Shown here: positions 1-40,000 of the stretch, piece after piece
Numbering within the stretch: the stretch's first letter is position 1
How the letters are laid out: each line of letters opens with the position of its first letter
Assembly: GCA_963811805.1 (NCBI GenBank)
Contig: CAWESU010000003.1
Location: forward strand, 324,435-364,434
Source of the DNA: an uncultured Acidobacteriota bacterium
GTDB lineage: Bacteria > Acidobacteriota > Terriglobia > Acidiferrales > UBA7541
Direction: 5' to 3'
Length of the DNA: 40,000 bases
The notes under the pieces: model-generated
The model's input: the letters and a program-made list of their open reading frames with translations, nothing else
The model's database searches: none
What the model was told of the DNA's origin: nothing
Position numbers and translations under genes: made by a program

Positions 1-246
1 CTCCAATCGTTCGTCCAGGAGTACGGCCCCACGGTGCTGATTTCTCCGCCCGCCAAGGGATTCGATCTTTGGGCCTGGCTGATGCCTATCGTTATGCTCC
101 TGGCCGGGGCGCTTCTGGCGTCCTACGTTGTCCTCCGATGGAGGCGCCGCACCGAAGTCGCGCCCGCCGCGCGAGTCTCGCCCGACCTTCTCGCGCGTGC
201 GCGTCATCAGATGGGTGCCCAGATGGATGCGGAGTCCGATGACTAG
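1..246 (+). CDS. ccmH: cytochrome c-type biogenesis protein CcmH/CycL, C-terminal part (5' end upstream of window)
   Basis: Frame 1 is open from nt 1 (LQSFVQEYGPTVLISPPAKGFDLWAWLMPIVMLLAGALL..RWRRR). This matches the conserved CcmH tail: YGxxVLxxPP, LW, one TM helix and a basic anchor. It is followed by ccmABCD. Confidence 0.6.
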   Translation, partial: LQSFVQEYGPTVLISPPAKGFDLWAWLMPIVMLLAGALLASYVVLRWRRRTEVAPAARVSPDLLARARHQMGAQMDAESDD

Positions 247-571
247 CCAGGCCATCCTCGTTTCCTTGTGCTGCGTCGCAATGGCGATCGCCACGCTGTG
301 GTTTGTCTTTGGCGTGAAGCTGGAGGCGTACGACTTCGCGCCGCATCGCTCGCGCCTCGATCAACTGCTCGAACGGCGCGGCACCATCTACGAAAATCTT
401 CGCGACTTGCGCTTCGAGCATCGCGCCGGCAAATTTTCAGAAGAAGACTACGAAGCGATGAAGCACGCGCTGGAAATCGAGGCCGCGCGCGTGATCGCGG
501 ATATGGATAAACTGACCGGCGGCGCGCCCACGGCGGCCACGCGGCAAGCCGCGTCGGAGAAATCACGGTGA
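239..571 (+). CDS. small single-pass membrane protein with C-terminal SHOCT-like helical motif
   Basis: ATG 239 overlaps the ccmH stop (ATGACTAG). TM helix ILVSLCCVAMAIATLWFVF. The tail LRDLRFEHRAGKFSEEDYEAMK is paralogous to the tail of the next ORF. The longer 128..571 track ORF would overlap ccmH and is not needed. Confidence 0.5.
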   Translation: MTSQAILVSLCCVAMAIATLWFVFGVKLEAYDFAPHRSRLDQLLERRGTIYENLRDLRFEHRAGKFSEEDYEAMKHALEIEAARVIADMDKLTGGAPTAATRQAASEKSR

Positions 572-1908
572 TAACGAGGATGGATTCCGAAAAGATGCGC
601 GCATCGGCGAAAAGGCGCGAAAACAAATCACGGTACCGGTCGTGGGTGGGTCGTTGTTTGGCCGTCGGCGCGGCGCTTCTCTTTCTTGGCGCCGCGCGAC
701 CAGCGGCGGCGGGCACCGTGTCGGGCGTCGTGCAAAATGGCACCACAAACCATCCGGTGTCCGGTGCCGACGTTATTCTTCTCGCCCTCCAGGGCGGCAT
801 GCAGGCGGTCGCAACAGTGAAGACCGACGCCTCGGGCCATTTCACCATCACCAACGACGGCCTGGGCGCAGCGCCAATGCTCCTGCGCGTCCCTTACAAG
901 GGCGTTTTCTACCATGCGCCGGTACCGCCGAATACGCCGTCGGTCCAAGTCGAAGTCTACGAGCCGACGCGCGACCCGCATTCGTTTACTGTGACCACGC
1001 GCGCCATCATTCTCCAGCCAAAAGGTTCCGACCTCACGGTCGGCGAGGAATACACCATTGAGAATCAAACCCAGCCGCCGGTGGCCTTCTACTTGAAGGA
1101 CGGAAGTTTTCGCTTCGAGCTTCCTCAGGGCGCGCAGCTCAGCCAGGTCTCCGCATGGGACGCCAGCAAAATGCCGGTCATCCAGGGCACCATCGATAAA
1201 GGCAGCGGCGTGGAAGCGGTGGACTGGCCGTTCCGCCCCGGCGATAACGGCGTGCGCATCTCCTACGAGCTGCCGTACACCTCGAATCAGGCCACTATTC
1301 AATCAACGTCAATCTATGACGTTCAAAGTGTCATTCTCGCTGTGCCTCCCGGCCTCCAGGTCTCCGCTGCTGGCTTCTCTCCCGCGCAAAGCGAACAGGG
1401 TTTCGACATTTACACTCACGCTGCGGTCGCCGCGAACACTCCGCTGGCCATCTCAGTTTCGGGCATCGCCTCTGCGCCCGCTGCCTCCCCGGACAACGGT
1501 GCGCAGGACCCATCCGTCAACTCCCGCGCTGACGGTGCCGACGCGGCTGCCACCACGGCGCTGCCGCCGCGCCTCGACGACAACGTGAAGTACATCCTTG
1601 TGGCCGGATTTGCGGCCTTGTTTTTGCTGGGTGTGATTTTTCTCTGGCGCCGCCCCGCAGCACAAACCGTAGGTGCCACAACATCATCGGCAAACGAAAT
1701 CGTCGCGCCGCCCGCGCAAATCGCGCCGCCGTCAGTCACTCCCGCCGTGGAGAAAGTCGAGCGCGAAGCAACCCGCAGCCTCGACGAGCTGAAGGAAACT
1801 CTGTTCCGCCTGGAGCTGCGCCACCAGGCCGGCACCATCAGCGAGCAGGACTACACTCGCGAGCGTGAACGCACGCAAAAAATCCTGCGGGACCTTCTGA
1901 AGGGCTGA
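568..1908 (+). CDS. exported protein with carboxypeptidase-regulatory-like N-domain, C-terminal TM helix and SHOCT-like tail
   Basis: GTG 568 overlaps the previous stop (GTGA); in-frame ATGs at 580 and 595 are alternative starts. Signal-like [44 protein letters not shown] resembles a CarboxypepD_reg domain start. [21 protein letters not shown]. Tail [18 protein letters not shown]. Confidence 0.6.
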
Positions 1909-1918
1909 GCGTCGCGCC

Positions 1919-2632
1919 TTGCCTGCCGCGCCATCGTCCGTTTCCATCGGCGTCACCTTCGAGCAAGTCGAAAAGCGCTACGGCGCATTTGTTGCGCTGC
2001 GGAAAGTCTCGCTCTCCATCGCTCCCGGCGAATGCGTCGCGCTTCTTGGCCCCAATGGCTCCGGGAAAACGACGCTTCTGAAAATGGCGGCGCTGCTCGT
2101 CAGGCCAACTTCCGGCCGCGTCGTTTTTCCGAGCGCGGGAACTGATGCAAGAGCGATCCGGCGGCAAATTGGCCTGGTGGGTCACAACATTCTCGTTTAC
2201 GACGAACTGACAGCGCAGGAAAACCTGGAACTCTTTGCGCGGCTCTTCGAACTCGAACGCCCGCGCGAACGCGCCGCCGAAAGTCTCGAAGCTGTGGGCT
2301 TGGCGACGCGCGCTGACTATATGGTGCGCACCTTCTCTCGCGGCATGCGTCAGCGCCTGGCCCTCGCGCGCGCGTTGTTGGCCTCGCCGGCGCTTCTGCT
2401 GCTCGACGAGCCCGCCGCCGGTCTCGACCAGCAAGGCCTTCTCTGGCTCACCACCACTCTGCGAAATCTGCGCGCGCAGGGCCGCACCATCATCATGAGC
2501 ACGCATGCGCGAAACGAAGTCACCGACATTTTCACGCGCGCCGTCGCCATTTCCGGAGGCCGCGTGGAGCGCGATTCCGGAGTGAATGGCGACCCCCGCC
2601 CGCTTCTGGAAGAGCTGAAGGTGGGCGCCTGA
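1919..2632 (+). CDS. ccmA: heme exporter ABC ATP-binding protein CcmA
   Basis: Walker [12 protein letters not shown], signature-like [12 protein letters not shown], Walker B LLLLDEP. It directly precedes ccmB with a TGATG overlap. The TTG start at 1919 is uncertain. Confidence 0.8.
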
Positions 2633-3306
2633 TGGACGCCGCGCGCGCTGCCGCCGTCGTATTGCGTAAGGAAATTCGCGCCGAGATGCGCACGCGCGAA
2701 TTGCTGCAGACCACCGTCACGTTCGTCATCATCGTGGTCGTTCTTTTCAGTTTTGCGTTCGAGCCTTCCGCTGCGGAGGCCCGCCGTTACGGCCCCGGCC
2801 TGCTCTGGATCGCGCTGCTCTTCGCCGGCTCGCTGATGCTCAATCCGTCGTTCGCGAAAGAGCAATTGAACGACACGATTTATGCCTTGCGCATGGCGCC
2901 GGTCAGTCCGTTCTCGATTTACCTCGGCAAAATGCTCGCGAATTTGCTCTTTCTCGCGATCACCGAGGTGGTGCTCTTGCCGGTGTTTGCCGTGCTTTAC
3001 AATGTTTCCCTGTGGCCGGTGCTCGGACGGCTCATCATCGTGCTGTTTTTGGGGACCTTTGGCATCGCCGTTACCGGCACGGTTTTTTCCGCCGTGGCCA
3101 CGCAGGCGCGCATGCGCGAAGTCCTGCTGCCGCTTTTGCTCCTGCCGGTATTGGTTCCGTTGCTGATCGCCTCGGTGGAAGCCACCGCGGAATTGTTCGC
3201 GGAAGCTCCCGCGCTCGACCGCACCTGGGTTGCAGTCCTGGTGGCATTTGATATCGTCTTCTTTGCCACCGCCTGGCTGCTCTCTGATTACTTGTTGGAG
3301 GAATAG
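2632..3306 (+). CDS. ccmB: heme exporter permease CcmB
   Basis: A 224-aa polytopic membrane protein between ccmA and ccmC. The ATG overlaps the ccmA stop by 1 nt. Size and hydrophobic profile are typical of CcmB. Confidence 0.75.
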   Translation: MDAARAAAVVLRKEIRAEMRTRELLQTTVTFVIIVVVLFSFAFEPSAAEARRYGPGLLWIALLFAGSLMLNPSFAKEQLNDTIYALRMAPVSPFSIYLGKMLANLLFLAITEVVLLPVFAVLYNVSLWPVLGRLIIVLFLGTFGIAVTGTVFSAVATQARMREVLLPLLLLPVLVPLLIASVEATAELFAEAPALDRTWVAVLVAFDIVFFATAWLLSDYLLEE

Positions 3307-3346
3307 TGGCACACTCGCCGGAACGGGGAAGTTATAACGGCAACCG

Positions 3347-4054
3347 ATGAAGAACCGGGGAATCGCAACGCTGATCGTCGCCGGCCTGTTTTGCTTCGCG
3401 GGCTACGCCGTATTTTTCATCGCGCCCGACGAAGCCACCATGCACGCCATCCAGCGCATTTTTTATTTCCACGCTTCGTCTGGCTGGGCGGCAATGGAAG
3501 GCACGGGCATCGTGTTTTTCGCGAATATTGCCTATCTCCGGAAGCGTCAGCCGAAATGGGACTGGCTCGCCGTCTCCGCCGTGGAAGTCAGCCTCGCATT
3601 CTGGTCCGTCGTTCTCGTCACAGGACCGATTTGGGCGCATCCCGTTTGGGGCGTCTGGTGGGCGTGGGATTGGCGCTTGACGCTGACGCTTATCCTTTGG
3701 ATTTTGTACGTCGCCTATCTCGTCTTGCGTACGCTTATTGACGATTTCGAGCGCCGCGCCGCTGCTTCCGCCATCTTCGGCATTTTCGTTTTCCTCGGCG
3801 TACCGCTCGATTATCTGTCGATCCGCATCTTTCGTACCCAGCACCCACAGCCCGTTTTGTTCGGTGGGCCGAACTCGGGCTTGGATCCCACCATTGCCAA
3901 GGTATTTTTTTCCTGCAGCGCACTGATGACCCTTTTGATGATCATTCTGGTCGTTCAGCGTTATCGCCTGGAGCGCCTGAAATACGAAGCGGAAGAAATG
4001 CGCCTTGTGGTTGAGGAACGCACCGAGGCGCAATTATCGAAATCGCGAAGTTGA
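3347..4054 (+). CDS. ccmC: heme exporter protein CcmC
   Basis: Tryptophan-rich WWD heme-handling motif WGVWWAWDWRLT; multi-TM protein; position after ccmB. Confidence 0.85.
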   Translation: MKNRGIATLIVAGLFCFAGYAVFFIAPDEATMHAIQRIFYFHASSGWAAMEGTGIVFFANIAYLRKRQPKWDWLAVSAVEVSLAFWSVVLVTGPIWAHPVWGVWWAWDWRLTLTLILWILYVAYLVLRTLIDDFERRAAASAIFGIFVFLGVPLDYLSIRIFRTQHPQPVLFGGPNSGLDPTIAKVFFSCSALMTLLMIILVVQRYRLERLKYEAEEMRLVVEERTEAQLSKSRS

Positions 4055-4081
4055 AGCAACGCTCGTCATCGGGAGGTAGTC

Positions 4082-4222
4082 ATGCAAAATTTCTGGAGCC
4101 TGTTTGCGGCCTACTTGGTTTTTTGGGCGATTTTTTTCATTTATGATTTCACTGTCGCGCGGCGCCTCGCGCGCGTCGAAAAGGACCTAGCGCGGATAAA
4201 GCAGCAGATGCCCGGACGTTAA
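4082..4222 (+). CDS. ccmD: CcmD-family small membrane protein (46 aa, below the ORF-track cutoff)
   Basis: My translation: MQNFWSLFAAYLVFWAIFFIYDFTVARRLARVEKDLARIKQQMPGR. GGGAGG RBS lies 6 nt upstream. One TM helix with the AY..W..F.Y pattern plus a basic helical tail. It lies immediately after ccmC. Confidence 0.6.
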   Translation: MQNFWSLFAAYLVFWAIFFIYDFTVARRLARVEKDLARIKQQMPGR

Positions 4223-4258
4223 GAGCCCTCGGAATTCTGGAGCAGGGAAGCGGCTTCC

Positions 4259-5251
4259 ATGCCAGCGCGGAAAAAAATCGGCGTAGTCCTTTTTCAGCTC
4301 GGCGGCCCGGACCGCCTCGAAGCCGTTGAGCCATTTCTCTACAATCTGTTCTGCGACCCGGAAATCATCAATTTCATGGGCGCCAGCCTCGCGCGAAAGC
4401 CGCTCGCAAAGCTCATCGCTTCGCGTCGCGCACAGGTCGTTCGCGAACATTACCAGGCCATCGGCGGCGCCTCGCCCATCGTTGAGCTCACCAATCGCCA
4501 GGCCCGCGCCCTCGCGTCAGCGCTCCAGCCCGATATCGACGCGCGCGTCGTCGTCGCCATGCGCTACTGGCATCCGCTCACCGCAGACGCCATCGCCGAG
4601 CTTCGCGGCGAATCGCTCGACCAATTGATCCTGCTTCCGCTGTATCCCCACTATTCCTTTGCTACCACCGGCAGCAGTTTGAAGGAGTGGCAGCGCCTTT
4701 ACGGCAGCAACGGCGTCCCCGTGCGCCCCCCCGTGAGCCCCTTCGTGAAAATGATCAACGATTTTCATGACAATCCTTTGTACATCGCGGCGCTGGCCGA
4801 GCGCGTCTACGAGTCGCTCAGCGCACTGAGCCAGCCCGAAAGCGTGCATCTGCTCTTCAGCGCGCACGGCCTGCCGCTCAGCCTGGTCGAGAAGGGCGAT
4901 CCCTACCCGCGCCAGATCGAAGAAACCATGAAGCTCGTGCTCGCCGCCGGCGGCTGGTCCAATCCATCCACTCTTTGCTACCAGAGCCGCGTCGGCCGCC
5001 AAAAGTGGTTGGAGCCCTCGCTCACCGCCACCATCGACAAATTGGCCGCTGACGGCGTCCGCCGCCTGCTGGTCATTCCCATCTCATTTGTCACCGAGCA
5101 CATTGAAACGCTCCACGAAATCAACATCGAAGCCCGCGAACACGCCGAGGCGCAGGGCATCACCGAATTCCGCATGATGGCCTCCCTCAACGATTCGCCC
5201 ACCTTCATCCGCGCGCTCGCCGATCTGGTGAAGGCCGCCGTCTCGGTGTGA
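4259..5251 (+). CDS. hemH: ferrochelatase
   Basis: 330 aa. GVVLFQLGGPD N-terminus, LILLPLYPHYS, LLFSAHGLP and FVTEHIETL are classic ferrochelatase blocks. Confidence 0.9.
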   Translation: MPARKKIGVVLFQLGGPDRLEAVEPFLYNLFCDPEIINFMGASLARKPLAKLIASRRAQVVREHYQAIGGASPIVELTNRQARALASALQPDIDARVVVAMRYWHPLTADAIAELRGESLDQLILLPLYPHYSFATTGSSLKEWQRLYGSNGVPVRPPVSPFVKMINDFHDNPLYIAALAERVYESLSALSQPESVHLLFSAHGLPLSLVEKGDPYPRQIEETMKLVLAAGGWSNPSTLCYQSRVGRQKWLEPSLTATIDKLAADGVRRLLVIPISFVTEHIETLHEINIEAREHAEAQGITEFRMMASLNDSPTFIRALADLVKAAVSV

Positions 5252-5283
5252 CCATTTTCGCGCAAACAAATGGCGAGAAACTC

Positions 5284-5312
5284 TTGACACCGCGCGAAGC
5301 TCATCATATAAA
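5284..5312 (+). promoter_or_regulatory. sigma70-like promoter candidate for the Rieske/cytochrome b operon
   Basis: TTGACA (5284-5289), 17-nt spacer, TATAAA (5307-5312), 66 nt upstream of the Rieske ATG. It is bracketed by a perfect 9-bp inverted repeat: GCGCGAAGC at 5292-5300 and GCTTCGCGC at 5321-5329. Confidence 0.45.
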
Positions 5313-5377
5313 GTTTCTTTGCTTCGCGCTTCATAGTCATTCATCTTTAATACTGCGCGCAAAGCACTTACTGCTCG

Positions 5378-5959
5378 ATGCCGGAAAAATCCGAGTCGAA
5401 AACCGCTGAAAAACAGGGTGCTCCCGCAGCGCCGCCCGCCGCTACGAAATCCAATCCTTCCGATTCTGGCAAGAAGGACGTTGACCGCGTCCGTCGCCGC
5501 TTCATCTGGACGTTCCTGTGGGGCTATCTCGGCGTCAATTTCCTGATGTTCCTGCGCTATTTCTTCCCGCGCGCTTTGTTCGAGCCTCCCACGGCTTTCA
5601 ACGCCGGCTACGTCGCCGATTACAGCCTCGGCGTCGACCAGCGTTTTCTGCAGTCCAATCGCTGCTGGGTCGTGCGCGAGCCCGGCCGTTTGTTCGTCAT
5701 TTTCGCGCAGTGTACCCATTTGGGCTGCACGCCGGACTGGGAGCAAGCCCAGAACATCTTTCACTGCCCATGCCACGGAAGCGAATACGATAGCGAGGGC
5801 ATCAACTTTGCGGGCCCGGCGCCGCGGCCGATGGATCGCTGCCACATCGTGCTCGATCCCTCCAATCAGATTCTCGTCGATAGCAGCCAGCGGTACATCA
5901 TGGACCCCGCCGCGGGCACAAACCAATTCAACGACACCGACGCTTTCATTAGCGCCTAG
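5378..5959 (+). CDS. Rieske 2Fe-2S subunit of a cytochrome bc-type complex
   Basis: Cluster-binding boxes CTHLGC and CPCHGS are spaced as in Rieske proteins. N-terminal TM helix. First gene of the bc operon. Confidence 0.85.
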   Translation: MPEKSESKTAEKQGAPAAPPAATKSNPSDSGKKDVDRVRRRFIWTFLWGYLGVNFLMFLRYFFPRALFEPPTAFNAGYVADYSLGVDQRFLQSNRCWVVREPGRLFVIFAQCTHLGCTPDWEQAQNIFHCPCHGSEYDSEGINFAGPAPRPMDRCHIVLDPSNQILVDSSQRYIMDPAAGTNQFNDTDAFISA

Positions 5960-5988
5960 TCTTCGGTTTTCAAGGAAAAGGCGGAAGA

Positions 5989-6885
5989 ATGGCAGACCAG
6001 AAGGACGGGAATGACCACAAGACGGGCGTTCTCGAAGATCTAAAAGAAAAATCTCGCGAGTTTGGTGAGATCGTCAAAACCAAAACGCAGGAACAGCTCG
6101 AAGAGCTGAAGAAGCCGCAGGAGACTCAGCTCTATCGTTCGATCTTCCGCATCAAACACGACGAAGAACCGCGGAATCGCGCCCTTTCGACCCTCAATAA
6201 TCTTTTCTTCCACATCCATCCGGCAAAGGTAAATCGCGACGCCACGCGCTACGGCTACACCTGGGGGCTCGGCGGTATCACTTTTTACCTCTTCATCGTA
6301 CTGGTGTTCACCGGCGTCATGCTGATGTTTTATTACCATCCGACGAAAATCCAGGCGTTCCGCGACATTCTCTATCTCGAAAACGACGTGCCCTTCGGTC
6401 GCCTCCTGCGCAACATGCATCGCTGGGCCGCGCACTTGATGGTCATGGCCGTCTGGCTTCACATGTTCCGGGTGTTCATGTCTGGCTCGTATAAGCGCCC
6501 GCGCGAATTCAACTGGTGCGTCGGCGTGCTGTTGATGGTTCTGACGTTGCTGCTTTCTTTCACGGGTTACTTGCTCCCCGATGACCAACTCGGCTTTTGG
6601 GCCGTCACTGTCGGCACCAACATGGCGCGCGCCACTCCTCTTCTCGGCAACCAGGGGCCCTTTGGCCCGCAGTTAGGCATGACTCCTTACAACGACGTGC
6701 GCTTCGCGCTTTTGGGCGGCTCGATCGTCGATGCGAACGCCCTGCTGCGTGCCTACATTTGGCATTGCATTGCCATTCCGCTGATTGCTTCGGTCTTCAT
6801 GGGTGTGCATTTCTGGCGCGTCCGCAAGGACGGCGGCATTTCAGGTCCGTCTCCTGTCATGCTGGAATCGGAAACCAAGGCGTAG
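5989..6885 (+). CDS. cytochrome b (N-terminal, b6-like half)
   Basis: Four-helix heme-bearing half with conserved His pairs (RNMHRWAAHLMV..., WHCIAIP). Length and position match split cytochrome b. Confidence 0.85.
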   Translation: MADQKDGNDHKTGVLEDLKEKSREFGEIVKTKTQEQLEELKKPQETQLYRSIFRIKHDEEPRNRALSTLNNLFFHIHPAKVNRDATRYGYTWGLGGITFYLFIVLVFTGVMLMFYYHPTKIQAFRDILYLENDVPFGRLLRNMHRWAAHLMVMAVWLHMFRVFMSGSYKRPREFNWCVGVLLMVLTLLLSFTGYLLPDDQLGFWAVTVGTNMARATPLLGNQGPFGPQLGMTPYNDVRFALLGGSIVDANALLRAYIWHCIAIPLIASVFMGVHFWRVRKDGGISGPSPVMLESETKA

Positions 6886-6973
6886 CGCCGTTTGATGGGA
6901 ACGTCGGATTCTCTGGTGTACCCGCCCTGGCAAAATCGGGCGGCAGTTGAGCGCAAGAGGTGAGCGTTAACTA

Positions 6974-7963
6974 ATGTTTGGTGATTGGCATCAGCTCTGG
7001 GTCATCATTTCCGCGCCGGATAATATTCCGATCGTGGCCATGCTCGGCCTTGTGCCGTTCTTCACCTGGTATGCCTTTCACAACATGCTCGCGAACGACC
7101 GCCTGATCGCCCAGCTCGAAGCCGATCCCCAGCTTGCGCGCACGCACCACCGCACCACCTACCCGTACAATTCGCGCTGGGAGCGCGAGCTGCACACCAA
7201 TCCGTTCCTGATGCGCAAGGAGCTGCTTGCCGCCATCATCATCACCATCATCTTGATGGTCTGGGCGCTCATGCTCAATGCTCCGCTGGAAGAGCCCGCC
7301 AACGCCAGCGTCACCATGAATCCTGCTAAAGCCCCGTGGTACTTCCTCGGCTTGCAGGAGATGCTCGAATACTTTGACCCCTGGATCGCCGGCGTCATCG
7401 TGCCCACGCTGATCATCGTTGGCTTGATGGCTATTCCGTTCATCGACGCCAATCCGCTGGGCAACGGCTATTACACCTACAAGCAGCGCCGCCATGCCAT
7501 CTGGACCTTCCTGATCGGCTTCGAAGCCATCTGGCTTGTCCTCGTCTGCATCGGCACCTTCATCCGCGGTCCGGGCTTCATGTGGTATTGGCCCACGCAA
7601 ACCTGGGACCCGGATCGCGTCGAATTTAACGTCAACCGCAATCTCGACCAACTTTTCGGCATTAACGGCAATTGGCTCGCCCATATTTTGCCCGCAAGCC
7701 TGCGGCCGGAGGCCGTCATCGTTGCCCGCGCTTTGTTCGGCATTATTCCTATGGTTGTGTACGGCATCGTCGCCGCGCTCTTCATTCACTGGATCTGCAT
7801 GCGCAGCGAATACAGCCGCAAAATCTATCGCAAGATGAGCATTCTGCAGACCGTGACCATGTACATTTTCCTGATCACTATGCTCTTCGTGCCGGTGACG
7901 ATTTTTCTCCGGCTCGTTTTCCGTATTAAGTACATTTGGGAGACGCCGTGGTTCAGCATCTAG
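6974..7963 (+). CDS. cytochrome b C-terminal half / subunit IV-like membrane protein
   Basis: PAKAPWYFLGLQEMLEYF corresponds to the PEWYFL motif of cytochrome b C-terminal/PetD-type subunits. Polytopic membrane protein. Confidence 0.75.
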   Translation: MFGDWHQLWVIISAPDNIPIVAMLGLVPFFTWYAFHNMLANDRLIAQLEADPQLARTHHRTTYPYNSRWERELHTNPFLMRKELLAAIIITIILMVWALMLNAPLEEPANASVTMNPAKAPWYFLGLQEMLEYFDPWIAGVIVPTLIIVGLMAIPFIDANPLGNGYYTYKQRRHAIWTFLIGFEAIWLVLVCIGTFIRGPGFMWYWPTQTWDPDRVEFNVNRNLDQLFGINGNWLAHILPASLRPEAVIVARALFGIIPMVVYGIVAALFIHWICMRSEYSRKIYRKMSILQTVTMYIFLITMLFVPVTIFLRLVFRIKYIWETPWFSI

Positions 7964-7990
7964 GCCTCGCGCACCATCACATCAAGGAGA

Positions 7991-10900
7991 TTGCGGTTGC
8001 CTGAACTTCAGCCCGACGATCCGATTAAGACTAGGTCGTACGCCAATGTCATTTTGATCGCGATTTTCGTGCTCTTGCTGTGCGTCAGTTGGTCGTTCTA
8101 CCAGGAATTCATCGGCCTGCGCCCGTGGCGCTCGTATCAGACTCGCTTCGCCGACTCTTACTCCGCCTATCTGCAAAAACAGGTTCGCGACCGCGAGGCC
8201 GCGGAAAAGGCCGTCGAATCGTCGCCCGACTATCAGAAGCTCCAGGCCGCTCTTCAGCAAGCCGAAGCGGTTGCCGACCCGCAAGACAAAGCCATCAAGC
8301 GCCAGACCGACCTCGTCGACCTGCAGCGCGCCGCGATTCTTTCATCCTTTCAGACCGACCGCAGCCTCGTCGGCTCGCTCGTCTATGATTACGAAGTGGT
8401 TCCCAACACCGCCGCCTACCGCAGCGAAAAGCAAAGCCACCTCAAAGCCGTCCTCGATGCCGAGGCCACCGAATACTCGGTGGACTGGCCCGAGGGCGGC
8501 GGCAAAACGATCACCAAGGAGTTCAATTACAACCAGCTGAACGATACCTTCAATCAATTGCTCGACCAGAAGGCCCAGCTCACCGCCAAGCAGGGAGATA
8601 TAGACAAGCCCGTCAAGGATGCCCAGGCCGCCATGGCCAGCCTCATCAGCGACAAACTCCCGGGCCTCACTGCGGATCAGCTCGGCGGATTGCTGAAATC
8701 CGTGCGCGAGATGGACGTCACTCTGGTCCAGATCAACGTCAATCCTCCCGGCACTCAAATCAACGACATCGGCGGCGTTGGCCTCACCGATCGCTGCCAG
8801 TCCTGCCATGTGGGCATGAATCCGAAATACGTTCCCGCGTCGTTGACTCTCACCAAAGCGGATCTCGGCTTGCAGAAAAGCAATGACGCGCCGTTCTCCA
8901 GCCATCCCGATCAGGATCTCTTCAAGTGGCACCCGCTCGATAAGTTCGGCTGCTCGCCGTGCCATGGCGGTAATGGCCGTGCTCTCGACACCGTGGAACT
9001 GGCTCATGGCCGCTATGAACACTGGCTCTGGCCGCTTAACTATCCGGAGAACTATCAGGCCGGCTGCCAGCAGTGCCATTCCGCAGACGCGTGGACTGAG
9101 CACGCTCCGGTGCTCAACGAGGCCAAGATTCTCTTCCGCGACCGCGGCTGCATCGGTTGCCACAATTACGCTGGCTTCGACAATCAAGACGAGCAGCTGC
9201 AGGATACCGATCGCGAAATCGCTAGCCTCGAGAAGGAAAAGGCCGACGATAATCAGCAGATTCCTATCCTGAATAAACACGGAGACCAGGCGCCCGACAA
9301 CGCCACCGCGCAGCGCCTCTATGCCGAGGCCACCAATCTCACCGTCACCGTCAGCAAGCTCGATGCTCGCGTCGAACAGCTCGACCAGTTGAGCCACAGC
9401 CTCCAGCAAGAAGTGAAAATGGTCGGCCCGGACCTGAAAGAAGTCCGTTTGAAGCTTCATCCCGAATGGATTCCGTACTGGCTGGGGCACACTTGGAATT
9501 TCGATCCCACGGCGCAAATGCCGCAGTTCCGCCTCGAGCCGGACGAAGTCCAGGCCATCTCCGCGTTCATCTGGCAGCAAGGCCTGAAAGGCCCCGCTCT
9601 GGATAAGCAGGCCCCCGGCGATCCCGCCAAGGGCAAGGATTTGTTCAATTCGCTCGGCTGTCTCGCGTGCCATTCCATCGGCGAAGGCTCGCAGAAAATC
9701 GGCGGCGACATCGCCGACAATCTAAGCCGCGAGGGAGAAAAGGCGAACTACGACTACATCGTCCGCTGGATCCACAATCCGCGCGTGCGCAGCGCGCCCT
9801 ACGATCCGTATCTGCATCGTGACCTGACTCCCGCGGACTACGCCAAGCGCGGCCTGCCCTTTGTTTTCGACGTCGATCATTCGCGCAGCCCCGTGGACGG
9901 CCACGAGCTCGTCGTTCAGCAGCAGACCATCATGCCGGACTTCCGCCTCAGTTGGCAGGAAGCCCGCGACATCGCCAGTTTCCTGATGACCCAGAAAGAC
10001 GCCAGTTCCCATTACGACCCCGCGCCTTTCGTCAACGATACAAGCCTCTACGCCAAAGGCCAGGCCCTCGTCGTGCACTACGGCTGCGCTGGCTGCCATG
10101 AGATCAGCGGCCTTGAGGACGCCTCGCGCGTCGGCACCGACCTCACCCAGGAGGGCAGCAAGCCCATCGGCCGCTTCGACTTCGCGCTCCTTTACACCAA
10201 GGCGCAGGATGGCATTCTCCCCGACGGCCAACGTTTGAAGCGCGGCAACGAGTACAGCAGTTGGTACGACCTCAAGGGCTTCTTCGACCAAAAGCTCGCC
10301 GATCCCGCCGTTTTCGACGAAGGCGAGTACAAGCCGGACCCTATGGACCGGCTCAAGATGCCCAAGCCGAATGTCACGCAGGATCAGATCAACGCCCTGA
10401 CTTCTTTCCTGCTCGGCAGCACGCAATCTACTTTGCCGCCGAGCTACCAGTATCTCCCCACGGATCAGCGCCAGGCCATTCAGGACGGCTGGTGGATCGT
10501 CACGAAATACAACTGCATCGGCTGCCATCAGATCGATATCGGCCAGAAAACCGTTTTGATGGACCTCCCCACGTATAAAGGCGACAACGCCATCAATCTG
10601 CCGCCTGTGCTCACCAGCGAAGGCGCGCGCGTCAACCCGGAATGGCTGAAGGGCTTCCTCGCCAATCCGGCGCTGAGCGCCACGGATGAAGACCGCGACG
10701 GCGTGCGGCAATACCTGAAAGTCCGCATGCCCACCTTCTTCCTCTCCGACGACGAAATTCGCAAGCTCGTGCTTTTCTTCGGCGCGCTCTCTTCGCAGCA
10801 GCAGCCGTTCATTCCCGAAAAGCTCGTGCCGTTGACCGATGAGGAGCGCAGTGTGGCGCGCTCCATCTTCACCAGCCCGGCCGCTCCGTGCTTGAAGTGC

Positions 10901-11233
10901 CACATGACCGGCAATCCTGACCACGACAAAAACGCCACCGCGCCCAATTTCTTGCTCGCCGGGCAGCGACTGCGCTCCGCGTGGACCGAACGCTGGATCA
11001 CCGAGCCTGCCACCATCATTCCCGGCACCGCCATGCCGTCGGGCCTCTTCGTGCGCCAGGGGAACCGCTGGGTGTTCAACGGCCCGCTGCCCCCCGCGGC
11101 GAAAAATTACACCGGCGACGAAGCCGATCTCCTGGTCCGTTATCTGATGGAACTCACGCCGCAGGAGCAGGCCATGCTTTCCGGCCACACTCCCGCGGCT
11201 GCGAAATCAGGTTCCTCCAGCGTCAAAAAGTAA
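7991..11233 (+). CDS. membrane-anchored octaheme c-type cytochrome
   Basis: Eight CxxCH motifs: CQSCH, CSPCH, CQQCH, CIGCH, CLACH, CAGCH, CIGCH, CLKCH. N-terminal TM helix. The AAGGAGA RBS abuts TTG 7991, so in-frame TTG 7997 may be the real start. Confidence 0.85.
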   Translation: MRLPELQPDDPIKTRSYANVILIAIFVLLLCVSWSFYQEFIGLRPWRSYQTRFADSYSAYLQKQVRDREAAEKAVESSPDYQKLQAALQQAEAVADPQDKAIKRQTDLVDLQRAAILSSFQTDRSLVGSLVYDYEVVPNTAAYRSEKQSHLKAVLDAEATEYSVDWPEGGGKTITKEFNYNQLNDTFNQLLDQKAQLTAKQGDIDKPVKDAQAAMASLISDKLPGLTADQLGGLLKSVREMDVTLVQINVNPPGTQINDIGGVGLTDRCQSCHVGMNPKYVPASLTLTKADLGLQKSNDAPFSSHPDQDLFKWHPLDKFGCSPCHGGNGRALDTVELAHGRYEHWLWPLNYPENYQAGCQQCHSADAWTEHAPVLNEAKILFRDRGCIGCHNYAGFDNQDEQLQDTDREIASLEKEKADDNQQIPILNKHGDQAPDNATAQRLYAEATNLTVTVSKLDARVEQLDQLSHSLQQEVKMVGPDLKEVRLKLHPEWIPYWLGHTWNFDPTAQMPQFRLEPDEVQAISAFIWQQGLKGPALDKQAPGDPAKGKDLFNSLGCLACHSIGEGSQKIGGDIADNLSREGEKANYDYIVRWIHNPRVRSAPYDPYLHRDLTPADYAKRGLPFVFDVDHSRSPVDGHELVVQQQTIMPDFRLSWQEARDIASFLMTQKDASSHYDPAPFVNDTSLYAKGQALVVHYGCAGCHEISGLEDASRVGTDLTQEGSKPIGRFDFALLYTKAQDGILPDGQRLKRGNEYSSWYDLKGFFDQKLADPAVFDEGEYKPDPMDRLKMPKPNVTQDQINALTSFLLGSTQSTLPPSYQYLPTDQRQAIQDGWWIVTKYNCIGCHQIDIGQKTVLMDLPTYKGDNAINLPPVLTSEGARVNPEWLKGFLANPALSATDEDRDGVRQYLKVRMPTFFLSDDEIRKLVLFFGALSSQQQPFIPEKLVPLTDEERSVARSIFTSPAAPCLKCHMTGNPDHDKNATAPNFLLAGQRLRSAWTERWITEPATIIPGTAMPSGLFVRQGNRWVFNGPLPPAAKNYTGDEADLLVRYLMELTPQEQAMLSGHTPAAAKSGSSSVKK

Positions 11234-11318
11234 TATCCTGTCAGGTGTGGCGTTATCGAATAACGGTATCATCCGGTGTTTCCGGCCAAGTTCAAATTTC
11301 AGGAGGAATAATCGCGTT

Positions 11319-12098
11319 ATGAATAGGAAAGTTGTTTGTTGGACCGCAGCAATCGCATTCGCTGCCCTGGTGGGCGGCTGCAGCAAGAGCTCAAATGAGA
11401 CCGAACAGCAACAGCCCGCGGCCGCCGCCACGAAGACCATCGACCCGGCCACCGTAGGCTCAATCAGCGGAACCATTAAGCTCGACGGCACCGCGCCGAA
11501 ATATAAGCCCATCAACATGAGCGCCGATCCCTATTGCGTCAAAGCGAACAAGACGCCCGTGTATCCCGACGAAGTCGTCACCGGCGACGGCAATACCCTC
11601 GCCAACGTGATTGTCTACGTGAAAAGTGGTGCGGAAGGCTACTCGTTTCCCACGCCCAGCGACGCGGTTACCCTCGACCAGAAGGACTGCATGTACAATC
11701 CCCATGTCGTGGCGCTGATGGTTGGACAGCAGTTCAAGGTCGTCAATAGCGACGACACCACGCACAACATTCACCCTACGCCCACGGACAATCGCGAATG
11801 GAACAAATCGCAGCCGCCCAATGCGCCTCCCATCGAAGAAACCTTCGCGCGCCCGGAAGTCGCCATTCCCGTGAAGTGCAATGTTCACCCGTGGATGAAG
11901 GGCTACATCGGCGTGATGGCCAATCCCTTCTATATCGTCACCGACAAGGACGGGAAGTTCGACCTCAAGGGCCTTCCTCCGGGCACCTACACCATCGAAG
12001 CCTGGCAGGAAAAATATGGCACCCAGGATCAGACCGTGACCATCGGCGCCAAGGAAGACAAGACTGGCGTCGATTTCACGTTCAAAGCCGGCTCCTAA
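11319..12098 (+). CDS. cupredoxin (blue-copper) lipoprotein with C-terminal Ig-like domain
   Basis: ATG 11319 follows an AGGAGGA RBS. Lipobox ALVGGC. Type-1 copper ligand pattern: NSDDTTHNIHP ... CNVHPWM (amicyanin-like C-x2-H-x2-M). The tail DKDGKFDLKGLPPGTYTIEAW is CarboxypepD_reg-like. The 11247 track start lacks an RBS. Confidence 0.7.
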   Translation: MNRKVVCWTAAIAFAALVGGCSKSSNETEQQQPAAAATKTIDPATVGSISGTIKLDGTAPKYKPINMSADPYCVKANKTPVYPDEVVTGDGNTLANVIVYVKSGAEGYSFPTPSDAVTLDQKDCMYNPHVVALMVGQQFKVVNSDDTTHNIHPTPTDNREWNKSQPPNAPPIEETFARPEVAIPVKCNVHPWMKGYIGVMANPFYIVTDKDGKFDLKGLPPGTYTIEAWQEKYGTQDQTVTIGAKEDKTGVDFTFKAGS

Positions 12099-12120
12099 GG
12101 CTCGGAACCGTTTCCACAGC

Positions 12121-12165
12121 GGCGGCGCGTGCGCACCTCGCATTCGCCGCCCTCCTTTTTCTTTT
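12121..12165 (+). terminator. possible rho-independent terminator after the bc/cupredoxin operon
   Basis: GGCGGCG (12121-27) pairs with CGCCGCC (12145-51), followed by TTTTTCTTTT. The loop is long, so confidence is modest. Confidence 0.35.
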
Positions 12166-12272
12166 GAGGCGCTGGTGCGCTGCGTATACTATAGAGTTGC
12201 ATCCGTTGTTCCTTGTGAAACGAAATGACCGCCACTCCCGCTCAATCGTTCATCCAAAAACCGGAGCCTGAA

Positions 12273-12686
12273 ATGCGATTGCGGCCTCATTTGAATTTCG
12301 ACGGCAAATGCGAAGCGGCTTTCAAGTTCTACGAGAACTGCCTGGGCGGCAAAATCACCTTTATGATGACCTACGGAGACTCCCCCATGGCTGCGCAGAC
12401 GCAGCCCGATTGGCAGAAGAAGATCATCCACGCCACGCTCGCCGTGGGCGACCAGGTCTTGACGGGTGCGGATGCTCCGCCGGGCTACTATCAGAAACCC
12501 CAGGGCTTCTCCGTCACGTTGAATGTTTCCGATGCGGCGGAAGCCGATCGCATCTTCAACGCCCTTTCGGAAAAAGGCGTGGTGCAAATGCCGGTTCAGG
12601 AAACTTTCTGGGCGCTGCGTTTTGGTATGTTTGTGGACCAGTTCGGGACGCCATGGATGATCAATTGTGGGAAGCCGCAGGCTTGA
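12273..12686 (+). CDS. VOC/glyoxalase-fold protein (PhnB/YjdN-like)
   Basis: MRLRPHLNFDGKCEAAFKFYENCLGG...TFWALRFGMFVDQFGTPWMINC is the typical pattern of this family. ATG 12273 is preferred over the track start 12225. Confidence 0.7.
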   Translation: MRLRPHLNFDGKCEAAFKFYENCLGGKITFMMTYGDSPMAAQTQPDWQKKIIHATLAVGDQVLTGADAPPGYYQKPQGFSVTLNVSDAAEADRIFNALSEKGVVQMPVQETFWALRFGMFVDQFGTPWMINCGKPQA

Positions 12687-13617
12687 AGGGACATCGGTTT
12701 TGAGAGAAGCAGGGAATCGCAATCTTCATCGTTTCGCCGTTTTCACTGCGTGCTGCACTTTTCTCCTGGTCATCGCGGGCGCGCTGGTCACCAGCAACGA
12801 AGCCGGCCTCGCCGTTCCGGACTGGCCGCTTTCTTACGGCACGCTCTTTCCTCCCATGGTCGGCGGAATTTTTTACGAGCACGGCCATCGCATGATCGCC
12901 GGCTTCGTCGGCATCCTCACCATCATCTTGGCCATCTGGACGCAGCAGCGTGAATCCCGCCGCTGGCTGCGCAATCTCGCCTGGGGCGCGCTCGGCCTCG
13001 TTGTCGCGCAAGCCGTTCTCGGCGGCATCACCGTGAAATTCCTTCTGCCTCCGCCGGTTTCCTCCGCCCACGCAACGCTCGCCGAACTTTTCTTCATCAC
13101 CGTCTTTTCCATCGCGATTTTCACCGGCAAATGGTGGCTGAGCGATTTGCCGCAGCTCGAAGACAGCGGCTCTCCCAAATTGCGCACCCTCACCGTCTGG
13201 ACCTCTATCCTCATCCTCATCCAGATCGTCTTGGGCGCCGCCTTCCGCCACAACGCCTTCGGCATTATTCCGCACCTCATCGGTGCCGCGGTCGTGACGG
13301 TCATGGTCTTCTGGACCGTGCTCGCCGTCAGCCGCCGCTTTAGGTCCGCGAAAGACCTGCGCGTCGCTGCGCGCTATCTCGAAATCGCGCTGGGCCTTCA
13401 ACTCGTTTTGGGAGGCTTCGCCTACTGGGCCGTAGTCGCCGCGCGCGACGCCGTGCAGCCAACGCCCCTCTACGTCGCGCTTACCGTCATTCATGTCGCC
13501 GTCGGCGCTCTCACCTTCGCCGCCAGCGTTTTCCTGATGCTGCGCTGCTTCCGCATGCTCGCGCCCGCGCAGGCTCACGCCGCGCTCGAAACTCCGCGCG
13601 AAAGGGCCATTTCGTGA
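12667..13617 (+). CDS. ctaA: heme A synthase (COX15/CtaA family)
   Basis: LVTSNEAGLAVPDWPLSYG and HRMIAG motifs; 8-TM profile; stop overlaps the ctaB start (GTGA). The start is uncertain: GTG 12667 or TTG about 12700. Confidence 0.8.
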   Translation: MGSRRLEGTSVLREAGNRNLHRFAVFTACCTFLLVIAGALVTSNEAGLAVPDWPLSYGTLFPPMVGGIFYEHGHRMIAGFVGILTIILAIWTQQRESRRWLRNLAWGALGLVVAQAVLGGITVKFLLPPPVSSAHATLAELFFITVFSIAIFTGKWWLSDLPQLEDSGSPKLRTLTVWTSILILIQIVLGAAFRHNAFGIIPHLIGAAVVTVMVFWTVLAVSRRFRSAKDLRVAARYLEIALGLQLVLGGFAYWAVVAARDAVQPTPLYVALTVIHVAVGALTFAASVFLMLRCFRMLAPAQAHAALETPRERAIS

Positions 13618-14522
13618 GCGCTCCGCCGGTCACCACCGCTCGCGCCGCATCCGTTCCGGCGCTCTCGCGCTCGTGGTCCTATCTCGTGCTCACTAAGCCC
13701 GACGTCACTTTTCTCGTCGTCCTCACCACCGCCGCGGGATTTTACTTGGGCTCGACAGGCGCGCTCGATCCTGTAGCAATGTTCAACGCTGTCTTTGGCA
13801 CCACGCTGGTCGGCGCCGGCACCGCCGCTCTCAATCACTATATGGAGCGCGCCAGCGACGCCAAAATGCGCCGCACCGCAGGCCGCCCTTTGCCTCTCGG
13901 CGCTTTGCGTCCCGCGGAAGCGCTCGCTTTCGGCGCCGGCCTCGTGCTTGCCGGCGGAATTTATCTCGCGCTGTTCTCGAATCTGCTGGCCTGCTCGCTC
14001 GCCCTGCTCACCACGCTGCTTTATTTGGGCCTCTACACGCCGCTCAAAAAGCACACCACCTGGGCCACCGCCATCGGCGCGTTTCCGGGAGCCATTCCGC
14101 CGCTCGTCGGCTGGGCCGCCGCTCGCGGCTCGCTCAACGAAGGCGCTTGGCTGCTCTTCGCCATTCTGTTTCTCTGGCAGTTCCCGCATTTCTATTCCAT
14201 CGCCTGGATGTACCGCGAAGACTACGCCCGCGCCGGCATCCAGATGCTTCCGGTCGTCGACCCCACCGGCGCAGCCACCTTCGGCCAGATTATTTTCACC
14301 GCCGCGATACTGGTTCCCGTCAGCCTGCTGCCCTCGGTCACGGGACTTGCCGGCAGCAGCTATTTCTTCGGCGCATTTCTGATCGGCTTGCTACTGTTCC
14401 AGGCGAGCCTGTGGGCTTCACGCACGCGCACCAACGTCCGCGCCAAATGGCTGATGCACGCAACGGTCGCGCACATTCCGCTGCTTTTGGGTTTGCTGAT
14501 GCTCGATAAAGTCGTAAAGTGA
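13614..14522 (+). CDS. ctaB: protoheme IX farnesyltransferase (heme O synthase)
   Basis: UbiA-fold prenyltransferase. NHYMERASDAKMRRTAGRPLP (NxxxDxxxD-type motif) and YSIAWMYREDY. Adjacent to ctaA. Confidence 0.9.
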   Translation: MSAPPVTTARAASVPALSRSWSYLVLTKPDVTFLVVLTTAAGFYLGSTGALDPVAMFNAVFGTTLVGAGTAALNHYMERASDAKMRRTAGRPLPLGALRPAEALAFGAGLVLAGGIYLALFSNLLACSLALLTTLLYLGLYTPLKKHTTWATAIGAFPGAIPPLVGWAAARGSLNEGAWLLFAILFLWQFPHFYSIAWMYREDYARAGIQMLPVVDPTGAATFGQIIFTAAILVPVSLLPSVTGLAGSSYFFGAFLIGLLLFQASLWASRTRTNVRAKWLMHATVAHIPLLLGLLMLDKVVK

Positions 14523-14570
14523 CAACGCGCTTTGCTGAATGATTGCTTTAGCGAGATTTGGTCCCGCGTT

Positions 14571-14596
14571 GTCATCCTGAGCGGAGCGAAGGATCT
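14571..14596. repeat. dispersed copy of the GTCATyCTGAGCGGAGCG...GAAGrATCT repeat family
   Basis: GTCATCCTGAGCGGAGCGAAGGATCT is the same core as the copies at 20358, 20568 and 20877. Confidence 0.7.
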
Positions 14597-14658
14597 AGTT
14601 TTGGGCTTTGGTGAATCTGCGGTTTTCTCTTAAATTCTTTCGAAAGGTCGCAACCGCT

Positions 14659-14871
14659 ATGATCGAAGTGGGCGTGATTGCTCTCGTCATGGTGCTTTTG
14701 TCCGTCCTCGGCATGGTCTGGGATTTTGCCAGCGGCCTCATCACCGCCGGCATCGATGGAATTTTTCTCTTGCTGGTTTGCCTGATGGTCGGCGGTGTTT
14801 TCTCTCTCCAGCTTCTTTACCTCGCGTATGACCGCCGTCGTCAGCACGCGTCCTCATTGGGCGGAAAGTAG
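14659..14871 (+). CDS. small two-TM membrane protein (hypothetical)
   Basis: MIEVGVIALVMVLLSVLGMVW...IFLLLVCLMVGGVFSL. It lies between ctaB and DUF420. The start is chosen at the internal ATG, since the track start 14608 overlaps the repeat copy region. Confidence 0.35.
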   Translation: MIEVGVIALVMVLLSVLGMVWDFASGLITAGIDGIFLLLVCLMVGGVFSLQLLYLAYDRRRQHASSLGGK

Positions 14872-14874
14872 TCC

Positions 14875-15330
14875 TTGTCCGCTTTGCTTCCGCTCCACGC
14901 GCTTCCGCGTTTGAACGCAATTCTCAACGCCGCGAGCGCCGTCCTTCTCGTCACCGGCTACATTTTCATTCGCCGCCACAAAATCCTTGCGCACAAAACT
15001 TGCATGTTGTCGGCCTTTGGCTGCTCCACATGCTTTCTCGCGTCCTATCTTTACTTCCACTTTCACGCCGGCCTCGTCCGCTTTTCCGGCCAGGGACCCA
15101 TTCGTCCTGCCTATTTCACCATTCTCATCAGCCACACGATTCTCGCCGTCGTCATCGTCCCGCTCGTGCTCATCACTTTGACGTTCGCTCTGCGCAACCG
15201 TTTCCGCAGCCACAAAGCCATCGCCCGCTGGACCCTGCCTCTCTGGCTCTACGTCTCCATCACCGGCGTCATCGTCTACTGGCTCCTCTTCGTCCTCTAC
15301 AAGCCCATCTCCTCCATCCCCGGCTTGTAG
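14875..15330 (+). CDS. DUF420-family membrane protein (commonly linked to heme-copper oxidase/ctaA loci)
   Basis: Four TM helices. LNAASAVLLVTGYIFIRRHKILAHKTCM and the HTILAVV pattern are typical of DUF420. TTG start. Confidence 0.65.
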   Translation: MSALLPLHALPRLNAILNAASAVLLVTGYIFIRRHKILAHKTCMLSAFGCSTCFLASYLYFHFHAGLVRFSGQGPIRPAYFTILISHTILAVVIVPLVLITLTFALRNRFRSHKAIARWTLPLWLYVSITGVIVYWLLFVLYKPISSIPGL

Positions 15331-15433
15331 CGCCTACCGCAACGGTTTCGGTTGCGTGATTTCTTCGACCATCATAGAGCGCCGGGACCAATTTTTTCGG
15401 TAGGATCCTTTGCCAGCTTTTTCCAAGAAACTC

Positions 15434-16186
15434 CTAGTTCGCTGGGCAGTCGTATTCGTCCATGAAATCGAAATGGATGTTCGGAAATCTGTTCGTCAAC
15501 TCCGTGACTTTCGCCGGGCTCTGGGTGATCCTACAGTTGTTCCCGAGTGTTACGCGGGTGAGATTGGGCAGCGTCTTCAGGAAGCCCGGAAGATCGCTCA
15601 AATCGTTTCCATTCAGTTCAAGCACGCGCAGCTCCTGTAGTCTGGCGACGACAGGTGACAGCTCTTTAAGCGCATTGAATTGAAATCGAAGCTCTCCGAG
15701 TTTCGGAAGGTCGCCCACAAAGGAAGGTATTTCCGTAAGCCCGTTCCTTCCCAAATCCAGATAGACAAGGTTCTTCAGTTGGGACATCGCACCGGGAAAT
15801 TTGTGGCGCTGGTGCGGCTGCGGGTTAGGCTCGTCGCCAACTGAACTCGGGTCCTGCGCGCCGTAGAGAACCAGTTTTTCCAGCGAGTATAAATTCCCTA
15901 TACTCTCCGGCAGAACCGGGTTCATAGCGCACCCGTTGCCGTTGTCGATGATCAATTCCCTGAGTCTGGTCAGCTTGCCGATAGAATCGGGCAGCACTTT
16001 GAGGGCTTCAACGCACTTGATCGAGAGCGACTCCAAATCCGGGTAGCTCTCAAGCTTGTCGAGTAATCCTGCGTTCTTTTCCGAAATCTTGAGGACCTTC
16101 ACAGATGATGATGCACGAGGAACTGGCATCGCAAGCAGAGCGAAGCTCATCAGGACGCCAATGGTTGCTGAAGCGATTTTGCTCAT
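15434..16186 (-). CDS. secreted leucine-rich repeat (LRR) protein
   Basis: Signal peptide MSKIASATIGVLMSFALLAMP. Repeated LxxLxLxxNxLxxLP units: LVYLDLGRNGLTEIP, LGELRFQFNALKELS, LRVLELNGNDLSDLP. GC is lower than in the neighbours. Confidence 0.8.
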   Translation of the reverse strand: MSKIASATIGVLMSFALLAMPVPRASSSVKVLKISEKNAGLLDKLESYPDLESLSIKCVEALKVLPDSIGKLTRLRELIIDNGNGCAMNPVLPESIGNLYSLEKLVLYGAQDPSSVGDEPNPQPHQRHKFPGAMSQLKNLVYLDLGRNGLTEIPSFVGDLPKLGELRFQFNALKELSPVVARLQELRVLELNGNDLSDLPGFLKTLPNLTRVTLGNNCRITQSPAKVTELTNRFPNIHFDFMDEYDCPAN

Positions 16187-16371
16187 ATACGGATGCTATC
16201 AGAAGACCGATTCAAGCAGGGTCATTGGAAAACCCGGATGTTAAATCCTGGTTAGTCGGGTTATCGGAAACTACGCCACCAATTCAGCCTGAGTCACCAC
16301 CAGCCGCCCCGCTCTTTAGGCCCCGCAAGCGCCTTTCTGTTATTCTGTAAAATTCAGGGAAGGGAATCGAC

Positions 16372-17259
16372 TTGAGCAGCTCGCCGGCATCCACCACAAC
16401 TCGCCGCCAACCCCTCAACAACCGCTGGACCTACATCGTCCTCGCGCTCACGCTGCTCTTCGTCTTGATGCCGTTCCTTTTCTGGCGCGCCACCTGGTTC
16501 GGCCGCCCGCTCACCGACGCGCAACTCGCCGACGCCCTCAATCCCAAGTCCAATCCTCACGACATCCAGCACGGCCTCTCCCAGGTCTCCGACCGCATCG
16601 TCCGCCGCGACCCCACAATCAAGAGCTTTTACCCCCAGGTAATCGCCCTCTCCGCGAGCCCCGACGCTCCCATCCGCGCCATGGACGCCTGGACCATGGG
16701 CCAGGACAATCAGTCGCCGCAATTCCATGCCGCGCTCCTGCCGATGCTCAAAGACCCTGACCCCACCGTCCGCCGCAACGCCGCCTTGGCTCTGGTCCGC
16801 TTCGACGACACCAGCGGCCACGACATCATCGTCGGCATGCTCAAAGCCGCCGCCGTCGATTCGCCCTCTGCAGGAACCTTGCGCACCCGCCTCAAGCCCG
16901 GCCAAACCATGAATCCCGGCACCCTCCTCGCGCGCATCCAAACGCCCACCGGCGAAAGGGAAGTGCGCTCCGAGATTCCCGGCACCCTGGATCGCTGGCT
17001 CGTATCGAATGGCGCCAGTGTCACCAGCGGCCAGCATCTCGCCGCTGTTTGGCCCAGCGACGACGAAGTCTGGGAAGCCTTGCGCGCCCTCTACCTTATC
17101 GGCCAACCCGCCGACCTCGATGCCATCGCGCCCTACGCCCGCGGCGGTGGCAACGCTCCGCCGCAACTCGCCGAGCAGGCGCGCAACACCATGCAAGCCA
17201 TCCGCGCCCGCGCCGCTTCGCCGAATTCCTCCTCAGCTCACCCCACGGCGGGCCCATAA
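16372..17259 (+). CDS. membrane-anchored HEAT-repeat protein with lipoyl/biotinyl-like barrel segment
   Basis: N-terminal TM WTYIVLALTLLFVLMPFLFW. HEAT/PBS-lyase-type repeat LKDPDPTVRRNAALALVRF. Barrel-like GTLLARIQTPTGEREVRSEIPGTLDRWLVSNGASVTSGQHLA. TTG start. Confidence 0.55.
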   Translation: MSSSPASTTTRRQPLNNRWTYIVLALTLLFVLMPFLFWRATWFGRPLTDAQLADALNPKSNPHDIQHGLSQVSDRIVRRDPTIKSFYPQVIALSASPDAPIRAMDAWTMGQDNQSPQFHAALLPMLKDPDPTVRRNAALALVRFDDTSGHDIIVGMLKAAAVDSPSAGTLRTRLKPGQTMNPGTLLARIQTPTGEREVRSEIPGTLDRWLVSNGASVTSGQHLAAVWPSDDEVWEALRALYLIGQPADLDAIAPYARGGGNAPPQLAEQARNTMQAIRARAASPNSSSAHPTAGP

Positions 17260-17436
17260 AGAGCTTACAATCCCGCAGCCGCGGAATCCTCCCGCATTCC
17301 TTGCTCATCCAATCACCGTGCGGGCATGAAGCCCTTGGAAACGCGCCCCCGCCATCGATTTCGCATTCGTTTCGCCAATTTGCTATAATGTCTTTGCAGC
17401 AACGCGGAAGTATTTATCTGAGCGGAGGATTTTCGA

Positions 17437-17763
17437 ATGATTTCTTTAACGCCTGTCGCGGTCACCAAAGTCAAAGAGATTATTGCGCAGCAAACGCCTG
17501 TCCCGACGGGCTTGCGCGTCGCCGTCGTGGGTGGCGGATGTTCCGGCTTCAGCTATCACATGGCTTTCGAAAATCAGGTCAACGAGGCCGGCGACAACAT
17601 CTACGAATTTGACGGCCTGAAGGTCCTTGTCGATCAGATGAGCGAGATGTATCTCGACGGCATTTCCATCGACTACATCGAATCCATCGAAGGCTCCGGC
17701 TTCAAATTCAACAATCCCAACGTCAAGAGCACCTGCGGCTGCGGCTCCTCCTTCAGCGTCTAA
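17437..17763 (+). CDS. HesB/IscA/ErpA-family iron-sulfur cluster insertion protein
   Basis: 108 aa. GGGCSGFSY and the C-terminal STCGCGSSF cysteine signature. Confidence 0.9.
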   Translation: MISLTPVAVTKVKEIIAQQTPVPTGLRVAVVGGGCSGFSYHMAFENQVNEAGDNIYEFDGLKVLVDQMSEMYLDGISIDYIESIEGSGFKFNNPNVKSTCGCGSSFSV

Positions 17764-17790
17764 CTCGCATCGCATCATTCCGAACTCACT

Positions 17791-17824
17791 GGCGCTCGAT
17801 TTTCATTCGAGCGCCTTTTGTTTT
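17791..17824 (+). terminator. rho-independent terminator
   Basis: GGCGCTCGA (17791-99) pairs with TCGAGCGCC (17807-15), with a 7-nt loop, followed by TTTTGTTTT. Confidence 0.7.
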
Positions 17825-17838
17825 ATGCTGTCGCCCGA

Positions 17839-18429
17839 ATGCTACGCACAAGACCAGTGCAGTTATGCCTATTTGGTGTGCTCGCTCTATACATGGTTGA
17901 GGCTGAAGGTATCTCGGGGCAGAAGAATAGAGAGCAGGCTGGCTTTGGCTCCGAAGCGGATGTGCCTGGCGAGGTATTCATCGAGAAGCCGGTCGAGATT
18001 TCGGATGGTGCTTTACAAACCCTGAAGGGCGCACCACGTATCGAGAGCTGCCTCGAAAGCGGAACGATGCGGGGAGAAGTGCAAGGCGCATGGTTTTTGG
18101 GTTCAGAAATTCACTTAAGTACACCGCACGAAGCCGACCTCGTCGTGTTGCCCAACACGCCCCGTCTCGTGGCGCGCCAGTTTCCTGTAAAAGTATTTAC
18201 CTGCATGCTCGGCGCTCATGGCGGCTGGTTCTGGGTTCTCAGAGGCAAGACCGGAAAATATCAATTGCTCCTCGAAACGTTCGCCGACGCTCTGGAGGTA
18301 TTGAACTCTAAAACGAATGAGTATCGTGACATCCAGACTGATTCGGCCACCGGCGTGTCGCACACGACATTGATCTTCAAATTCGATGGACACCGGTACA
18401 AACTCTTCCAAAGAAAAGACACAAATTGA
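17839..18429 (+). CDS. hypothetical exported protein
   Basis: ATG 17839 (MLRTRPVQLCLFGVLALYMVEAEG) is preferred because track start 17818 lies inside the terminator T-tract. No recognisable domain. Confidence 0.5.
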   Translation: MLRTRPVQLCLFGVLALYMVEAEGISGQKNREQAGFGSEADVPGEVFIEKPVEISDGALQTLKGAPRIESCLESGTMRGEVQGAWFLGSEIHLSTPHEADLVVLPNTPRLVARQFPVKVFTCMLGAHGGWFWVLRGKTGKYQLLLETFADALEVLNSKTNEYRDIQTDSATGVSHTTLIFKFDGHRYKLFQRKDTN

Positions 18430-18570
18430 CCTTCGTTTAGCATGGGCCTATCGGCGCTCATGAGATAGATGGATCGTCCCAAGCTCTTCCTATTCGCGCT
18501 GCCTTGTGCGCGATGTCTTCGCTTTCGGTTTTTCGAGTTTCGCTTTTCGAATTTCGTTTTGCCTTTTCTC

Positions 18571-18640
18571 GTCACTAGCCACTCGCCACTGGCTTTGAGC
18601 CGGCTCGTCACTCGCCACTAGCCACTAGCCACTAGCCACT
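18571..18640. repeat. degenerate heptamer tandem repeat (GCCACTA and variants)
   Basis: GTCACTAGCCACTCGCCACTGG ... GTCACTCGCCACTAGCCACTAGCCACTAGCCACTG. There are four near-perfect GCCACTA units at 18614-18640. Confidence 0.75.
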
Positions 18641-18666
18641 GTTTTTCGGTATCCTGATTCTTCGCA

Positions 18667-20304
18667 ATGAAAATCGCTCTAGCCCAGTTCAACCCAACCG
18701 TCGGCGACTTCTCCGGCAATTCCGTGCGTATGCTGGAAATGGCCGCCTCCGCAAAATCGCGCGCCGCCGACCTCGTCATTTTCTCCGAGCTGTGCCTCTG
18801 CGGCTATCCGCCTCAGGATCTGGTCGAGCGCCCCGCCTTCCTCGAACGCAATCAGAAATTCCTCGCCGCCCTCGCCACCGAAATGCCCATGCCCGCCATC
18901 GTCGGCTACGTCGGCAAAGCCCAGGTCGACACCGGCAAGCCCGCCGCCAACTGCGCCGCTCTCCTCGCCGACGGAAAAATTGTCTTCAAGCAGCGCAAAA
19001 TGCTCCTTCCCACCTACGATGTCTTCGACGAGTCCCGCTATTTTCAGCCCGCCACGTCGCAATCCAATTTCCCCTTCGAAGGCCAGCAGCTCGGCATCAC
19101 CATCTGCGAAGACGCCTGGAACGACAAGGATTTCTGGAAGCAGCGCCTCTACGATCGCGATCCCGTCACTGAACTCACCAGCCAGGGATCGAACATCCTC
19201 ATCAACATCTCCGCTTCTCCCTACAATCTCGATAAGCGCAGCCTCCGCATGGACATGCTACGCACCCTCGCGCGCCACCATAAAATGCCCGTCGTATACG
19301 TCAACCAGGTCGGCGGCAACGACAGCCTTGTCTTCGACGGCTCCAGTTTCGCCTTCGACGCCGCCGGCAATCTCGCCGCGCTCGCGCACTCCTTCGAAGA
19401 AGACCTGATCATTTTCGATTCAGCCTCCGGCACCGGCGACATTCGCCCGCAGCCCAGCGACGAACTCGACGCCGCCTACCGCGCTCTCGTCTGCGGCACC
19501 CGCGACTACGTCCGCAAATGCGGCTTCCGCAACGTCGTCATCGGCCTCAGCGGCGGAATCGATTCCGCCCTCGTCGCCGCCATCGCCGTCGACGCCCTCG
19601 GCCCGGAAAACGTCCGCGGCGTCACCATGCCCAGTCCGTATTCTTCCAAGGGCAGCCTCGTCGACTCCGCGCGCCTCGCCGAAAATCTCAACATCCAATA
19701 CTCTGTGATTCCCATCGACGAAATCTTTCAGTCCTATCGCAAAGCCCTCTGCGCCGCATTCGCCGGCCAAAAAGACGACGTCACCGAGGAAAACATCCAG
19801 GCGCGCATTCGCGGCAACCTGCTCATGGCGCTCTCCAACAAATTCGGCTCCATGGTTCTCAGCACCGGCAACAAATCCGAATACGCCGTCGGCTACAGCA
19901 CCCTCTACGGAGACATGGCCGGCGGCCTCGCGGTCATCTCCGACGTCCCCAAGAGCATGGTCTACGAGCTCGCGCGCCTCGTGAATCGCAGAAGGGAACT
20001 GATCCCCCAGGCGACCATCACCAAGCCGCCCTCGGCCGAGCTTCGCCCCAATCAGACCGATCAGGATTCCCTCCCGCCCTACGACGTTCTCGACCGCATC
20101 ATCAAAGCCTACGTCGAGGACCTCCGCACCCCCGAGGAAATCTCCAGCCACTATGAATTTCCGCTCGAGCTCGTCCGCAACGTCGCCCGCATGGTCGATC
20201 GCAGCGAATACAAACGCAAGCAAGCCCCCCCGGGCCTCAAAATCACATCGAAGGCCTTCTCCGTCGGCCGCCGCTTCCCCCTCGCCAACAAATTCATTCC
20301 GTAA
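18667..20304 (+). CDS. nadE: glutamine-dependent NAD+ synthetase
   Basis: 545 aa. N-terminal nitrilase/CN-hydrolase domain (MKIALAQFNP, FSELCLCGYPP, GITICED) plus a C-terminal synthetase domain with SGGIDS PP-loop. Confidence 0.9.
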   Translation: MKIALAQFNPTVGDFSGNSVRMLEMAASAKSRAADLVIFSELCLCGYPPQDLVERPAFLERNQKFLAALATEMPMPAIVGYVGKAQVDTGKPAANCAALLADGKIVFKQRKMLLPTYDVFDESRYFQPATSQSNFPFEGQQLGITICEDAWNDKDFWKQRLYDRDPVTELTSQGSNILINISASPYNLDKRSLRMDMLRTLARHHKMPVVYVNQVGGNDSLVFDGSSFAFDAAGNLAALAHSFEEDLIIFDSASGTGDIRPQPSDELDAAYRALVCGTRDYVRKCGFRNVVIGLSGGIDSALVAAIAVDALGPENVRGVTMPSPYSSKGSLVDSARLAENLNIQYSVIPIDEIFQSYRKALCAAFAGQKDDVTEENIQARIRGNLLMALSNKFGSMVLSTGNKSEYAVGYSTLYGDMAGGLAVISDVPKSMVYELARLVNRRRELIPQATITKPPSAELRPNQTDQDSLPPYDVLDRIIKAYVEDLRTPEEISSHYEFPLELVRNVARMVDRSEYKRKQAPPGLKITSKAFSVGRRFPLANKFIP

Positions 20305-20357
20305 GCCTACACTTACCGAACATCGCACTCGTCATCCGCTTTTGTTTTGCCTTAGGT

Positions 20358-20922
20358 GTCATTCTGAGCGGAGCGCTCTTCGCGCAGCGAAGAATCTCGC
20401 CTCGGCCTCTTCTTAGTCTGTCATTCCGAACCCGTTCGCGTCTTCTGCGACCGGTGTGAGGTCCGCCGTTTGGACTCCGGTGAAGTCCAGCGGACTTCCG
20501 AAACCGGAGAATCTGCTTTTCGCCTTCGTAGGGGCGGGGCTTCAGCCGGGCCCTCCGTTGTTTTGGGTGTCATCCTGAGGAGCGCATTCTGCGACGAAGG
20601 ATCTCGCCTCGACTCTTTTGCTTTGTCCGTTGCCTTGGTAGGGGCGGGGCTTGCCCCGCCCGGCGCGACTCGCGGAGTCGCGAAAACTCCCCAATCTGCG
20701 GTCCAGAGCCCAGTCGCGCCTTGTCATTCCCAGCGAGGATGCGATGAGCATCCGACGAGGAACCTGCTTTTCGCTTTTCTCGGAGTGCAGCGGTCCGCTT
20801 TGCCTCTTGCTGTTGTAGGGGCGGGCTTCAGCCCCGCCCGTTGCTGCTCTTGTTTTGCCCTTGGTTTGTCTTGGGTGTCATTCTGAGCGGAGCGCTCCTC
20901 GCGCAGCGAAGAATCTCGCCTC
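20358..20922. repeat. cluster of two interleaved intergenic repeat families (REP/MITE-like)
   Basis: Family A: 20358-20403 and 20877-20922 are identical at 45 of 46 positions (GTCATTCTGAGCGGAGCGCTCyTCGCGCAGCGAAGAATCTCGCCTC); diverged copies lie at 20568-20610, about 20420 and about 20723. Family B consists of GC hairpins GTAGGGGCGGGGCTT(CA)GCCCCGCCC at 20528, 20638 and 20815. Confidence 0.8.
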
Positions 20923-20965
20923 AAACCTCTCCTGCGGATCCATCCTTCTGGAGGCGTTTGCCAGC

Positions 20966-21674
20966 TTAATTGATTGTAAACGCAGCATCGAACGAGTACT
21001 GCTGTCCGTCGGGATTGGTCACAGTGACTTGCACAGAGCCATTCGGCAGGGATGGCACAGTCACCTGCAGAGTCATAGAATCAACGAAAGTTGAAACGGC
21101 AGCCGAATTGCCAAACATCACCGTCGCACCGCTTTGAAAACCGCTGCCACGGATCGTGACCTGCGTGCCAGTCGCTGCGGATGCGGGATTCACTGACGCG
21201 ACGCTCAATGGAGCAGCTGCAAGTTGTGCCACTGTAATGCCCGATTGTGTGATTACAAAGATTTTGGTTCCTGTTTCATCTAATGCCAGTTCGTTCAAAG
21301 TATCGGCTGTTCCTTCTGGCAGCCGGATGCGCAATGCGAGGCGCCCGCTGTGCACGTCGAAGATGTCAACGTTCGACGTAACCCCCGACCCTGTGCGGGG
21401 GACGATCAGCAAACTGCCAGATGGATTCAACGCTTCCGAATGCGGATCCTCCGCTTCCAGAGAATTCAGCGTAAAGTAATACTCAATCTCCCCCACACTC
21501 AGCGAGCCAAGTTGCCCATCGAAAGTTCCGAACCCAGCCGAGAAAATATTATCGTCAGCGTCGGCAGCAGCGCTGGTTGGATTTGAGCCTCCGTTCGGGA
21601 GCCCTTGCCCCGTTGTCAGCGAACTATTGGATAGGTTGAGCAGGGCAACCTGCGTCGAGCCACTGGTGAAAAAC
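20966..21674 (-). pseudogene. 3' fragment of IS-disrupted IPT/TIG beta-propeller lipoprotein gene
   Basis: Translation from the IS junction runs FTSGSTQVALLNLSN...SVASVNPASAATGTQVTIRGSGFQSGATVMFG...FTIN*. C-terminal IPT/TIG domain. Same frame as the 5' fragment once the IS is removed. Confidence 0.8.
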
Positions 21675-23107
21675 AGAAGTTGTCCCGCCTTTAGTTGAAA
21701 CCTAAAAAAGGAAGCAGCGGCTCTCGACCCGAACTCGGATAGAGTTCGGGTTGCAAACTCTATTTTCAGAGGAGAGCCGCTGTGAGGAAAACCTATCAGG
21801 GAATGAAAGACAAGTGCAAGGAGAAGTTCGAAGTGCTTGGCAAGCGGGAGTTGCTGGAGGTGCCGCTGCCGATGGTCGAAGTGTGGGAGGAGCTGCAAGC
21901 CCAGGTGGAGCAGTTGACCGGGGCAGCGGGGCTGCGCATCATCGGCACGATTCTGGAAAACGAAGTGACCCGGCGCGTGGGACCGCCACACCGGCCGGAT
22001 CCGGTGTCGGGTGCCGTGCGTTGGGGGCGCCAGCCGGGTTACGTGGTGTTTGGCGGACAGAAAGTAGCCGTGGAACGTCCGCGGGTGCGCACACGAGAAG
22101 GTCAAGAAGTGGAGCTGGACAGTTACGCGCGGTTGCAGCACGACGGACGGCGGCAGCGCGCGGTGCGCGAAGGCATCGTCGCGGGACTGACCTCACGGAA
22201 CTATCGCCGCGCGGTGCAAAGCGTGGTGGATGGCTACGGGATCGAGAAGTCCAGCGTGAGCCGGGAGTTCGTAGCGGCCAGCGTGGCGCAGTTAAAAGAA
22301 CTCTGTGAGAAGAAACTCGACGGCGTGGACCTGGTGGCCATCCTGATCGACGGGATTCATCTCGGCAAACAAGTGCTGGTGGTGGCGCTGGGCATTGAAA
22401 TCAGCGGAGAAAAACACGTTCTGGGGCTGTGGCAAGGGGCGACAGAGAACACTACGGTAGTGAAGGAGTTGCTGGAGGACCTGGTGGTACGCGGCCTCGA
22501 TCCCGAGCGGCGTTACTTGTTCGTGATCGACGGAGCGAAAGCGTTGCGCGCGGGGATCGAGCGGGTGTTCGGCGAACGCGCCGAAGTGCAGCGCTGCCAG
22601 ATCCACAAGCGGCGGAACGTAAAAGAACATCTGCCGCAGAGCGCCCAGGGCGATACGGACCGGAGAATCCGCAACGCCTATGCGATGACCGAGTACGCGG
22701 CGGCCAAAGCGGAACTCGAGAAAATCTTCCGGCAACTGGAGCGCATCAACCCCAGCGCGGCACGGAGCCTCGAAGAAGGGCTGGAAGAAACCCTCACCGT
22801 GCACCGGCTCGGTGTGGGAACCCTGTTGCGGAGAACGCTGTCCTCAACCAATCCCATCGAGTCGTGCCTTTCGACCGTCGAGAAAGTAGCGCGCAACGTA
22901 AAACGCTGGCGTCAAGGAGAGCAAGCCTTGCGCTGGACGGCCACCGGGTTGTTGGAAGCGCAAAAGAAATTCCGGCGAGTGAAAGGCTACCGGGAACTGG
23001 AACTCTTGCATCGCCGGATGAACCCGTCGTTGACTCAACAGGAACAGGTCGCGTAACGTGCAGAAAGTCGAGAGCCGCTGCTTTCAACTAGAACTGGGAC
23101 AACTTCT
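21675..23107 (+). mobile_element. IS256-family insertion sequence (1433 bp)
   Basis: Terminal inverted repeats: AGAAGTTGTCCCGCCTTTAGTTGAAA on the left, and the reverse complement of the right end AGAAGTTGTCCCAGTTCTAGTTGAAA. A 15-nt subterminal match GCAGCGGCTCTCGAC is also present. Flanking direct repeat GAAAAAC at 21668-74 and 23108-14. Single transposase ORF. Confidence 0.85.
21782..23056 (+). CDS. IS256-family (Mutator-like) transposase
   Basis: 424 aa. ILIDGIHLG and FVIDGAKAL acidic blocks, plus VQRCQIHKRRNVKEHLP (the C-x2-H..RN signature of IS256 transposases). Alternative ATG at 21803. Confidence 0.85.
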   Translation: MRKTYQGMKDKCKEKFEVLGKRELLEVPLPMVEVWEELQAQVEQLTGAAGLRIIGTILENEVTRRVGPPHRPDPVSGAVRWGRQPGYVVFGGQKVAVERPRVRTREGQEVELDSYARLQHDGRRQRAVREGIVAGLTSRNYRRAVQSVVDGYGIEKSSVSREFVAASVAQLKELCEKKLDGVDLVAILIDGIHLGKQVLVVALGIEISGEKHVLGLWQGATENTTVVKELLEDLVVRGLDPERRYLFVIDGAKALRAGIERVFGERAEVQRCQIHKRRNVKEHLPQSAQGDTDRRIRNAYAMTEYAAAKAELEKIFRQLERINPSAARSLEEGLEETLTVHRLGVGTLLRRTLSSTNPIESCLSTVEKVARNVKRWRQGEQALRWTATGLLEAQKKFRRVKGYRELELLHRRMNPSLTQQEQVA

Positions 23108-26047
23108 GAAAAACACCCAGGAGCCATCCGGACTTGACGCCATCCCTTCAGGAGTAAAGCCGATAGCGAGGTTCGTGCCAGTCGCATCACATCCTGGGAC
23201 CCCTGTGCAGCTGATAACCCCTGTGTCCAGATTAAGTACGTGGGTAACGACACTGGTGCTAGAACTGGAGCATCGTACATTTTCGACAATCCGATGAGGA
23301 GCCAATGAAGTCAGCGACTGGGCTTGCCCAAAGCAAGCTTCATCCTGTGATGTTAGGGCAGTTTCCGTGCTTATGACGGCACTTGTGCTCGGATTGATTA
23401 CCGAAACCGTGTCGTCGGTGGAGTTCAGCACAGCAAGCTCGGTACCATCTGGCGTCAGGGCCATGTATGTTGGGTTGTTGCCAACCGTTATCGGAGACAA
23501 GAAAGTATTCGTCGTTAGATCAAAAAGCTCGACAAGATTATGGTCAGTGTTCGCGACGTATAACCGTTGTCGCTGCTGGTCGTACACGATACTGTTTAGC
23601 TGGCCCGCAAGTGGGTATACCTGAGCATTTGCTAGGTAGTTGACACCGCCAGGGAGCGTTGTCGACCCATAAAAGGTAGTCACCGTGACATCCGCGCTTC
23701 CGGGCGTGCCAGGCGGCACGGTTACCTGCATGGTCTCTAGCGGCGTCAGCCCACCCGTATCATTGGCCAGCGGTGCAATGCCCACAATTCCGGCTGCCTG
23801 TCCCCCGATAGTTACTGTCGTCGGTGTAACGCCAATGGTCTTGAAGCCGTAGCCGTAAATGTTTATCGTGGTCTGACCCGAAGACGGAACGGCACTTGGA
23901 TCGACCGCGACGATTGTCGGTCCGTAATTGACGGCATCCGGAAGAATCTGGTACCACCCATCCGATCGCACCACCGTGACGTTGGCCGGTCCCAGGGCGC
24001 TTCCCTTCGGGAGGAGCAGATCGAGTTCCTCGGGAGATTTCACCGAAAGTTCAGTGGCAGCAGATGTTTGCGGCGAAGCCGGCGGCGCGCCCACGAAAAC
24101 CGAATAGTTGGAATTTTGATCAAAGCCGTTCCCAATAATGGCCGAGCTTTCAGGATTGGACAGACTGCCCGTAGAAGGGCAAAGCACATTTGGAAAACTG
24201 AAACTTGGCACCGGGGGAAAGGTGGTGCCGGGCTGGATCGGCATGCTGTTTTCCATGCACGCATCCGTTGCCGGGAACCCAGACGGTTCGAGAGAGGTGT
24301 CCGGTACCAGCTCTCCGGGATCGCTTGCGTCAGTCACTGCGAGCCCCAAGGAAGCCGTCCCGAAAATCATTCCCGTTTCATCAATGGCTAGGGGATCCGT
24401 CGCATACTGTTGCATCATCAAGAACAGGCCCTTTGGTGCCAACGTAGTGGCGTCGTAAGCAGCTCCAATATTGCCGAATCCTCCGTTGGCCTCTGAAAAT
24501 AGGGCGTATAGAGTGGTGCCATCTAAACTGAAGATGCTATACCCCGGGTAGTCAGGATTGCCGCCGAGCCACGAAGAAAGAAGGTTGAATTGGCTGTCAT
24601 AAAGATACAGTCCACTCACACCGCTAGGCCCGCTTCCCAAGACAGCAACTCTTGAGCCGTCTGGACTCAATGAAAAAGTCCCTCCACTTTGGAGGTTGGA
24701 ATTCGAATAAGGGACACTATAACTATTCGAAGTGGCGTTATAGAGAACAGCCACTGGCGAATAGCCAGATTGAGACGAAAGCACCACCGTTGTGCGGTCA
24801 GCGCTGCGCGCAAGAAAAAAAGGCCCTCCAAGCGGAGATGGAAAGTTGGGCGGATCGTCCGGCGTGATTGTTTCCGCAGTTGGACTCCATAAGAAGACGT
24901 GGCCGCCCTGTGCATTTAGAACAAGCACGTTGCCCGTCGACAGAGCAACGACCCCGACAGGCGTGGCCTCTAGATTCCCGGTGGTTGGCACTAGCTCCGA
25001 GCCGGTGACCTGATACGATGTCGGATCAAGGGTAAAAACCTTGGAAAGGCTGCCCACAAATACATTCGAACCATCGGCAGACTCATCGATAGCATCCGGC
25101 TGTTCCACGGGGATTGTGGCAATCAAATGCTGGTCGGTCGACGACAGGACGACGACCTCATTGAGATCGGGAAGCGTCGCAAAAACCAGCTTTCTAGCGG
25201 AGTCATAGACTGCGCCCCCGGGATTGTCATCTGTCCCAACAAAATTGCTTCTCGTTGCTGCTGTGATTGCCGGAAAGGGCGAAGTCACAGTGACATTCAG
25301 GATCGCCGTGCTCGAATCGCCCGCGTTGGTGGTCGCAGTTATAAACACCGGCGCGTTGGTGATAGGCAAAGAATCGATGTTCGCGTAGAACGTGACAGTG
25401 AAAGGACCGGGTTCGCTGCCGGCTACGAAGGGATTATCGAGTTCCGGCTGCACAGGTACCGTGGAGAATTCCAGGGACACATCGGGGGACGGTGTTGTGT
25501 TGGAATTCATCGTAACTTGGACACCACCACTGCCCCCAGCTTCGAGAGAGAGCTGGTTTGACGATAGACTTATCTGAAATGGTGCCGCCGACGAAATGTT
25601 AAGTGGAAGCGACGTCGTGTGACTTACGAATCCATTTGCACTAGCTATGTTGAGATTTAGCTGACCAGTTGCTGCTGCCGAGGTTGCGGCAATCAAGACA
25701 GTAACGACATCACTGGGGGAATTTAGTGTAATTGGGCCGCTAGGATAGACCGCAATACCGGCAGGTAAATTCGGAAAAGAAACAGTTACCGTGAACGACG
25801 CGCTGCTTCCCGTGGGGGTTTCTTGCAGAGTGATCGGTTGTGGGCTCCCGCCCTGTTGGAGAGCCACTGTATTGGGCCCTACTGTTAAGGTGAAGTCCGG
25901 AGGAGGCGGAGGCGCAGGAGAAGATTGCGATTGCTGTTGACTTCCTCCACTGCATCCGACGAGAAACCAGCCAACCTGCAACAAAATGAGCAGCGTATGT
26001 CGGAGTCGAGTTGGCGTTCGAGAGGAATTCGCGTGCATATTGCTCAA
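23108..26047 (-). pseudogene. 5' fragment of IS-disrupted IPT/TIG beta-propeller lipoprotein gene
   Basis: Lipoprotein signal LLQVGWFLVGC. Ig-like repeats. YVTN-type propeller repeats (RLYVANTDHNLVELFDLTTNTFLSPITVGNNPTYMALTPDGTELAV). Internal IPT/TIG domain (PTIVAVDPSAVPSSGQTTINIYGYGF). Reading frame runs ...PDGSWVFF into the IS. Confidence 0.8.
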
Positions 26048-26444
26048 GTCATCCTATTCAGGTTTGTTCACGCTACTATACTATAATACCGGGCGGTGTG
26101 TAGGGCTCCCCTCGCACTCTAGCCTGAAAATTATCCGTGTCTCACAAAACGTTGTGACGGGCGCGAAGCTACACCCACAGCGAGATCGAAGTTCAGGCTG
26201 CCGGGCGGTCTCTTCTCTTGCGAGAGTTCCTGCGCGAAACCACAAAAAAAGATCGAACGGCGAGCAGGCAGAGGGGTGGTCCCTTTTTCGCATGCATATA
26301 CGCATACTCCGCATACGTCTGACGGGATAGGAGACAGAAGCCCGCAAAGTTGCACCCCCTGTAAGGCGTTGCGTTTCTTGGAGGGATCGCGTTCAGTAGG
26401 ATTCAGGCTCTGAAAGCATTTCTGGGGGTGGAATAGAAACTAAC

Positions 26445-26612
26445 CTAGCGGCGCTTTCTGGCAAGTGTCTGACGGGCTGCGATCTTTGCCAAACCAAGCA
26501 CGATCCCTGAATTTGTCATCACTGCGTACCGCCAACGTTTCTCAGCCGCGCGCCTTGGCAAATCAAAATCCTCTTGGGTCATCTTCACATTTACCTGAAT
26601 CGTGCGTTTCAT
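26445..26612 (-). CDS. possible ribbon-helix-helix small protein (55 aa, below the ORF-track cutoff)
   Basis: My translation: MKRTIQVNVKMTQEDFDLPRRAAEKRWRYAVMTNSGIVLGLAKIAARQTLARKRR. A beta-strand followed by two helices is compatible with CopG/Arc folds. No partner gene and no clear RBS. Confidence 0.25.
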   Translation of the reverse strand: MKRTIQVNVKMTQEDFDLPRRAAEKRWRYAVMTNSGIVLGLAKIAARQTLARKRR

Positions 26613-26784
26613 GCCTTCTTGTATCTGCTAAACACAGAACGCCAGCAACGTTACTATTCGTACTGAAAATGCTTCCTGTACGTTCGGCCAGCTTACCGCT
26701 TAGGCATTCTGGTGCTCGACAGCGAGTTGACCAAAACGATCCGAGCTACACTGACGCAAGCATCCCACAAGGAGAGATAAACCG

Positions 26785-27402
26785 ATGAAACGGACGCTCG
26801 CAGTTTCAACTACGATCATTTTCATGCTCATGGTTACATCAGCCACTTTCGGACAAAGCACCACCGAGACGAAGAAGGAGCCAGTGAAACCTGTGGCTAA
26901 AACATCGGCTCTAGCAAGGACAGCGCCAAAGGAATCTCCAGATCGCGCTAAACCGGCCCAGTCATTTCACTCGTTGTTTTCCAGGAAACAAAAGGACGAG
27001 CCGGATCAACACGCGCGAGAAGCTCGCGGAGTAGAAGAAGTCCATCCGGCGGCTCGCCCACTTGAACCTCAGCACAGTTTTTACGAAGATCACTTGCAAG
27101 CAGCGCATGCGATTCGCGTTGAGGATCAACTGCATTTCGATGGGCGGCGCTTTGATGATGCCTATTTCGCAGCCAATTTCGGAATAAACCATTCACTCGT
27201 TGTGACGCCCGTCATTGTTCCTGGCGGAGGCACGTATATGTGGTTTGGCTCTTTTTGGTTCTCAGCACCCTCCATGCCAGTGGGATTTGTTTGGACCCGC
27301 CCGGTTTGTATTGAATATGACGCTGTCAACGGCTTTTATTACATGACTGACCTTTCAACCGATCCGCCGACCTTTGTGAAGGTTGAAGCCGTAGTGCAGT
27401 AG
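26785..27402 (+). CDS. hypothetical secreted protein
   Basis: GGAGAG RBS. Signal peptide MKRTLAVSTTIIFMLMVTSATFG. No recognisable domain. Confidence 0.6.
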   Translation: MKRTLAVSTTIIFMLMVTSATFGQSTTETKKEPVKPVAKTSALARTAPKESPDRAKPAQSFHSLFSRKQKDEPDQHAREARGVEEVHPAARPLEPQHSFYEDHLQAAHAIRVEDQLHFDGRRFDDAYFAANFGINHSLVVTPVIVPGGGTYMWFGSFWFSAPSMPVGFVWTRPVCIEYDAVNGFYYMTDLSTDPPTFVKVEAVVQ

Positions 27403-27457
27403 GAGATTCGAGCAGAGGTTCTCAAAATAATCTGCGGAAAACAGGAGAGAAAGAACC

Positions 27458-28030
27458 ATGAAGATAATTTTATCAGCTTTATTTCTTGGGCTGATTGCTA
27501 GCTTGGCGGTGGCGCAAGACCAACCACCGGCTCCCCAGTCCACAGTTTTTATGGGACACCAATTGGGCGAAACTGTTCAGCAATGGTTCAGCGCCAGCGA
27601 TGAGCCGAAAAGATGCGCGGAGTGGAAGAGGAATAAGGCTGACAACAAACTGTTTTGTAAAGTGGCAGACGACATCGCGCAAGGGAGATCGGGTATGCTC
27701 GATACCAGACAGCCGGGCGACAGCGTACTCGCAAGAGATCGCTGGTATTTTCAATATGGCAAACTCGCTGCACTAATCGGAACTTTTCTCCCCTACGACA
27801 AAACCCTCGCGGAACTTCGTGAAAAGTACGGCCCGGAAACGAAAAAGCAGGCAAAACTGGTCGTGCACGTGCTAAGCCCGACGTACCCTGTCTTTGGCGA
27901 AAAGTGGGCCATGCCCGACGGCACACTACTTTTCTTGGTAGAGGATACGCGTGCCGTCAATCATGCGAATCTCGTGATAAGCACGCAAGCGTATATCGAC
28001 CAACAGCAAGACGCAAACAATCCGTTTTGA
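27458..28030 (+). CDS. hypothetical secreted protein
   Basis: AGGAGAGA RBS. Signal peptide MKIILSALFLGLIASLAVAQ. No recognisable domain. Confidence 0.6.
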   Translation: MKIILSALFLGLIASLAVAQDQPPAPQSTVFMGHQLGETVQQWFSASDEPKRCAEWKRNKADNKLFCKVADDIAQGRSGMLDTRQPGDSVLARDRWYFQYGKLAALIGTFLPYDKTLAELREKYGPETKKQAKLVVHVLSPTYPVFGEKWAMPDGTLLFLVEDTRAVNHANLVISTQAYIDQQQDANNPF

Positions 28031-28116
28031 GAGGTGTGTGTACGATAAGGGTCATAAAAAGCTCTCGCACAAGAAGGTTTTTTTTGCTGGGCGATCCAAC
28101 TGGCACATCGCAACCC

Positions 28117-29022
28117 TTATTGAGGGAATAGATTTGGCGTTACACCGGAAGTCGAGCAAATTGCCTCAAGTTCTGGATAGTGCTCAATCAAGGTTGCGGG
28201 TGCCTTTACAGGACGTTTGGTAAGCAAATGGATAAGCTGAAGAGCGTTTACGATGGCTTTGCCCCGGTAATGATTGTTGGTGATTACGAACGTGGACTCG
28301 GAGTTTTCGGCGACGGTGTGGATGCGCTCCGCCCAAGGTTCAAGCTCTTTTCCGCTGTATAAATAGTTGTACCGATCCTCTGACGGCATGTTCGGATCGT
28401 CAGAAAACCAAGTATCGTACCGGCGTCCGTGAAGCCGGATGTAGCCCACTGGCGCTGTCGCGCGGTCTGACGGCCTGAGCGAGCGTCCAATCACCGGCTG
28501 GTCAACATTGCAAAAGCCGACGCCGCACTCCCCCAGCAGATCATAGAAGTCCTTCTCATTCCAGGATGCGTGACGAACCTCAACGACGAGGGGATATTCA
28601 GCGAAGCGAGCAAACAGTTTTTTCAAGTAACCAAGATTCTCCGGCGTGCGATGGAACGAGAAAGGGAATTGCGCAAGCACCGCGCCCAGTTTGTCGGCGT
28701 CCCGCAGCGGATCAAAACCGGCACGGACGGCCCGCTCATCTTCTATGTTCGCGTTCCGTTCGTGAGTGAATTTCTGCCAGAGTTTCGCTGTGAATAGGAA
28801 TCGTGGATTCTCCGCAACAAAGTCGATCCACTTCCGTGCCGTGTCCGGCTCGATTGGGGAGTAAAAAGAGGTATTGAGTTCGATGGCATCGAAGTACTGC
28901 GCCAAGTAAGCAGCTTCGTGAAAACCGGAAGGGCGGCGTTTGGGATAGACGATTCCCGCCCAGTCTTTGTACGACCATCCGGCGGGGCCGATGCGAACTG
29001 GCGCGGGTTTTGGAGATTCCAT
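28117..29022 (-). CDS. DUF72 (YecE-like) family protein
   Basis: IGPAGWSYKDWAGIVYP N-terminal signature, FDAIELNTSFY, and VEVRHASW, typical of DUF72. Confidence 0.8.
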   Translation of the reverse strand: MESPKPAPVRIGPAGWSYKDWAGIVYPKRRPSGFHEAAYLAQYFDAIELNTSFYSPIEPDTARKWIDFVAENPRFLFTAKLWQKFTHERNANIEDERAVRAGFDPLRDADKLGAVLAQFPFSFHRTPENLGYLKKLFARFAEYPLVVEVRHASWNEKDFYDLLGECGVGFCNVDQPVIGRSLRPSDRATAPVGYIRLHGRRYDTWFSDDPNMPSEDRYNYLYSGKELEPWAERIHTVAENSESTFVITNNHYRGKAIVNALQLIHLLTKRPVKAPATLIEHYPELEAICSTSGVTPNLFPQ

Positions 29023-29050
29023 TTACTTTCGCCTTTTATTCGTCTACAAT
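29022..29050 (+). promoter_or_regulatory. sigma70-like promoter candidate for the recA-like/PolB-1 operon
   Basis: TTTACT (29022-27), 17-nt spacer, TACAAT (29045-50), 33 nt upstream of ATG 29083. Confidence 0.3.
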
Positions 29051-29065
29051 ACTCCTGCTCTGCCC
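29048..29065. repeat. left arm of candidate terminal inverted repeat
   Basis: AATACTCCTGCTCTGCCC. It matches the reverse complement of 39307-39326 at 17 positions, with two 1-nt indels and one mismatch. Confidence 0.3.
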
Positions 29066-29082
29066 TTAAGAGCGCCAACATT

Positions 29083-29703
29083 ATGACTCTACCCCTCGCG
29101 TCAACCCGCACGGAACAGCATTCTTCTCTGAATCCGTGGGTTCTCCCACTTCGACAGTTGTCCGTTTTCTATGGCTCGCCGCAAGTGCCGCGTCTCTCGC
29201 ACTACTTCCTGCCGAGACTTTTGCTGAATGATGAGCGCGTTCTGTTTTTAGACGGAGCCAATCAGTTTGACCCTCTTTTGCTTGCTCGGTTTGCCCATAA
29301 GCGAGGGCGTGACAGTTCCTCTTTCAATCGGCTCGTGCGTGTTGCGCGGGCTTTCACATGCTTTCAGTTGACGGAGCTAATCACACGCACGCCAAATTTC
29401 TTGAACAGTTTTCCGGCGAAGGTTTTGGTGATTACGGCTATGCCCGATTTGTTTTTCGATGAAGACGTGCGGGAGCATGATGCGCGAGCATCGTTTGAAC
29501 ACGCGCTAGAAGGATTGCGGCAGATTGTACGCGATTCAGTTCCGCTTGCCGTTTTCTCAGATGCGACTTCCTTCCACACGGGGCGACTAGGGTTCTTCCA
29601 TCAACTCACCAAACAGGCCGACAGGCTCTTGAAAGTCGAAATACGAGCGGATGACAAACTCGCCTTCACTTGCGAGAAAGAGACGCCCCAATTACCAACC
29701 TAG
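29083..29703 (+). CDS. RecA/RadB-fold protein with degenerate P-loop (ImuA-like in architecture)
   Basis: LSVFYGSPQVPRLSHYF sits where RecA/RadB proteins have GxxGxGKT. Also RVLFLDGANQFDP, VRVARAFTCFQLTELI and a Walker-B-like KVLVITAMPDLFFDE. ATG 29083 is chosen because the longer track ORF runs antisense into DUF72. Confidence 0.55.
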   Translation: MTLPLASTRTEQHSSLNPWVLPLRQLSVFYGSPQVPRLSHYFLPRLLLNDERVLFLDGANQFDPLLLARFAHKRGRDSSSFNRLVRVARAFTCFQLTELITRTPNFLNSFPAKVLVITAMPDLFFDEDVREHDARASFEHALEGLRQIVRDSVPLAVFSDATSFHTGRLGFFHQLTKQADRLLKVEIRADDKLAFTCEKETPQLPT

Positions 29704-29724
29704 TCGTTTTGCCGGAGAGATGTT

Positions 29725-30078
29725 ATGGGCCGCACAGTTCCCACTTTTGTTCAACTCGTTCAGCAAACCATCCAACGATGGGCGAAATTCCGCCGCGCTC
29801 TTAGACGCGAAGATCAGCCTCACTTCGACAAACTATTCCTTTCGGTGAGAGGGTACACACAAGCGGCAACCTACCAATGCAGTGACAATCCGATGGAAGC
29901 CATTCTTCTTTCCGTGGCGCTCGATCAAGAGAAACGCATCGCGGCACTTGAAAAGCTCGTGAAGGGAAGCGAAGAAAACCATGCGACTGAACGGCTGGAT
30001 TCTCGATCTCTATCCCGGCCAACAAGGAATGACAATTTGGCTGATCGACGCGAATCAGGCTCACTACCGTTTAAGTGA
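29725..30078 (+). CDS. small hypothetical protein, 3' end overlaps PolB-1 by 98 nt
   Basis: GGAGAG RBS 5 nt upstream. MGRTVPTFVQLVQQTIQRWAKFRRALRREDQPHFDKLF... is helical, with no recognised family. Confidence 0.45.
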   Translation: MGRTVPTFVQLVQQTIQRWAKFRRALRREDQPHFDKLFLSVRGYTQAATYQCSDNPMEAILLSVALDQEKRIAALEKLVKGSEENHATERLDSRSLSRPTRNDNLADRRESGSLPFK

Positions 30079-32200
30079 CAGCTTTGCTCCGGCTTTCTAT
30101 GTTTCAGGAGCCGCCGAGAAACTCTCGCACTTGCAACGGTCGTTGGAGCAACAGCGCGCTCCCGTTATTTGCCAGTCCACGGAGCGAATTGACCTCTGGC
30201 AGAACAGGCTCCGGCAAGTTCTGAAAATCTCCGTCCAATCACCGGTTGAATTTGTCCGATGGGGGCGTTGGGTACATCGTTTCGATTCTCGCCTTCAGCT
30301 TTACAACAGCGACCTCATGGTTGCTTCGCTTTATTGTTGGCAGACAAATGTCTTTCCCCTTGCGCGCGTCGAAGTTGAAGCAGACGAAAACGGGAACGTA
30401 CAACGCATGGAACGGCGCGACGATGAATGGGCGCTGGATTACGAGCTTCCGCCGCTCAAGATTATGCAGATTCGGCTTGTGGGTTTTTCACGAATTGACC
30501 CGAACCACGGTCGCCGAGCGGCACTCGAAATTGAAAGCGAGGGCCGCTGCTTCGAGTTAGATGAAAATGACGAACCGCCCGCGCTCGGTTTTGCTCGTTT
30601 GTTGAAGCGCGAAGACCCGGACGTGATTTTATCCGAGTGGGGCGACGCGACAATCTTGCCGCTATTACGCGAGCGAGCCAGCCGCCTGAAACTTTCCTTG
30701 CAACTGAATCGCGATTCTTCCGTTCCCGTGCAACAAAGCAAGCCGCACAGCTTTATGAGTTATGGGCGGATTCTTTTCAAAAACAGCGCCACTACACTGT
30801 TTGGGCGTTTGCACGTGGACAAACAGAACTCTTTCATCTCCGAGAAATGCGACTTCGCCGGCCTTTGGGAATTGGCACGCATCACGAAGCTGCCCGTCCA
30901 ATATGCGGCGAGAACAACCACGGGAACGGGAATCTCCTATATGCAGATGGAGCTTGCCTATCACGATGGCGTGTTGATCCCGGAACAAAAGGCCGAGCCG
31001 GAAGACCCAAAGCAACCCGATGAAATACTGGCCGCAGATCGTGGCGGATTGGTTTTTGTGCCGAAGCTGGGTTTTAGGCCGAACGTCGCAGAGTTGGACT
31101 TTGTAAGTGAATATCCAAGCATCATGGCGCGATTCAATATCTCGCCAGAAACCGTGAATTGCTCTTGCTGCCCCGATGCCCCGCGCATTCCGGAACTCGG
31201 CTACCGTGTCTGCCATAAGCGACGCGGAATCACAAGTCGGATTGTCGAACGCCTCATTGCGAAACGCACGGAATGGAAGCGGCGGCTGCCAACCTCGCCA
31301 TTGGAACTTGTGCAACGCTACAAATTGCAGCGCGATTCACTCAAATGGCTTCTCGTTTGTTGCTTCGGCTATACGGGCTACAAAAATGCACGCTTCGGCA
31401 AGATTGAAGCGCATGAAGCCATCAATGCCGTGGCGCGCGAGACTCTACTTGTCGCAAAAGAAATCGCCGAGAGTCACGGTTTCGAGTTGATTCACGCACT
31501 AGTGGACTCACTCTACGTTTGGAAAGAACATGCCAGCCGCAAGGACTACGAACAACTCGCCCATGAGATCGAGGGCCGTACGGGACTTCCGTTAGCAATC
31601 GAAGCCGTCTATCGCTATGTGGTGTTTCTCCCATCTCGGCAATATGCGGATGTCCCCGTTCCGAATCGTTTCTTCGCTGTCGGTGAAGATGGTGAACTGA
31701 AAGTTAGAGGTCTCGAATGCCGTCGCCATGACACGCCGCCATTCATTGCACGAATGCAGCGTGAAGTGCTCTCGATTCTGGCGGAAGCCACTGACTACGA
31801 TAGCTATCTCAACAAGCTCGAAACAGCGCGAGAAGTTTGGCACAACTACGAAGAGAAACTGACGAACGGAGACGTGGACGTACAGGACTTGGTAGTGAGT
31901 AAACGAATCACACGAGAACCGCGTGAATATCAGAAGGCTAATCTTACGGCCATTGCCGCACAGCAGCTTTTCAGTTGCGGTGTCAAGTTACGCCCCGGAC
32001 AGGCGGTTGAGTACGTTATCACCAACGCAGACGCCGCCGTTCCCAATGATCGCGTTTGCGCCTTTCCGTTGTGGGGAGGGTGGCAAGGATACGACCGGCA
32101 CAAGTACAGAGCAATGCTGCAAGAGGCATTCGCGCCGTTCCTCGCCATTGCGCAGAAATATGATGGCTCGATAGCGATTCCGGCGTTGTACTTGGCCTAG
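29981..32200 (+). CDS. divergent family B DNA polymerase, exonuclease motifs lost (PolB-1)
   Basis: Archaeal/Pol II-like N-terminus (GWILDLYP...FAPAFYVSG). Motif A LDFVSEYPSIM. Motif B KWLLVCCFGYTGY. Motif C reduced to HALVDSLYV. The KxY region is NRFF. The ExoI site is LKIMQIRLVG with no D/E, and the ExoII site is WGDATILPLL. Confidence 0.8.
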   Translation: MRLNGWILDLYPGQQGMTIWLIDANQAHYRLSDSFAPAFYVSGAAEKLSHLQRSLEQQRAPVICQSTERIDLWQNRLRQVLKISVQSPVEFVRWGRWVHRFDSRLQLYNSDLMVASLYCWQTNVFPLARVEVEADENGNVQRMERRDDEWALDYELPPLKIMQIRLVGFSRIDPNHGRRAALEIESEGRCFELDENDEPPALGFARLLKREDPDVILSEWGDATILPLLRERASRLKLSLQLNRDSSVPVQQSKPHSFMSYGRILFKNSATTLFGRLHVDKQNSFISEKCDFAGLWELARITKLPVQYAARTTTGTGISYMQMELAYHDGVLIPEQKAEPEDPKQPDEILAADRGGLVFVPKLGFRPNVAELDFVSEYPSIMARFNISPETVNCSCCPDAPRIPELGYRVCHKRRGITSRIVERLIAKRTEWKRRLPTSPLELVQRYKLQRDSLKWLLVCCFGYTGYKNARFGKIEAHEAINAVARETLLVAKEIAESHGFELIHALVDSLYVWKEHASRKDYEQLAHEIEGRTGLPLAIEAVYRYVVFLPSRQYADVPVPNRFFAVGEDGELKVRGLECRRHDTPPFIARMQREVLSILAEATDYDSYLNKLETAREVWHNYEEKLTNGDVDVQDLVVSKRITREPREYQKANLTAIAAQQLFSCGVKLRPGQAVEYVITNADAAVPNDRVCAFPLWGGWQGYDRHKYRAMLQEAFAPFLAIAQKYDGSIAIPALYLA

Positions 32201-32262
32201 CGATGATCGCTCCCCACCGCTTTGCAAGAGAACGTCGCTGAGAGCATATATGAGTCAAATCG

Positions 32263-33828
32263 TCAGCACTGAATCTCTTGTGCGCTTCTCTTACAACCAG
32301 TGAATCCAACTAACTCCGCGAGCTTTCTCCAATGCCTCGGATGCGGGACGCGCTTTCCTGTGCGTATGTCCGTCGCATATGGCTTCGAGACTGCAAGAGT
32401 CAACGCGATGGCTGGAATCGTAAAAGCCGCTAGCTTTGGCCGAATCTCTTCGCGGTAGACTCTTTCAGTCAACCACTTGGGTAAGTCAGAGGACTTCCAC
32501 AAAGTTCTACCCGTCATTTGCCGACGCATTGTCTCAGAACGGCGCGCCTGAGCCTTCGCGTTGTGGGCCGTTGTTCTTCCGAGTTGGGCAACTTTCAGAA
32601 TTGCTGTCTTGGATTCGTTTAACGCACATGATTTACACAGAGTATTGCCACAAGTGATCGCCGTACCGCAGATTCGGCAGACAGACGGCGGATGCGGCAC
32701 CGGAACCGGGCGAAGACTCAAATCTTCTCCGGTGCGGCTTCGGCGCTGCTGTGTCAACCGCGTGGCCGGGCCAGCCGCTACGGCAGGTTTTCTCATGGTT
32801 GACCACAGCTTACGGCATACGCTCTCTGCTACGGGCGCGACGGCCCAAGCCCAAGTCTGCGCGGTTTCCGAAAGCCGCGCTGCAAATGAACCGACTAGCC
32901 GACAATTGCCATCCGGCTGTTCAAAAAACCATTCTCGGCGCAGTGGCTCACGATTGATCCAGTCGAACACGTAAGCGTCAACTCGCGGGCGAATCGGTTC
33001 CATCAGATCAGACGCGAGGCTGTCGCGCGTCCGGCTATCGAAATGCAATACGCCAAGACCGGGATCGAGGCCAAGCGCGGCAGCGGCTAACCGAGCTTCG
33101 GATTCAAGCAGCGCGTAAAGATAATTGAGCATTGCGTTCGGCGGATTCACAGCCAATCGGGGAGAACCTGTGAGCGGCGAAGCACGAAGCCCGAATTTGA
33201 GCCAATGATCCGGTACGCGACGAAGATCAGCCTTGGCGAACATGATCGGTACGTTGCGCCATGCACCCCAGTATGCTTTTGCTGCTTGGGACTCGAAAAA
33301 CCGCAAGTCATCAATCGAATTCGCGGATGGAAGCTTTTCGCGAGCACTGGCAATCTGCGCAGCCACACCCGTATCGTGAAACTTTTCGCGAATCAGCCGC
33401 TCTTGCGCAACGAGCTTTTGATCTAGCAATTCTTGCGAAATCTGCAAACCCACTTCGGAGCGATACGCCAGAGCTTGGGCGCGTCGCAATCGAGCATCGG
33501 ACGGACGAACTGGGCCAGTTGTGGCGAGCACGGAACCCTTGCGATCCAGCATCACAAAGCTAGCGTCTTGATCGGCCAGCCAGCGAAGCGCGGAGAGAGT
33601 GACGGTGCCATCGTTGCCGATCACCACAAGCCGCCTGATGCCATGCCCGATGCGGGCAAACCGCGCAGTAGTTCGGCGCGAGCCGATGCCGTCATGGATG
33701 ATGAGATGTCCTCGATCCACGCGGACATCAATGCCATAGCCGAATAGCGTCACGACTCCATGTCTCGGTTCAATCGGGATGAAATTGCAGTGCTCGGAAA
33801 GTTGCGGTACCGTTTGCGTAGCTGCCAT
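32263..33828 (-). CDS. cas1: Cas1 homolog (casposase-like) with C-terminal zinc ribbon and basic/HTH-like extension
   Basis: N-domain LFGYGIDVRVDRGHLIIHDG...LVVIGNDGTVTLSALRWL. Catalytic blocks FFESQAAKAYWGAW (E), NAMLNYLYALLESE, and LGVLHFDSRTRDSLASDLMEPIRPRVD (H, D). Extension carries CRICGTAITCGNTLCKSC. Confidence 0.85.
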   Translation of the reverse strand: MAATQTVPQLSEHCNFIPIEPRHGVVTLFGYGIDVRVDRGHLIIHDGIGSRRTTARFARIGHGIRRLVVIGNDGTVTLSALRWLADQDASFVMLDRKGSVLATTGPVRPSDARLRRAQALAYRSEVGLQISQELLDQKLVAQERLIREKFHDTGVAAQIASAREKLPSANSIDDLRFFESQAAKAYWGAWRNVPIMFAKADLRRVPDHWLKFGLRASPLTGSPRLAVNPPNAMLNYLYALLESEARLAAAALGLDPGLGVLHFDSRTRDSLASDLMEPIRPRVDAYVFDWINREPLRREWFFEQPDGNCRLVGSFAARLSETAQTWAWAVAPVAESVCRKLWSTMRKPAVAAGPATRLTQQRRSRTGEDLSLRPVPVPHPPSVCRICGTAITCGNTLCKSCALNESKTAILKVAQLGRTTAHNAKAQARRSETMRRQMTGRTLWKSSDLPKWLTERVYREEIRPKLAAFTIPAIALTLAVSKPYATDIRTGKRVPHPRHWRKLAELVGFTGCKRSAQEIQC

Positions 33829-33834
33829 TGGAGC

Positions 33835-34977
33835 TTAACCCTCCGTGGTAGTTAGGGGCGCGTTCGGTGTTCTAGCACCGGCGCGTCCCGCTTTTGCCGT
33901 AACCCTTATTTTACCCTTCCGTTTAGGAACACGCGCCTTTTTTCTCGGTAGTGACAGCTTCTCTCGTGAATCGCGAACGTTATCAAGCGAGGTTTTAGGG
34001 CGAGAAACATTCCTTAGATAAGCAGATGTGATCGCATAAGGAATGAATGCCTGCTGATGCTTGGATTTTAATACCTCTTCGACTGCAAGCCTGAAGTCGC
34101 GCCACTGCTGACAAATCGAGTCACGCGGATAATTTTCCTTCTTTGGTAAGTTCAGAAGCGCCGCCCGGAACCTCTCCGCTAAAGATTTGCCTCTCCTCGC
34201 GCCGACACGCAGGAACAGACGCTCAACGAGTCGGAAAACAACATACGGATGTTGCGCGAAGGAATCCGCTGGCATCTTTGAACATCGAGTGTCCGATTGC
34301 CGCCATCGCATGTAAGGCAAGCCTGCCAGAGCGTTTGCAAGGTTGAGCGGCGTGAGTGCGCGTTTTCGCTTTCCCTCACTTCGCAAAAAACTCAGTAGCT
34401 CAGAACAATACAAATACACTTCTCCGTTGCGGAGCTGATCTTCGAGCAAGACGCACTCCCGCTGTTTCGCATCAAAAGTCTTTTCGTGGTGCCTCAATTT
34501 CCTACGACACCGGCGACGTTCGTTCCGAAAAGTAGTTTTGTCCTTTTCGTCCGCTTGTTTGACCGCGTTCGCTGCCTCAGCGCAAGCCTGCTGAAGCCCT
34601 GGATACTTTCGCTGCATGTCCTGAAGCTCATACCTGAGTCTGGTGCTTGTTAGGGCGTATTTTCGGAGTTCTCGTACCGTTGCGTGTTGCGGCTCCCCTC
34701 GCAAGAAAGCTCTAGCGTGATCGCAGTGCGGTTTGTCCACAACTCGCTTAAAGACCCTTTGCACATCCGTGATCGTGCTGCTTCTGCGCTTGCGAATCCG
34801 CAATAAGTGCCAGCCAATTTCGGGCCAGCATTGCTCGAAGAATACTTGCCACTGATTCCGGCTGCCCAAAAGAGAGTTATCGGGGATTGTTGGGCGACCC
34901 CCCTTATTAGGTGTTTCCGGTTCCTCCGAAACTGTGTCCATAGGGTCGAAACTAAAATCCCCGCCAGAAAACTCCAT
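33835..34977 (-). CDS. hypothetical basic protein, co-operonic with cas1
   Basis: 380 aa. AGAGG RBS. Stop lies 6 nt before the cas1 ATG. KGGRPTIPD near the N-terminus and a K/R-rich tail (RKKARVPKRKGKIRV). No recognised family. Confidence 0.6.
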   Translation of the reverse strand: MEFSGGDFSFDPMDTVSEEPETPNKGGRPTIPDNSLLGSRNQWQVFFEQCWPEIGWHLLRIRKRRSSTITDVQRVFKRVVDKPHCDHARAFLRGEPQHATVRELRKYALTSTRLRYELQDMQRKYPGLQQACAEAANAVKQADEKDKTTFRNERRRCRRKLRHHEKTFDAKQRECVLLEDQLRNGEVYLYCSELLSFLRSEGKRKRALTPLNLANALAGLPYMRWRQSDTRCSKMPADSFAQHPYVVFRLVERLFLRVGARRGKSLAERFRAALLNLPKKENYPRDSICQQWRDFRLAVEEVLKSKHQQAFIPYAITSAYLRNVSRPKTSLDNVRDSREKLSLPRKKARVPKRKGKIRVTAKAGRAGARTPNAPLTTTEG

Positions 34978-35137
34978 CGCAATTTGCCTCTATCGCCAGA
35001 AAACCGACTTTTGATGTGTGCACATTTCCCGAAAACCCCCATTTTTGCTGCTCTTGCCGGGCCGTGCAGGTTCGGAATACCCGGTGTAAAACGGATACGT
35101 CTGCACCGATTCTCTCACGATGAAAGTGAGGAAAACC

Positions 35138-35710
35138 ATGAGGCGGTCACGGAAATACAACAGGGCAAGAAAAAGCAAGAAGCCCAGCCTAAGTCGGAGT
35201 CGGAGAGTTCGCGTAGCTGCGCCACGAACGGCTAAGCAATTCTTCGCGAAGCCGAATGAGTTTCAAGAGACGTGGACTCGTGTAGCACACGTCGTTTCCA
35301 AAATGCGAACGGAACGAACCTCTCTTCGTGAAGCTTCGCGCGAATTCGGCCTCGATCCTCGCATTGTGACCCGGCTCGGCAAGTCGGCTTTGCGTAAGCG
35401 GAAGAATGGGCAGTACGTCGCAAAGCGCAGCGACAAGCTCTTGCGCATTCTCGCGATTCCTACAGCCGATGGCGTGCGCGAGATCGCGATTCGGGACTCG
35501 CGCCAAGCTACCATTCTCGGAAAGTATTGGGCCGCAGTCCAAAAGTATCTGCAAACTGGCGATGCCTCAGGCTTAAAGAAATTCCATCGCAAACGCATTA
35601 CCGATGCGAGCCGCAGGCGCGTGCCGCTAATCACAGACCAAGCTGAGTTAGACCGGCTCGGCTCTGCCGGTGTGCTGTCCTTTGAATCGCTTTATGCAAA
35701 GGTCGCCTGA
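35138..35710 (+). CDS. hypothetical HTH-containing basic protein
   Basis: ATG 35138 follows a GAGGA RBS; the track start 35120 is also possible. K/R-rich N-terminus. HTH-like TSLREASREFGLDPRIVTRLGK. Confidence 0.55.
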   Translation: MRRSRKYNRARKSKKPSLSRSRRVRVAAPRTAKQFFAKPNEFQETWTRVAHVVSKMRTERTSLREASREFGLDPRIVTRLGKSALRKRKNGQYVAKRSDKLLRILAIPTADGVREIAIRDSRQATILGKYWAAVQKYLQTGDASGLKKFHRKRITDASRRRVPLITDQAELDRLGSAGVLSFESLYAKVA

Positions 35711-36202
35711 TTGAGAAGAAAGGTACAAATTCGCGATCCGATTGCGGCACATCAGCGCAAAGCCGTTGCCGTGCGCCGCGTTGGATTTGATGCGCAATGC
35801 GCGTGCGGCGAATCGCGGCCTGAAGCACTTTTGAGCGGAAGTAATCCGGCCATCTGCGCTGCTTGTGATCGGAAGCGACGCGGCAAGGCAACGCTGGATC
35901 GCCATCACATCGCGGGCAAGTCGAACAGCGCGGTCACAATTCCAATTCCTGTTAACGATCATCGCGCCCGACTCAGCGCCGATCAACACGATTGGCCGAA
36001 GCAAACGCTGGAAAATCCGAACGGCAGTCCGCTACTGGCTGCCGCTGCATCACTCCGGGGATATTCGGATACAACCATCTATCTCCTCGAAACGTTACTG
36101 CATCCCGAAATGCTCGAAGCACTGGATGCGCTCTTGATACAAAAGCTCGGCCCGGAATGGTGGATTGGTACGCCGATGGAAAAATATGCGCAGAGACGAT
36201 AA
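35711..36202 (+). CDS. HNH-like zinc-finger nuclease domain protein
   Basis: CACGE...CAACDRKRRGKATLDRHHIAGKSNSAVTIPIPVNDHRARL fits a Cys4 knuckle plus the HH...N...H layout of the HNH/His-Me finger. TTG start abuts the upstream stop. 3' end overlaps the PolB-2 start. Confidence 0.5.
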   Translation: MRRKVQIRDPIAAHQRKAVAVRRVGFDAQCACGESRPEALLSGSNPAICAACDRKRRGKATLDRHHIAGKSNSAVTIPIPVNDHRARLSADQHDWPKQTLENPNGSPLLAAAASLRGYSDTTIYLLETLLHPEMLEALDALLIQKLGPEWWIGTPMEKYAQRR

Positions 36203-39200
36203 CCACAAACCGAGCAAGGCTTTACTTCCGCTCGCTGTCCGCATCTACCCGGAACCCGAAAAGCCGAAGCAAGAACAGCGAGCTGATCGCCCGCTGCGGC
36301 ACTGGCGTTGTCCAGATGCGATGCTGGTTTTCGACACGGAAACGAGAACCGACGCAACCCAGCGGCTTACTTTTGGCAGTTACCGATTTCTTGTTGCAGG
36401 GCAATGTCGCGAAGAGGGCTTGTTCTATGCTGATGATTTACCGGCGAGAGACCTAGCGATCCTCAAGGATTACATTGCGAGACATAAAGCCGATGTCGCA
36501 GACAGCAAGGCGGAGCTTCGCTTGCTCACGCTTTCCGAATTCTTGGATAAGTTCTATCGGGCTGCGTACAAATCTCGCTGCTTGCTTGTGGGATTTAATC
36601 TTCCGTTCGACTTATCGCGCATTGCCGGGGACGTTGCACCGGCTCGCGGTCGTTTCGCAGGCGGCTTTTCATTGGGACTCTGGTTTTATACTGATAAGTC
36701 GGGACGGAAACGACGGCATCAAAATCGGCCCCGAATCGGAGTCAAACAGATTGACGGCAAGCGGGCACTGAAGGGATTCACTGGGCAGAATAATCCTGAC
36801 AAATCAGACCTGATCCCCGAAGGTTCGGAAACCGGCGGTGCACCTGAAGATGGCTATAAGTTTCGAGGCCACTTTCTCGACTTGCGCACGCTCGCGTTTG
36901 CGCTGACAGATCAGAGCTACTCCCTCGAATCCGCGTGCGAAGCATTCGGTGTCGAACATGGAAAACAACGTGCCTCTCGGCACGGCGAGGTCACAGAAGA
37001 ATATATTGATTACAACCGGCGCGACGTTCTGGCCACGTCAGAATTAGCTGAAAAGCTTTCCCCAGAATACGAAAGGCACAGACTGTCACTTCAGATAACG
37101 AAAGCATATTCACCCGCTTCCATCGGAAAGGCATATCTGCGAGAAATGGGCATTGAGCCGATTCTCAAAAGGCAGCCGGACTTTCCCAAGAAATATCTTG
37201 GCTTTGCGCAATCGGCATTTTTCGGCGGGAGAACCAGCGCACATATCCGCAAAGTTCCCGTCCCAGTCGTTTACACCGATTTTCTTTCGATGTATCCGAC
37301 AGTGAACAGCTTAATGCGGCTGTGGCGGTTTGTGATCGCTCGCGAAATTAAGGTTGTTGAACATTGCGAAAGAGAAACCACCCGTTTTCTGGAAGAAATA
37401 AAAAATAATCCCCCTTGCTTGTTCGATCCTCATACGTGGGAACGGTTAACCGCCTTTGTGAAAGTCATTCCCGATGGCGATATTCTGCCAACCCGGAGCA
37501 AATACAATGCGGCCAGCAATGATTGGCAAGTGGCCGTGAATTATCTTTACGCGGGAGAGCACAAAGCAAATAAAGCTCTATGGTTTTCTCTTCCCGATGT
37601 AATTGCTTCCGTGCTCCTAAGCGGCAAGATTCCGACAGTCGTAAATGCATTTCGCATTGAAGCGCATGGCGTTCTTGATGGATTAGAGCCAACAAAGCTG
37701 TACGGAGCAATTGAAGTTGATCCACGAAAGCAGGATTTCTTCAAAAGAGTAATTGAAGAAAGAAAGCGGCTTGGTTTTCAATCGAACGTCTCCCCCAATG
37801 AGAAAAAGAAACTCGATAAGGCATTGAAAGTTCTTGCGAATGCTACCAGCTACGGAATCTATGCGGAAATGAACCGGCAAGAGTCAGATCACAAAAACAT
37901 TAGGGTGAAATGTCACGGGATAGATGCAGAGCCTTTCACCTGCTCCGTTGCTCACCCTGATGATCCCGGCGAGTATTGTTTTCCGCCGATGGCTTCCCTG
38001 ATAACCGGAGCAGCCCGGCTGATGCTCGCATTATTGGAGTACTCCGTCACAAAGCTGGGTGGCACATACGCTATGGAAGATACCGATTCAATGGCGATTG
38101 TAGCGACTGAGAACGGCGGAATGATTCTATGCCCCGGCGGTTCTCTCAAAACAAACAATGACCGCAAAGTGGTAAGAGCACTATCTTGGAAGCACGTTCA
38201 GCAAATCGCGGATCGTTTCGCTGCTTTGAATCCGTATGCAAATGATGCAGTACCGGGATCAGTCCTCAAACTCGAAGAGGATAATTTTGATCCGGTAACA
38301 CACAAACAGCGCCAGCTTCACTGCCTCGCAATTTCTGCAAAGCGATATGCACTTTTTCTGTGCAATTCAAAGGGCGAGCCTGTTCTTCTTCGAGACGGAA
38401 TCAATAACCGTGCCGACAGGTGGTCAGAACACGGTCTAGGCCATCTTTTGAATCCAATGGACTTGGAAAATGAGGATCGCAACTGGATCGCGCAAACTTG
38501 GCTGAACATCATTCGCAAAGCTCTTGGATTATCGGCCAAACGGTTAAATTTTGAGAATTGTCCCGCAGTAGGCCGAATCACCGTGAGCAGTCCTGCCGTC
38601 ATGCTTCCGTTAAACAAAATAAATCAACGAAAGAATTATGCAAATCAAATTAAACCATTCAATTTTCTTTTATCGTGTCACGTGAAGCAGCTTGGCCATC
38701 CCATCGGCAGTGATCCTGAGCATTTTCATTTAATCGCGCCGTATGAATCCGATTCAAAACGATGGACAGCAATCGAATGGATAGATCAATACACCGGAAA
38801 AAGGTACAGAATCACAACAACTGAACCACACGGAAACCGGCACACGGCGCGCGTGAAAACGTATGGAGATGTTCTAATCGAATATGAATTTCACGCCGAA
38901 ACAAAGAATGCAGATAAAGAGGGGAATCCATCTGGAAAACAAACTATCGGCCTTTTGCAGCGGCGGTATGTTCAAATAGACCAAATCAAATACATCGGAA
39001 AAGAATCCAATAGCATAGAAGATGTCGAATCAGGATTGGCGCATTCCGAAGCCGATGTTTACACGCACTATCCCGATCCCCGGCGCGATGAGTGGGAAAT
39101 AAAGATTAAGCCCGCTTTGAGAAAAGCCGCGCTGTCCGTTCTGGAGAAAGAAACGGGCCTTTCCCGCCGAACTCTCATTTATGCGCGGACGGGTAAGCGC

Positions 39201-39263
39201 AAGCCACACCAAAAACACCGGAAATTGCTGGTTTCGGCTCTCCGAAAACTGAACCTTATCTGA
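36186..39263 (+). CDS. family B DNA polymerase with intact exonuclease and polymerase motifs, protein-primed-like architecture (PolB-2)
   Basis: ExoI LVFDTET, ExoII VGFNLPFDL, ExoIII YIDYNRRDV, pre-A FFGGR, motif A YTDFLSMYPT, motif B KVLANATSYG, motif C AMEDTDSMA, KxY ISAKRYAL. A C-terminal extension of about 290 aa ends in HTH-like ETGLSRRTLIYARTGKRK. Start is ATG 36186 or TTG 36165. Confidence 0.85.
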   Translation: MRRDDNHKPSKALLPLAVRIYPEPEKPKQEQRADRPLRHWRCPDAMLVFDTETRTDATQRLTFGSYRFLVAGQCREEGLFYADDLPARDLAILKDYIARHKADVADSKAELRLLTLSEFLDKFYRAAYKSRCLLVGFNLPFDLSRIAGDVAPARGRFAGGFSLGLWFYTDKSGRKRRHQNRPRIGVKQIDGKRALKGFTGQNNPDKSDLIPEGSETGGAPEDGYKFRGHFLDLRTLAFALTDQSYSLESACEAFGVEHGKQRASRHGEVTEEYIDYNRRDVLATSELAEKLSPEYERHRLSLQITKAYSPASIGKAYLREMGIEPILKRQPDFPKKYLGFAQSAFFGGRTSAHIRKVPVPVVYTDFLSMYPTVNSLMRLWRFVIAREIKVVEHCERETTRFLEEIKNNPPCLFDPHTWERLTAFVKVIPDGDILPTRSKYNAASNDWQVAVNYLYAGEHKANKALWFSLPDVIASVLLSGKIPTVVNAFRIEAHGVLDGLEPTKLYGAIEVDPRKQDFFKRVIEERKRLGFQSNVSPNEKKKLDKALKVLANATSYGIYAEMNRQESDHKNIRVKCHGIDAEPFTCSVAHPDDPGEYCFPPMASLITGAARLMLALLEYSVTKLGGTYAMEDTDSMAIVATENGGMILCPGGSLKTNNDRKVVRALSWKHVQQIADRFAALNPYANDAVPGSVLKLEEDNFDPVTHKQRQLHCLAISAKRYALFLCNSKGEPVLLRDGINNRADRWSEHGLGHLLNPMDLENEDRNWIAQTWLNIIRKALGLSAKRLNFENCPAVGRITVSSPAVMLPLNKINQRKNYANQIKPFNFLLSCHVKQLGHPIGSDPEHFHLIAPYESDSKRWTAIEWIDQYTGKRYRITTTEPHGNRHTARVKTYGDVLIEYEFHAETKNADKEGNPSGKQTIGLLQRRYVQIDQIKYIGKESNSIEDVESGLAHSEADVYTHYPDPRRDEWEIKIKPALRKAALSVLEKETGLSRRTLIYARTGKRKPHQKHRKLLVSALRKLNLI

Positions 39264-39277
39264 ACTGACTCCCCCTA

Positions 39278-39511
39278 TTATGTAGCGTATTTACAATTTC
39301 CATTCCGGGCCACAGCAGGAAGTATTCCGGTTGTGCGCCGTCCCGGACACCCCGCGAATCGGCATGGCACAAGTTCCTGCTTCTGCAACTGGCGAAGATA
39401 GCTAGACATCGAACGCGGAAAACGGTAGCGCACCGCATCCCGATATGGAACAAGAATCGCTAGTCTCTTCGCTTGATTAACATTTGTCGCAGCCGAATAA
39501 ACCGTTCCCAA
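39278..39511 (-). CDS. possible AlpA/excisionase-like HTH protein (weak)
   Basis: YRFPRSMSSYLRQLQKQELVPCRFAG loosely resembles the AlpA/MerR-type HTH (..sRStiYrl...g.fP.p.k.G). TTG start, no RBS seen, and it overlaps the candidate right inverted repeat. Confidence 0.2.
   Translation of the reverse strand: MGTVYSAATNVNQAKRLAILVPYRDAVRYRFPRSMSSYLRQLQKQELVPCRFAGCPGRRTTGILPAVARNGNCKYAT
39307..39326. repeat. right arm of candidate terminal inverted repeat
   Basis: GGGCCACAGCAGGAAGTATT, whose reverse complement is AATACTTCCTGCTGTGGCCC. It lies 43 nt after the PolB-2 stop. Confidence 0.3.
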
Positions 39512-39631
39512 GCGACACCTGTACGGGAGTCCAGCTTACCCTTCAGGCATAAATCCTACTGAAAATGCCGCCTCAACGCCAAGCACCCTCACAATTGTGC
39601 ATATCGCTGAAACCCAAAGGAGAAGATCCAA

Positions 39632-40000
39632 ATGAAGGCAATAGCACTGGCAACGACAATTATCATTTTCGTAATTGCTCCCTCTGCGTTCGCAGATCAT
39701 AGCAAGACAGTTCCCATGACTTGCGAAGCGGCCATCCATGAAGCAGAAGCCGTGGTCGTCGCGCAAAAACACGGTTACAAGGAACCCGGCCCACAAGACA
39801 TGGTTCTAAAAATCACTAGCTCCAATGTCGGCAAAACCGTGGGAGCGGCGGTGATCTTTCCGCCAGCCTTACTTTGGTCGCACCCGAAATTCGGCGCACT
39901 GACGTTCAGCGCATCAACAGATGGAAAATCGTGCATCGTCAAATCCACTGGTCAACCAGCGGATCAGGCGCTCAAGGATTGGGACAAAGACAGTAACTAG
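39632..40000 (+). CDS. hypothetical small secreted protein
   Basis: AAGGAGAAG RBS. Signal peptide MKAIALATTIIIFVIAPSAFA. Stop TAG at 39998-40000. Confidence 0.6.
   Translation: MKAIALATTIIIFVIAPSAFADHSKTVPMTCEAAIHEAEAVVVAQKHGYKEPGPQDMVLKITSSNVGKTVGAAVIFPPALLWSHPKFGALTFSASTDGKSCIVKSTGQPADQALKDWDKDSN

Follow-up and report, generated by a model that had tools for sequence, protein, structure and literature searches.

The 40,000-nt stretch of DNA analysed here (the window), from a soil acidobacterium of Candidatus Acidiferrales, carries, from position 26324 onward, a real and recently mobile casposon with terminal inverted repeats (TIRs), a 14-bp target site duplication (TSD) and polymorphic insertion sites. 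The casposon extends ~303 bp past the window end and is 13,980 bp long in total. Very probably it is one mobile element with its own core, including a family B polymerase (PolB) of 1032 aa, while a second, PolB2-type polymerase operon is cargo in a variable arm and stands outside the transposition machinery. These termini and insertion sites bear out the casposon call made earlier in a sequence-only reading. That reading placed the module at 29023-39540. The span covers the genes, but the element boundaries were missed, by ~2.7 kb on the left and by ~0.46 kb on the right to the window end, plus 303 bp off the window.

The left TIR, GGGATAGGAGACAGAAGCCCGCAAAGTTGCACCCCCT (26324..26360, + strand), occurs once in the window. 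It is abutted by the host flank CGCATACGTCTGAC (26310..26323), the presumed left copy of the 14-bp TSD. The TIRs are imperfect and ~37 bp long. The right TIR, the inverted partner, is identical to the left one at 34 of 37 positions and forms the element terminus in loci L001, L007, L009 and L011. In L001, a 100%-identical copy, both TIRs are present and the perfect 14-bp TSD GCCGCCAAGTTGAC is found on both sides. We infer the completeness of the window copy from identical copies, from which its right TIR and second TSD copy, both off the window, were taken. Near-identical TIRs are seen in the casposon relatives L012 and L083. The sequence-only reading had proposed a search for TIRs and for an empty site. 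The left TIR was located in the window and the right one in identical copies; no empty site was recovered from metagenome contigs, where a 28-mer search gave no match and a 20-mer search gave only four unrelated chance matches.

The 100%-identical block shared with L001 to L004 begins at 26320/26324, and the flank differs in each copy. From there to the window end, the block is 100% identical in L001 to L006, with unrelated left flanks. At least six distinct junctions of the 100%-identical element were observed in Acidiferrales assemblies, and L011 shows an additional right-end insertion site. In L004 the hrcA-upstream target is the same as in L001 but the orientation is opposite, and the hrcA-side flank of that genome is ~85% identical. 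Instead of a single locus shared by all relatives and devoid of TIRs and TSD, identical copies with TIRs and a 14-bp TSD thus occupy at least six different sites, and we therefore conclude that the casposon moved recently. All element copies were taken from metagenome assemblies, which may be wrongly joined at repeats. The copy junctions fall exactly on the TIR tips, and the target motif described below is visible at the junctions of L001/L004, L002, L003 and L011, where the relevant flank is covered and the motif can be checked.

The casposase gene (32263..33828, - strand) encodes a Cas1 domain, a CxxC...CxxC zinc ribbon and a C-terminal helical/HTH domain. Pfam Cas_Cas1 (146 bits) and TIGR00287 (114 bits) match the protein, and its candidate catalytic residues (E242/E244, H262 and D274/E277) do not vary across 51 homologues, in agreement with the earlier claim that all three catalytic positions are conserved. 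The casposase of M. mazei (6opm) is both the top PDB sequence match and the top fold match of the AlphaFold model, by a small margin over the CRISPR Cas1 of A. fulgidus (74 versus 67 bits; Foldseek 6e-18 versus 5e-16). The C-terminus is helical and has a weak HTH_31 match, so that the HTH assignment lies below statistical support. This is what stood of the "HTH/basic proteins" read from the sequence; nothing further supports them. In the database the protein is labelled 'CRISPR-associated endonuclease Cas1'.

The conserved core consists of the 1032-aa PolB, an HNH-like gene, p196, a variable ORF, and Cas1 with its zinc ribbon and HTH. The genes of the earlier flagged block follow the three-operon layout (+, -, +) described before. 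The casposon's own polymerase (36165..39263, + strand) has intact exonuclease and polymerase motifs, and its homologue adjoins cas1 in 74 of the 79 acidobacterial loci that represent the best of 175 relatives. Its match to DNA_pol_B_2 is exactly at the gathering score (25.8 bits). In its family, 9 of 15 members match DNA_pol_B_2 and none of the 15 matches DNA_pol_B; neither the protein nor the family profile gave a significant match among PDB sequences. In the family alignment, the Exo I-III, A, B, C and KxY motifs are all conserved. Motif C is EDTDS, and the KxY motif, SAKRYALF, is canonical, with invariant K726/Y728.

The HNH-like zinc-finger protein (35711..36202, + strand) is assigned at the motif level, by an invariant CxxC...HH...(C/N)xxH common to positionally equivalent genes. 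The HNH label given to it earlier agrees with this motif and with sub-threshold HNH-clan and McrA matches, while Pfam and PDB searches, including a PDB profile search, gave no significant match. p196 (35120..35710, + strand) is present in 49 of the best 79 of the 175 relatives and in 22 of 24 complete elements, in every case with the variable slot on one side and the HNH-like gene on the other; it has no Pfam match and no detectable HTH. The slot upstream of cas1 is filled by p380 (33835..34977, - strand), with homologues in 13 of the best 79 of the 175 relatives, and by unrelated ORFs in other elements. Near the left end lies ORF55 (26445..26612, - strand), a small basic protein of 55 aa that is 94.5% identical to ORFs in L012/L013. 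From its sequence pattern it is read as a putative ribbon-helix-helix-like protein; a PDB sequence search gave no match. ORF55 is convergent with cas1, 15-72 bp past the cas1 stop, in six of the seven relatives having it.

Relatives of this casposon, 175 in number, were found in species-representative genomes, and the best 79 loci are all from Acidobacteriota. TIRs and 14- or 15-bp TSDs were identified in 23 relatives, with a perfect TSD in 21 of them. Their TIRs start with GGG, mostly GGGrTA. In complete relatives the arms are unique to each element and generally hold unrelated cargo, including defence genes such as Dsr1 and PifA. In L054, type I-C Cas3/5/7/8 genes and a five-spacer CRISPR array immediately follow the casposase gene and lie, as cargo, between the casposon TIRs.

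The insertion sites share a composite motif. The last five TSD bases are TTGAC and a TAnACT hexamer follows 17-18 nt later in 21 of 23 sites, compared with 2.7% of background TTGAC occurrences (p 4e-23). A long ORF starts ~40-170 nt from the insertion in 17 of the 23 sites. Eight of ten downstream ORFs picked were scanned, and five informative assignments were obtained, including two aminoacyl-tRNA synthetases. The L001 insertion is upstream of hrcA, as named in the contig annotation. No tRNA or Rfam RNA was found near any of the insertion sites or in the window, and a tRNA or ncRNA as the target was rejected.

These observations suggest how the element may move. The Cas1 homologue would act as the integrase and join the 3' ends of the TIRs at staggered positions 14 bp apart, and the 1032-aa PolB, predicted to be exonuclease-proficient from its motifs, would copy the element. 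The downstream host gene would retain a complete promoter core after insertion, because the TSD would duplicate a -35-like box. The target may be chosen by direct recognition of the bipartite 'leader-like' motif or by use of promoter-bound RNA polymerase.

The cargo begins next to ORF55. A conserved intergenic motif (26658..26707, + strand) separates ORF55 from the cargo genes, and a second, permuted copy, which makes the two a direct repeat, is found at 39518-39578, upstream of p122. Each copy is inside the TIRs and has a signal-peptide protein encoded ~80 bp downstream; their interpretation as att sites was rejected on these grounds. They are more likely regulatory, because the motif is conserved beside ORF55 in the relatives L012/L013. 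Three secreted-type cargo proteins are encoded on the + strand: p205 (26785..27402) and p190 (27458..28030) in the left arm, and p122 (39632..40000) in the right arm, from which the element runs ~303 bp past the window. p205 has no Pfam or PADLOC match and is absent from all of the best 79 of the 175 relatives. For p190, searches of Pfam and PADLOC gave no functional assignment. The PADLOC scan of the proteins of the window element gave no defence match; a 'HEase' match of the 739-aa polymerase described below covers the polymerase domain only and was rejected. A host-type DUF72 protein (28117..29022, - strand; Pfam DUF72, 188 bits) follows. DUF72 is beside the polymerase operon also in the casposon-free locus L094, at 77% DNA identity.

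The operon itself has three genes. The first (29083..29703, + strand) encodes a protein with a RecA/Rad51 fold. Its Pfam match is weak (Rad51, E 0.008), and its AlphaFold model (pLDDT 77, pTM 0.80) matches RAD51/RadA (Foldseek E 1e-9, TM 0.71). The protein lacks a Walker A motif and has the invariant YGxPxxPRLSHYFLPR at that position; the description of a P-loop-less RecA-like protein was accordingly correct. The second gene (29725..30078, + strand) encodes a DUF8156 protein, assigned by Pfam on an identical called gene, and is conserved upstream of the polymerase in L092 to L094. The third (30029..32200, + strand) encodes a family B polymerase of the archaeal PolB2/bacterial 'G2' type; the ORF spans 29981-32200(+), 739 aa, with the probable true start at 30029, which gives 723 aa. 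It matches DNA_pol_B at 96 bits and NF004416 at 381 bits, under the 516-bit cut-off of the latter. The earlier count of two family B polymerases holds. PDB matches are confined to the polymerase domain (residues 297-697), and the PDB sequence search matched no exonuclease domain in the N-terminal 296 residues. Motif C is IHALVDSLYV, with a single Asp plus His. The polymerase is 75-84% identical to thousands of acidobacterial proteins.

Compared with close relatives, the cargo arm has undergone rearrangement. The part homologous to the host-type operon stops at 32140. A degenerate, 5'-truncated second copy of ORF55 (32152..32250, + strand), recognized by alignment to the 3' ends of ORF55 in L012/L013, sits at the ancestral position by the cas1 stop. 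The region 32140-32250 is the scar of a cargo-arm rearrangement in which the small gene was truncated and the polymerase C-terminus was replaced. The alignment of the polymerase to P0122 ends at F720, and the last 19 codons derive from the junction scar. The operon with DUF72 is found without Cas1 in the acidobacterial loci L091 to L094. We read the RecA-fold, DUF8156 and PolB2/G2 genes as a widespread acidobacterial unit that turned into cargo in a variable arm. By analogy with archaeal PolB2, the operon would most likely provide damage-tolerant or translesion DNA synthesis for the carrier cell.

Three explanations had been offered from the sequence: a casposon variant with two polymerases, two adjacent or nested elements, and a domesticated Cas1-polymerase system. 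If the casposon were a true variant with two polymerases, the PolB2-type enzyme and its RecA-like partner would serve transposition, for example by filling the 14-nt gaps or replicating damaged or excised element DNA. The operon is within the TIRs and moves with the element. Motifs A, B and C of its polymerase are intact and all element copies carry the operon with 100% identity; from this the cargo polymerase may aid replication or gap repair of the element. No enzyme has been assigned to the filling of the gaps that casposase integration leaves (review PMC9939771). However, the PolB2-type polymerase, the RecA-like protein, DUF8156 and DUF72 are found in none of the best 79 of the 175 related casposon loci, not even in close relatives whose Cas1 is 80-85% identical and whose TIRs are nearly the same, and acidobacterial genomes commonly carry this operon outside casposons. 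Because of this absence and because the operon is conserved elsewhere without Cas1, the PolB2 block is not considered to be part of a two-polymerase machinery. The junction damage to the C-terminus of the polymerase and the generally unrelated cargo in the arms of this family also argue against this variant, which we regard as unlikely.

That the PolB2 block belongs to a separate integrative element, inserted into the casposon or fused to it, is somewhat more improbable still. In L094 an HTH_17 gene and a fragment of a phage integrase come after the homologous operon, and in L092 the operon is surrounded by ImmA/IrrE-type peptidase, ParB-like and HTH genes, as in an island; the signs of rearrangement in the arm point the same way. 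Against this, the arm contains no integrase, no att repeats and no second TIR pair. All 13,980 bp move as one unit with one TIR pair and a single TSD around the whole, and ORF55 is divergent from the cargo genes, as it is in relatives with other cargo.

The least probable explanation, to which we give hardly any weight, is that the Cas1-polymerase locus is domesticated or immobile, or that this Cas1 is CRISPR-associated and has its array outside the window. The database label of the protein and the presence of cas3/5/7/8 and a CRISPR array beside the gene in L054 are in its favour, but the L054 genes are cargo within casposon TIRs. TIRs, a 14-bp TSD and at least six insertion sites of an identical element are not expected from a domesticated locus. 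No CRISPR array was detected in the window with TRF and Rfam, and neither cas2 nor other cas families were found among the major ORFs of the window or the called genes of identical contigs, as had been noted from the sequence. The identical contig that reaches past the window end (L001/L007) shows hrcA-grpE-dnaJ and no cas genes. A CRISPR-Cas adaptation module was rejected, as neither cas2 nor an array is present in the window or the extended contig. The lower GC content of the block was confirmed (0.46-0.56 at 26-40 kb versus 0.55-0.64 at 1-23 kb), with the fall beginning already near 23 kb. The preferred reading remains a single mobile casposon with the PolB2-type operon as cargo.

There is about an even chance that these elements represent a large, currently active and apparently undescribed acidobacterial casposon lineage that selects a complete promoter-like site and duplicates its -35 box, and that shuttles host and anti-phage cargo, in one relative a type I-C module with a five-spacer array. 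Two family-wide features, the promoter-like target and the cargo arms with defence or CRISPR-Cas genes, looked new. No description of acidobacterial casposons was found in the literature searched, a set that did not extend to the 2017 review PMC5665730.

Casposons are proposed ancestors of the CRISPR adaptation machinery, and a few dozen elements are known, mostly archaeal. An abundant bacterial family offers many natural replicates of target choice by a Cas1 integrase, and the promoter likeness of the target parallels CRISPR leaders, which carry promoters next to the integration site. The arms indicate that casposons can move whole operons, such as a translesion-type polymerase cassette, Dsr1, PifA and other defence genes. 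CRISPR-Cas effector genes beside a casposase, as in L054, bear directly on the scenario of CRISPR origin; if this reading is true, L054 is an extant case of the association between casposons and CRISPR that has been put forward to explain how CRISPR adaptation arose. Among soil proteins annotated as 'CRISPR-associated Cas1', thousands are probably casposases, and the prevalence of CRISPR in Acidobacteria would then be overestimated wherever it is judged from cas1. One archaeal casposon has been demonstrated to move in vivo (PMC10359463).

ImuA is a RecA-fold protein without ATPase motifs, encoded beside a specialised polymerase. The cargo operon resembles ImuA-ImuB-DnaE2 by analogy, in having a RecA-fold partner next to a specialised polymerase; here, in contrast, the polymerase belongs to family B instead of DnaE2, there is no ImuB/Y-family gene, and DUF8156 is the middle gene. 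An ImuA-ImuB-DnaE2 mutagenesis cassette was rejected, the RecA-fold partner being the sole analogue. To our knowledge, no activity has been measured for bacterial PolB2/G2 members. In the PolB2/G2 clade, motif C keeps a single Asp together with a conserved His, Exo I lacks conservation and Exo III is absent, and a translesion role has been proposed (PMC7544198). The cargo polymerase is likened to PolB2 (Dpo2)/'G2' by its motifs: motif C has the single Asp and His, and the N-terminal exonuclease region is diverged. As for the 1032-aa PolB, some members of its family carry CDTDS, which names the casposon PolB cluster in Kazlauskas 2020 (PMC7544198).

Pipolins are another type of PolB-encoding element, and their piPolB has a variant KxY motif. 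With its canonical KxY, no tyrosine recombinase and no tRNA, the pipolin/piPolB reading of the 1032-aa PolB was rejected. The element is similar to pipolins (Redrejo-Rodriguez 2017; Mateo-Caceres 2024, PMC11551731) as a PolB-encoding integrative element with a small conserved core and, in relatives, defence-rich cargo. It has Cas1, TIRs and a TSD, whereas pipolins have a tyrosine recombinase and direct-repeat att sites, often at tRNA genes.

Among casposons, those of family 2 (Aciduliprofundum boonei) and M. mazei have a 14-bp TSD with conserved terminal nucleotides and are found in both orientations, and their mobility was inferred from polymorphic sites (PMC4779613). The acidobacterial element shares the 14-bp TSD and its conserved terminal nucleotides, both orientations and polymorphic sites. 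Those casposons are archaeal and often at the 3' ends of tRNA genes, while the acidobacterial target is promoter-like and before protein-coding genes. Family 3 casposons have bacterial hosts, intergenic insertion, HNH and a conserved HTH protein, and optional ZBD/HTH fusions on Cas1; four elements were described in 2014 (PMC4046053; PMC4779613), and by 2023-2024 studies drew on about 48-54 casposons across all families. The likeness to family 3 in gene content and architecture includes the bacterial host, the zinc-binding domain and putative HTH at the C-terminus of Cas1, PolB, a putative HNH-type protein and conserved small proteins, TIRs, TSDs, intergenic insertion and heterogeneous extra genes. 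In contrast to family 3, the acidobacterial lineage has 175 matches in species-representative genomes, its core is flanked by a long cargo arm on either side, and its composite target resembles a promoter.

The Cas1-encoding block of the window lies in a mobile element, which is a member of the casposon superfamily. The exact Cas1 protein is encoded by 15 contigs of Candidatus Acidiferrales and raw-read assemblies. BLASTN revealed a 100% identical block, from window position 26320/26324 to the window end, in the contigs L001 to L006. The sequences to the left of this block are mutually unrelated in the window, L001, L002, L003, and L004. The block starts with GGGATAGGAGACAGAAGCCCGCAAAGTTGCACCCCCT (26324-26360), unique in the window, and the right end in L001 is an inverted copy of this left terminal inverted repeat (TIR), with 34 of 37 positions identical. 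On both sides of the L001 copy, GCCGCCAAGTTGAC is present as a 14-bp target-site duplication (TSD). The element is 13,980 bp long, and thus the window copy, starting at 26324, reaches ~303 bp beyond position 40000. L011 provides one more right-end junction. In L004, the target upstream of hrcA is the same as in L001, but the orientation is opposite, and the hrcA-side flank is ~85% identical. One identical sequence therefore occupies at least six insertion sites. The sequence-only reading had described a casposon-like module at 29023-39540; the TIRs, the 14-bp TSD and these insertion sites show that the casposon call was right. The junctions and TIRs it proposed to look for were recovered, the left junction with unrelated flanks among copies and the right TIR in L001, while the search for an empty site found none.

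Near-identical copies (99.8-99.95%) are present at L008:2047-6439 and L010:870-4926. They diverge ~130 bp past the window end, where a 78-aa ORF and then a TIG-domain gene of ~950 aa follow. No right TIR is present within these two contigs. Either these copies are truncated and immobilised, or they represent a longer variant.

Relatives were searched for with a Cas1 alignment against one genome per species, and 175 were found. The best 79 of the 175 loci are all from Acidobacteriota, in the orders Acidiferrales, Terriglobales, Bryobacterales, and Vicinamibacterales. At least five species-representative genomes have two diverged casposons each (L013/L018, L026/L041, L039/L065, L047/L074, and L059/L063), in one case on the same contig. 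TIRs and 14-bp TSDs (15 bp in two cases) were detected by a script in 23 relatives, whose elements are 12.0-18.6 kb long; the TSDs are perfect in 21 of them. For L025, one of the 23, the true ends lie ~18 bp further out than the script placed them. ORF clustering of 24 complete elements showed a fixed core order of PolB, HNH-like gene, p196 (a 196-aa protein), a variable ORF and Cas1, with arms on either side that no two elements share. Among the best 79 of the 175 relatives, a homologue of the 1032-aa polymerase lies beside cas1 in 74, and homologues of p196, the HNH-like gene and the 380-aa protein p380 are present in 49, 22, and 13, respectively.

The Cas1 homologue (32263-33828, minus strand) matches Cas_Cas1 with 146 bits. 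Its CxxC...CxxC zinc ribbon is invariant, and its C-terminal domain is helical. Among solved structures, the M. mazei casposase (6opm) is the nearest in sequence as well as in fold, by a small margin over CRISPR Cas1 proteins. The 1032-aa family B polymerase (36165-39263, plus strand) is very divergent and matches DNA_pol_B_2 exactly at the gathering score. In its family, DNA_pol_B_2 is matched by 9 of 15 members and DNA_pol_B by none of the 15. The family keeps Exo I (FDTET), Exo II (NLPFD), Exo III (YxRRD), motifs A, B, and C, and the KxY motif SAKRYALF; this canonical KxY motif argues against a piPolB identity. Several members have CDTDS, the motif naming the casposon polymerase cluster (Kazlauskas 2020, PMC7544198).

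The ORF map and the profile searches bear out the earlier gene list and its three operons (+, -, +). Several ORFs of the flagged region have no family match. The protein described as RecA-like and P-loop-less shows a weak Rad51 match (E 0.008). Its AlphaFold model, from 37 homologues (pLDDT 77, pTM 0.80), has the RAD51/RadA fold (Foldseek E 1e-9, TM 0.71), and an invariant YGxPxxPRLSHYFLPR occupies the Walker A position. The HNH-like protein itself has no significant match in the searches. An alignment with the same-position genes of related elements, which show weak HNH-clan matches, revealed an invariant CxxC...HH...(C/N)xxH. The HNH identity is plausible, not proven. Neither a CRISPR array nor other cas genes were detected in the window, as the sequence-only reading had stated.

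The left 26 kb of the window encodes cytochrome c maturation proteins, ferrochelatase, a Rieske/cytochrome b complex, a multihaem cytochrome, haem A synthesis enzymes, NAD synthase, an IS256-family transposase, and TIG-domain proteins. Positions 18568-18640, upstream of the NAD synthase gene, hold a short tandem array, CACTAGC in 4.6 copies within a looser 14-nt repeat. Within 20966-26047, the IS256-family (Transposase_mut) gene (21782-23056) has an overlap with the last part of a TIG-domain ORF, and a 987-aa TIG/beta-propeller gene follows it. The lower GC noted for the block was confirmed from ~23 kb onward. The drop begins in this IS256/TIG stretch, ~3 kb ahead of the casposon end, which places the casposon in an already variable region.

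The other family B polymerase (739 aa; 29981-32200, plus strand) matches DNA_pol_B (96 bits) and NF004416 (381 bits). It probably starts at 30029, with a true length of 723 aa. The match to archaeal B-family polymerases covers the polymerase domain only. Its motif C, IHALVDSL, has one Asp and a His. This pattern has been described for archaeal PolB2 and for a bacterial clade nested in it, G2, and translesion synthesis has been proposed for them (Kazlauskas 2020, PMC7544198). A very large number of acidobacterial proteins share 75-84% identity with the 739-aa polymerase. The three-gene operon of a RecA-fold protein (~206 aa), DUF8156 and the polymerase is present in other genomes without Cas1. 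At one such locus, L094, DUF72 (28117-29022, minus strand, in the window) is in the same adjacent position, and the DNA is 76-77% identical over 28127-28997 and 29183-32140. In L092 and L093, DUF72 is ~6 kb from the operon. In L091, a 172-aa gene is upstream of the polymerase; neither a DUF8156 gene nor DUF72 was called there, though DNA homology covers the operon. Neighbours of the operon at these loci are ATP-dependent DNA ligase/WGR genes, an ImmA/IrrE-type peptidase, ParB-like proteins or an integrase fragment. These neighbours suggest a three-gene polymerase cassette in a damage-response or island context.

The junction with the backbone is visible. L012 and L013, the closest relatives, share with the window element the TIRs, the core and a 260-bp segment (26446-26707) that encodes a 55-aa protein, ORF55, with an upstream motif. 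In six of the seven relatives having this gene, it lies 15-72 bp past the cas1 stop, convergent with cas1. The intact ORF55 of the window is 5.6 kb away from that position, inverted and next to the left TIR, and a degenerate, 5'-truncated copy remains beside the cas1 stop (~32152-32250). Homology to the host-type operon ends at 32140, and the 739-aa polymerase has no homology to its relatives over the last 19 residues. The truncated copy (within 32140-32250) supplies these last 19 codons, and the native C-terminus is lost. Based on the displaced ORF55, the truncated remnant and the homology stop, ORF55, p205, p190, DUF72 and the polymerase operon form a cargo arm that was rearranged and meets the backbone at this scar. 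The arm lacks an integrase, att repeats and a second TIR pair. The 739-aa polymerase, the RecA-like protein, DUF8156, DUF72, p190, p205, and p122 have no homologue in any of the best 79 of the 175 relatives. The two-polymerase gene set, taken at first as an atypical casposon, is thus explained by cargo capture. The operon might help the element, for example in gap repair, but no feature of the family calls for it.

A permuted repeat, CCTGTACG..CCAGCTTACC..AGGCAT plus TACTGAAAATGC, is present at 26658-26707 and 39518-39578. It adjoins ORF55, lies ~80 bp upstream of two signal-peptide cargo genes (p205 and p122), and is kept in L012 and L013. It may be an operator for the ORF55 protein.

The target sites resemble promoters. 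In 23 reconstructed sites, TSD positions 10-14 are TTGAC (21-23 of 23 per position). A TAnnnT hexamer follows 17-18 nt after TTGACN in 21 of 23 sites, 18 of these 21 being TAnACT. At 226 other TTGAC in the same host flanks, TAnnnT is at that spacing in 6 and TAnACT in none (Fisher p 4e-23; binomial p 3e-19 with orthologous sites collapsed to 15 groups). A long ORF starts ~40-170 nt downstream in 17 of 23 sites. It is hrcA in L001, by contig annotation, and a Pfam scan of eight downstream genes found two aminoacyl-tRNA synthetases, a TolC-like protein, a GAF protein, and a DUF4932/TPR protein. The site upstream of the DUF4932/TPR gene is occupied in five genomes, and a homologous gene is targeted in a sixth. 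The hrcA upstream site is used in two genomes. Sites of this kind lie immediately upstream of housekeeping genes. Examples of insertion sites are L001:3512-3525 and 17506-17519, L012, L043, and L087. No tRNA or Rfam RNA is near the target sites.

On these sequence patterns, the target looks like a complete sigma-70-type promoter, and casposons of this family appear to target promoter cores. Alternatively, the TTGAC and the spaced hexamer may together make up a bipartite site for recognition, comparable to the "leader" motif that the A. boonei casposase is described as needing (PMC6614799). If the target is a promoter, the TSD would duplicate the -35 box, so that -35, spacer, and -10 should all be retained for the downstream gene. 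Judging from the family, Cas1 would link the TIR 3' ends to target positions staggered by 14 bp, the gaps would be filled by host or element polymerases, and the exonuclease-proficient 1032-aa PolB would replicate the element.

In other complete elements, the largest genes of the arms have matches to defence families: Dsr1 (SIR2) in L025 and L076, a PifA/KAP NTPase in L043 (250 bits), PDC-M54A in L084 (704 bits), nSTAND3 in L020, an LmuA-like nuclease-NTPase in L087, a PNP-WD40 protein in L072, and a protein kinase in L026. The L054 casposon (369-13784), with TIRs identical over the 80 bp compared and the 14-bp TSD AAATCCCATTTGAC, encodes Cas5c, Cas8c, Cas7c, and Cas3 (7578-12917), a type I-C interference set, directly after the casposase gene. 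Next comes a CRISPR array (13106-13468) of five spacers between six identical 32-nt repeats, which are type I-C-like, and the TIRs enclose both the cas genes and the array. Neither cas2 nor cas4 is evident in L054, and its spacers match none of the loci compared. The proteins of the window element match no PADLOC family, except that the 739-aa polymerase matches a homing-endonuclease model over the polymerase domain.

No link between casposons and Acidobacteria/Acidobacteriota was found in the literature searched; an earlier mention is possible. The interest lies in lineage size, recent activity, the promoter-like target and the cargo, including CRISPR-Cas in one relative, and less in the second polymerase. 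The family shows TIRs, 14-bp TSDs, both orientations, and intergenic sites, as do known casposons (Krupovic 2016, PMC4779613). The Cas1 zinc ribbon and C-terminal domain architecture is that reported for the family 3 casposon AceAut-C1. In architecture, the element is closest to family 3 casposons; the families themselves are defined by Cas1 phylogeny. The reference set in recent work is still 48-54 casposons, and published sets are reported to be poor in defence genes, whereas the arms of the relatives here encode anti-phage defence proteins.

Follow-up and report, generated by a model that had tools for sequence, protein, structure and literature searches.

A probable iRadA-PPB2-PolB2 mutasome operon carried as cargo by a casposon of an uncultured Acidobacteriota bacterium

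The PolB2 operon entered the literature with Makarova et al. in 2014 (PMC4104785). Timinskas et al. in 2025 provided heteropentamer models for 40 other operons, encountered the gene order iRadA-PPB2-PolB2 in bacteria only, and likened the PolB2 mutasome to Pol V (PMC11791011). DUF72 is also enriched beside polB2 genes (PMC11791011, section 3.1); nearby lexA or SRAP genes and induction by DNA damage are further traits of such operons. With a description dating from 2013-2014 and models from 2025, the three-gene module is already known and not novel. The view of its polymerase as an inactivated PolB is an old inference that has since been overturned by experiments. Dpo2 of S. islandicus, in which motif C reads IID, is a robust polymerase that extends mismatches and lesions and has no exonuclease (PMC8764526), and it is needed for targeted mutagenesis (PMC11791011). 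The described elements most like the one considered here are the Family 3 (bacterial) casposons, for example AceAut-C1 (Krupovic et al. 2014, PMC4046053).

We analysed a 40,000-nucleotide stretch of DNA from an uncultured Acidobacteriota bacterium, hereafter the window, in which such a trio lies between a DUF72 gene and a cas1 gene (Table 1). The two B-family polymerases of the window are called PolB-1 and PolB-2, while PolB2 denotes the polymerase group and its operon. A sequence-only reading had described the trio as a module in which a small protein accompanies a recombinase homologue without a working ATPase and a PolB without a working exonuclease. That description stands, and the ORF listing confirmed the positions of all three frames on the plus strand. 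We consider it very probable that positions 29083-32200 represent a bacterial iRadA-PPB2-PolB2 mutasome operon, flanked by DUF72 and carried as cargo of a casposon of approximately 14 kb.

Table 1. Coordinates of the features discussed (window numbering)
Feature	Position	Strand	Description
Casposon body	26323..40000		13,982 bp in L009; the final ~304 bp fall outside the window
Left TIR CGGGATAGGAGACAGAAGCCCGCAAAGTTGCACCCCC	26323..26359		37 nt; identity to five other contigs begins exactly here, flanks all differ
Small ORF near left TIR	26445..26612	-	55 aa; 72% identical homologue in casposon L018
DUF72 gene	28117..29022	-	Pfam PF01904, E=4e-55; divergent from the iRadA-PPB2-PolB2 operon
Sigma-70-like promoter match TTTACT-17-TACAAT	29022..29050	+	Weak; within 60-nt divergent intergenic region
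iRadA (RecA-like) ORF	29083..29703	+	206 aa; predicted ATPase-dead Rad51/RadA core, no N-terminal domain
PPB2 (small ORF)	29725..30078	+	117 aa; predicted three-helix protein, N-terminal MGRT arm; Pfam DUF8156/PF26485 family
PolB-1 ORF	29981..32200	+	739 aa; B-family polymerase assigned to the PolB2 group
Cas1-solo (casposase)	32263..33828	-	Pfam Cas_Cas1, E=1.6e-42; TIGR00287 match
Cys-rich protein, candidate HNH-like	35711..36202	+	163 aa; H-H...N...H pattern by eye; conserved beside PolB-2
PolB-2	36186..39263	+	1,025 aa; divergent B-family; ATG start 36186; C-terminal HTH

To place the motifs of PolB-1, registers were set with HMMER against Pyrococcus and Thermococcus PolBs, with MAFFT using 17 homologues together with Pfu, and with hhalign. 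The motif A Asp is kept as D373 and the second Asp of motif C as D509, both being invariant in 18 sequences. The DTD position of motif C reads L507-V-D509. In motif B the Lys is kept and invariant (K455), while N, S and Y are replaced by V459, C460 and F462, respectively. The KxY position reads N562-R-F564 and is preceded by a 9-residue insertion. On the exonuclease side, the catalytic Asp of ExoII corresponds to I225, and the ExoIII region falls within a deletion. The register of ExoI is ambiguous. One candidate is LKIMQIRLVG (residues 159-168); the other, favoured by hhalign, places FDIET of Pfu on 143-M-E-R-R-D-147, so that D141 corresponds to E144 and E143 to R146, and relatives read A-I-E-C-R-D there. 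Neither candidate contains an intact DxE. ExoI, ExoII and ExoIII together indicate that the 3'-5' exonuclease active site of PolB-1 has been lost. The alignment thus bore out what had been read by eye for ExoII, ExoIII and motifs A, B, C and KxY, recovering neither an exonuclease DxE nor a DTD. For ExoI the lack of an intact DxE held, but the register originally proposed (LKIMQIRLVG) is uncertain.

Profile searches matched PolB-1 to PF00136, and the best NCBIfam models (NF004416 and NF004418) scored well above those for PolB1, PolB3 and Pol II. Over 399 aa, PolB-1 shares 70% identity with the Terriglobia PolB2 MBZ5699580.1, which the supplement of the PolB2 paper lists with operon type '1a (iRadA-PPB2-PolB2)', DUF72 and a DxD of 'LVD'. 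With S. islandicus Dpo2 it shares 34% identity (E=2e-40). The motif set KW[LI]LVxxFGYxGY, LVD and DRGG is of PolB2 type, with variants shared by Dpo2. D353-R354 of the DRGG motif is invariant and aligns with 253-DK-254 of S. islandicus. Column identity averages 79% across the homologue alignment, in which long stretches do not vary at all. Taken together, the alignments and profiles place PolB-1 in the PolB2 group of B-family polymerases.

The sequence of the RecA-like protein matched Rad51/RadA weakly (Pfam E=0.008; RadA in the PDB E~0.1). Its AlphaFold (AF2) model (pLDDT 79, pTM 0.78) was submitted to Foldseek, and the top 50 matches were all Rad51/RadA/DMC1 cores (E 6e-11 to 3e-9, TM 0.62-0.71), so that the unrelated fold entertained earlier is not what was found. 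As had been noticed, the P-loop is missing: its position reads GSPQVPR, with no GK[ST], the family consensus is GCPEMPR, and the same loss extends across 2066 homologues. The Walker B Asp of RadA aligns with a Thr in VLVITA. The model therefore depicts a Rad51/RadA-fold protein whose ATPase residues have been lost, which we call iRadA. Comparison of this family with S. islandicus iRadA by hhalign was non-significant (E=0.09). For PPB2, hhalign gave a probability of 82% (E=1e-5) against the S. islandicus protein, MGRT is invariant across 32 sequences, and homologues carry PF26485. Its AF2 monomer, of moderate quality (pLDDT 68), has predicted helices at residues 8-25, 28-51 and 56-89, and nothing in the PDB matched the model.

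A gap of 21 nt separates iRadA from PPB2, GGAGAG lies 6 nt 5' of the PPB2 ATG, and the reading frames of PPB2 and PolB-1 overlap by 98 nt. Because of this overlap, conservation of the C-terminal 'LPF' of PPB2 is uninformative as a clamp motif, its codons coinciding in the other frame with the conserved PolB2 N-terminus (HYRL). A scan for sigma-70-like promoters returned 3 sites against a chance expectation of 1.7. The order iRadA-PPB2-PolB2, adjacent and on the same strand, recurs identically in loci L001, L002, L004 and L024, and the DUF72 neighbour is shared by L024 and by the Terriglobia entry of the PolB2-paper supplement. Homologues numbered more than 3077 for PolB-1, more than 2066 for iRadA and more than 1143 for PPB2, and dN/dS was 0.10 for PolB2 and 0.13 for PPB2. 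These values point to purifying selection on PolB2 and PPB2, and the homologue counts, the same trio in relatives and the dN/dS values show that it is not a chance arrangement of ORFs.

Compared with the described PolB2 mutasome (PMC4104785, PMC11791011), the window operon has all three components in the sole order found in bacteria, the MGRT arm of PPB2, the D(K/R)GG loop of PolB2, the DUF72 neighbour, the loss of the first DxD Asp and of the exonuclease site, and an iRadA with neither N-terminal domain nor ATPase residues. It differs in having no adjacent lexA, in lying inside a casposon, a setting absent from both papers, and apparently also in having no recognisable beta-clamp motif in iRadA or PolB2. 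No LexA was present among the scanned ORFs of the element, nor was an SOS box identified. Most relatives' PolB2 proteins end in [KR]FPLF, whereas the window PolB2 ends in ...IPALYLA and the window iRadA in ...PQLPT; a clamp motif was not evident in either, and only a fraction of operon members carry one. With Dpo2 of S. islandicus and S. solfataricus (PMC8764526), PolB-1 shares the polymerase group, the motif B variant and a hydrophobic first residue of motif C (IID versus LVD). The Dpo2 system, however, is archaeal, is arranged as PPB2-PolB2-iRadA, has a more decayed exonuclease domain and is subject to archaeal damage-response regulation. Moreover, its activity has been demonstrated experimentally, while that of bacterial members is extrapolated from Sulfolobus.

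By analogy with the archaeal system and the published models, one PolB2 and one iRadA would assemble with a trimer of PPB2 (PolB2:iRadA:3xPPB2) in such a way that the MGRT arm of PPB2 is wedged between iRadA and PolB2, and the PolB2 loop ending in D353-R354 may bind iRadA as Rad51 subunits bind one another. Such a complex would act as a proofreading-free translesion polymerase which, once DNA has been damaged, extends primers whose ends are mismatched or paired with a lesion. D373 of motif A and D509 of motif C would serve in catalysis, the first DxD Asp being apparently dispensable in the PolB2 group. E. coli Pol V (UmuD'2C-RecA) likewise combines several subunits, one of them of recombinase type, into a translesion polymerase, but its catalyst is of the Y family and its recombinase is the active host RecA, whereas the window encodes a B-family enzyme with a dedicated dead paralogue. 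Plasmids and ICEs are known to carry mutagenic polymerases, and the error-prone mucAB and rumAB borne on them raise host mutability; the vehicle of these Pol V homologues is thus a plasmid or ICE, and that of the window operon is a casposon.

The casposon is recognisable from its genes and its ends. Cas1 is encoded without cas2 and without a CRISPR array in the window, and carries a C-terminal Cys-rich zinc-binding segment (CRIC...CGNTLCKSC) and, at residues 470-515, a weak match to HTH_31. The Cys-rich protein gave no match in profile searches; it has a 75% identical homologue in L017, and its motif, recognised by eye, suggests an HNH-like nuclease. PolB-2, as the sequence-only reading had recognised, retains its Exo and Pol motifs (DxE, the invariant D632-T-D634 and K719-R-Y721). 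Its homologues adjoin Cas1 in L017 and L018, and PolB-2 is the casposon's own polymerase. Against the PDB it had no match as a single sequence and marginal ones only as a profile. No match to PolB-2 was found in PLSDB plasmids or GenBank phages, and the patterns searched in IMG/VR retrieved no relatives of PolB-2 or PolB2. We also considered a pipolin. The piPolB enzymes have TTD in motif C, carry KTRG where KxY would stand, and usually accompany a tyrosine integrase (PMC5695915); this identity was rejected for PolB-2, which has DTD and KRY and whose element has no integrase.

The segment running from position 26323 to the end of the window is present, with an identity of at least 99.9%, in six distinct genomic contexts. 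The junctions are identical at 26320-26324 in all six, with six different left flanks and a sharp break at the tip of the TIR. At one site the element has inserted in either orientation, and one of the insertions is a tandem. The element in L009 is 13,982 bp long, with TIRs matching at 34/37 positions and a perfect 12-bp TSD, CCGCCAAGTTGA, on both sides, and the related element in L018 has TIRs of ~75 nt and a 12-bp TSD, GCTCGCGTTTGA. The right TIR and TSD copy of the window casposon lie beyond the window, at the equivalent of position 40304, and because the right TIR is ~300 bp past the window end, an inverted-repeat search of 26-40 kb returned only chance-level pairs. GC content is 0.49-0.54 in the casposon body and 0.57-0.63 upstream. 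A search of JGI metagenomes for the empty insertion site gave 0 matches with a 26-mer and 4 with a 20-mer, all unrelated, and no tRNA, Rfam family, or CRISPR-like or other relevant tandem array was found in the window. The combination of Cas1-ZBD-HTH, candidate HNH-like protein, PolB-2, TIRs and TSD identifies the element as a casposon, for which Cas1 would provide mobility and PolB-2 presumably replication.

Family 3 casposons (PMC4046053) resemble this element, by features and not by phylogeny, in having a Cas1-solo whose C-terminal part bears zinc-binding and HTH domains, an HNH-like gene, a B-family polymerase, TIRs with a TSD, a site preference and tandem insertions. In contrast, the window polymerase is very divergent, having no PF00136 or PDB match and a borderline DNA_pol_B_2 match only, and the element has a 12-bp TSD, an Acidobacteriota host and a second, PolB2-type polymerase operon aboard. 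The 12-bp TSD, 37-nt TIR, Cas1-ZBD-HTH and divergent ~1,000-aa PolB with C-terminal HTH mark its lineage. Since the related casposons L017 and L018 lack the trio, the PolB2 operon is cargo, and we think it likely that the operon and DUF72 travel as mobile cargo of a recently active, apparently undescribed Acidobacteriota casposon lineage.

Alternatively, the trio might serve the life cycle of the casposon instead of benefiting the host, for example by filling target gaps or by synthesis across hairpin or damaged termini. The trio does lie within the TIRs, adjoining and convergent with cas1, and an exonuclease-less extender could plausibly complete staggered-cut repair. However, related casposons with the same core do without it, the variable region downstream of Cas1 in L018 carries other genes, and the DUF72-iRadA-PPB2-PolB2 unit also occurs outside casposons, in L024. 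We therefore hold this explanation to be improbable.

The sequence-only reading had favoured a comparison with ImuA-ImuB-DnaE2, in which PolB-1 would be a dead, ImuB-like scaffold that, together with the RecA-like protein, recruits or regulates PolB-2 4 kb away. Both are three-gene damage-tolerance cassettes with a RecA-like protein, but ImuB is a dead Y-family adaptor beside a catalytic C-family DnaE2, whereas in the window catalysis probably falls to the B-family protein itself and the recombinase homologue is of Rad51/RadA type, not of bacterial RecA type. Membership of that system was rejected, the polymerase being of the B family (PF00136) and Y- and C-family genes being absent from the operon. 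The mutasome analogy holds, and the literature likens the module to Pol V (PMC11791011); the dead adaptor is not supported. PolB-1 has lost the first DTD Asp, the motif B N/S and KxY, and it shares one mobile element with PolB-2 in at least six contexts. Nevertheless, D373, D509 and K455 are invariant, dN/dS is low, and Dpo2 is active with IID (PMC8764526). Nor does service to PolB-2 fit the distribution of the genes, as L001, L002, L004 and L024 have homologous trios, with PolB 73-84% identical, but neither PolB-2 nor Cas1, and the Cas1/PolB-2 casposons L017 and L018 have no trio. We consider a dead scaffold somewhat less probable even than a role in the casposon life cycle.

An anti-phage defence module is very improbable. 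The mobile, Cas1-adjacent setting and PHROG families matching PPB2 and iRadA would suit it, but PADLOC matched neither iRadA nor PPB2 and assigned PolB-1 only to an intein/homing-endonuclease-containing PolB model, a CRISPR array is absent, and a DNA-damage role has been demonstrated for the archaeal orthologue. That the polymerase is a decaying, functionless relic, as its degraded motifs and partly deleted exonuclease domain might imply, is hardly credible given its low dN/dS, thousands of homologues at 73-84% identity, long invariant stretches and two partner genes conserved alongside.

Taken alone, the mutasome operon adds one further Acidobacteriota member to a catalogued family. If its placement within the element is correct, it would be the first B-family translesion mutasome on a self-synthesizing transposon, and it would extend the mucAB/rumAB theme to another class of mobile element with a B-family counterpart. 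It also indicates that bacterial casposons can be recently active with adaptive cargo. More speculatively, the element itself might profit from a PolB2 complex without exonuclease, which could for instance repair gaps where the target is duplicated. The location of the operon suggests a route by which PolB2 operons could pass between lineages, for whose horizontal spread the casposon would be a concrete vehicle.

The gene trio that ends in PolB-1 was compared with the PolB2 operon described by Makarova et al. 2014 (PMC4104785) and Timinskas et al. 2025 (PMC11791011). That operon has three products: PolB2, which was formerly regarded as inactivated; a small helical protein, PPB2 (arCOG07300), whose N-terminal MGRT arm is conserved; and iRadA, a RadA homologue lacking the N-terminal domain and the ATPase residues. 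PolB2 binds iRadA through a loop ending in a D(K/R) motif, much as Rad51 subunits bind one another when they oligomerise, and the first DxD Asp is lost in most PolB2 members (PMC4104785, PMC11791011). The bacterial operons were acquired from archaea and occur in the sole order iRadA-PPB2-PolB2, with DUF72, lexA and SRAP genes enriched nearby (PMC4104785, PMC11791011). Every feature of this system that could be tested was found in the window: the MGRT arm, a three-helix PPB2, DRGG, LVD in motif C, the gene order and the DUF72 gene. By these sequence features the trio is identified as an already known PolB2 operon, and the three-gene module is already known in the form in which the sequence-only reading presented it. 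Moreover, PolB-1 was 70% identical over the 399 residues shown to the Terriglobia PolB2 MBZ5699580.1, which is entered as type '1a (iRadA-PPB2-PolB2)' with DUF72 upstream and DxD='LVD' (PMC11791011 supplementary table). In the window, iRadA and PPB2 are separated by 21 nt, PPB2 and PolB-1 overlap by 98 nt, and the 60-nt DUF72/iRadA intergenic region contains one weak sigma-70-like match. A conserved 'LPF' stands at the PPB2 C-terminus (30040-30078); since its codons overlap, in a different frame, those of the conserved HYRL at the PolB2 N-terminus, its conservation does not by itself point to a clamp motif.

Features of the casposon and its surroundings, in window coordinates
Feature	Position	Strand	Remarks
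Short 7/14-nt tandem repeat	18568-18640		
Predicted surface protein	23084-26047		987 aa; TIG/IPT and beta-propeller matches; ~275 bp from casposon left end
Casposon, part within the window	26323-40000		37-nt TIRs, 12-bp TSD, Cas1-ZBD-HTH, HNH-like ORF, PolB-2
ORF without convincing Pfam match	26785-27402		205 aa
ORF without convincing Pfam match	27458-28030		190 aa
DUF72 gene	28117-29022	divergent from trio	Pfam E=4e-55
iRadA (RecA-like) ORF	29083-29703	+	206 aa
PPB2 small ORF	29725-30078	+	117 aa; N-terminus MGRT
PolB-1 ORF	29981-32200	+	739 aa
ORF without convincing Pfam match	33835-34977		380 aa
ORF without convincing Pfam match	35120-35710		196 aa
PolB-2	36186-39263	+	
ORF without convincing Pfam match	39632-40000		122 aa

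Sequence matches of iRadA were weak (Pfam Rad51, E=0.008; RadA chains, E~0.1). Its AlphaFold model, built with 32 homologues, reached pLDDT 79 and pTM 0.78. After the first strand, the P-loop position is occupied by GSPQVPR, for which the family consensus is GCPEMPR; GK[ST] is absent, and the RadA Walker B Asp aligns with the Thr of VLVITA. Since the top 50 Foldseek matches of the model in the PDB were all Rad51, RadA or DMC1 (E 6e-11 to 3e-9, TM 0.62-0.71), the fold is predicted to be of the archaeo-eukaryotic Rad51/RadA type, not that of bacterial RecA or ImuA. These data bore out the proposal that PolB-1 has a RecA-fold partner without a Walker A motif. Direct hhalign comparison of the iRadA family with S. 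islandicus iRadA gave no significant similarity, which fits the rapid divergence reported for iRadA; PPB2 matched its S. islandicus counterpart at E=1e-5. MGRT was invariant in 32 of 32 PPB2 homologues, all carrying Pfam PF26485/DUF8156, and the predicted PPB2 model has three helices, with its N-terminal arm free and its tail disordered. PPB2 also matched phrog_30126 (unknown function) over its full length (E=2.6e-14) and iRadA weakly matched phrog_16666 (E=1.4e-4), hinting that modules of the iRadA/PPB2 type may also occur in (pro)viral genomes.

PolB-1 matched Pfam DNA_pol_B (E=3.6e-27). Over its full length it also matched two NCBIfam models named 'type B DNA polymerase', at E=7.6e-114 and 2.1e-103, both under the respective cut-off; they fit it far better than did the models for archaeal Pol I or for bacterial Pol II. 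Its motifs were compared in three ways: by HMMER alignments to Pyrococcus/Thermococcus PolBs, by MAFFT with 17 homologues and a Pfu sequence, and by hhalign of the PolB-1 family against the same Pfu sequence; the registers obtained with Pfu for ExoII and for motifs A to C were the same in alignments to deposited sequences (Deep Vent, Pab and Tgo). All three ways agreed that motif A (LDFVSEYPS) retains D373; that motif B (KWLLVCCFGY) retains K455, with N, S and Y replaced by V459, C460 and F462; that DTD in motif C has become L507-V-D509; that KxY is N562-R-F564, preceded by a 9-residue insertion; and that the ExoII Asp is replaced by I225 and ExoIII lies within a deletion. Only the register of ExoI was uncertain (159-168 or 142-147): hhalign aligned Pfu AFDIET with 142-RMERRD-147, which is AIECRD in relatives. 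The loss of the exonuclease residues and of an intact DTD, first read by eye, was thus upheld, careful alignment having restored neither. For ExoI the absence of DxE stood in either register, and LKIMQIRLVG (159-168), originally given as the site, is one of two candidates.

The sequence-only reading had suggested that the trio could be an accessory or adaptor module, by analogy with ImuB. In B-family polymerases, mutagenesis of RB69, phi29 and Pol alpha revealed two primary metal ligands, the Asp of motif A and the second Asp of motif C. D373 and D509 were both invariant in the aligned PolB-1 homologues. Homologues were numerous (>3077 matches, the top 120 at 73-84% identity); against the closest non-identical relative, PolB2 had a dN/dS of 0.10 and PPB2, outside the overlap, one of 0.13. 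PolB-1 was 34% identical to S. islandicus Dpo2, the Sulfolobus PolB2 (E=2e-40); the two have in common an unusual motif B (KWILVASFGYLGY in Dpo2, KWLLVCCFGYTGY in PolB-1) and motif C (HSIIDSL and HALVDSL), and the invariant D353-R354-G-G of PolB-1 aligned with 253-DK-254 of Dpo2. Motif C is IID in the Dpo2 enzymes of S. islandicus and S. solfataricus, which polymerise robustly, lack exonuclease activity and efficiently extend mismatched and lesion-paired termini (PMC8764526); targeted mutagenesis requires PolB2 (PMC11791011). Since D373 and D509 are invariant, conservation is tight, dN/dS is low and Dpo2 is active with IID, we infer by analogy that the bacterial protein would be active and would supply the catalytic function in a translesion complex, rather than serve as an ImuB-like adaptor.

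Adjoining PolB-1 in convergent orientation is a gene for a 521-aa Cas1 (Pfam E=1.6e-42), which contains the Cys-rich stretch CRIC...CGNTLCKSC and weakly matches an HTH at its C-terminus; no CRISPR array was found in the window. The exact Cas1 protein was encoded by 15 contigs belonging to several MAG assemblies. By blastn, the window was at least 99.9% identical to Cas1-bearing contigs from 26320-26324 to its end, and to the left all contigs differed, representing six contexts with the window included. GC falls from ~0.59 to ~0.52 across this boundary, as fits a foreign element. Both ends were present in contig JBAUAB010000047.1 (L009), where the element (138-14119) measures 13,982 bp, equivalent to window positions 26323-40304; the last ~304 bp and the right junction of the window copy lie beyond the window end. 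The left end in L009, CGGGATAGGAGACAGAAGCCCGCAAAGTTGCACCCCC, recurs inverted at the right end with 34 of 37 positions matching, and a perfect 12-bp TSD, CCGCCAAGTTGA, lies on both sides. Since Cas1, PolB-2, TIRs and TSD match the defining features of casposons (PMC4046053, PMC9939771), we classify the element as a casposon; its Cas1-ZBD-HTH architecture resembles that of the family 3 casposon AceAut-C1 (PMC4046053).

The L009 target, just upstream of hrcA-grpE-dnaJ (~14100-14140), also holds the element in L008 (~8420-8460), a contig of a different assembly with a near-identical casposon, but there the orientation is reversed, which suggests independent, sequence-preferring insertions. In a third such contig, L011, the left end abuts the 12-mer CCGCCAAGTTGA and a second, diverged TIR (CTGCCTCCTATCCCG), the two TIRs standing head-to-head with only CCGCCAAGTTGA between them (100-160); two related casposons seem to have inserted here in tandem, sharing a single target. 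Other flanks end in ...CCCCAAGTTGA, ...ACGTCTGA and ...CCTGCTG, and no empty target site was found in the JGI metagenomes searched. PADLOC gave no match for the 380-, 196-, 205- and 190-aa ORFs, and NCBIfam and PHROGs gave none for the 380- and 196-aa ORFs beyond one weak NCBIfam match (E=0.02, well below cut-off).

Among other Acidobacteriota MAGs, a scan of one genome per species revealed three loci with a related Cas1. L017 (3624-11542) encodes Cas1, PolB-2, a 163-aa Cys/His-rich protein and the 196-aa ORF at 80%, 70%, 75% and 90% identity; the trio is absent from this locus, which runs off the contig on its far side. L018 (3255-19319; ~16 kb) has Cas1 at 59% and a PolB-2 homologue at 28% within ~75-nt TIRs that also start CGGGA and are flanked by a perfect 12-bp TSD, GCTCGCGTTTGA; downstream of Cas1 it carries different genes, including a 1,655-aa ORF, in a variable region. 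The 196-aa ORF is kept beside PolB-2 in both loci. Conversely, iRadA and PolB2 were adjacent with PPB2 between them in L001, L002 and L004 (PolB2 ~75% identical; PPB2 a gene call in L002 and L004 and located by tblastn in all three), and neither Cas1 nor PolB-2 was found within 8 kb. Neither was found in L024, the locus of the closest relative (84% identical), where the DUF72-iRadA-PPB2-PolB2 block adjoins an excisionase-like gene (HTH_17) and a fragment of a tyrosine integrase (5510-6350), neighbours that would be another mobile-element context for the trio. Possible damage-response neighbours were noted at L002 (6351-6881) and L001 (1814-4191): a Peptidase_M78 (ImmA/IrrE-like) gene directly upstream of iRadA and, a few kb off, genes for an ATP-dependent DNA ligase and a WGR-domain protein.

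The suggestion that PolB-1 serves PolB-2 was contradicted by these loci, in which each occurs without the other. From the comparative loci and the casposon features, we assign PolB-2 to the casposon as its own polymerase and the DUF72-iRadA-PPB2-PolB2 block to the accessory cargo of this particular casposon. The motifs DxE, DTD (D632-T-D634) and KRY (K719-R-Y721) are intact in PolB-2, whose C-terminus is HTH-like; a piPolB would show TTD and KTRG (PMC5695915), and this assignment was rejected. Its family (~1,000 aa), in which DTD and KRY are canonical and the C-terminus carries an HTH, is large: after 50% clustering, 5785 representatives were counted at E<=1e-3, of which 1677 reached E<=1e-30. 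No match was found in the PDB by single-sequence search, in PLSDB, in GenBank phages or, with the patterns used, in IMG/VR.

The literature searched held no mention of casposons together with PolB2, iRadA or the mutasome, and the PolB2 paper leaves casposons unmentioned and uses 'mobile' solely of Pol V homologues (PMC11791011). Because of this, carriage of a PolB2 operon as casposon cargo appears undescribed within that literature. A casposon-borne PolB2 operon parallels mucAB and rumAB, which are carried on plasmids and ICEs.

Follow-up and report, generated by a model that had tools for sequence, protein, structure and literature searches.

The gene at positions 32263-33828 on the minus strand of the window, i.e. 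the whole 40-kb stretch of DNA analyzed here, encodes a 521-aa protein of the Cas1 type, referred to below as the casposase. It consists of a Cas1 core (approximately residues 20-345), a Cys4 zinc ribbon (residues 384-401) and a C-terminal HTH (approximately residues 455-507). This open reading frame had been described in the initial annotation, and all peptides quoted there were found in the translation. The Cas1 homology proposed at that time was confirmed by profile searches, with residues 31-312 matching Cas_Cas1 in Pfam (E=1.6e-42) and the protein scoring 114 bits, against a cutoff of 71.7, with the NCBIfam cas1 model TIGR00287 (E=6.4e-33). The active site is indeed intact, as E179, H262 and D274 align with the E, H and D of solved Cas1 and casposase structures and show no variation across 40 family members, these being 59-100% identical to the window protein. 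Likewise invariant in 40 members are the four cysteines (C384, C387, C398 and C401) of the CxxC...CxxC knuckle noticed earlier, and some members match zinc-ribbon Pfam models, namely Zn_Ribbon_1 (6 out of 40) and DUF7577 (7 out of 40). An HTH-like tail had also been suggested. Here, the Pfam model HTH_31 was found in 13 of the 40 members (best E=1.5e-4), residues 455-507 form a confident helical bundle in the AlphaFold model (pLDDT ~90), and the tail resembles the C-terminus of the 1032-aa polymerase of the same element (35% identity over 43 aa, E=4e-5). Of the solved structures, the closest in both sequence and fold is the Methanosarcina mazei casposase 6OPM; among solved structures alone, the margin between casposase (108.6 bits) and CRISPR Cas1 (102.4 bits) is small. 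In public annotation the protein is simply called Cas1.

A divergent intergenic region (34978-35119), presumably containing the promoters of both, separates two core operons. On its plus-strand side are found a basic core protein of 196 aa (35120-35710; 190 aa if the start is at 35138), a 163-aa protein with a Cys4 and an HH...N...NDH motif (35711-36202) and a family B DNA polymerase of 1032 aa with a C-terminal HTH, or 'PolB-HTH' (36165-39263; 1025 aa from 36186). The 196-aa protein was present in six out of six diverged elements compared and sits where family 2/3 casposons have a conserved HTH protein, according to the gene table of AceAut-C1, making it a candidate HTH protein by position. 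In the 163-aa protein, residues C30, C32, C49, C52, H65, H66, N82 and H84 are invariant. It is situated at the casposon HNH endonuclease position, in the place of the divergent HNH ORF in AceAut-C1, and may from its motifs and position be regarded as a candidate HNH endonuclease. Neither of these two proteins had significant matches to Pfam, PHROGs, PADLOC or PDB profiles. The core gene order, i.e. casposase, PolB-HTH, Cys4/HH-N-H protein and basic protein, is that of family 2/3 casposons.

The 1032-aa polymerase belongs to the same conserved module as the casposase, 2.3 kb away, and accompanies it in all eight distinct related elements examined. Its exonuclease and polymerase motifs are intact, with D57/E59, F148/D149, Y283/D287, D372...Y377, K555...Y563/G564, D639-T-D641-S and K726-R-Y728 invariant and N145 nearly so. 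In Pfam it matches DNA_pol_B_2 at threshold only (E=6e-6). The structure model of this polymerase is poor (pLDDT 55); Foldseek matched it to family B polymerases, down to E~1e-8, with RNA/DNA-primed polymerases ranking highest and the phi29 polymerase absent from the top 50 matches. Alignment with hhalign to the phi29 polymerase, and to the 739-aa polymerase described below, gave nothing informative. From the threshold match to DNA_pol_B_2 and the wide motif spacing, the enzyme was first read as a protein-primed polymerase in a bacterial casposon, a reading that was withdrawn because the RNA/DNA-primed polymerases head the fold matches, the hhalign results are uninformative, and the polymerase agrees with the 'PolB-HTH' of families 2 and 3 in its HTH tail and gene order.

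Only 6 nt from the casposase gene, also on the minus strand, lies the gene for a 380-aa protein (33835-34977), with the gap and the GGAGGG motif as previously annotated. The protein has conserved N- and C-terminal regions around a central coiled coil, and the coiled-coil signal was its only significant match among Pfam, PHROGs, PADLOC and PDB profiles. The gene was located immediately upstream of the casposase in three out of three related loci examined (L006, L019 and L020). While the adjacency holds, the weight earlier given to this protein as a partner of the casposase does not, since its family comprises only approximately 80 clusters compared to more than 5,900 for Cas1, and since its slot in related elements is occupied by unrelated genes or no clear ORF. 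As judged from this distribution, it is an accessory gene of one sub-lineage and not a general Cas2 substitute.

Toward the casposase/cargo end of the element, a subterminal gene on the minus strand (26445-26612) encodes a 55-aa protein that by eye is ribbon-helix-helix-like. This gene is conserved, being found beside Cas1 in L004 and L005 and at the polymerase end in L002. Next to it is a cargo block (26785-29022) with two signal-peptide proteins on the plus strand (26785-27402 and 27458-28030) and a DUF72 protein on the minus strand (28117-29022; Pfam E=4.1e-55). The block lies inside the TIR and is missing from the related elements L004, L006 and L012. Another cargo module (29083-32200, plus strand) consists of a weak Rad51/RecA-like ORF (29083-29703), a DUF8156 ORF (29725-30078, from precomputed Pfam data) and a second family B polymerase of 739 aa (29981-32200; Pfam DNA_pol_B E=3.6e-27, NCBIfam NF004416 381 bits). 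This module does not occur beside Cas1 in L001, L004 and L006, and for that reason the 739-aa polymerase was rejected as the casposon's own polymerase and is counted as cargo. At the polymerase end, the subterminal gene encodes a 122-aa signal-peptide protein (39632-40000, plus strand), and the element runs past the window.

The casposon begins at window position 26324 and extends beyond the window end. The TIR at the casposase/cargo end (26324-26359, plus strand, outermost base 26324) reads GGGATAGGAGACAGAAGCCCGCAAAGTTGCACCCCC. It is 100% identical to the corresponding end in the identical elements L007-L010 and matches the inverted copy at the far end of L007 in 33 out of 36 positions. Homology of the window to L007-L010 breaks off at 26320-26324, and identity with L007 continues through the last window base. 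With one end located within the window, the second was deduced from L007, an essentially identical (99.99%) complete copy, on which the full length was measured to 13,980 bp; from the same comparison, the window copy should have its second TIR approximately 303 bp beyond the window end. The TIRs of the element are 36 nt long and begin with GGGATAGGAG..., and its 3' termini read ...CTCCTATCCC-3'. The adjoining host DNA (26310-26323) holds a presumed copy of a 14-bp duplication, CGCATACGTCTGAC (reverse complement GTCAGACGTATGCG). For the window insertion we infer this duplication, because its second copy falls outside the window. The direct repeats at 26658-26707 and 39518-39578 were likewise weighed as att-like boundaries and discarded; their location is internal, ahead of two genes for signal-peptide proteins.

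TIR pairs of 33-122 nt were present in six complete elements, the casposases of which share 59-100% identity with the window protein where this was measured. The duplications flanking them are a perfect 14 bp in five elements and at least 13 bp in the sixth, and read GTCAACTTGGCGGC in L007, CGACGCAAGTTGAC in L006, GGCTCGCGTTTGAC in L002, GCATGTATTTGAC in L012, GTCAATGAAATGCG in L019 and GTCAAAGACAACTG in L020. The TIRs start with GGGATAGG, or, in L012, with GGGGTATAG. The TIR at 26324-26359, the 14-bp duplications on complete copies and the polymerase 2.3 kb from the casposase had all gone unnoticed in the initial annotation.

One and the same element, at 99.99-100% identity, was found in five different host flanks, i.e. 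in the window and in the four genome bins L007, L008, L009 and L010. Two of these flanks represent an orthologous site upstream of hrcA, where the element is inserted in opposite orientations in diverged host backgrounds. A metagenome scan for the empty hrcA target site yielded two unrelated chance matches only, and no empty site was recovered. TIRs and 13-14-bp duplications of their own were found for each of five additional, diverged elements, and L020 also shows a tandem TIR remnant with the same duplication. The duplicated sequence opens with GTCAA at eight out of ten sites. All copies come from metagenome-assembled genomes, and junctions with perfect 14-bp duplications were seen in chromosomal contigs with lengths between 97 kb and 2.3 Mb. 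A tblastn search of plasmid sequences with the casposase and the polymerase gave no matches. According to source names and genome records, the hosts are Acidobacteriota / 'Ca. Acidiferrales' genome bins, and the element flanks hold bacterial genes, e.g. hrcA-grpE-dnaJ. A full-text literature search, the coverage of which lay outside subscription journals, returned no paper in which casposons were connected with Acidobacteria or Acidobacteriota. The window element is part of a large group in soil Acidobacteriota that has seemingly not been described before and that has moved recently.

Among 19 reference proteins (Krupovic 2014), the five best BLASTP matches of the casposase were the five family 3 proteins. 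Identity was 48% with AceAut-C1, 31-38% with the other family 3 proteins, 26-30% with family 2 and 25% with family 1. In a neighbor-joining tree, i.e. by a distance method only and with a small taxon set, the window protein grouped with AceAut-C1 in 94, with family 3 in 90 and with all casposases in 75 out of 100 bootstrap replicates. It did not group with Cas1-solo group 1, to which it is 25.7% identical. Such a phylogeny had been proposed as a check in the initial annotation. The suggestion made there of a casposase-like C-terminal DNA-binding extension is borne out by the zinc ribbon and HTH. By these comparisons the window protein belongs with the family 3 (bacterial) casposases.

The closest casposase is that of AceAut-C1 (PMC4046053; 48% identity over 289 aa, E=1e-72), which like the window protein is a Cas1 with zinc-binding and HTH domains both situated C-terminally. 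The core order of AceAut-C1, with PolB-HTH, divergent HNH and HTH protein, is matched in the present element by PolB-HTH, candidate HNH and candidate HTH protein, and both are intergenic insertions. AceAut-C1 is however larger (20 kb, with 602-nt TIRs and a 15-bp duplication, compared to 14 kb, 36 nt and 14 bp here), differs in host phylum and cargo, and is, unlike the present element, represented by one fosmid copy without evidence of mobility. Near-identical dimensions are instead found in another family 3 casposon, NitAL212-C1 of Nitrosomonas sp. AL212, an intergenic insertion of 14,414 bp with a 14-bp duplication and a 36-nt TIR starting with GGGGTATG, although its casposase is only 33% identical to that of the window and has its zinc-binding domain N-terminally and not C-terminally.

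The M. mazei casposase (6OPM; Hickman et al. 2020, PMC6977970) produces 14-bp duplications, recognizes a short motif at the target's 5' end and depends on its C-terminal HTH to integrate. Both tandem insertion and recent movement have been described for Methanosarcina casposons. The M. mazei casposon end TATATCCC (3' end ...TATATCCC) resembles the ...TATCCC-3' ends observed here. On the other hand, this casposase is archaeal, about 24-29% identical and without a zinc ribbon, and it targets either a tRNA-Leu gene or intergenic DNA bearing a CGCA motif, as opposed to GTCAA. The thaumarchaeal casposons of family 1 are, like the present element, self-synthesizing Cas1 transposons, and the weak match of the polymerase to a Pfam model shared with protein-primed polymerases is another likeness to that family. 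The family 1 casposases lack extra domains, whereas the window Cas1 carries both a zinc-binding domain and an HTH, and the candidate HNH and HTH genes of the core, like the HTH tail of the polymerase, are traits of families 2 and 3, not of family 1.

In agreement with the initial annotation, no CRISPR context was found. The window contains no tandem array, no Rfam match, CRISPR repeat families included, and no tRNA, and no cas2 was present among the called and neighboring ORFs scanned, which covered the small ORFs in part. That the protein could be an adaptation Cas1 from a decayed or distant CRISPR-Cas locus is suggested by its score above the cutoff of the TIGR00287 equivalog, but arrays, cas2 and effector genes were found neither in the 40 kb nor in any of approximately 20 related loci, the C-terminal fusion of a zinc-binding domain and an HTH has been described for casposases and not for CRISPR Cas1, and the phylogeny is contrary, so that we consider such an origin exceedingly improbable. 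The missing array and cas2, as well as the public annotation, would also suit a domesticated or 'solo' host Cas1, employed in e.g. repair or defence rather than transposition and located near polymerase genes by chance, and genes of Cas1-solo group 1 without transposon context are known. Nevertheless, the element in which the gene resides has TIRs and 14-bp duplications and occurs at five sites at 99.99-100% identity, and the gene product groups with casposases and not with Cas1-solo group 1. A solo role is accordingly very improbable, and largely refuted by the element boundaries. Because of the nearby family B polymerase, the TIR at 26324-26359 and the 14-bp duplications on complete copies, the 521-aa protein counts as a casposon's casposase and not as a 'solo' Cas1.

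It could also be imagined that the element moved without Cas1, or persisted as a replicon, linear or circular, for example by means of a protein-primed polymerase and a terminal protein, with Cas1 otherwise employed. The threshold match of the polymerase to the protein-primed model DNA_pol_B_2 points in this direction, as does the assembly of many relatives as contigs of approximately 12 kb. Those 12-kb contigs that were examined (L004 and L006) nevertheless contain host flanks beyond the TIR or TIRs, and the perfect duplications at chromosomal junctions are of 14 bp, a known casposase product. Moreover, Pfam, NCBIfam, PHROGs and PADLOC revealed no other integrase or transposase in the larger element ORFs, the small ones (55, 190/205 and 122 aa) being partly covered. 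We therefore hold movement by other means than Cas1 to be quite unlikely.

The 521-aa protein is thus very probably the casposase of a self-synthesizing, family-3-type casposon of approximately 14 kb, residing in an Acidobacteriota ('Ca. Acidiferrales') chromosome. By analogy with the casposases of M. mazei and Aciduliprofundum boonei, a casposase oligomer would bind both element ends at their 3' termini (...CTCCTATCCC-3'), whereupon each of the two 3'-OH ends would be linked to a target strand by the E179/H262/D274 site, the two joints being staggered by 14 bp. Gap repair after the joining would then give rise to the target-site duplication. The zinc ribbon and HTH may serve in DNA recognition, either of the element ends or of the GTCAA-containing target, and the element would be copied by its own family B polymerase. 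The 380-aa protein might act as an accessory factor, in the one sub-lineage only.

The CRISPR adaptation machinery has been proposed to descend from casposons. Surveys from 2014 and 2016 listed about nine bacterial (family 3) casposons, and all casposon experiments and evidence of recent mobility have so far been archaeal. The Cas1 family identified here comprises more than 5,900 clusters at 90% identity, or 1,721 at 50% identity with E<=1e-30, and adds scale, a clear target motif and, through essentially identical copies at different sites, recent movement. With somewhat more confidence than doubt, we propose that soil Acidobacteriota host a very large, active and undescribed radiation of family 3 casposons, with targeting of GTCAA (TTGAC, -35-like), reuse of sites including the one upstream of hrcA, and variable cargo of defence-like modules and, in this case, a second, PolB2/G2-like polymerase. 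With their variable cargo, the elements are candidates for carrying defence genes and a PolB2/G2-type polymerase between hosts by horizontal transfer. Since the annotation of these proteins reads "CRISPR-associated endonuclease Cas1", any estimate of how common CRISPR is in soils that relies on cas1 would include transposons. Lastly, if the proposed radiation is real, casposons would constitute a major class of mobile elements, and not just a few curiosities, in a phylum that is dominant in soil, and a bacterial system for studies of casposition would be at hand.

The 521-aa Cas1 homolog on the minus strand at 32263-33828 is a real open reading frame whose translation contains all peptides quoted in the initial annotation, and its Cas1 homology was corroborated by a Pfam Cas_Cas1 match over residues 31-312 (E=1.6e-42). 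The generic NCBIfam cas1 model scored above its own cutoff, and the subtype-specific CRISPR Cas1 models all scored far below theirs. Across 40 aligned relatives (59-100% identity to the window protein), the active site described as intact (E179, H262 and D274) and the cysteines of the proposed zinc knuckle (C384, C387, C398 and C401) were all invariant. HMMER alignments place the three catalytic residues opposite those of the Methanosarcina mazei casposase, whose structure is solved, and opposite those of CRISPR Cas1 enzymes. The C-terminal extension is kept family-wide (query coverage 97-100%), with Pfam zinc-ribbon and HTH_31 matches among the family members. In the extension AlphaFold (mean pLDDT 75.5) predicts a small beta knuckle and, after it, a confidently modelled helical bundle, in line with the earlier description. 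The reported absence of CRISPR context also held, as the window has neither a tandem array nor an Rfam hit; no tRNA was found in the window.

The 36-nt sequence at window 26324-26359 was found inverted at both ends of complete copies of a mobile element. Six complete elements were delimited by their terminal inverted repeats (TIRs) and target-site duplications, namely those at the loci L007 (13,980 bp, TIR 36 nt, GTCAACTTGGCGGC), L006 (about 12.0 kb, 36 nt, CGACGCAAGTTGAC), L002 (16,065 bp, 38 nt, GGCTCGCGTTTGAC), L012 (17,293 bp, 122 nt, GCATGTATTTGAC, of which 13 bp are certain), L019 (15,764 bp, 34 nt, GTCAATGAAATGCG) and L020 (about 16.1 kb, 33 nt, GTCAAAGACAACTG). Direct repeats situated exactly outside the TIRs, perfect over 14 bp in five of the six and at least 13 bp long in the sixth, cannot be due to chance. 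Over up to 13.68 kb, the window copy shares 99.99-100% identity with those in L007-L010, an identity that breaks off exactly at 26320-26324; the window thus carries the element from its casposase-side end to 303 bp before the other end.

This one element has five different host flanks. In the window it lies upstream of the gene for a TIG/beta-propeller protein. In both L007 and L010 it is found upstream of hrcA, in L010 with the opposite orientation and a diverged host background. In L008 it adjoins a prephenate dehydratase gene and in L009 a TPR protein region. An empty hrcA site was not recovered from metagenomes. Written in one orientation, eight out of ten duplications or flanks start with GTCAA, and the other two with GTCAG and CTCAA. 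In L020 (16600-16750), a third TIR copy with about 90 bp of subterminal sequence directly follows the right-hand target duplication, by its sequence the remnant of a second, tandem insertion into the same site; such insertions have been described for Methanosarcina casposons.

The related loci compared have a core of four genes in common, arranged as two sets that are transcribed divergently. The first codes for a basic protein (about 190 aa), a Cys/His protein (163 aa) and a family B polymerase (about 1025 aa); the second consists of a variable gene and, last, the Cas1 gene. HNH and HTH are putative labels for the small proteins, given on conserved motifs and position only. Exonuclease motifs I-III, motifs A, B and C and KxY are invariant or nearly so in the polymerase, which matches the protein-primed Pfam model at threshold only; the fold matches of its poor structure model are headed by RNA/DNA-primed enzymes. 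Its tail is 35% identical to that of the casposase over 43 residues (E=4e-5). Upstream of the window casposase we found the 380-aa open reading frame, the 6-nt gap and the GGAGGG motif as previously described. Apart from a central coiled coil, no recognizable domain was found in the 380-aa protein. Even among distant homologs (29-41% identity), the gene immediately precedes a casposase gene within the same module. The casposase family is about seventy times as large as that of the 380-aa protein, and other elements have unrelated genes or no clear open reading frame in this slot.

In both sequence and fold, the best match to the window protein among solved structures is the M. mazei casposase (PDB 6OPM; Hickman et al. 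2020, PMC6977970), which is only slightly ahead of an Archaeoglobus CRISPR Cas1. Decisive was the comparison with the Cas1 alignment that accompanies the paper in which casposons were first described. AceAut-C1 of the bacterial family 3 (2014, PMC4046053) was 48% identical over 289 aa (E=1e-72), followed by the other four family 3 proteins (31-38%), family 2 (26-30%) and family 1 (25%), whereas CRISPR Cas1 references gave short or weak matches only. The phylogeny called for in the initial annotation also fell on the casposase side: in a bootstrapped neighbor-joining tree, the acidobacterial proteins grouped with all casposases (75/100), with all of family 3 (90/100) and with AceAut-C1 (94/100). 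AceAut-C1 is the sole casposase reported with a zinc-binding domain and an HTH both C-terminal, as in the window casposase, and its published gene order (PolB-HTH, divergent HNH, HTH protein) matches the order of the 1032-aa, 163-aa and 196-aa genes in the window element. The description of NitAL212-C1 from Nitrosomonas sp. AL212 (14.4 kb, 36-nt TIR beginning GGGGTATG, 14-bp duplication) likewise fits the window element, and family 2 and 3 polymerases have been reported with a C-terminal HTH resembling that of their own casposase; in the window element, too, the two tails are alike.

Ends, duplications and multiple sites are the observed products of casposition, and its steps are most likely those known for the casposases of M. 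mazei and A. boonei. The casposase would assemble on the two ...TATCCC-3' element ends and join both, 14 bp apart, to a GTCAA-containing target, after which the gaps would be filled by a host or element polymerase. Since the HTH of the M. mazei casposase is essential, we propose that zinc ribbon and HTH recognize the ends or the target. The element may be copied by its own polymerase.

A second family B polymerase-like gene (29981-32200, 739 aa) is missing next to Cas1 in related elements and therefore constitutes cargo. Its motif C, LVDS with a single Asp, is as described for the PolB2/G2 group, and ahead of it lie a DUF8156 gene and a weakly Rad51/RecA-like open reading frame, with overlapping reading frames (29083-32200). 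Two polymerase B genes within one casposon look unusual, and suggest that casposons can carry G2-type polymerases between genomes. Near opposite element ends, direct repeats at 26658-26707 and 39518-39578, about 80% identical with circularly permuted halves, both lie 55-80 bp upstream of small signal-peptide genes (26785-27402 and 39632-40000), for which they might serve as a common promoter or regulatory site. The cargo between casposase and TIR varies, and often looks defence-related, among L006 (D12 methyltransferase, DUF87 ATPase), L012 (SNF2 helicase, NOV_C nuclease, D12 methyltransferase) and L004 (peptidase S8, Rap1a, bPH_2). A casposase remnant in L003 (10001-11287), lacking the first 83 residues and the polymerase module, is probably a decayed casposon; the host genes beside it show synteny with the window at 5.6-12 kb.

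In the host DNA upstream of the element, an IS256/Mutator-family feature (21674-23108; transposase at 21782-23056, Pfam E=2.7e-29) with inverted repeats at 21674-21700/23082-23108 and 21712-21728/23067-23083 appears to divide a large gene for a TIG/beta-propeller surface protein into two parts, 20966-22141 and 23084-26047. REP-like intergenic direct repeats cluster at 20330-20925, with a 62-nt unit at 20342-20403 and 20861-20922 (94% identical) and shorter related copies between, and a 1080-aa multi-haem cytochrome c with several Cytochrom_C, C7 and MtrC-like matches is encoded at 7991-11233, likewise in host DNA upstream of the element.

The casposase family is large: clustering at 90% identity gives more than 5,900 clusters, and at 50% identity there are 1,721 with E<=1e-30; among the best 150, nearly all untruncated representatives have the C-terminal domains within the profile match. 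Reviews up to 2023 list four casposon families with few bacterial members, and no paper linking casposons to Acidobacteria or Acidobacteriota was found by full-text searches outside the subscription journals. The acidobacterial casposons belong to a known kind of element, within which they form a new and apparently active clade; they are not a new kind. Because NCBI and JGI label the window protein and its homologs 'CRISPR-associated endonuclease Cas1', surveys of soil CRISPR prevalence that use cas1 as a marker would include transposon genes.

Follow-up and report, generated by a model that had tools for sequence, protein, structure and literature searches.

The ORF at positions 36165–39263 on the plus strand of the window (the whole 40,000-nucleotide stretch that was analysed) is most likely the gene for the DNA polymerase that replicates a 13,980-bp casposon in the chromosome of an Acidobacteriota (Candidatus Acidiferrales-like) bacterium. 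Since a fixed Cas1-PolB module, terminal inverted repeats (TIRs) with target site duplications (TSDs) and near-identical copies at different sites are found together, this element and its relatives form a bacterial casposon family with a replicase of the protein-primed family B (pPolB) type. The polymerase is the hallmark gene of this family, a large group of Cas1-driven transposons that copy themselves and occur in soil Acidobacteriota and Eremiobacterota; no description of it was found in the literature searched. The features of the window copy are as follows.

26310–26323, unstranded: predicted left TSD copy (host DNA, CGCATACGTCTGAC), 14 bp abutting the left end, by analogy with the near-identical element L084
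26324–26360, plus strand: left TIR, GGGATAGGAGACAGAAGCCCGCAAAGTTGCACCCCCT, with the exact family TIR motif at 26324
26465–28030, plus strand: cargo ORFs of 107, 205 and 190 aa, without Pfam or PHROG matches
28117–29022, minus strand: DUF72 cargo gene (Pfam DUF72, E 4e-55)
29158–32200, plus strand: cargo module of a protein of about 181–206 aa, a 117-aa ORF and a second PolB
29725–30078, plus strand: the 117-aa cargo ORF, with a precomputed DUF8156 match on the identical copies L085–L087
29981–32200, plus strand: the second, conventional PolB (PolB739), 739 aa (Pfam DNA_pol_B, E 4e-27; NCBIfam PRK05761-like)
32263–33828, minus strand: casposase, 521 aa, with a Cas1 domain, a CxxC...CxxC zinc module and a C-terminal HTH
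33835–34977, minus strand: gene between cas1 and the polymerase operon, a 380-aa ORF (204 aa according to one gene caller)
35120–35710, plus strand: core protein o196, with a basic N-terminus, an HTH and an invariant C-terminal LSFES(L/I)YA, in 74/82 loci
35711–36202, plus strand: core protein o163, with a Zn ribbon CxC...CxxC followed by HH...N...NDHR, in 75/82 loci
36165–39263, plus strand: pPolB-type family B DNA polymerase, ORF of 1032 aa, or 1025 aa from the probable ATG at 36186
36330–37025, plus strand: 3'-5' exonuclease motifs ExoI (FDTET, aa 56–60), ExoII (NLPFD, aa 145–149) and ExoIII (YNRRD, aa 283–287)
37275–37301, plus strand: motif A, TDFLSMYPT, aa 371–379
37317–37727, plus strand: TPR1-position insertion from motif A to the fingers, aa ~385–521, aligned by hhalign with phi29 ~261–355
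37827–37856, plus strand: motif B, KVLANATSYG, aa 555–564
37863–37976, plus strand: TPR2-position insertion, aa 567–604, aligned with phi29 392–424
38076–38090, plus strand: motif C, EDTDS, aa 638–642
38334–38348, plus strand: KxY motif, SAKRY, aa 724–728
38397–39089, plus strand: family-specific C-terminal region, aa ~745–975, modelled as the thumb plus at least one extra alpha/beta domain
39090–39248, plus strand: predicted four-helix HTH tail of the polymerase, aa 976–1028 (AlphaFold model)
39632–40000, plus strand: last gene inside the element, 122 aa, with a hydrophobic N-terminus

The window copy begins at 26324 and stops about 303 bp after the last position of the window, and the right TIR partner is predicted at ~40267–40303, about 270 bp beyond the window after the last gene. 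We infer the right end and the right TSD from near-identical copies; in L084, a complete copy with both TIRs, the right one lies at 14105–14118 on the minus strand and the exact 14-bp TSD is GCCGCCAAGTTGAC. L084 and L085 show 1 position different from the window in 13.7 kb, and L086 shows 16, while the left flanks of the three are all different and one is a tandem pair. Such near-identical copies at other genomic sites point to recent transposition. In total 40 relatives are complete elements of 10.9–17.5 kb, with TIRs starting GGGATAGGAG and exact 14–15-bp TSDs, and TTGAC adjoins the TIR at 24/40 TSDs. A TIR and an exact TSD (14 bp in 30, 15 bp in 3) are present in 33 genome loci, where the complete elements measure 10,873–17,496 bp, and more were found in metagenome loci. 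A free linear form has support from one contig, L049, a 15,747-bp long-read contig which ends 2–7 nt from both TIR termini. Moreover, the element termini open with a G run, like those of PRD1 (GGGGATACG). Together, these contig ends and termini are consistent with linear, end-initiated replication.

The gene order of the core is fixed (Cas1-ZBD-HTH, a variable gene, an HTH protein, a Zn-ribbon/HNH-like protein and the PolB), and the conserved module occurs in 72–75/82 genome loci. Where more than 6 kb of DNA upstream of the polymerase is available (94 loci), Cas1 is found there in 91, among them loci whose polymerases are only 38–48% identical. The casposase matches Pfam Cas_Cas1 (E 2e-42), and among solved structures it is closest to the M. 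mazei casposase 6OPM (E 8e-20). Its catalytic residues E242, H262, D274 and E277 are kept wherever the column is occupied (73–74/82 rows, the rest being gaps), with E at the H262 column in one family member. The variable gene holds a position common to all loci, with detectable similarity in 5/82, and the Pfam scan gave no family matches for it. The two proteins encoded upstream of the polymerase resemble an HTH protein and an HNH-like zinc protein. For o196, weak HTH_23/HTH_28/ISL3-type HTH matches were obtained in 5–6/12 members and S187, S190 and Y192 are invariant; judged from its sequence, it is a candidate DNA-binding accessory protein and a terminal-protein candidate. For o163, with C32, C49, C52, H66, N72, D83, H84 and R85 invariant, Pfam HNH was matched weakly in 1/12 members, and it is a putative HNH-like nuclease. 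The o163 gene overlaps the polymerase start, and a terminal-protein gene usually lies just at the polymerase start. An HTH protein and an HNH gene are core also in RNA-primed casposon families (PMC4046053), which counts against the protein-primed reading. The cargo varies among copies; segment 26446–26707 recurs within the related elements L003 and L062, and for the 117-aa ORF nothing was found in the direct Pfam scan.

The polymerase ORF opens with TTG, giving 1032 aa; ATG 36186, the start called by gene callers on identical public contigs, is probably the start used and gives 1025 aa. The original prediction described a PolB with all motifs intact, and every motif was found at exactly the residues it named, with the FFGGR box at aa 352–356. 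In an alignment of the polymerase family (73 members, 34–62% identity), the exonuclease residues D57, E59, D149, Y283 and D287 are each kept in 70–73/73 members, and so are D372 (72/73), Y377 (73/73), K555, Y563, G564, D639, D641, K726 (72/73) and Y728 (71/73). Across the 73 relatives, conservation of the catalytic residues is 95% or higher. Such retention in diverged members argues that the motif pattern is not due to chance, and by its sequence the protein is an intact family B enzyme with a proofreading exonuclease. Motifs A and B are 183 residues apart, and motifs B and C 84. The long A–B spacing had been attributed to an insertion at the TPR2 position; instead it corresponds to TPR1, because phi29 has TPR1 (261–358) between motifs A (D249) and B (K383), and TPR2 (395–426) between motifs B and C. 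Both positions carry insertions, as was to be looked for by structure prediction, according to the AlphaFold model (pLDDT 93.2, pTM 0.92) and to hhalign against phi29. The one at the TPR1 position is modelled as a mixed alpha/beta region, and the one at the TPR2 position, between motifs B and C, as a beta-rich stretch of ~38 residues with four short strands (569–571, 579–584, 591–595 and 599–601). After KxY there are 304 residues, and the C-terminal region of ~290 residues is conserved family-wide and modelled with pLDDT mostly >85. In agreement with the suggestion that this extension has no recognised counterpart, aa ~745–975 gave no Pfam or PDB sequence match. The HTH-like end was likewise borne out by the model, with helices at 976–987, 990–997, 1001–1009 and 1016–1028. 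This tail has a weak XRE-type HTH match and resembles the C-terminal HTH of the casposase, being 36% identical to Cas1 aa ~462–503 over 42 aa (pairwise E 7e-4).

Profile and structure comparisons place the polymerase in the supergroup of pPolBs and primer-independent piPolBs, as had been proposed, with RNA-primed PolBs far away. Of DNA_pol_B_2 and DNA_pol_B, the comparison suggested earlier, solely the former matches, and its 25.8 bits equal the gathering threshold; a precomputed PF03175 match is recorded for many homologues and PF00136 for none. With hhalign, the family profile matched a pPolB profile of four sequences (phi29, Bam35, PRD1 and His1) at 98.2% (E 4e-14, score 123) over 321 columns from ExoIII to motif C, through TPR1 and TPR2, a three-sequence piPolB profile at 95.3% (E 2e-8, score 81) and RNA/DNA-primed PolBs at 3.8%. 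Single sequences against the family profile gave 88% for Bam35, 86% for PRD1, 67% for phi29, 41% for His1, 3.7% for E. coli Pol II and 3.5% for one piPolB. In BFVD, the polymerases of His1, WheeHeim, Tectiviridae sp. and GA-1 rank highest as structural matches. Of the PDB matches, phi29 reaches the best target-normalised TM-score (0.53), while by Foldseek E-values it is not separable from archaeal or eukaryotic PolBs. By these profiles and models, the polymerase groups with protein-primed PolBs, with piPolBs less close and RNA-primed PolBs far.

A piPolB-like enzyme, which would synthesise DNA de novo at the element ends or re-prime on damaged DNA without a terminal protein, is the reading to which the piPolB profile match, a size close to the 1007–1109 aa of piPolBs, the positions of ExoI and motif A (D59/E61 and D368 in E. 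coli piPolB, PMC5695915; D57/E59 and D372 here) and an element without any recognisable terminal protein or primase all lend something. We consider it unlikely, since the pPolB profile scores higher and by signature the polymerase is not a piPolB: the family keeps KxY and DTDS, whereas KH-X8-KTRG is the piPolB signature (PMC5695915) and, of the three piPolBs compared, two have TTDG at motif C and one has KTRG. In addition, Cas1, TIRs and a TSD accompany the gene in place of a tyrosine recombinase and direct repeats, and plasmid-borne piPolBs showed no tblastn relationship to the polymerase. Protein priming by the polymerase is what we infer from sequence and model. A tectivirus-like (Toil/Bam35-like) provirus that gained Cas1, with the polymerase as viral replicase, has a precedent in the Cas1-bearing proviruses of Streptomyces noursei and S. 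albulus (PMC5894146) and would suit the sizes of 11–17 kb, the TIRs, the pPolB and the structural neighbours WheeHeim, Tectiviridae sp. and Toil. However, the neighbouring genes have no PHROG match, tblastn against 50,697 phage records found nothing, IMG/VR yielded no relative, and the cargo varies among copies. The smallest complete elements (10.9–12.2 kb) are filled by the five-gene core and a few small or non-structural genes, which leaves no space for a capsid/packaging-ATPase module, and this origin is very improbable.

Still less credible is a domesticated host system (CRISPR-adaptation-like, repair or defence) in which the Cas1-PolB module would not be mobile, even if the family occurs very widely in two phyla, often as a single copy per contig, and the relative L002 has a small CRISPR array and a Cas9/IscB-like gene adjoining cas1. 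What speaks against it is that TIRs bordered by exact 14/15-bp TSDs occur at many unrelated sites, that near-identical copies lie at different sites and that copies also occur in tandem, and neither Cas2 nor a CRISPR array is present in the window element, nor an array in the other loci scanned. The least probable reading takes PolB739 as the casposon polymerase in the style of families 2/3 and the 1032-aa ORF as an unrelated neighbouring element or host gene. PolB739 does adjoin cas1, convergently, and is of the DNA_pol_B type as in family 2/3 casposons. Yet its ExoI and motif C are degenerate in translation, it is absent from all 82 genome loci tested, where the 1032-aa type stands beside Cas1, and both polymerases lie inside one TIR pair with one TSD. 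Homologues are widespread, and the relatives of PolB739 lie in Cas1-less islands, at least one with the same ~204-aa and DUF8156 genes upstream: of two Acidobacteria islands checked, L175 has the ~204-aa gene, the DUF8156 gene and a ~740-aa PolB, and L177 has a ~206-aa gene and the PolB without a recorded DUF8156 match.

For the casposon itself, we assume that the casposase would cut at the TIR ends and integrate the element by a 14-bp staggered cut, with a preference for sites adjoining TTGAC. The polymerase might then replicate the linear element after excision, starting at its G-run termini with a protein primer, for which the two small proteins encoded just upstream are candidates. The TPR2-like subdomain could provide processivity and strand displacement, and the related HTH tails may guide the polymerase and the casposase to the same terminal sequence.

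Compared with known systems, the viral and plasmid pPolBs (phi29, GA-1, PRD1, Bam35, His1) resemble the polymerase in the motifs Exo I–III, YxGG, A, B, C and KxY, in having insertions at the positions of TPR1 and TPR2, and in coming from replicons with TIRs. However, they are 12–17% identical to the polymerase, which is 300–450 residues longer and whose relationship to them is not detectable by BLAST, and no terminal protein was identified in the element. The piPolBs of pipolins (Redrejo-Rodriguez et al. 2017, PMC5695915) share the supergroup, a similar length and TPR-like insertions, but have KTRG, TTDG and a tyrosine recombinase with att repeats instead of KxY, DTDS and Cas1 with TIRs. The Cas1-pPolB linkage in bacteria, earlier thought unusual, holds, but is not wholly unprecedented, because the Toil-like proviruses carried by Streptomyces noursei/albulus (PMC5894146) are also bacterial and integrated and combine both genes; those are rare chimeras with a double jelly-roll capsid, whereas here no virion genes were seen and the family is very large. 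Family 2/3 casposons, from Euryarchaeota and from bacteria such as Ca. Acetothermum and Nitrosomonas AL212, resemble the present elements in their core of Cas1-HTH (with ZBD in family 3), HNH endonuclease, HTH protein and PolB, in the 14–15-bp TSD (at sizes of 6–16 kb) and in a C-terminal HTH on both Cas1 and PolB, a sharing reported for family 2 (PMC4046053), to which the M. mazei enzyme closest to our casposase belongs. They differ in the PolB, which in them belongs to the RNA-primed or archaeal type (PolB_CDTDS group) and here to the pPolB type. Family 1 casposons, known from Nitrosopumilus in the Thaumarchaeota (Krupovic et al. 2014, PMC4046053), share the Cas1 integrase, protein-primed-type PolB, TIRs, TSD and small conserved genes upstream of polB; their polymerases are reportedly sister to the His1 polymerase (PMC4046053), the top viral structural neighbour of the window polymerase. 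The hosts here, in contrast, are bacteria (Acidobacteriota, Eremiobacterota), the Cas1 carries a zinc module and HTH where that of family 1 has no extra domains, and the core includes HNH-like and HTH genes. The polymerase is also ~300 aa longer, with a C-terminal domain and HTH that set it apart from family 1 polymerases by their published description.

The polymerase is encoded at 36165-39263 (plus strand) by 1032 codons counted from a TTG. On identical public contigs, gene callers chose the ATG at 36186, which gives a product of 1025 aa and an overlap of 17 nt with the stop of the upstream gene. All eight PolB motifs named in the original prediction lie at exactly the residues it gave:

Conserved motifs of the polymerase
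ExoI, FDTET, aa 56-60
ExoII, NLPFD, aa 145-149
ExoIII, YNRRD, aa 283-287
Pre-motif A, FFGGR, aa 352-356
Motif A, TDFLSMYPT, aa 371-379
Motif B, KVLANATSYG, aa 555-564
Motif C, EDTDS, aa 638-642
KxY, SAKRY, aa 724-728

The hallmark of protein-primed PolBs (pPolB), namely canonical ExoI-III, motifs A, B and C and KxY, is present in full. Among 73 family members with only 34-62% identity to the window protein, each catalytic residue is retained in 70-73, and the motifs are under selection. As judged from its sequence, the protein is an intact proofreading PolB of the pPolB type. Its relatives are numerous, with >3,600 word-index matches, and a profile search returned 7,095 clusters at 50% identity, of which 2,229 had E<1e-30; most of the best 150 are full length with the C-terminal region included. 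Public records mostly label genes of this family 'hypothetical protein'; the 120 relatives listed, of about 950-1090 aa, are mostly so named or unnamed, and many carry PF03175 while none carries PF00136. In species-representative genomes, relatives were found in 186 stretches. According to the records, the hosts are Acidobacteriota (Terriglobia, Bryobacterales, Acidoferrales and Vicinamibacterales) and Eremiobacterota/Vulcanimicrobiota, including the isolates Tunturiibacter psychrotolerans X4BP1 and T. lichenicola MP8S11. Both isolates have complete copies with a target-site duplication (TSD), at about 5,879,132-5,891,843 of NZ_CP132941 in X4BP1 and about 1,057,184-1,071,338 of NZ_CP132944 in MP8S11.

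The class of the polymerase is barely visible in single-sequence searches. Pfam DNA_pol_B_2 matched the window protein with 25.8 bits, which is exactly the threshold (aa 272-380), and Pfam DNA_pol_B, the model against which the original prediction wished to weigh it, gave no match. There was also no match in NCBIfam, PADLOC and PDB single-sequence searches, nor by tblastn in 50,697 phage records, 72,556 plasmids and IMG/VR. A 73-sequence family profile was then aligned by hhalign with reference polymerases from public records, the phi29 sequence being checked against PDB 1XHX. With a shallow profile or against single sequences hhalign was weak, and small family profiles of the references were needed.

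Probability of hhalign matches to the polymerase family profile
Four-sequence pPolB profile, 98.2% (E 4e-14, 321 columns)
Three primer-independent PolBs (piPolBs), 95.3% (E 2e-8)
Two RNA/DNA-primed PolBs, 3.8%
Bam35, 88%
PRD1, 86%
phi29, 67%
His1, 41%
Escherichia coli Pol II, 3.7%
piPolB of pSE-12228-03 (single sequence), 3.5%
PolB739, the window's other PolB, 1.5%

The alignment with the pPolB profile pairs aa 251-649 with phi29 127-466, that is, from ExoIII to motif C through both TPR regions. An AlphaFold model built on the 73-sequence alignment reached pLDDT 93.2 and pTM 0.92, which remedied a shallow 25-sequence alignment (pLDDT 56.5) whose fold search was uninformative. The nearest viral structural neighbours of the model are the polymerases of His1, the Streptomyces tectivirus WheeHeim, Tectiviridae sp. 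and GA-1, and phi29 comes first among solved structures by target-normalised TM-score (0.53), the E-values not separating the PolB classes. The main rival reading is that the polymerase is primer-independent like the piPolBs, to which its family profile also aligns with high probability. The signatures of piPolBs are KH-X8-KTRG in place of KxY and a variant motif C (PMC5695915), and the three piPolBs fetched have TTDG at motif C in two cases and KTRG in one. These signatures are absent from the polymerase, in which SAKRY and EDTDS are conserved instead. Furthermore, piPolBs and pipolins are accompanied by a tyrosine recombinase and direct repeats or lie on a circular plasmid, whereas the window element has Cas1, terminal inverted repeats (TIRs) and a TSD. 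We consider primer independence improbable. Because of the profile and structure comparisons and the lack of the piPolB signatures, the polymerase belongs to the supergroup of pPolBs and piPolBs, as had been predicted, and looks pPolB-like within it. The finding of the original prediction is real and its interpretation largely right.

One detail of that interpretation has to be corrected. The spacing between motifs A and B is 183 residues, and the insertion there had been ascribed to TPR2; phi29 has TPR1 between its motifs A and B, and TPR2 only after motif B, ahead of motif C (established, summarised in PMC5695915), so the segment at aa ~385-521 is, by sequence alignment, an insertion at the TPR1 position. 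The TPR2 position is occupied by another insertion (aa 567-604), about 38 residues long and containing four short strands, which aligns with phi29 392-424, next to a stretch in which 'PMASLITGAAR' matches 'PMGVFITAWAR' of phi29. In the profile alignment the two insertions pair with TPR1 and TPR2 of phi29, on which their probable homology is based, and the model has beta-rich structure there. Beyond KxY, about 304 residues form the thumb, a conserved alpha/beta region (aa ~745-975) and a four-helix HTH tail (aa 976-1028). The C-terminal extension had been described as lacking a recognised counterpart and ending in an HTH-like basic tail, and indeed profiles of aa ~745-975 found no Pfam or PDB sequence match. 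Over 42 residues, the tail shares 36% identity with the C-terminal HTH of Cas1 (pairwise E 7e-4), an arrangement shared with family 2 casposons, which have a similar HTH on both Cas1 and PolB (PMC4046053).

The genes upstream of the polymerase are as follows:

Cas1 and the three genes between it and the polymerase
32263-33828, strand opposite to the polymerase and upstream of it: Cas1 (casposase), 521 aa, Pfam Cas_Cas1 E 2e-42
33835-34977, minus strand: poorly conserved gene between Cas1 and the polymerase
35120-35710: o196, HTH protein (weakly supported) whose N-terminus is basic and whose C-terminal LSFES(L/I)YA is invariant
35711-36202: o163, protein with a Zn ribbon and an HH..N..NDHR motif

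The closest solved relative of the Cas1 is the Methanosarcina mazei casposase (PDB 6OPM, E 8e-20). The window's Cas1 carries a CxxC...CxxC zinc module and an HTH, and every family member that has a residue at the columns of the catalytic E242, H262, D274 and E277 conserves them. A match of o163 to Pfam HNH was obtained for just one of 12 members (E 0.18). By tblastn, the core module recurs in 72-75 of 82 loci from species-representative genomes, and HMMs found Cas1 upstream on the opposite strand in 91 of the 94 loci with more than 6 kb of upstream DNA; the linkage holds also where the polymerase is just 38-48% identical to that of the window. The window element has no Cas2 and no CRISPR array.

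TIRs of 30-290 nt starting GGGATAGGAGAYAG...AAAxTGCACCCC and exact direct repeats as TSDs (14 bp in 30 loci and 15 bp in three) enclose the module at 33 genome loci, the elements measuring 10,873-17,496 bp. The same pattern of TIR and TSD is seen in distant members (L134, L147, L157 and L165), and metagenome loci provide further cases. A TSD of 14-15 bp is the known signature of casposase integration (PMC4046053). TTGAC adjoins the TIR in 24 of 40 TSDs, 12 in each orientation, where about 0.2% is expected by chance, which shows that integration has a preference for TTGAC beside the TIR. When contigs of ~11.8 kb were tested for terminal direct or inverted repeats, most turned out to be integrated copies with short flanks. 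Every defining feature of the casposon superfamily that was tested was found in the window element or its near-identical copies, namely a casposase, an element-encoded PolB, TIRs, a 14-15-bp TSD, a stand-alone Cas1 and, from comparison of copies, mobility.

In the window, the exact TIR motif stands at 26324-26337 and is preceded by CGCATACGTCTGAC. A generic inverted-repeat search within the window gave no TIR pair because the right end lies 303 bp past it. The public contig L084 (GCA_049675275.1), which has the same polymerase and one difference from the window in 13.7 kb, has the right TIR 1,040 bp past the polymerase stop and an exact 14-bp TSD, GCCGCCAAGTTGAC. By analogy with this copy, the window element would measure 13,980 bp and end about 303 bp past the window, with the right TSD outside. 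The left flank differs between the copies of the element in L084, two further loci (L085 and L086) and the window, which show 1-16 differences in 13.7 kb, and L086:1-152 is a head-to-tail tandem of right TIR, 14-bp GCCGCCAAGTTGAC and left TIR. These near-identical copies in different flanks, together with the tandem, indicate on comparative grounds a recent transposition of the window's element.

Several further observations concern these copies. In L084 (14119-14175), a spacer of 17 nt separates the duplicated GTTGAC from TAAACT, with hrcA-grpE-dnaJ downstream, and the insertion looks as if it lies at the -35 box of a sigma-70-type promoter. At L084:13980-14030 (corresponding to ~40165-40215, past the window), about 80 bp before the right TIR, there is a ~45-nt near-copy of the polymerase 3' end (...CCGAAAGCTGAACCTTATCTGA), which suggests that a segment of ~0.9 kb with a 122-aa gene (39632-40000) may have been inserted between polymerase and TIR. 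Two segments of ~50-60 nt near both element ends (26658-26707 and 39518-39578) are ~80% alike in direct orientation; they had been considered as att sites or element borders and were dropped once the true TIRs were found. The stretch 26446-26707 recurs in opposite orientation directly beside cas1 at two other loci (L003:3359-3620 and L062:6164-6417); these similarities could be due to rearrangement or to a shared regulatory or binding site. The Acidobacteriota contig CAWEFX010000005.1 (L021/L039) carries two family members ~15 kb apart. Elsewhere in the window, an insertion sequence of the IS256/Mutator family (21674-23108; transposase 21782-23056) with inverted repeats of 27 nt (85%) at 21674-21700 and 23082-23108 lies between or within two minus-strand genes for TIG/beta-propeller surface proteins (20966-22141 and 23084-26047). 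The stretch 20338-20925, downstream of the NAD synthase gene, contains three intergenic repeat copies of ~60 nt (TTGTTTTGCCTTAGGTGTCATTCTGAGCGGAGCG...CGAAGAATCTCGCCTC) and shorter GC-rich repeats, which may be a REP/MITE-like element.

The element has another PolB, PolB739 (739 aa, 29981-32200; module 29158-32200), which is of the conventional DNA_pol_B type, adjoins cas1 and lies within the same TIR pair. It could easily be taken for the polymerase of the casposon. Both its ExoI ('MQIRL') and its motif C ('ALVDSLY') are degenerate, and therefore it is probably catalytically dead. It was not found in the 82 genome loci tested, and its many relatives of ~740 aa, 75-77% identical and annotated 'DNA polymerase II', are located in variable Acidobacteria islands without Cas1; in one of those checked (L175) a ~204-aa gene and a DUF8156 gene precede the relative, and in another (L177) a ~206-aa gene with no recorded DUF8156 match. 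PolB739 was ruled out as the casposon polymerase on these three grounds and is cargo. Cargo of a different kind was seen in a related casposon, on scaffold L002 (ERZ1761205 JX_farmland_Scaff00105040; element 107-11790), where extra genes at 432-4166 lie between the left TIR and the casposase gene. They encode a 997-aa Cas9/IscB-like protein, with Pfam RRXRR and HNH_4 both over threshold, and a Cas4 C-terminal fragment, and they are accompanied by a genuine mini CRISPR array of four identical 38-nt repeats (ATTCTAGATCGCGCGCCGAACAAATCCTAGAGTGAAAG) and three unique spacers of ~36 nt. Among all loci scanned, the Cas9/IscB-like gene and an array inside a delimited element were found only in L002; CRISPR-like matches in L024 and L144 proved to be tandem repeats within coding sequence, and the L015 array probably belongs to the host.

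With a casposase, TIRs, a 14-bp TSD and multiple recent insertions at hand, we assume that the casposase would integrate the element by a 14-bp stagger beside TTGAC, that the polymerase would copy the excised linear element from both ends by protein priming, and that the HTH common to both proteins would direct them to the TIR. A long-read Eremiobacterota MAG contig of 15,747 bp (L049) ends 2-7 nt from both TIR termini and has perfect TIRs of 165 nt, as expected for a free linear copy; this single contig is circumstantial evidence for end-initiated replication. Another contig of nearly the same size (L038, 15,738 bp) has perfect inverted ends of 77 nt, which differ from the TIR motif of the family and may stem from assembly. 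The element termini begin with a G run like the GGGGATACG of PRD1, which would be compatible with sliding-back initiation. Side by side, 26324-26331 (GGGATAGG...CACCCCC) and the PRD1 end (GGGGATACGTGCCCC, L090:1-10) both have a terminal G run, then ATA, and a C run nearby. Neither product of the two conserved small genes immediately upstream of the polymerase resembles a known terminal protein (TP). By position, o163 is a candidate TP, its gene overlapping the polymerase start in the manner of the Bam35 and PRD1 TP genes, and o196 is another candidate by its invariant C-terminal Ser/Tyr residues.

The literature searched in full text, on casposons or casposases in Acidobacteria/Acidobacteriota, Terriglobia or Eremiobacterota and on casposons with pPolB, gave no description of the family. 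It is a large, recently active bacterial casposon family with a pPolB-type replicase and appears to be undescribed; its novelty is probable rather than certain, since the subscription-only literature was outside the search. On balance, we favour the view that the 1032-aa polymerase marks a fifth, unrecognised and by far the largest casposon family, which is bacterial, has a pPolB-type replicase, resides in soil Acidobacteriota and Eremiobacterota, comprises thousands of 50%-identity clusters and has recently transposed. The machinery of CRISPR adaptation has been proposed to descend from casposons. If the view is true, the pairing of casposase and pPolB would be ancient or recurrent and not a thaumarchaeal oddity, and casposon excision, protein-primed replication and integration would be testable in culturable Tunturiibacter, the family providing recently active copies in cultivated strains. 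The new, highly diverged pPolB branch, with a ~230-residue domain of unknown fold and an integrase-like HTH, would be of interest to polymerase evolution and possibly to enzyme engineering.

A 2023 study used 54 casposon Cas1 sequences from four families (PMC9966878). The catalogue in the searched literature comprises a few dozen elements, among which those with a pPolB are confined to Nitrosopumilus. The present family would greatly enlarge this diversity and would bring pPolB casposons into bacteria. Bacterial Cas1 with pPolB had previously been noted just in rare capsid-encoding Toil-like Streptomyces proviruses (PMC5894146); the combination, predicted to be unusual in a bacterium, has this precedent. 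No virion genes were detected in the window element by PHROG or the searches of phage records and IMG/VR. The window element shares the pPolB-type PolB with the family 1 casposons. However, those have a compact Cas1 without fused domains and a thaumarchaeal host, whereas here the Cas1 is 521 aa long and includes a zinc module as well as an HTH, and the hosts are Acidobacteriota and Eremiobacterota; the element falls outside family 1 by Cas1 architecture and host. With families 2 and 3 it shares a Cas1 that ends in an HTH (a ZBD being present or absent) and a similar HTH on PolB. The HNH endonuclease and HTH protein of their core may have counterparts in o163, with its weak HNH match, and the weakly supported HTH protein. 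Their PolB is of the archaeal RNA-primed kind (PolB_CDTDS group), whereas the window polymerase has EDTDS at motif C and matches RNA/DNA-primed PolBs at 3.8% against 98.2% for pPolBs, which places the element outside families 2 and 3 by polymerase type. The family would mix traits thought to be family-specific, namely a family 1-type polymerase with a casposase and accessory genes of the family 2/3 type.
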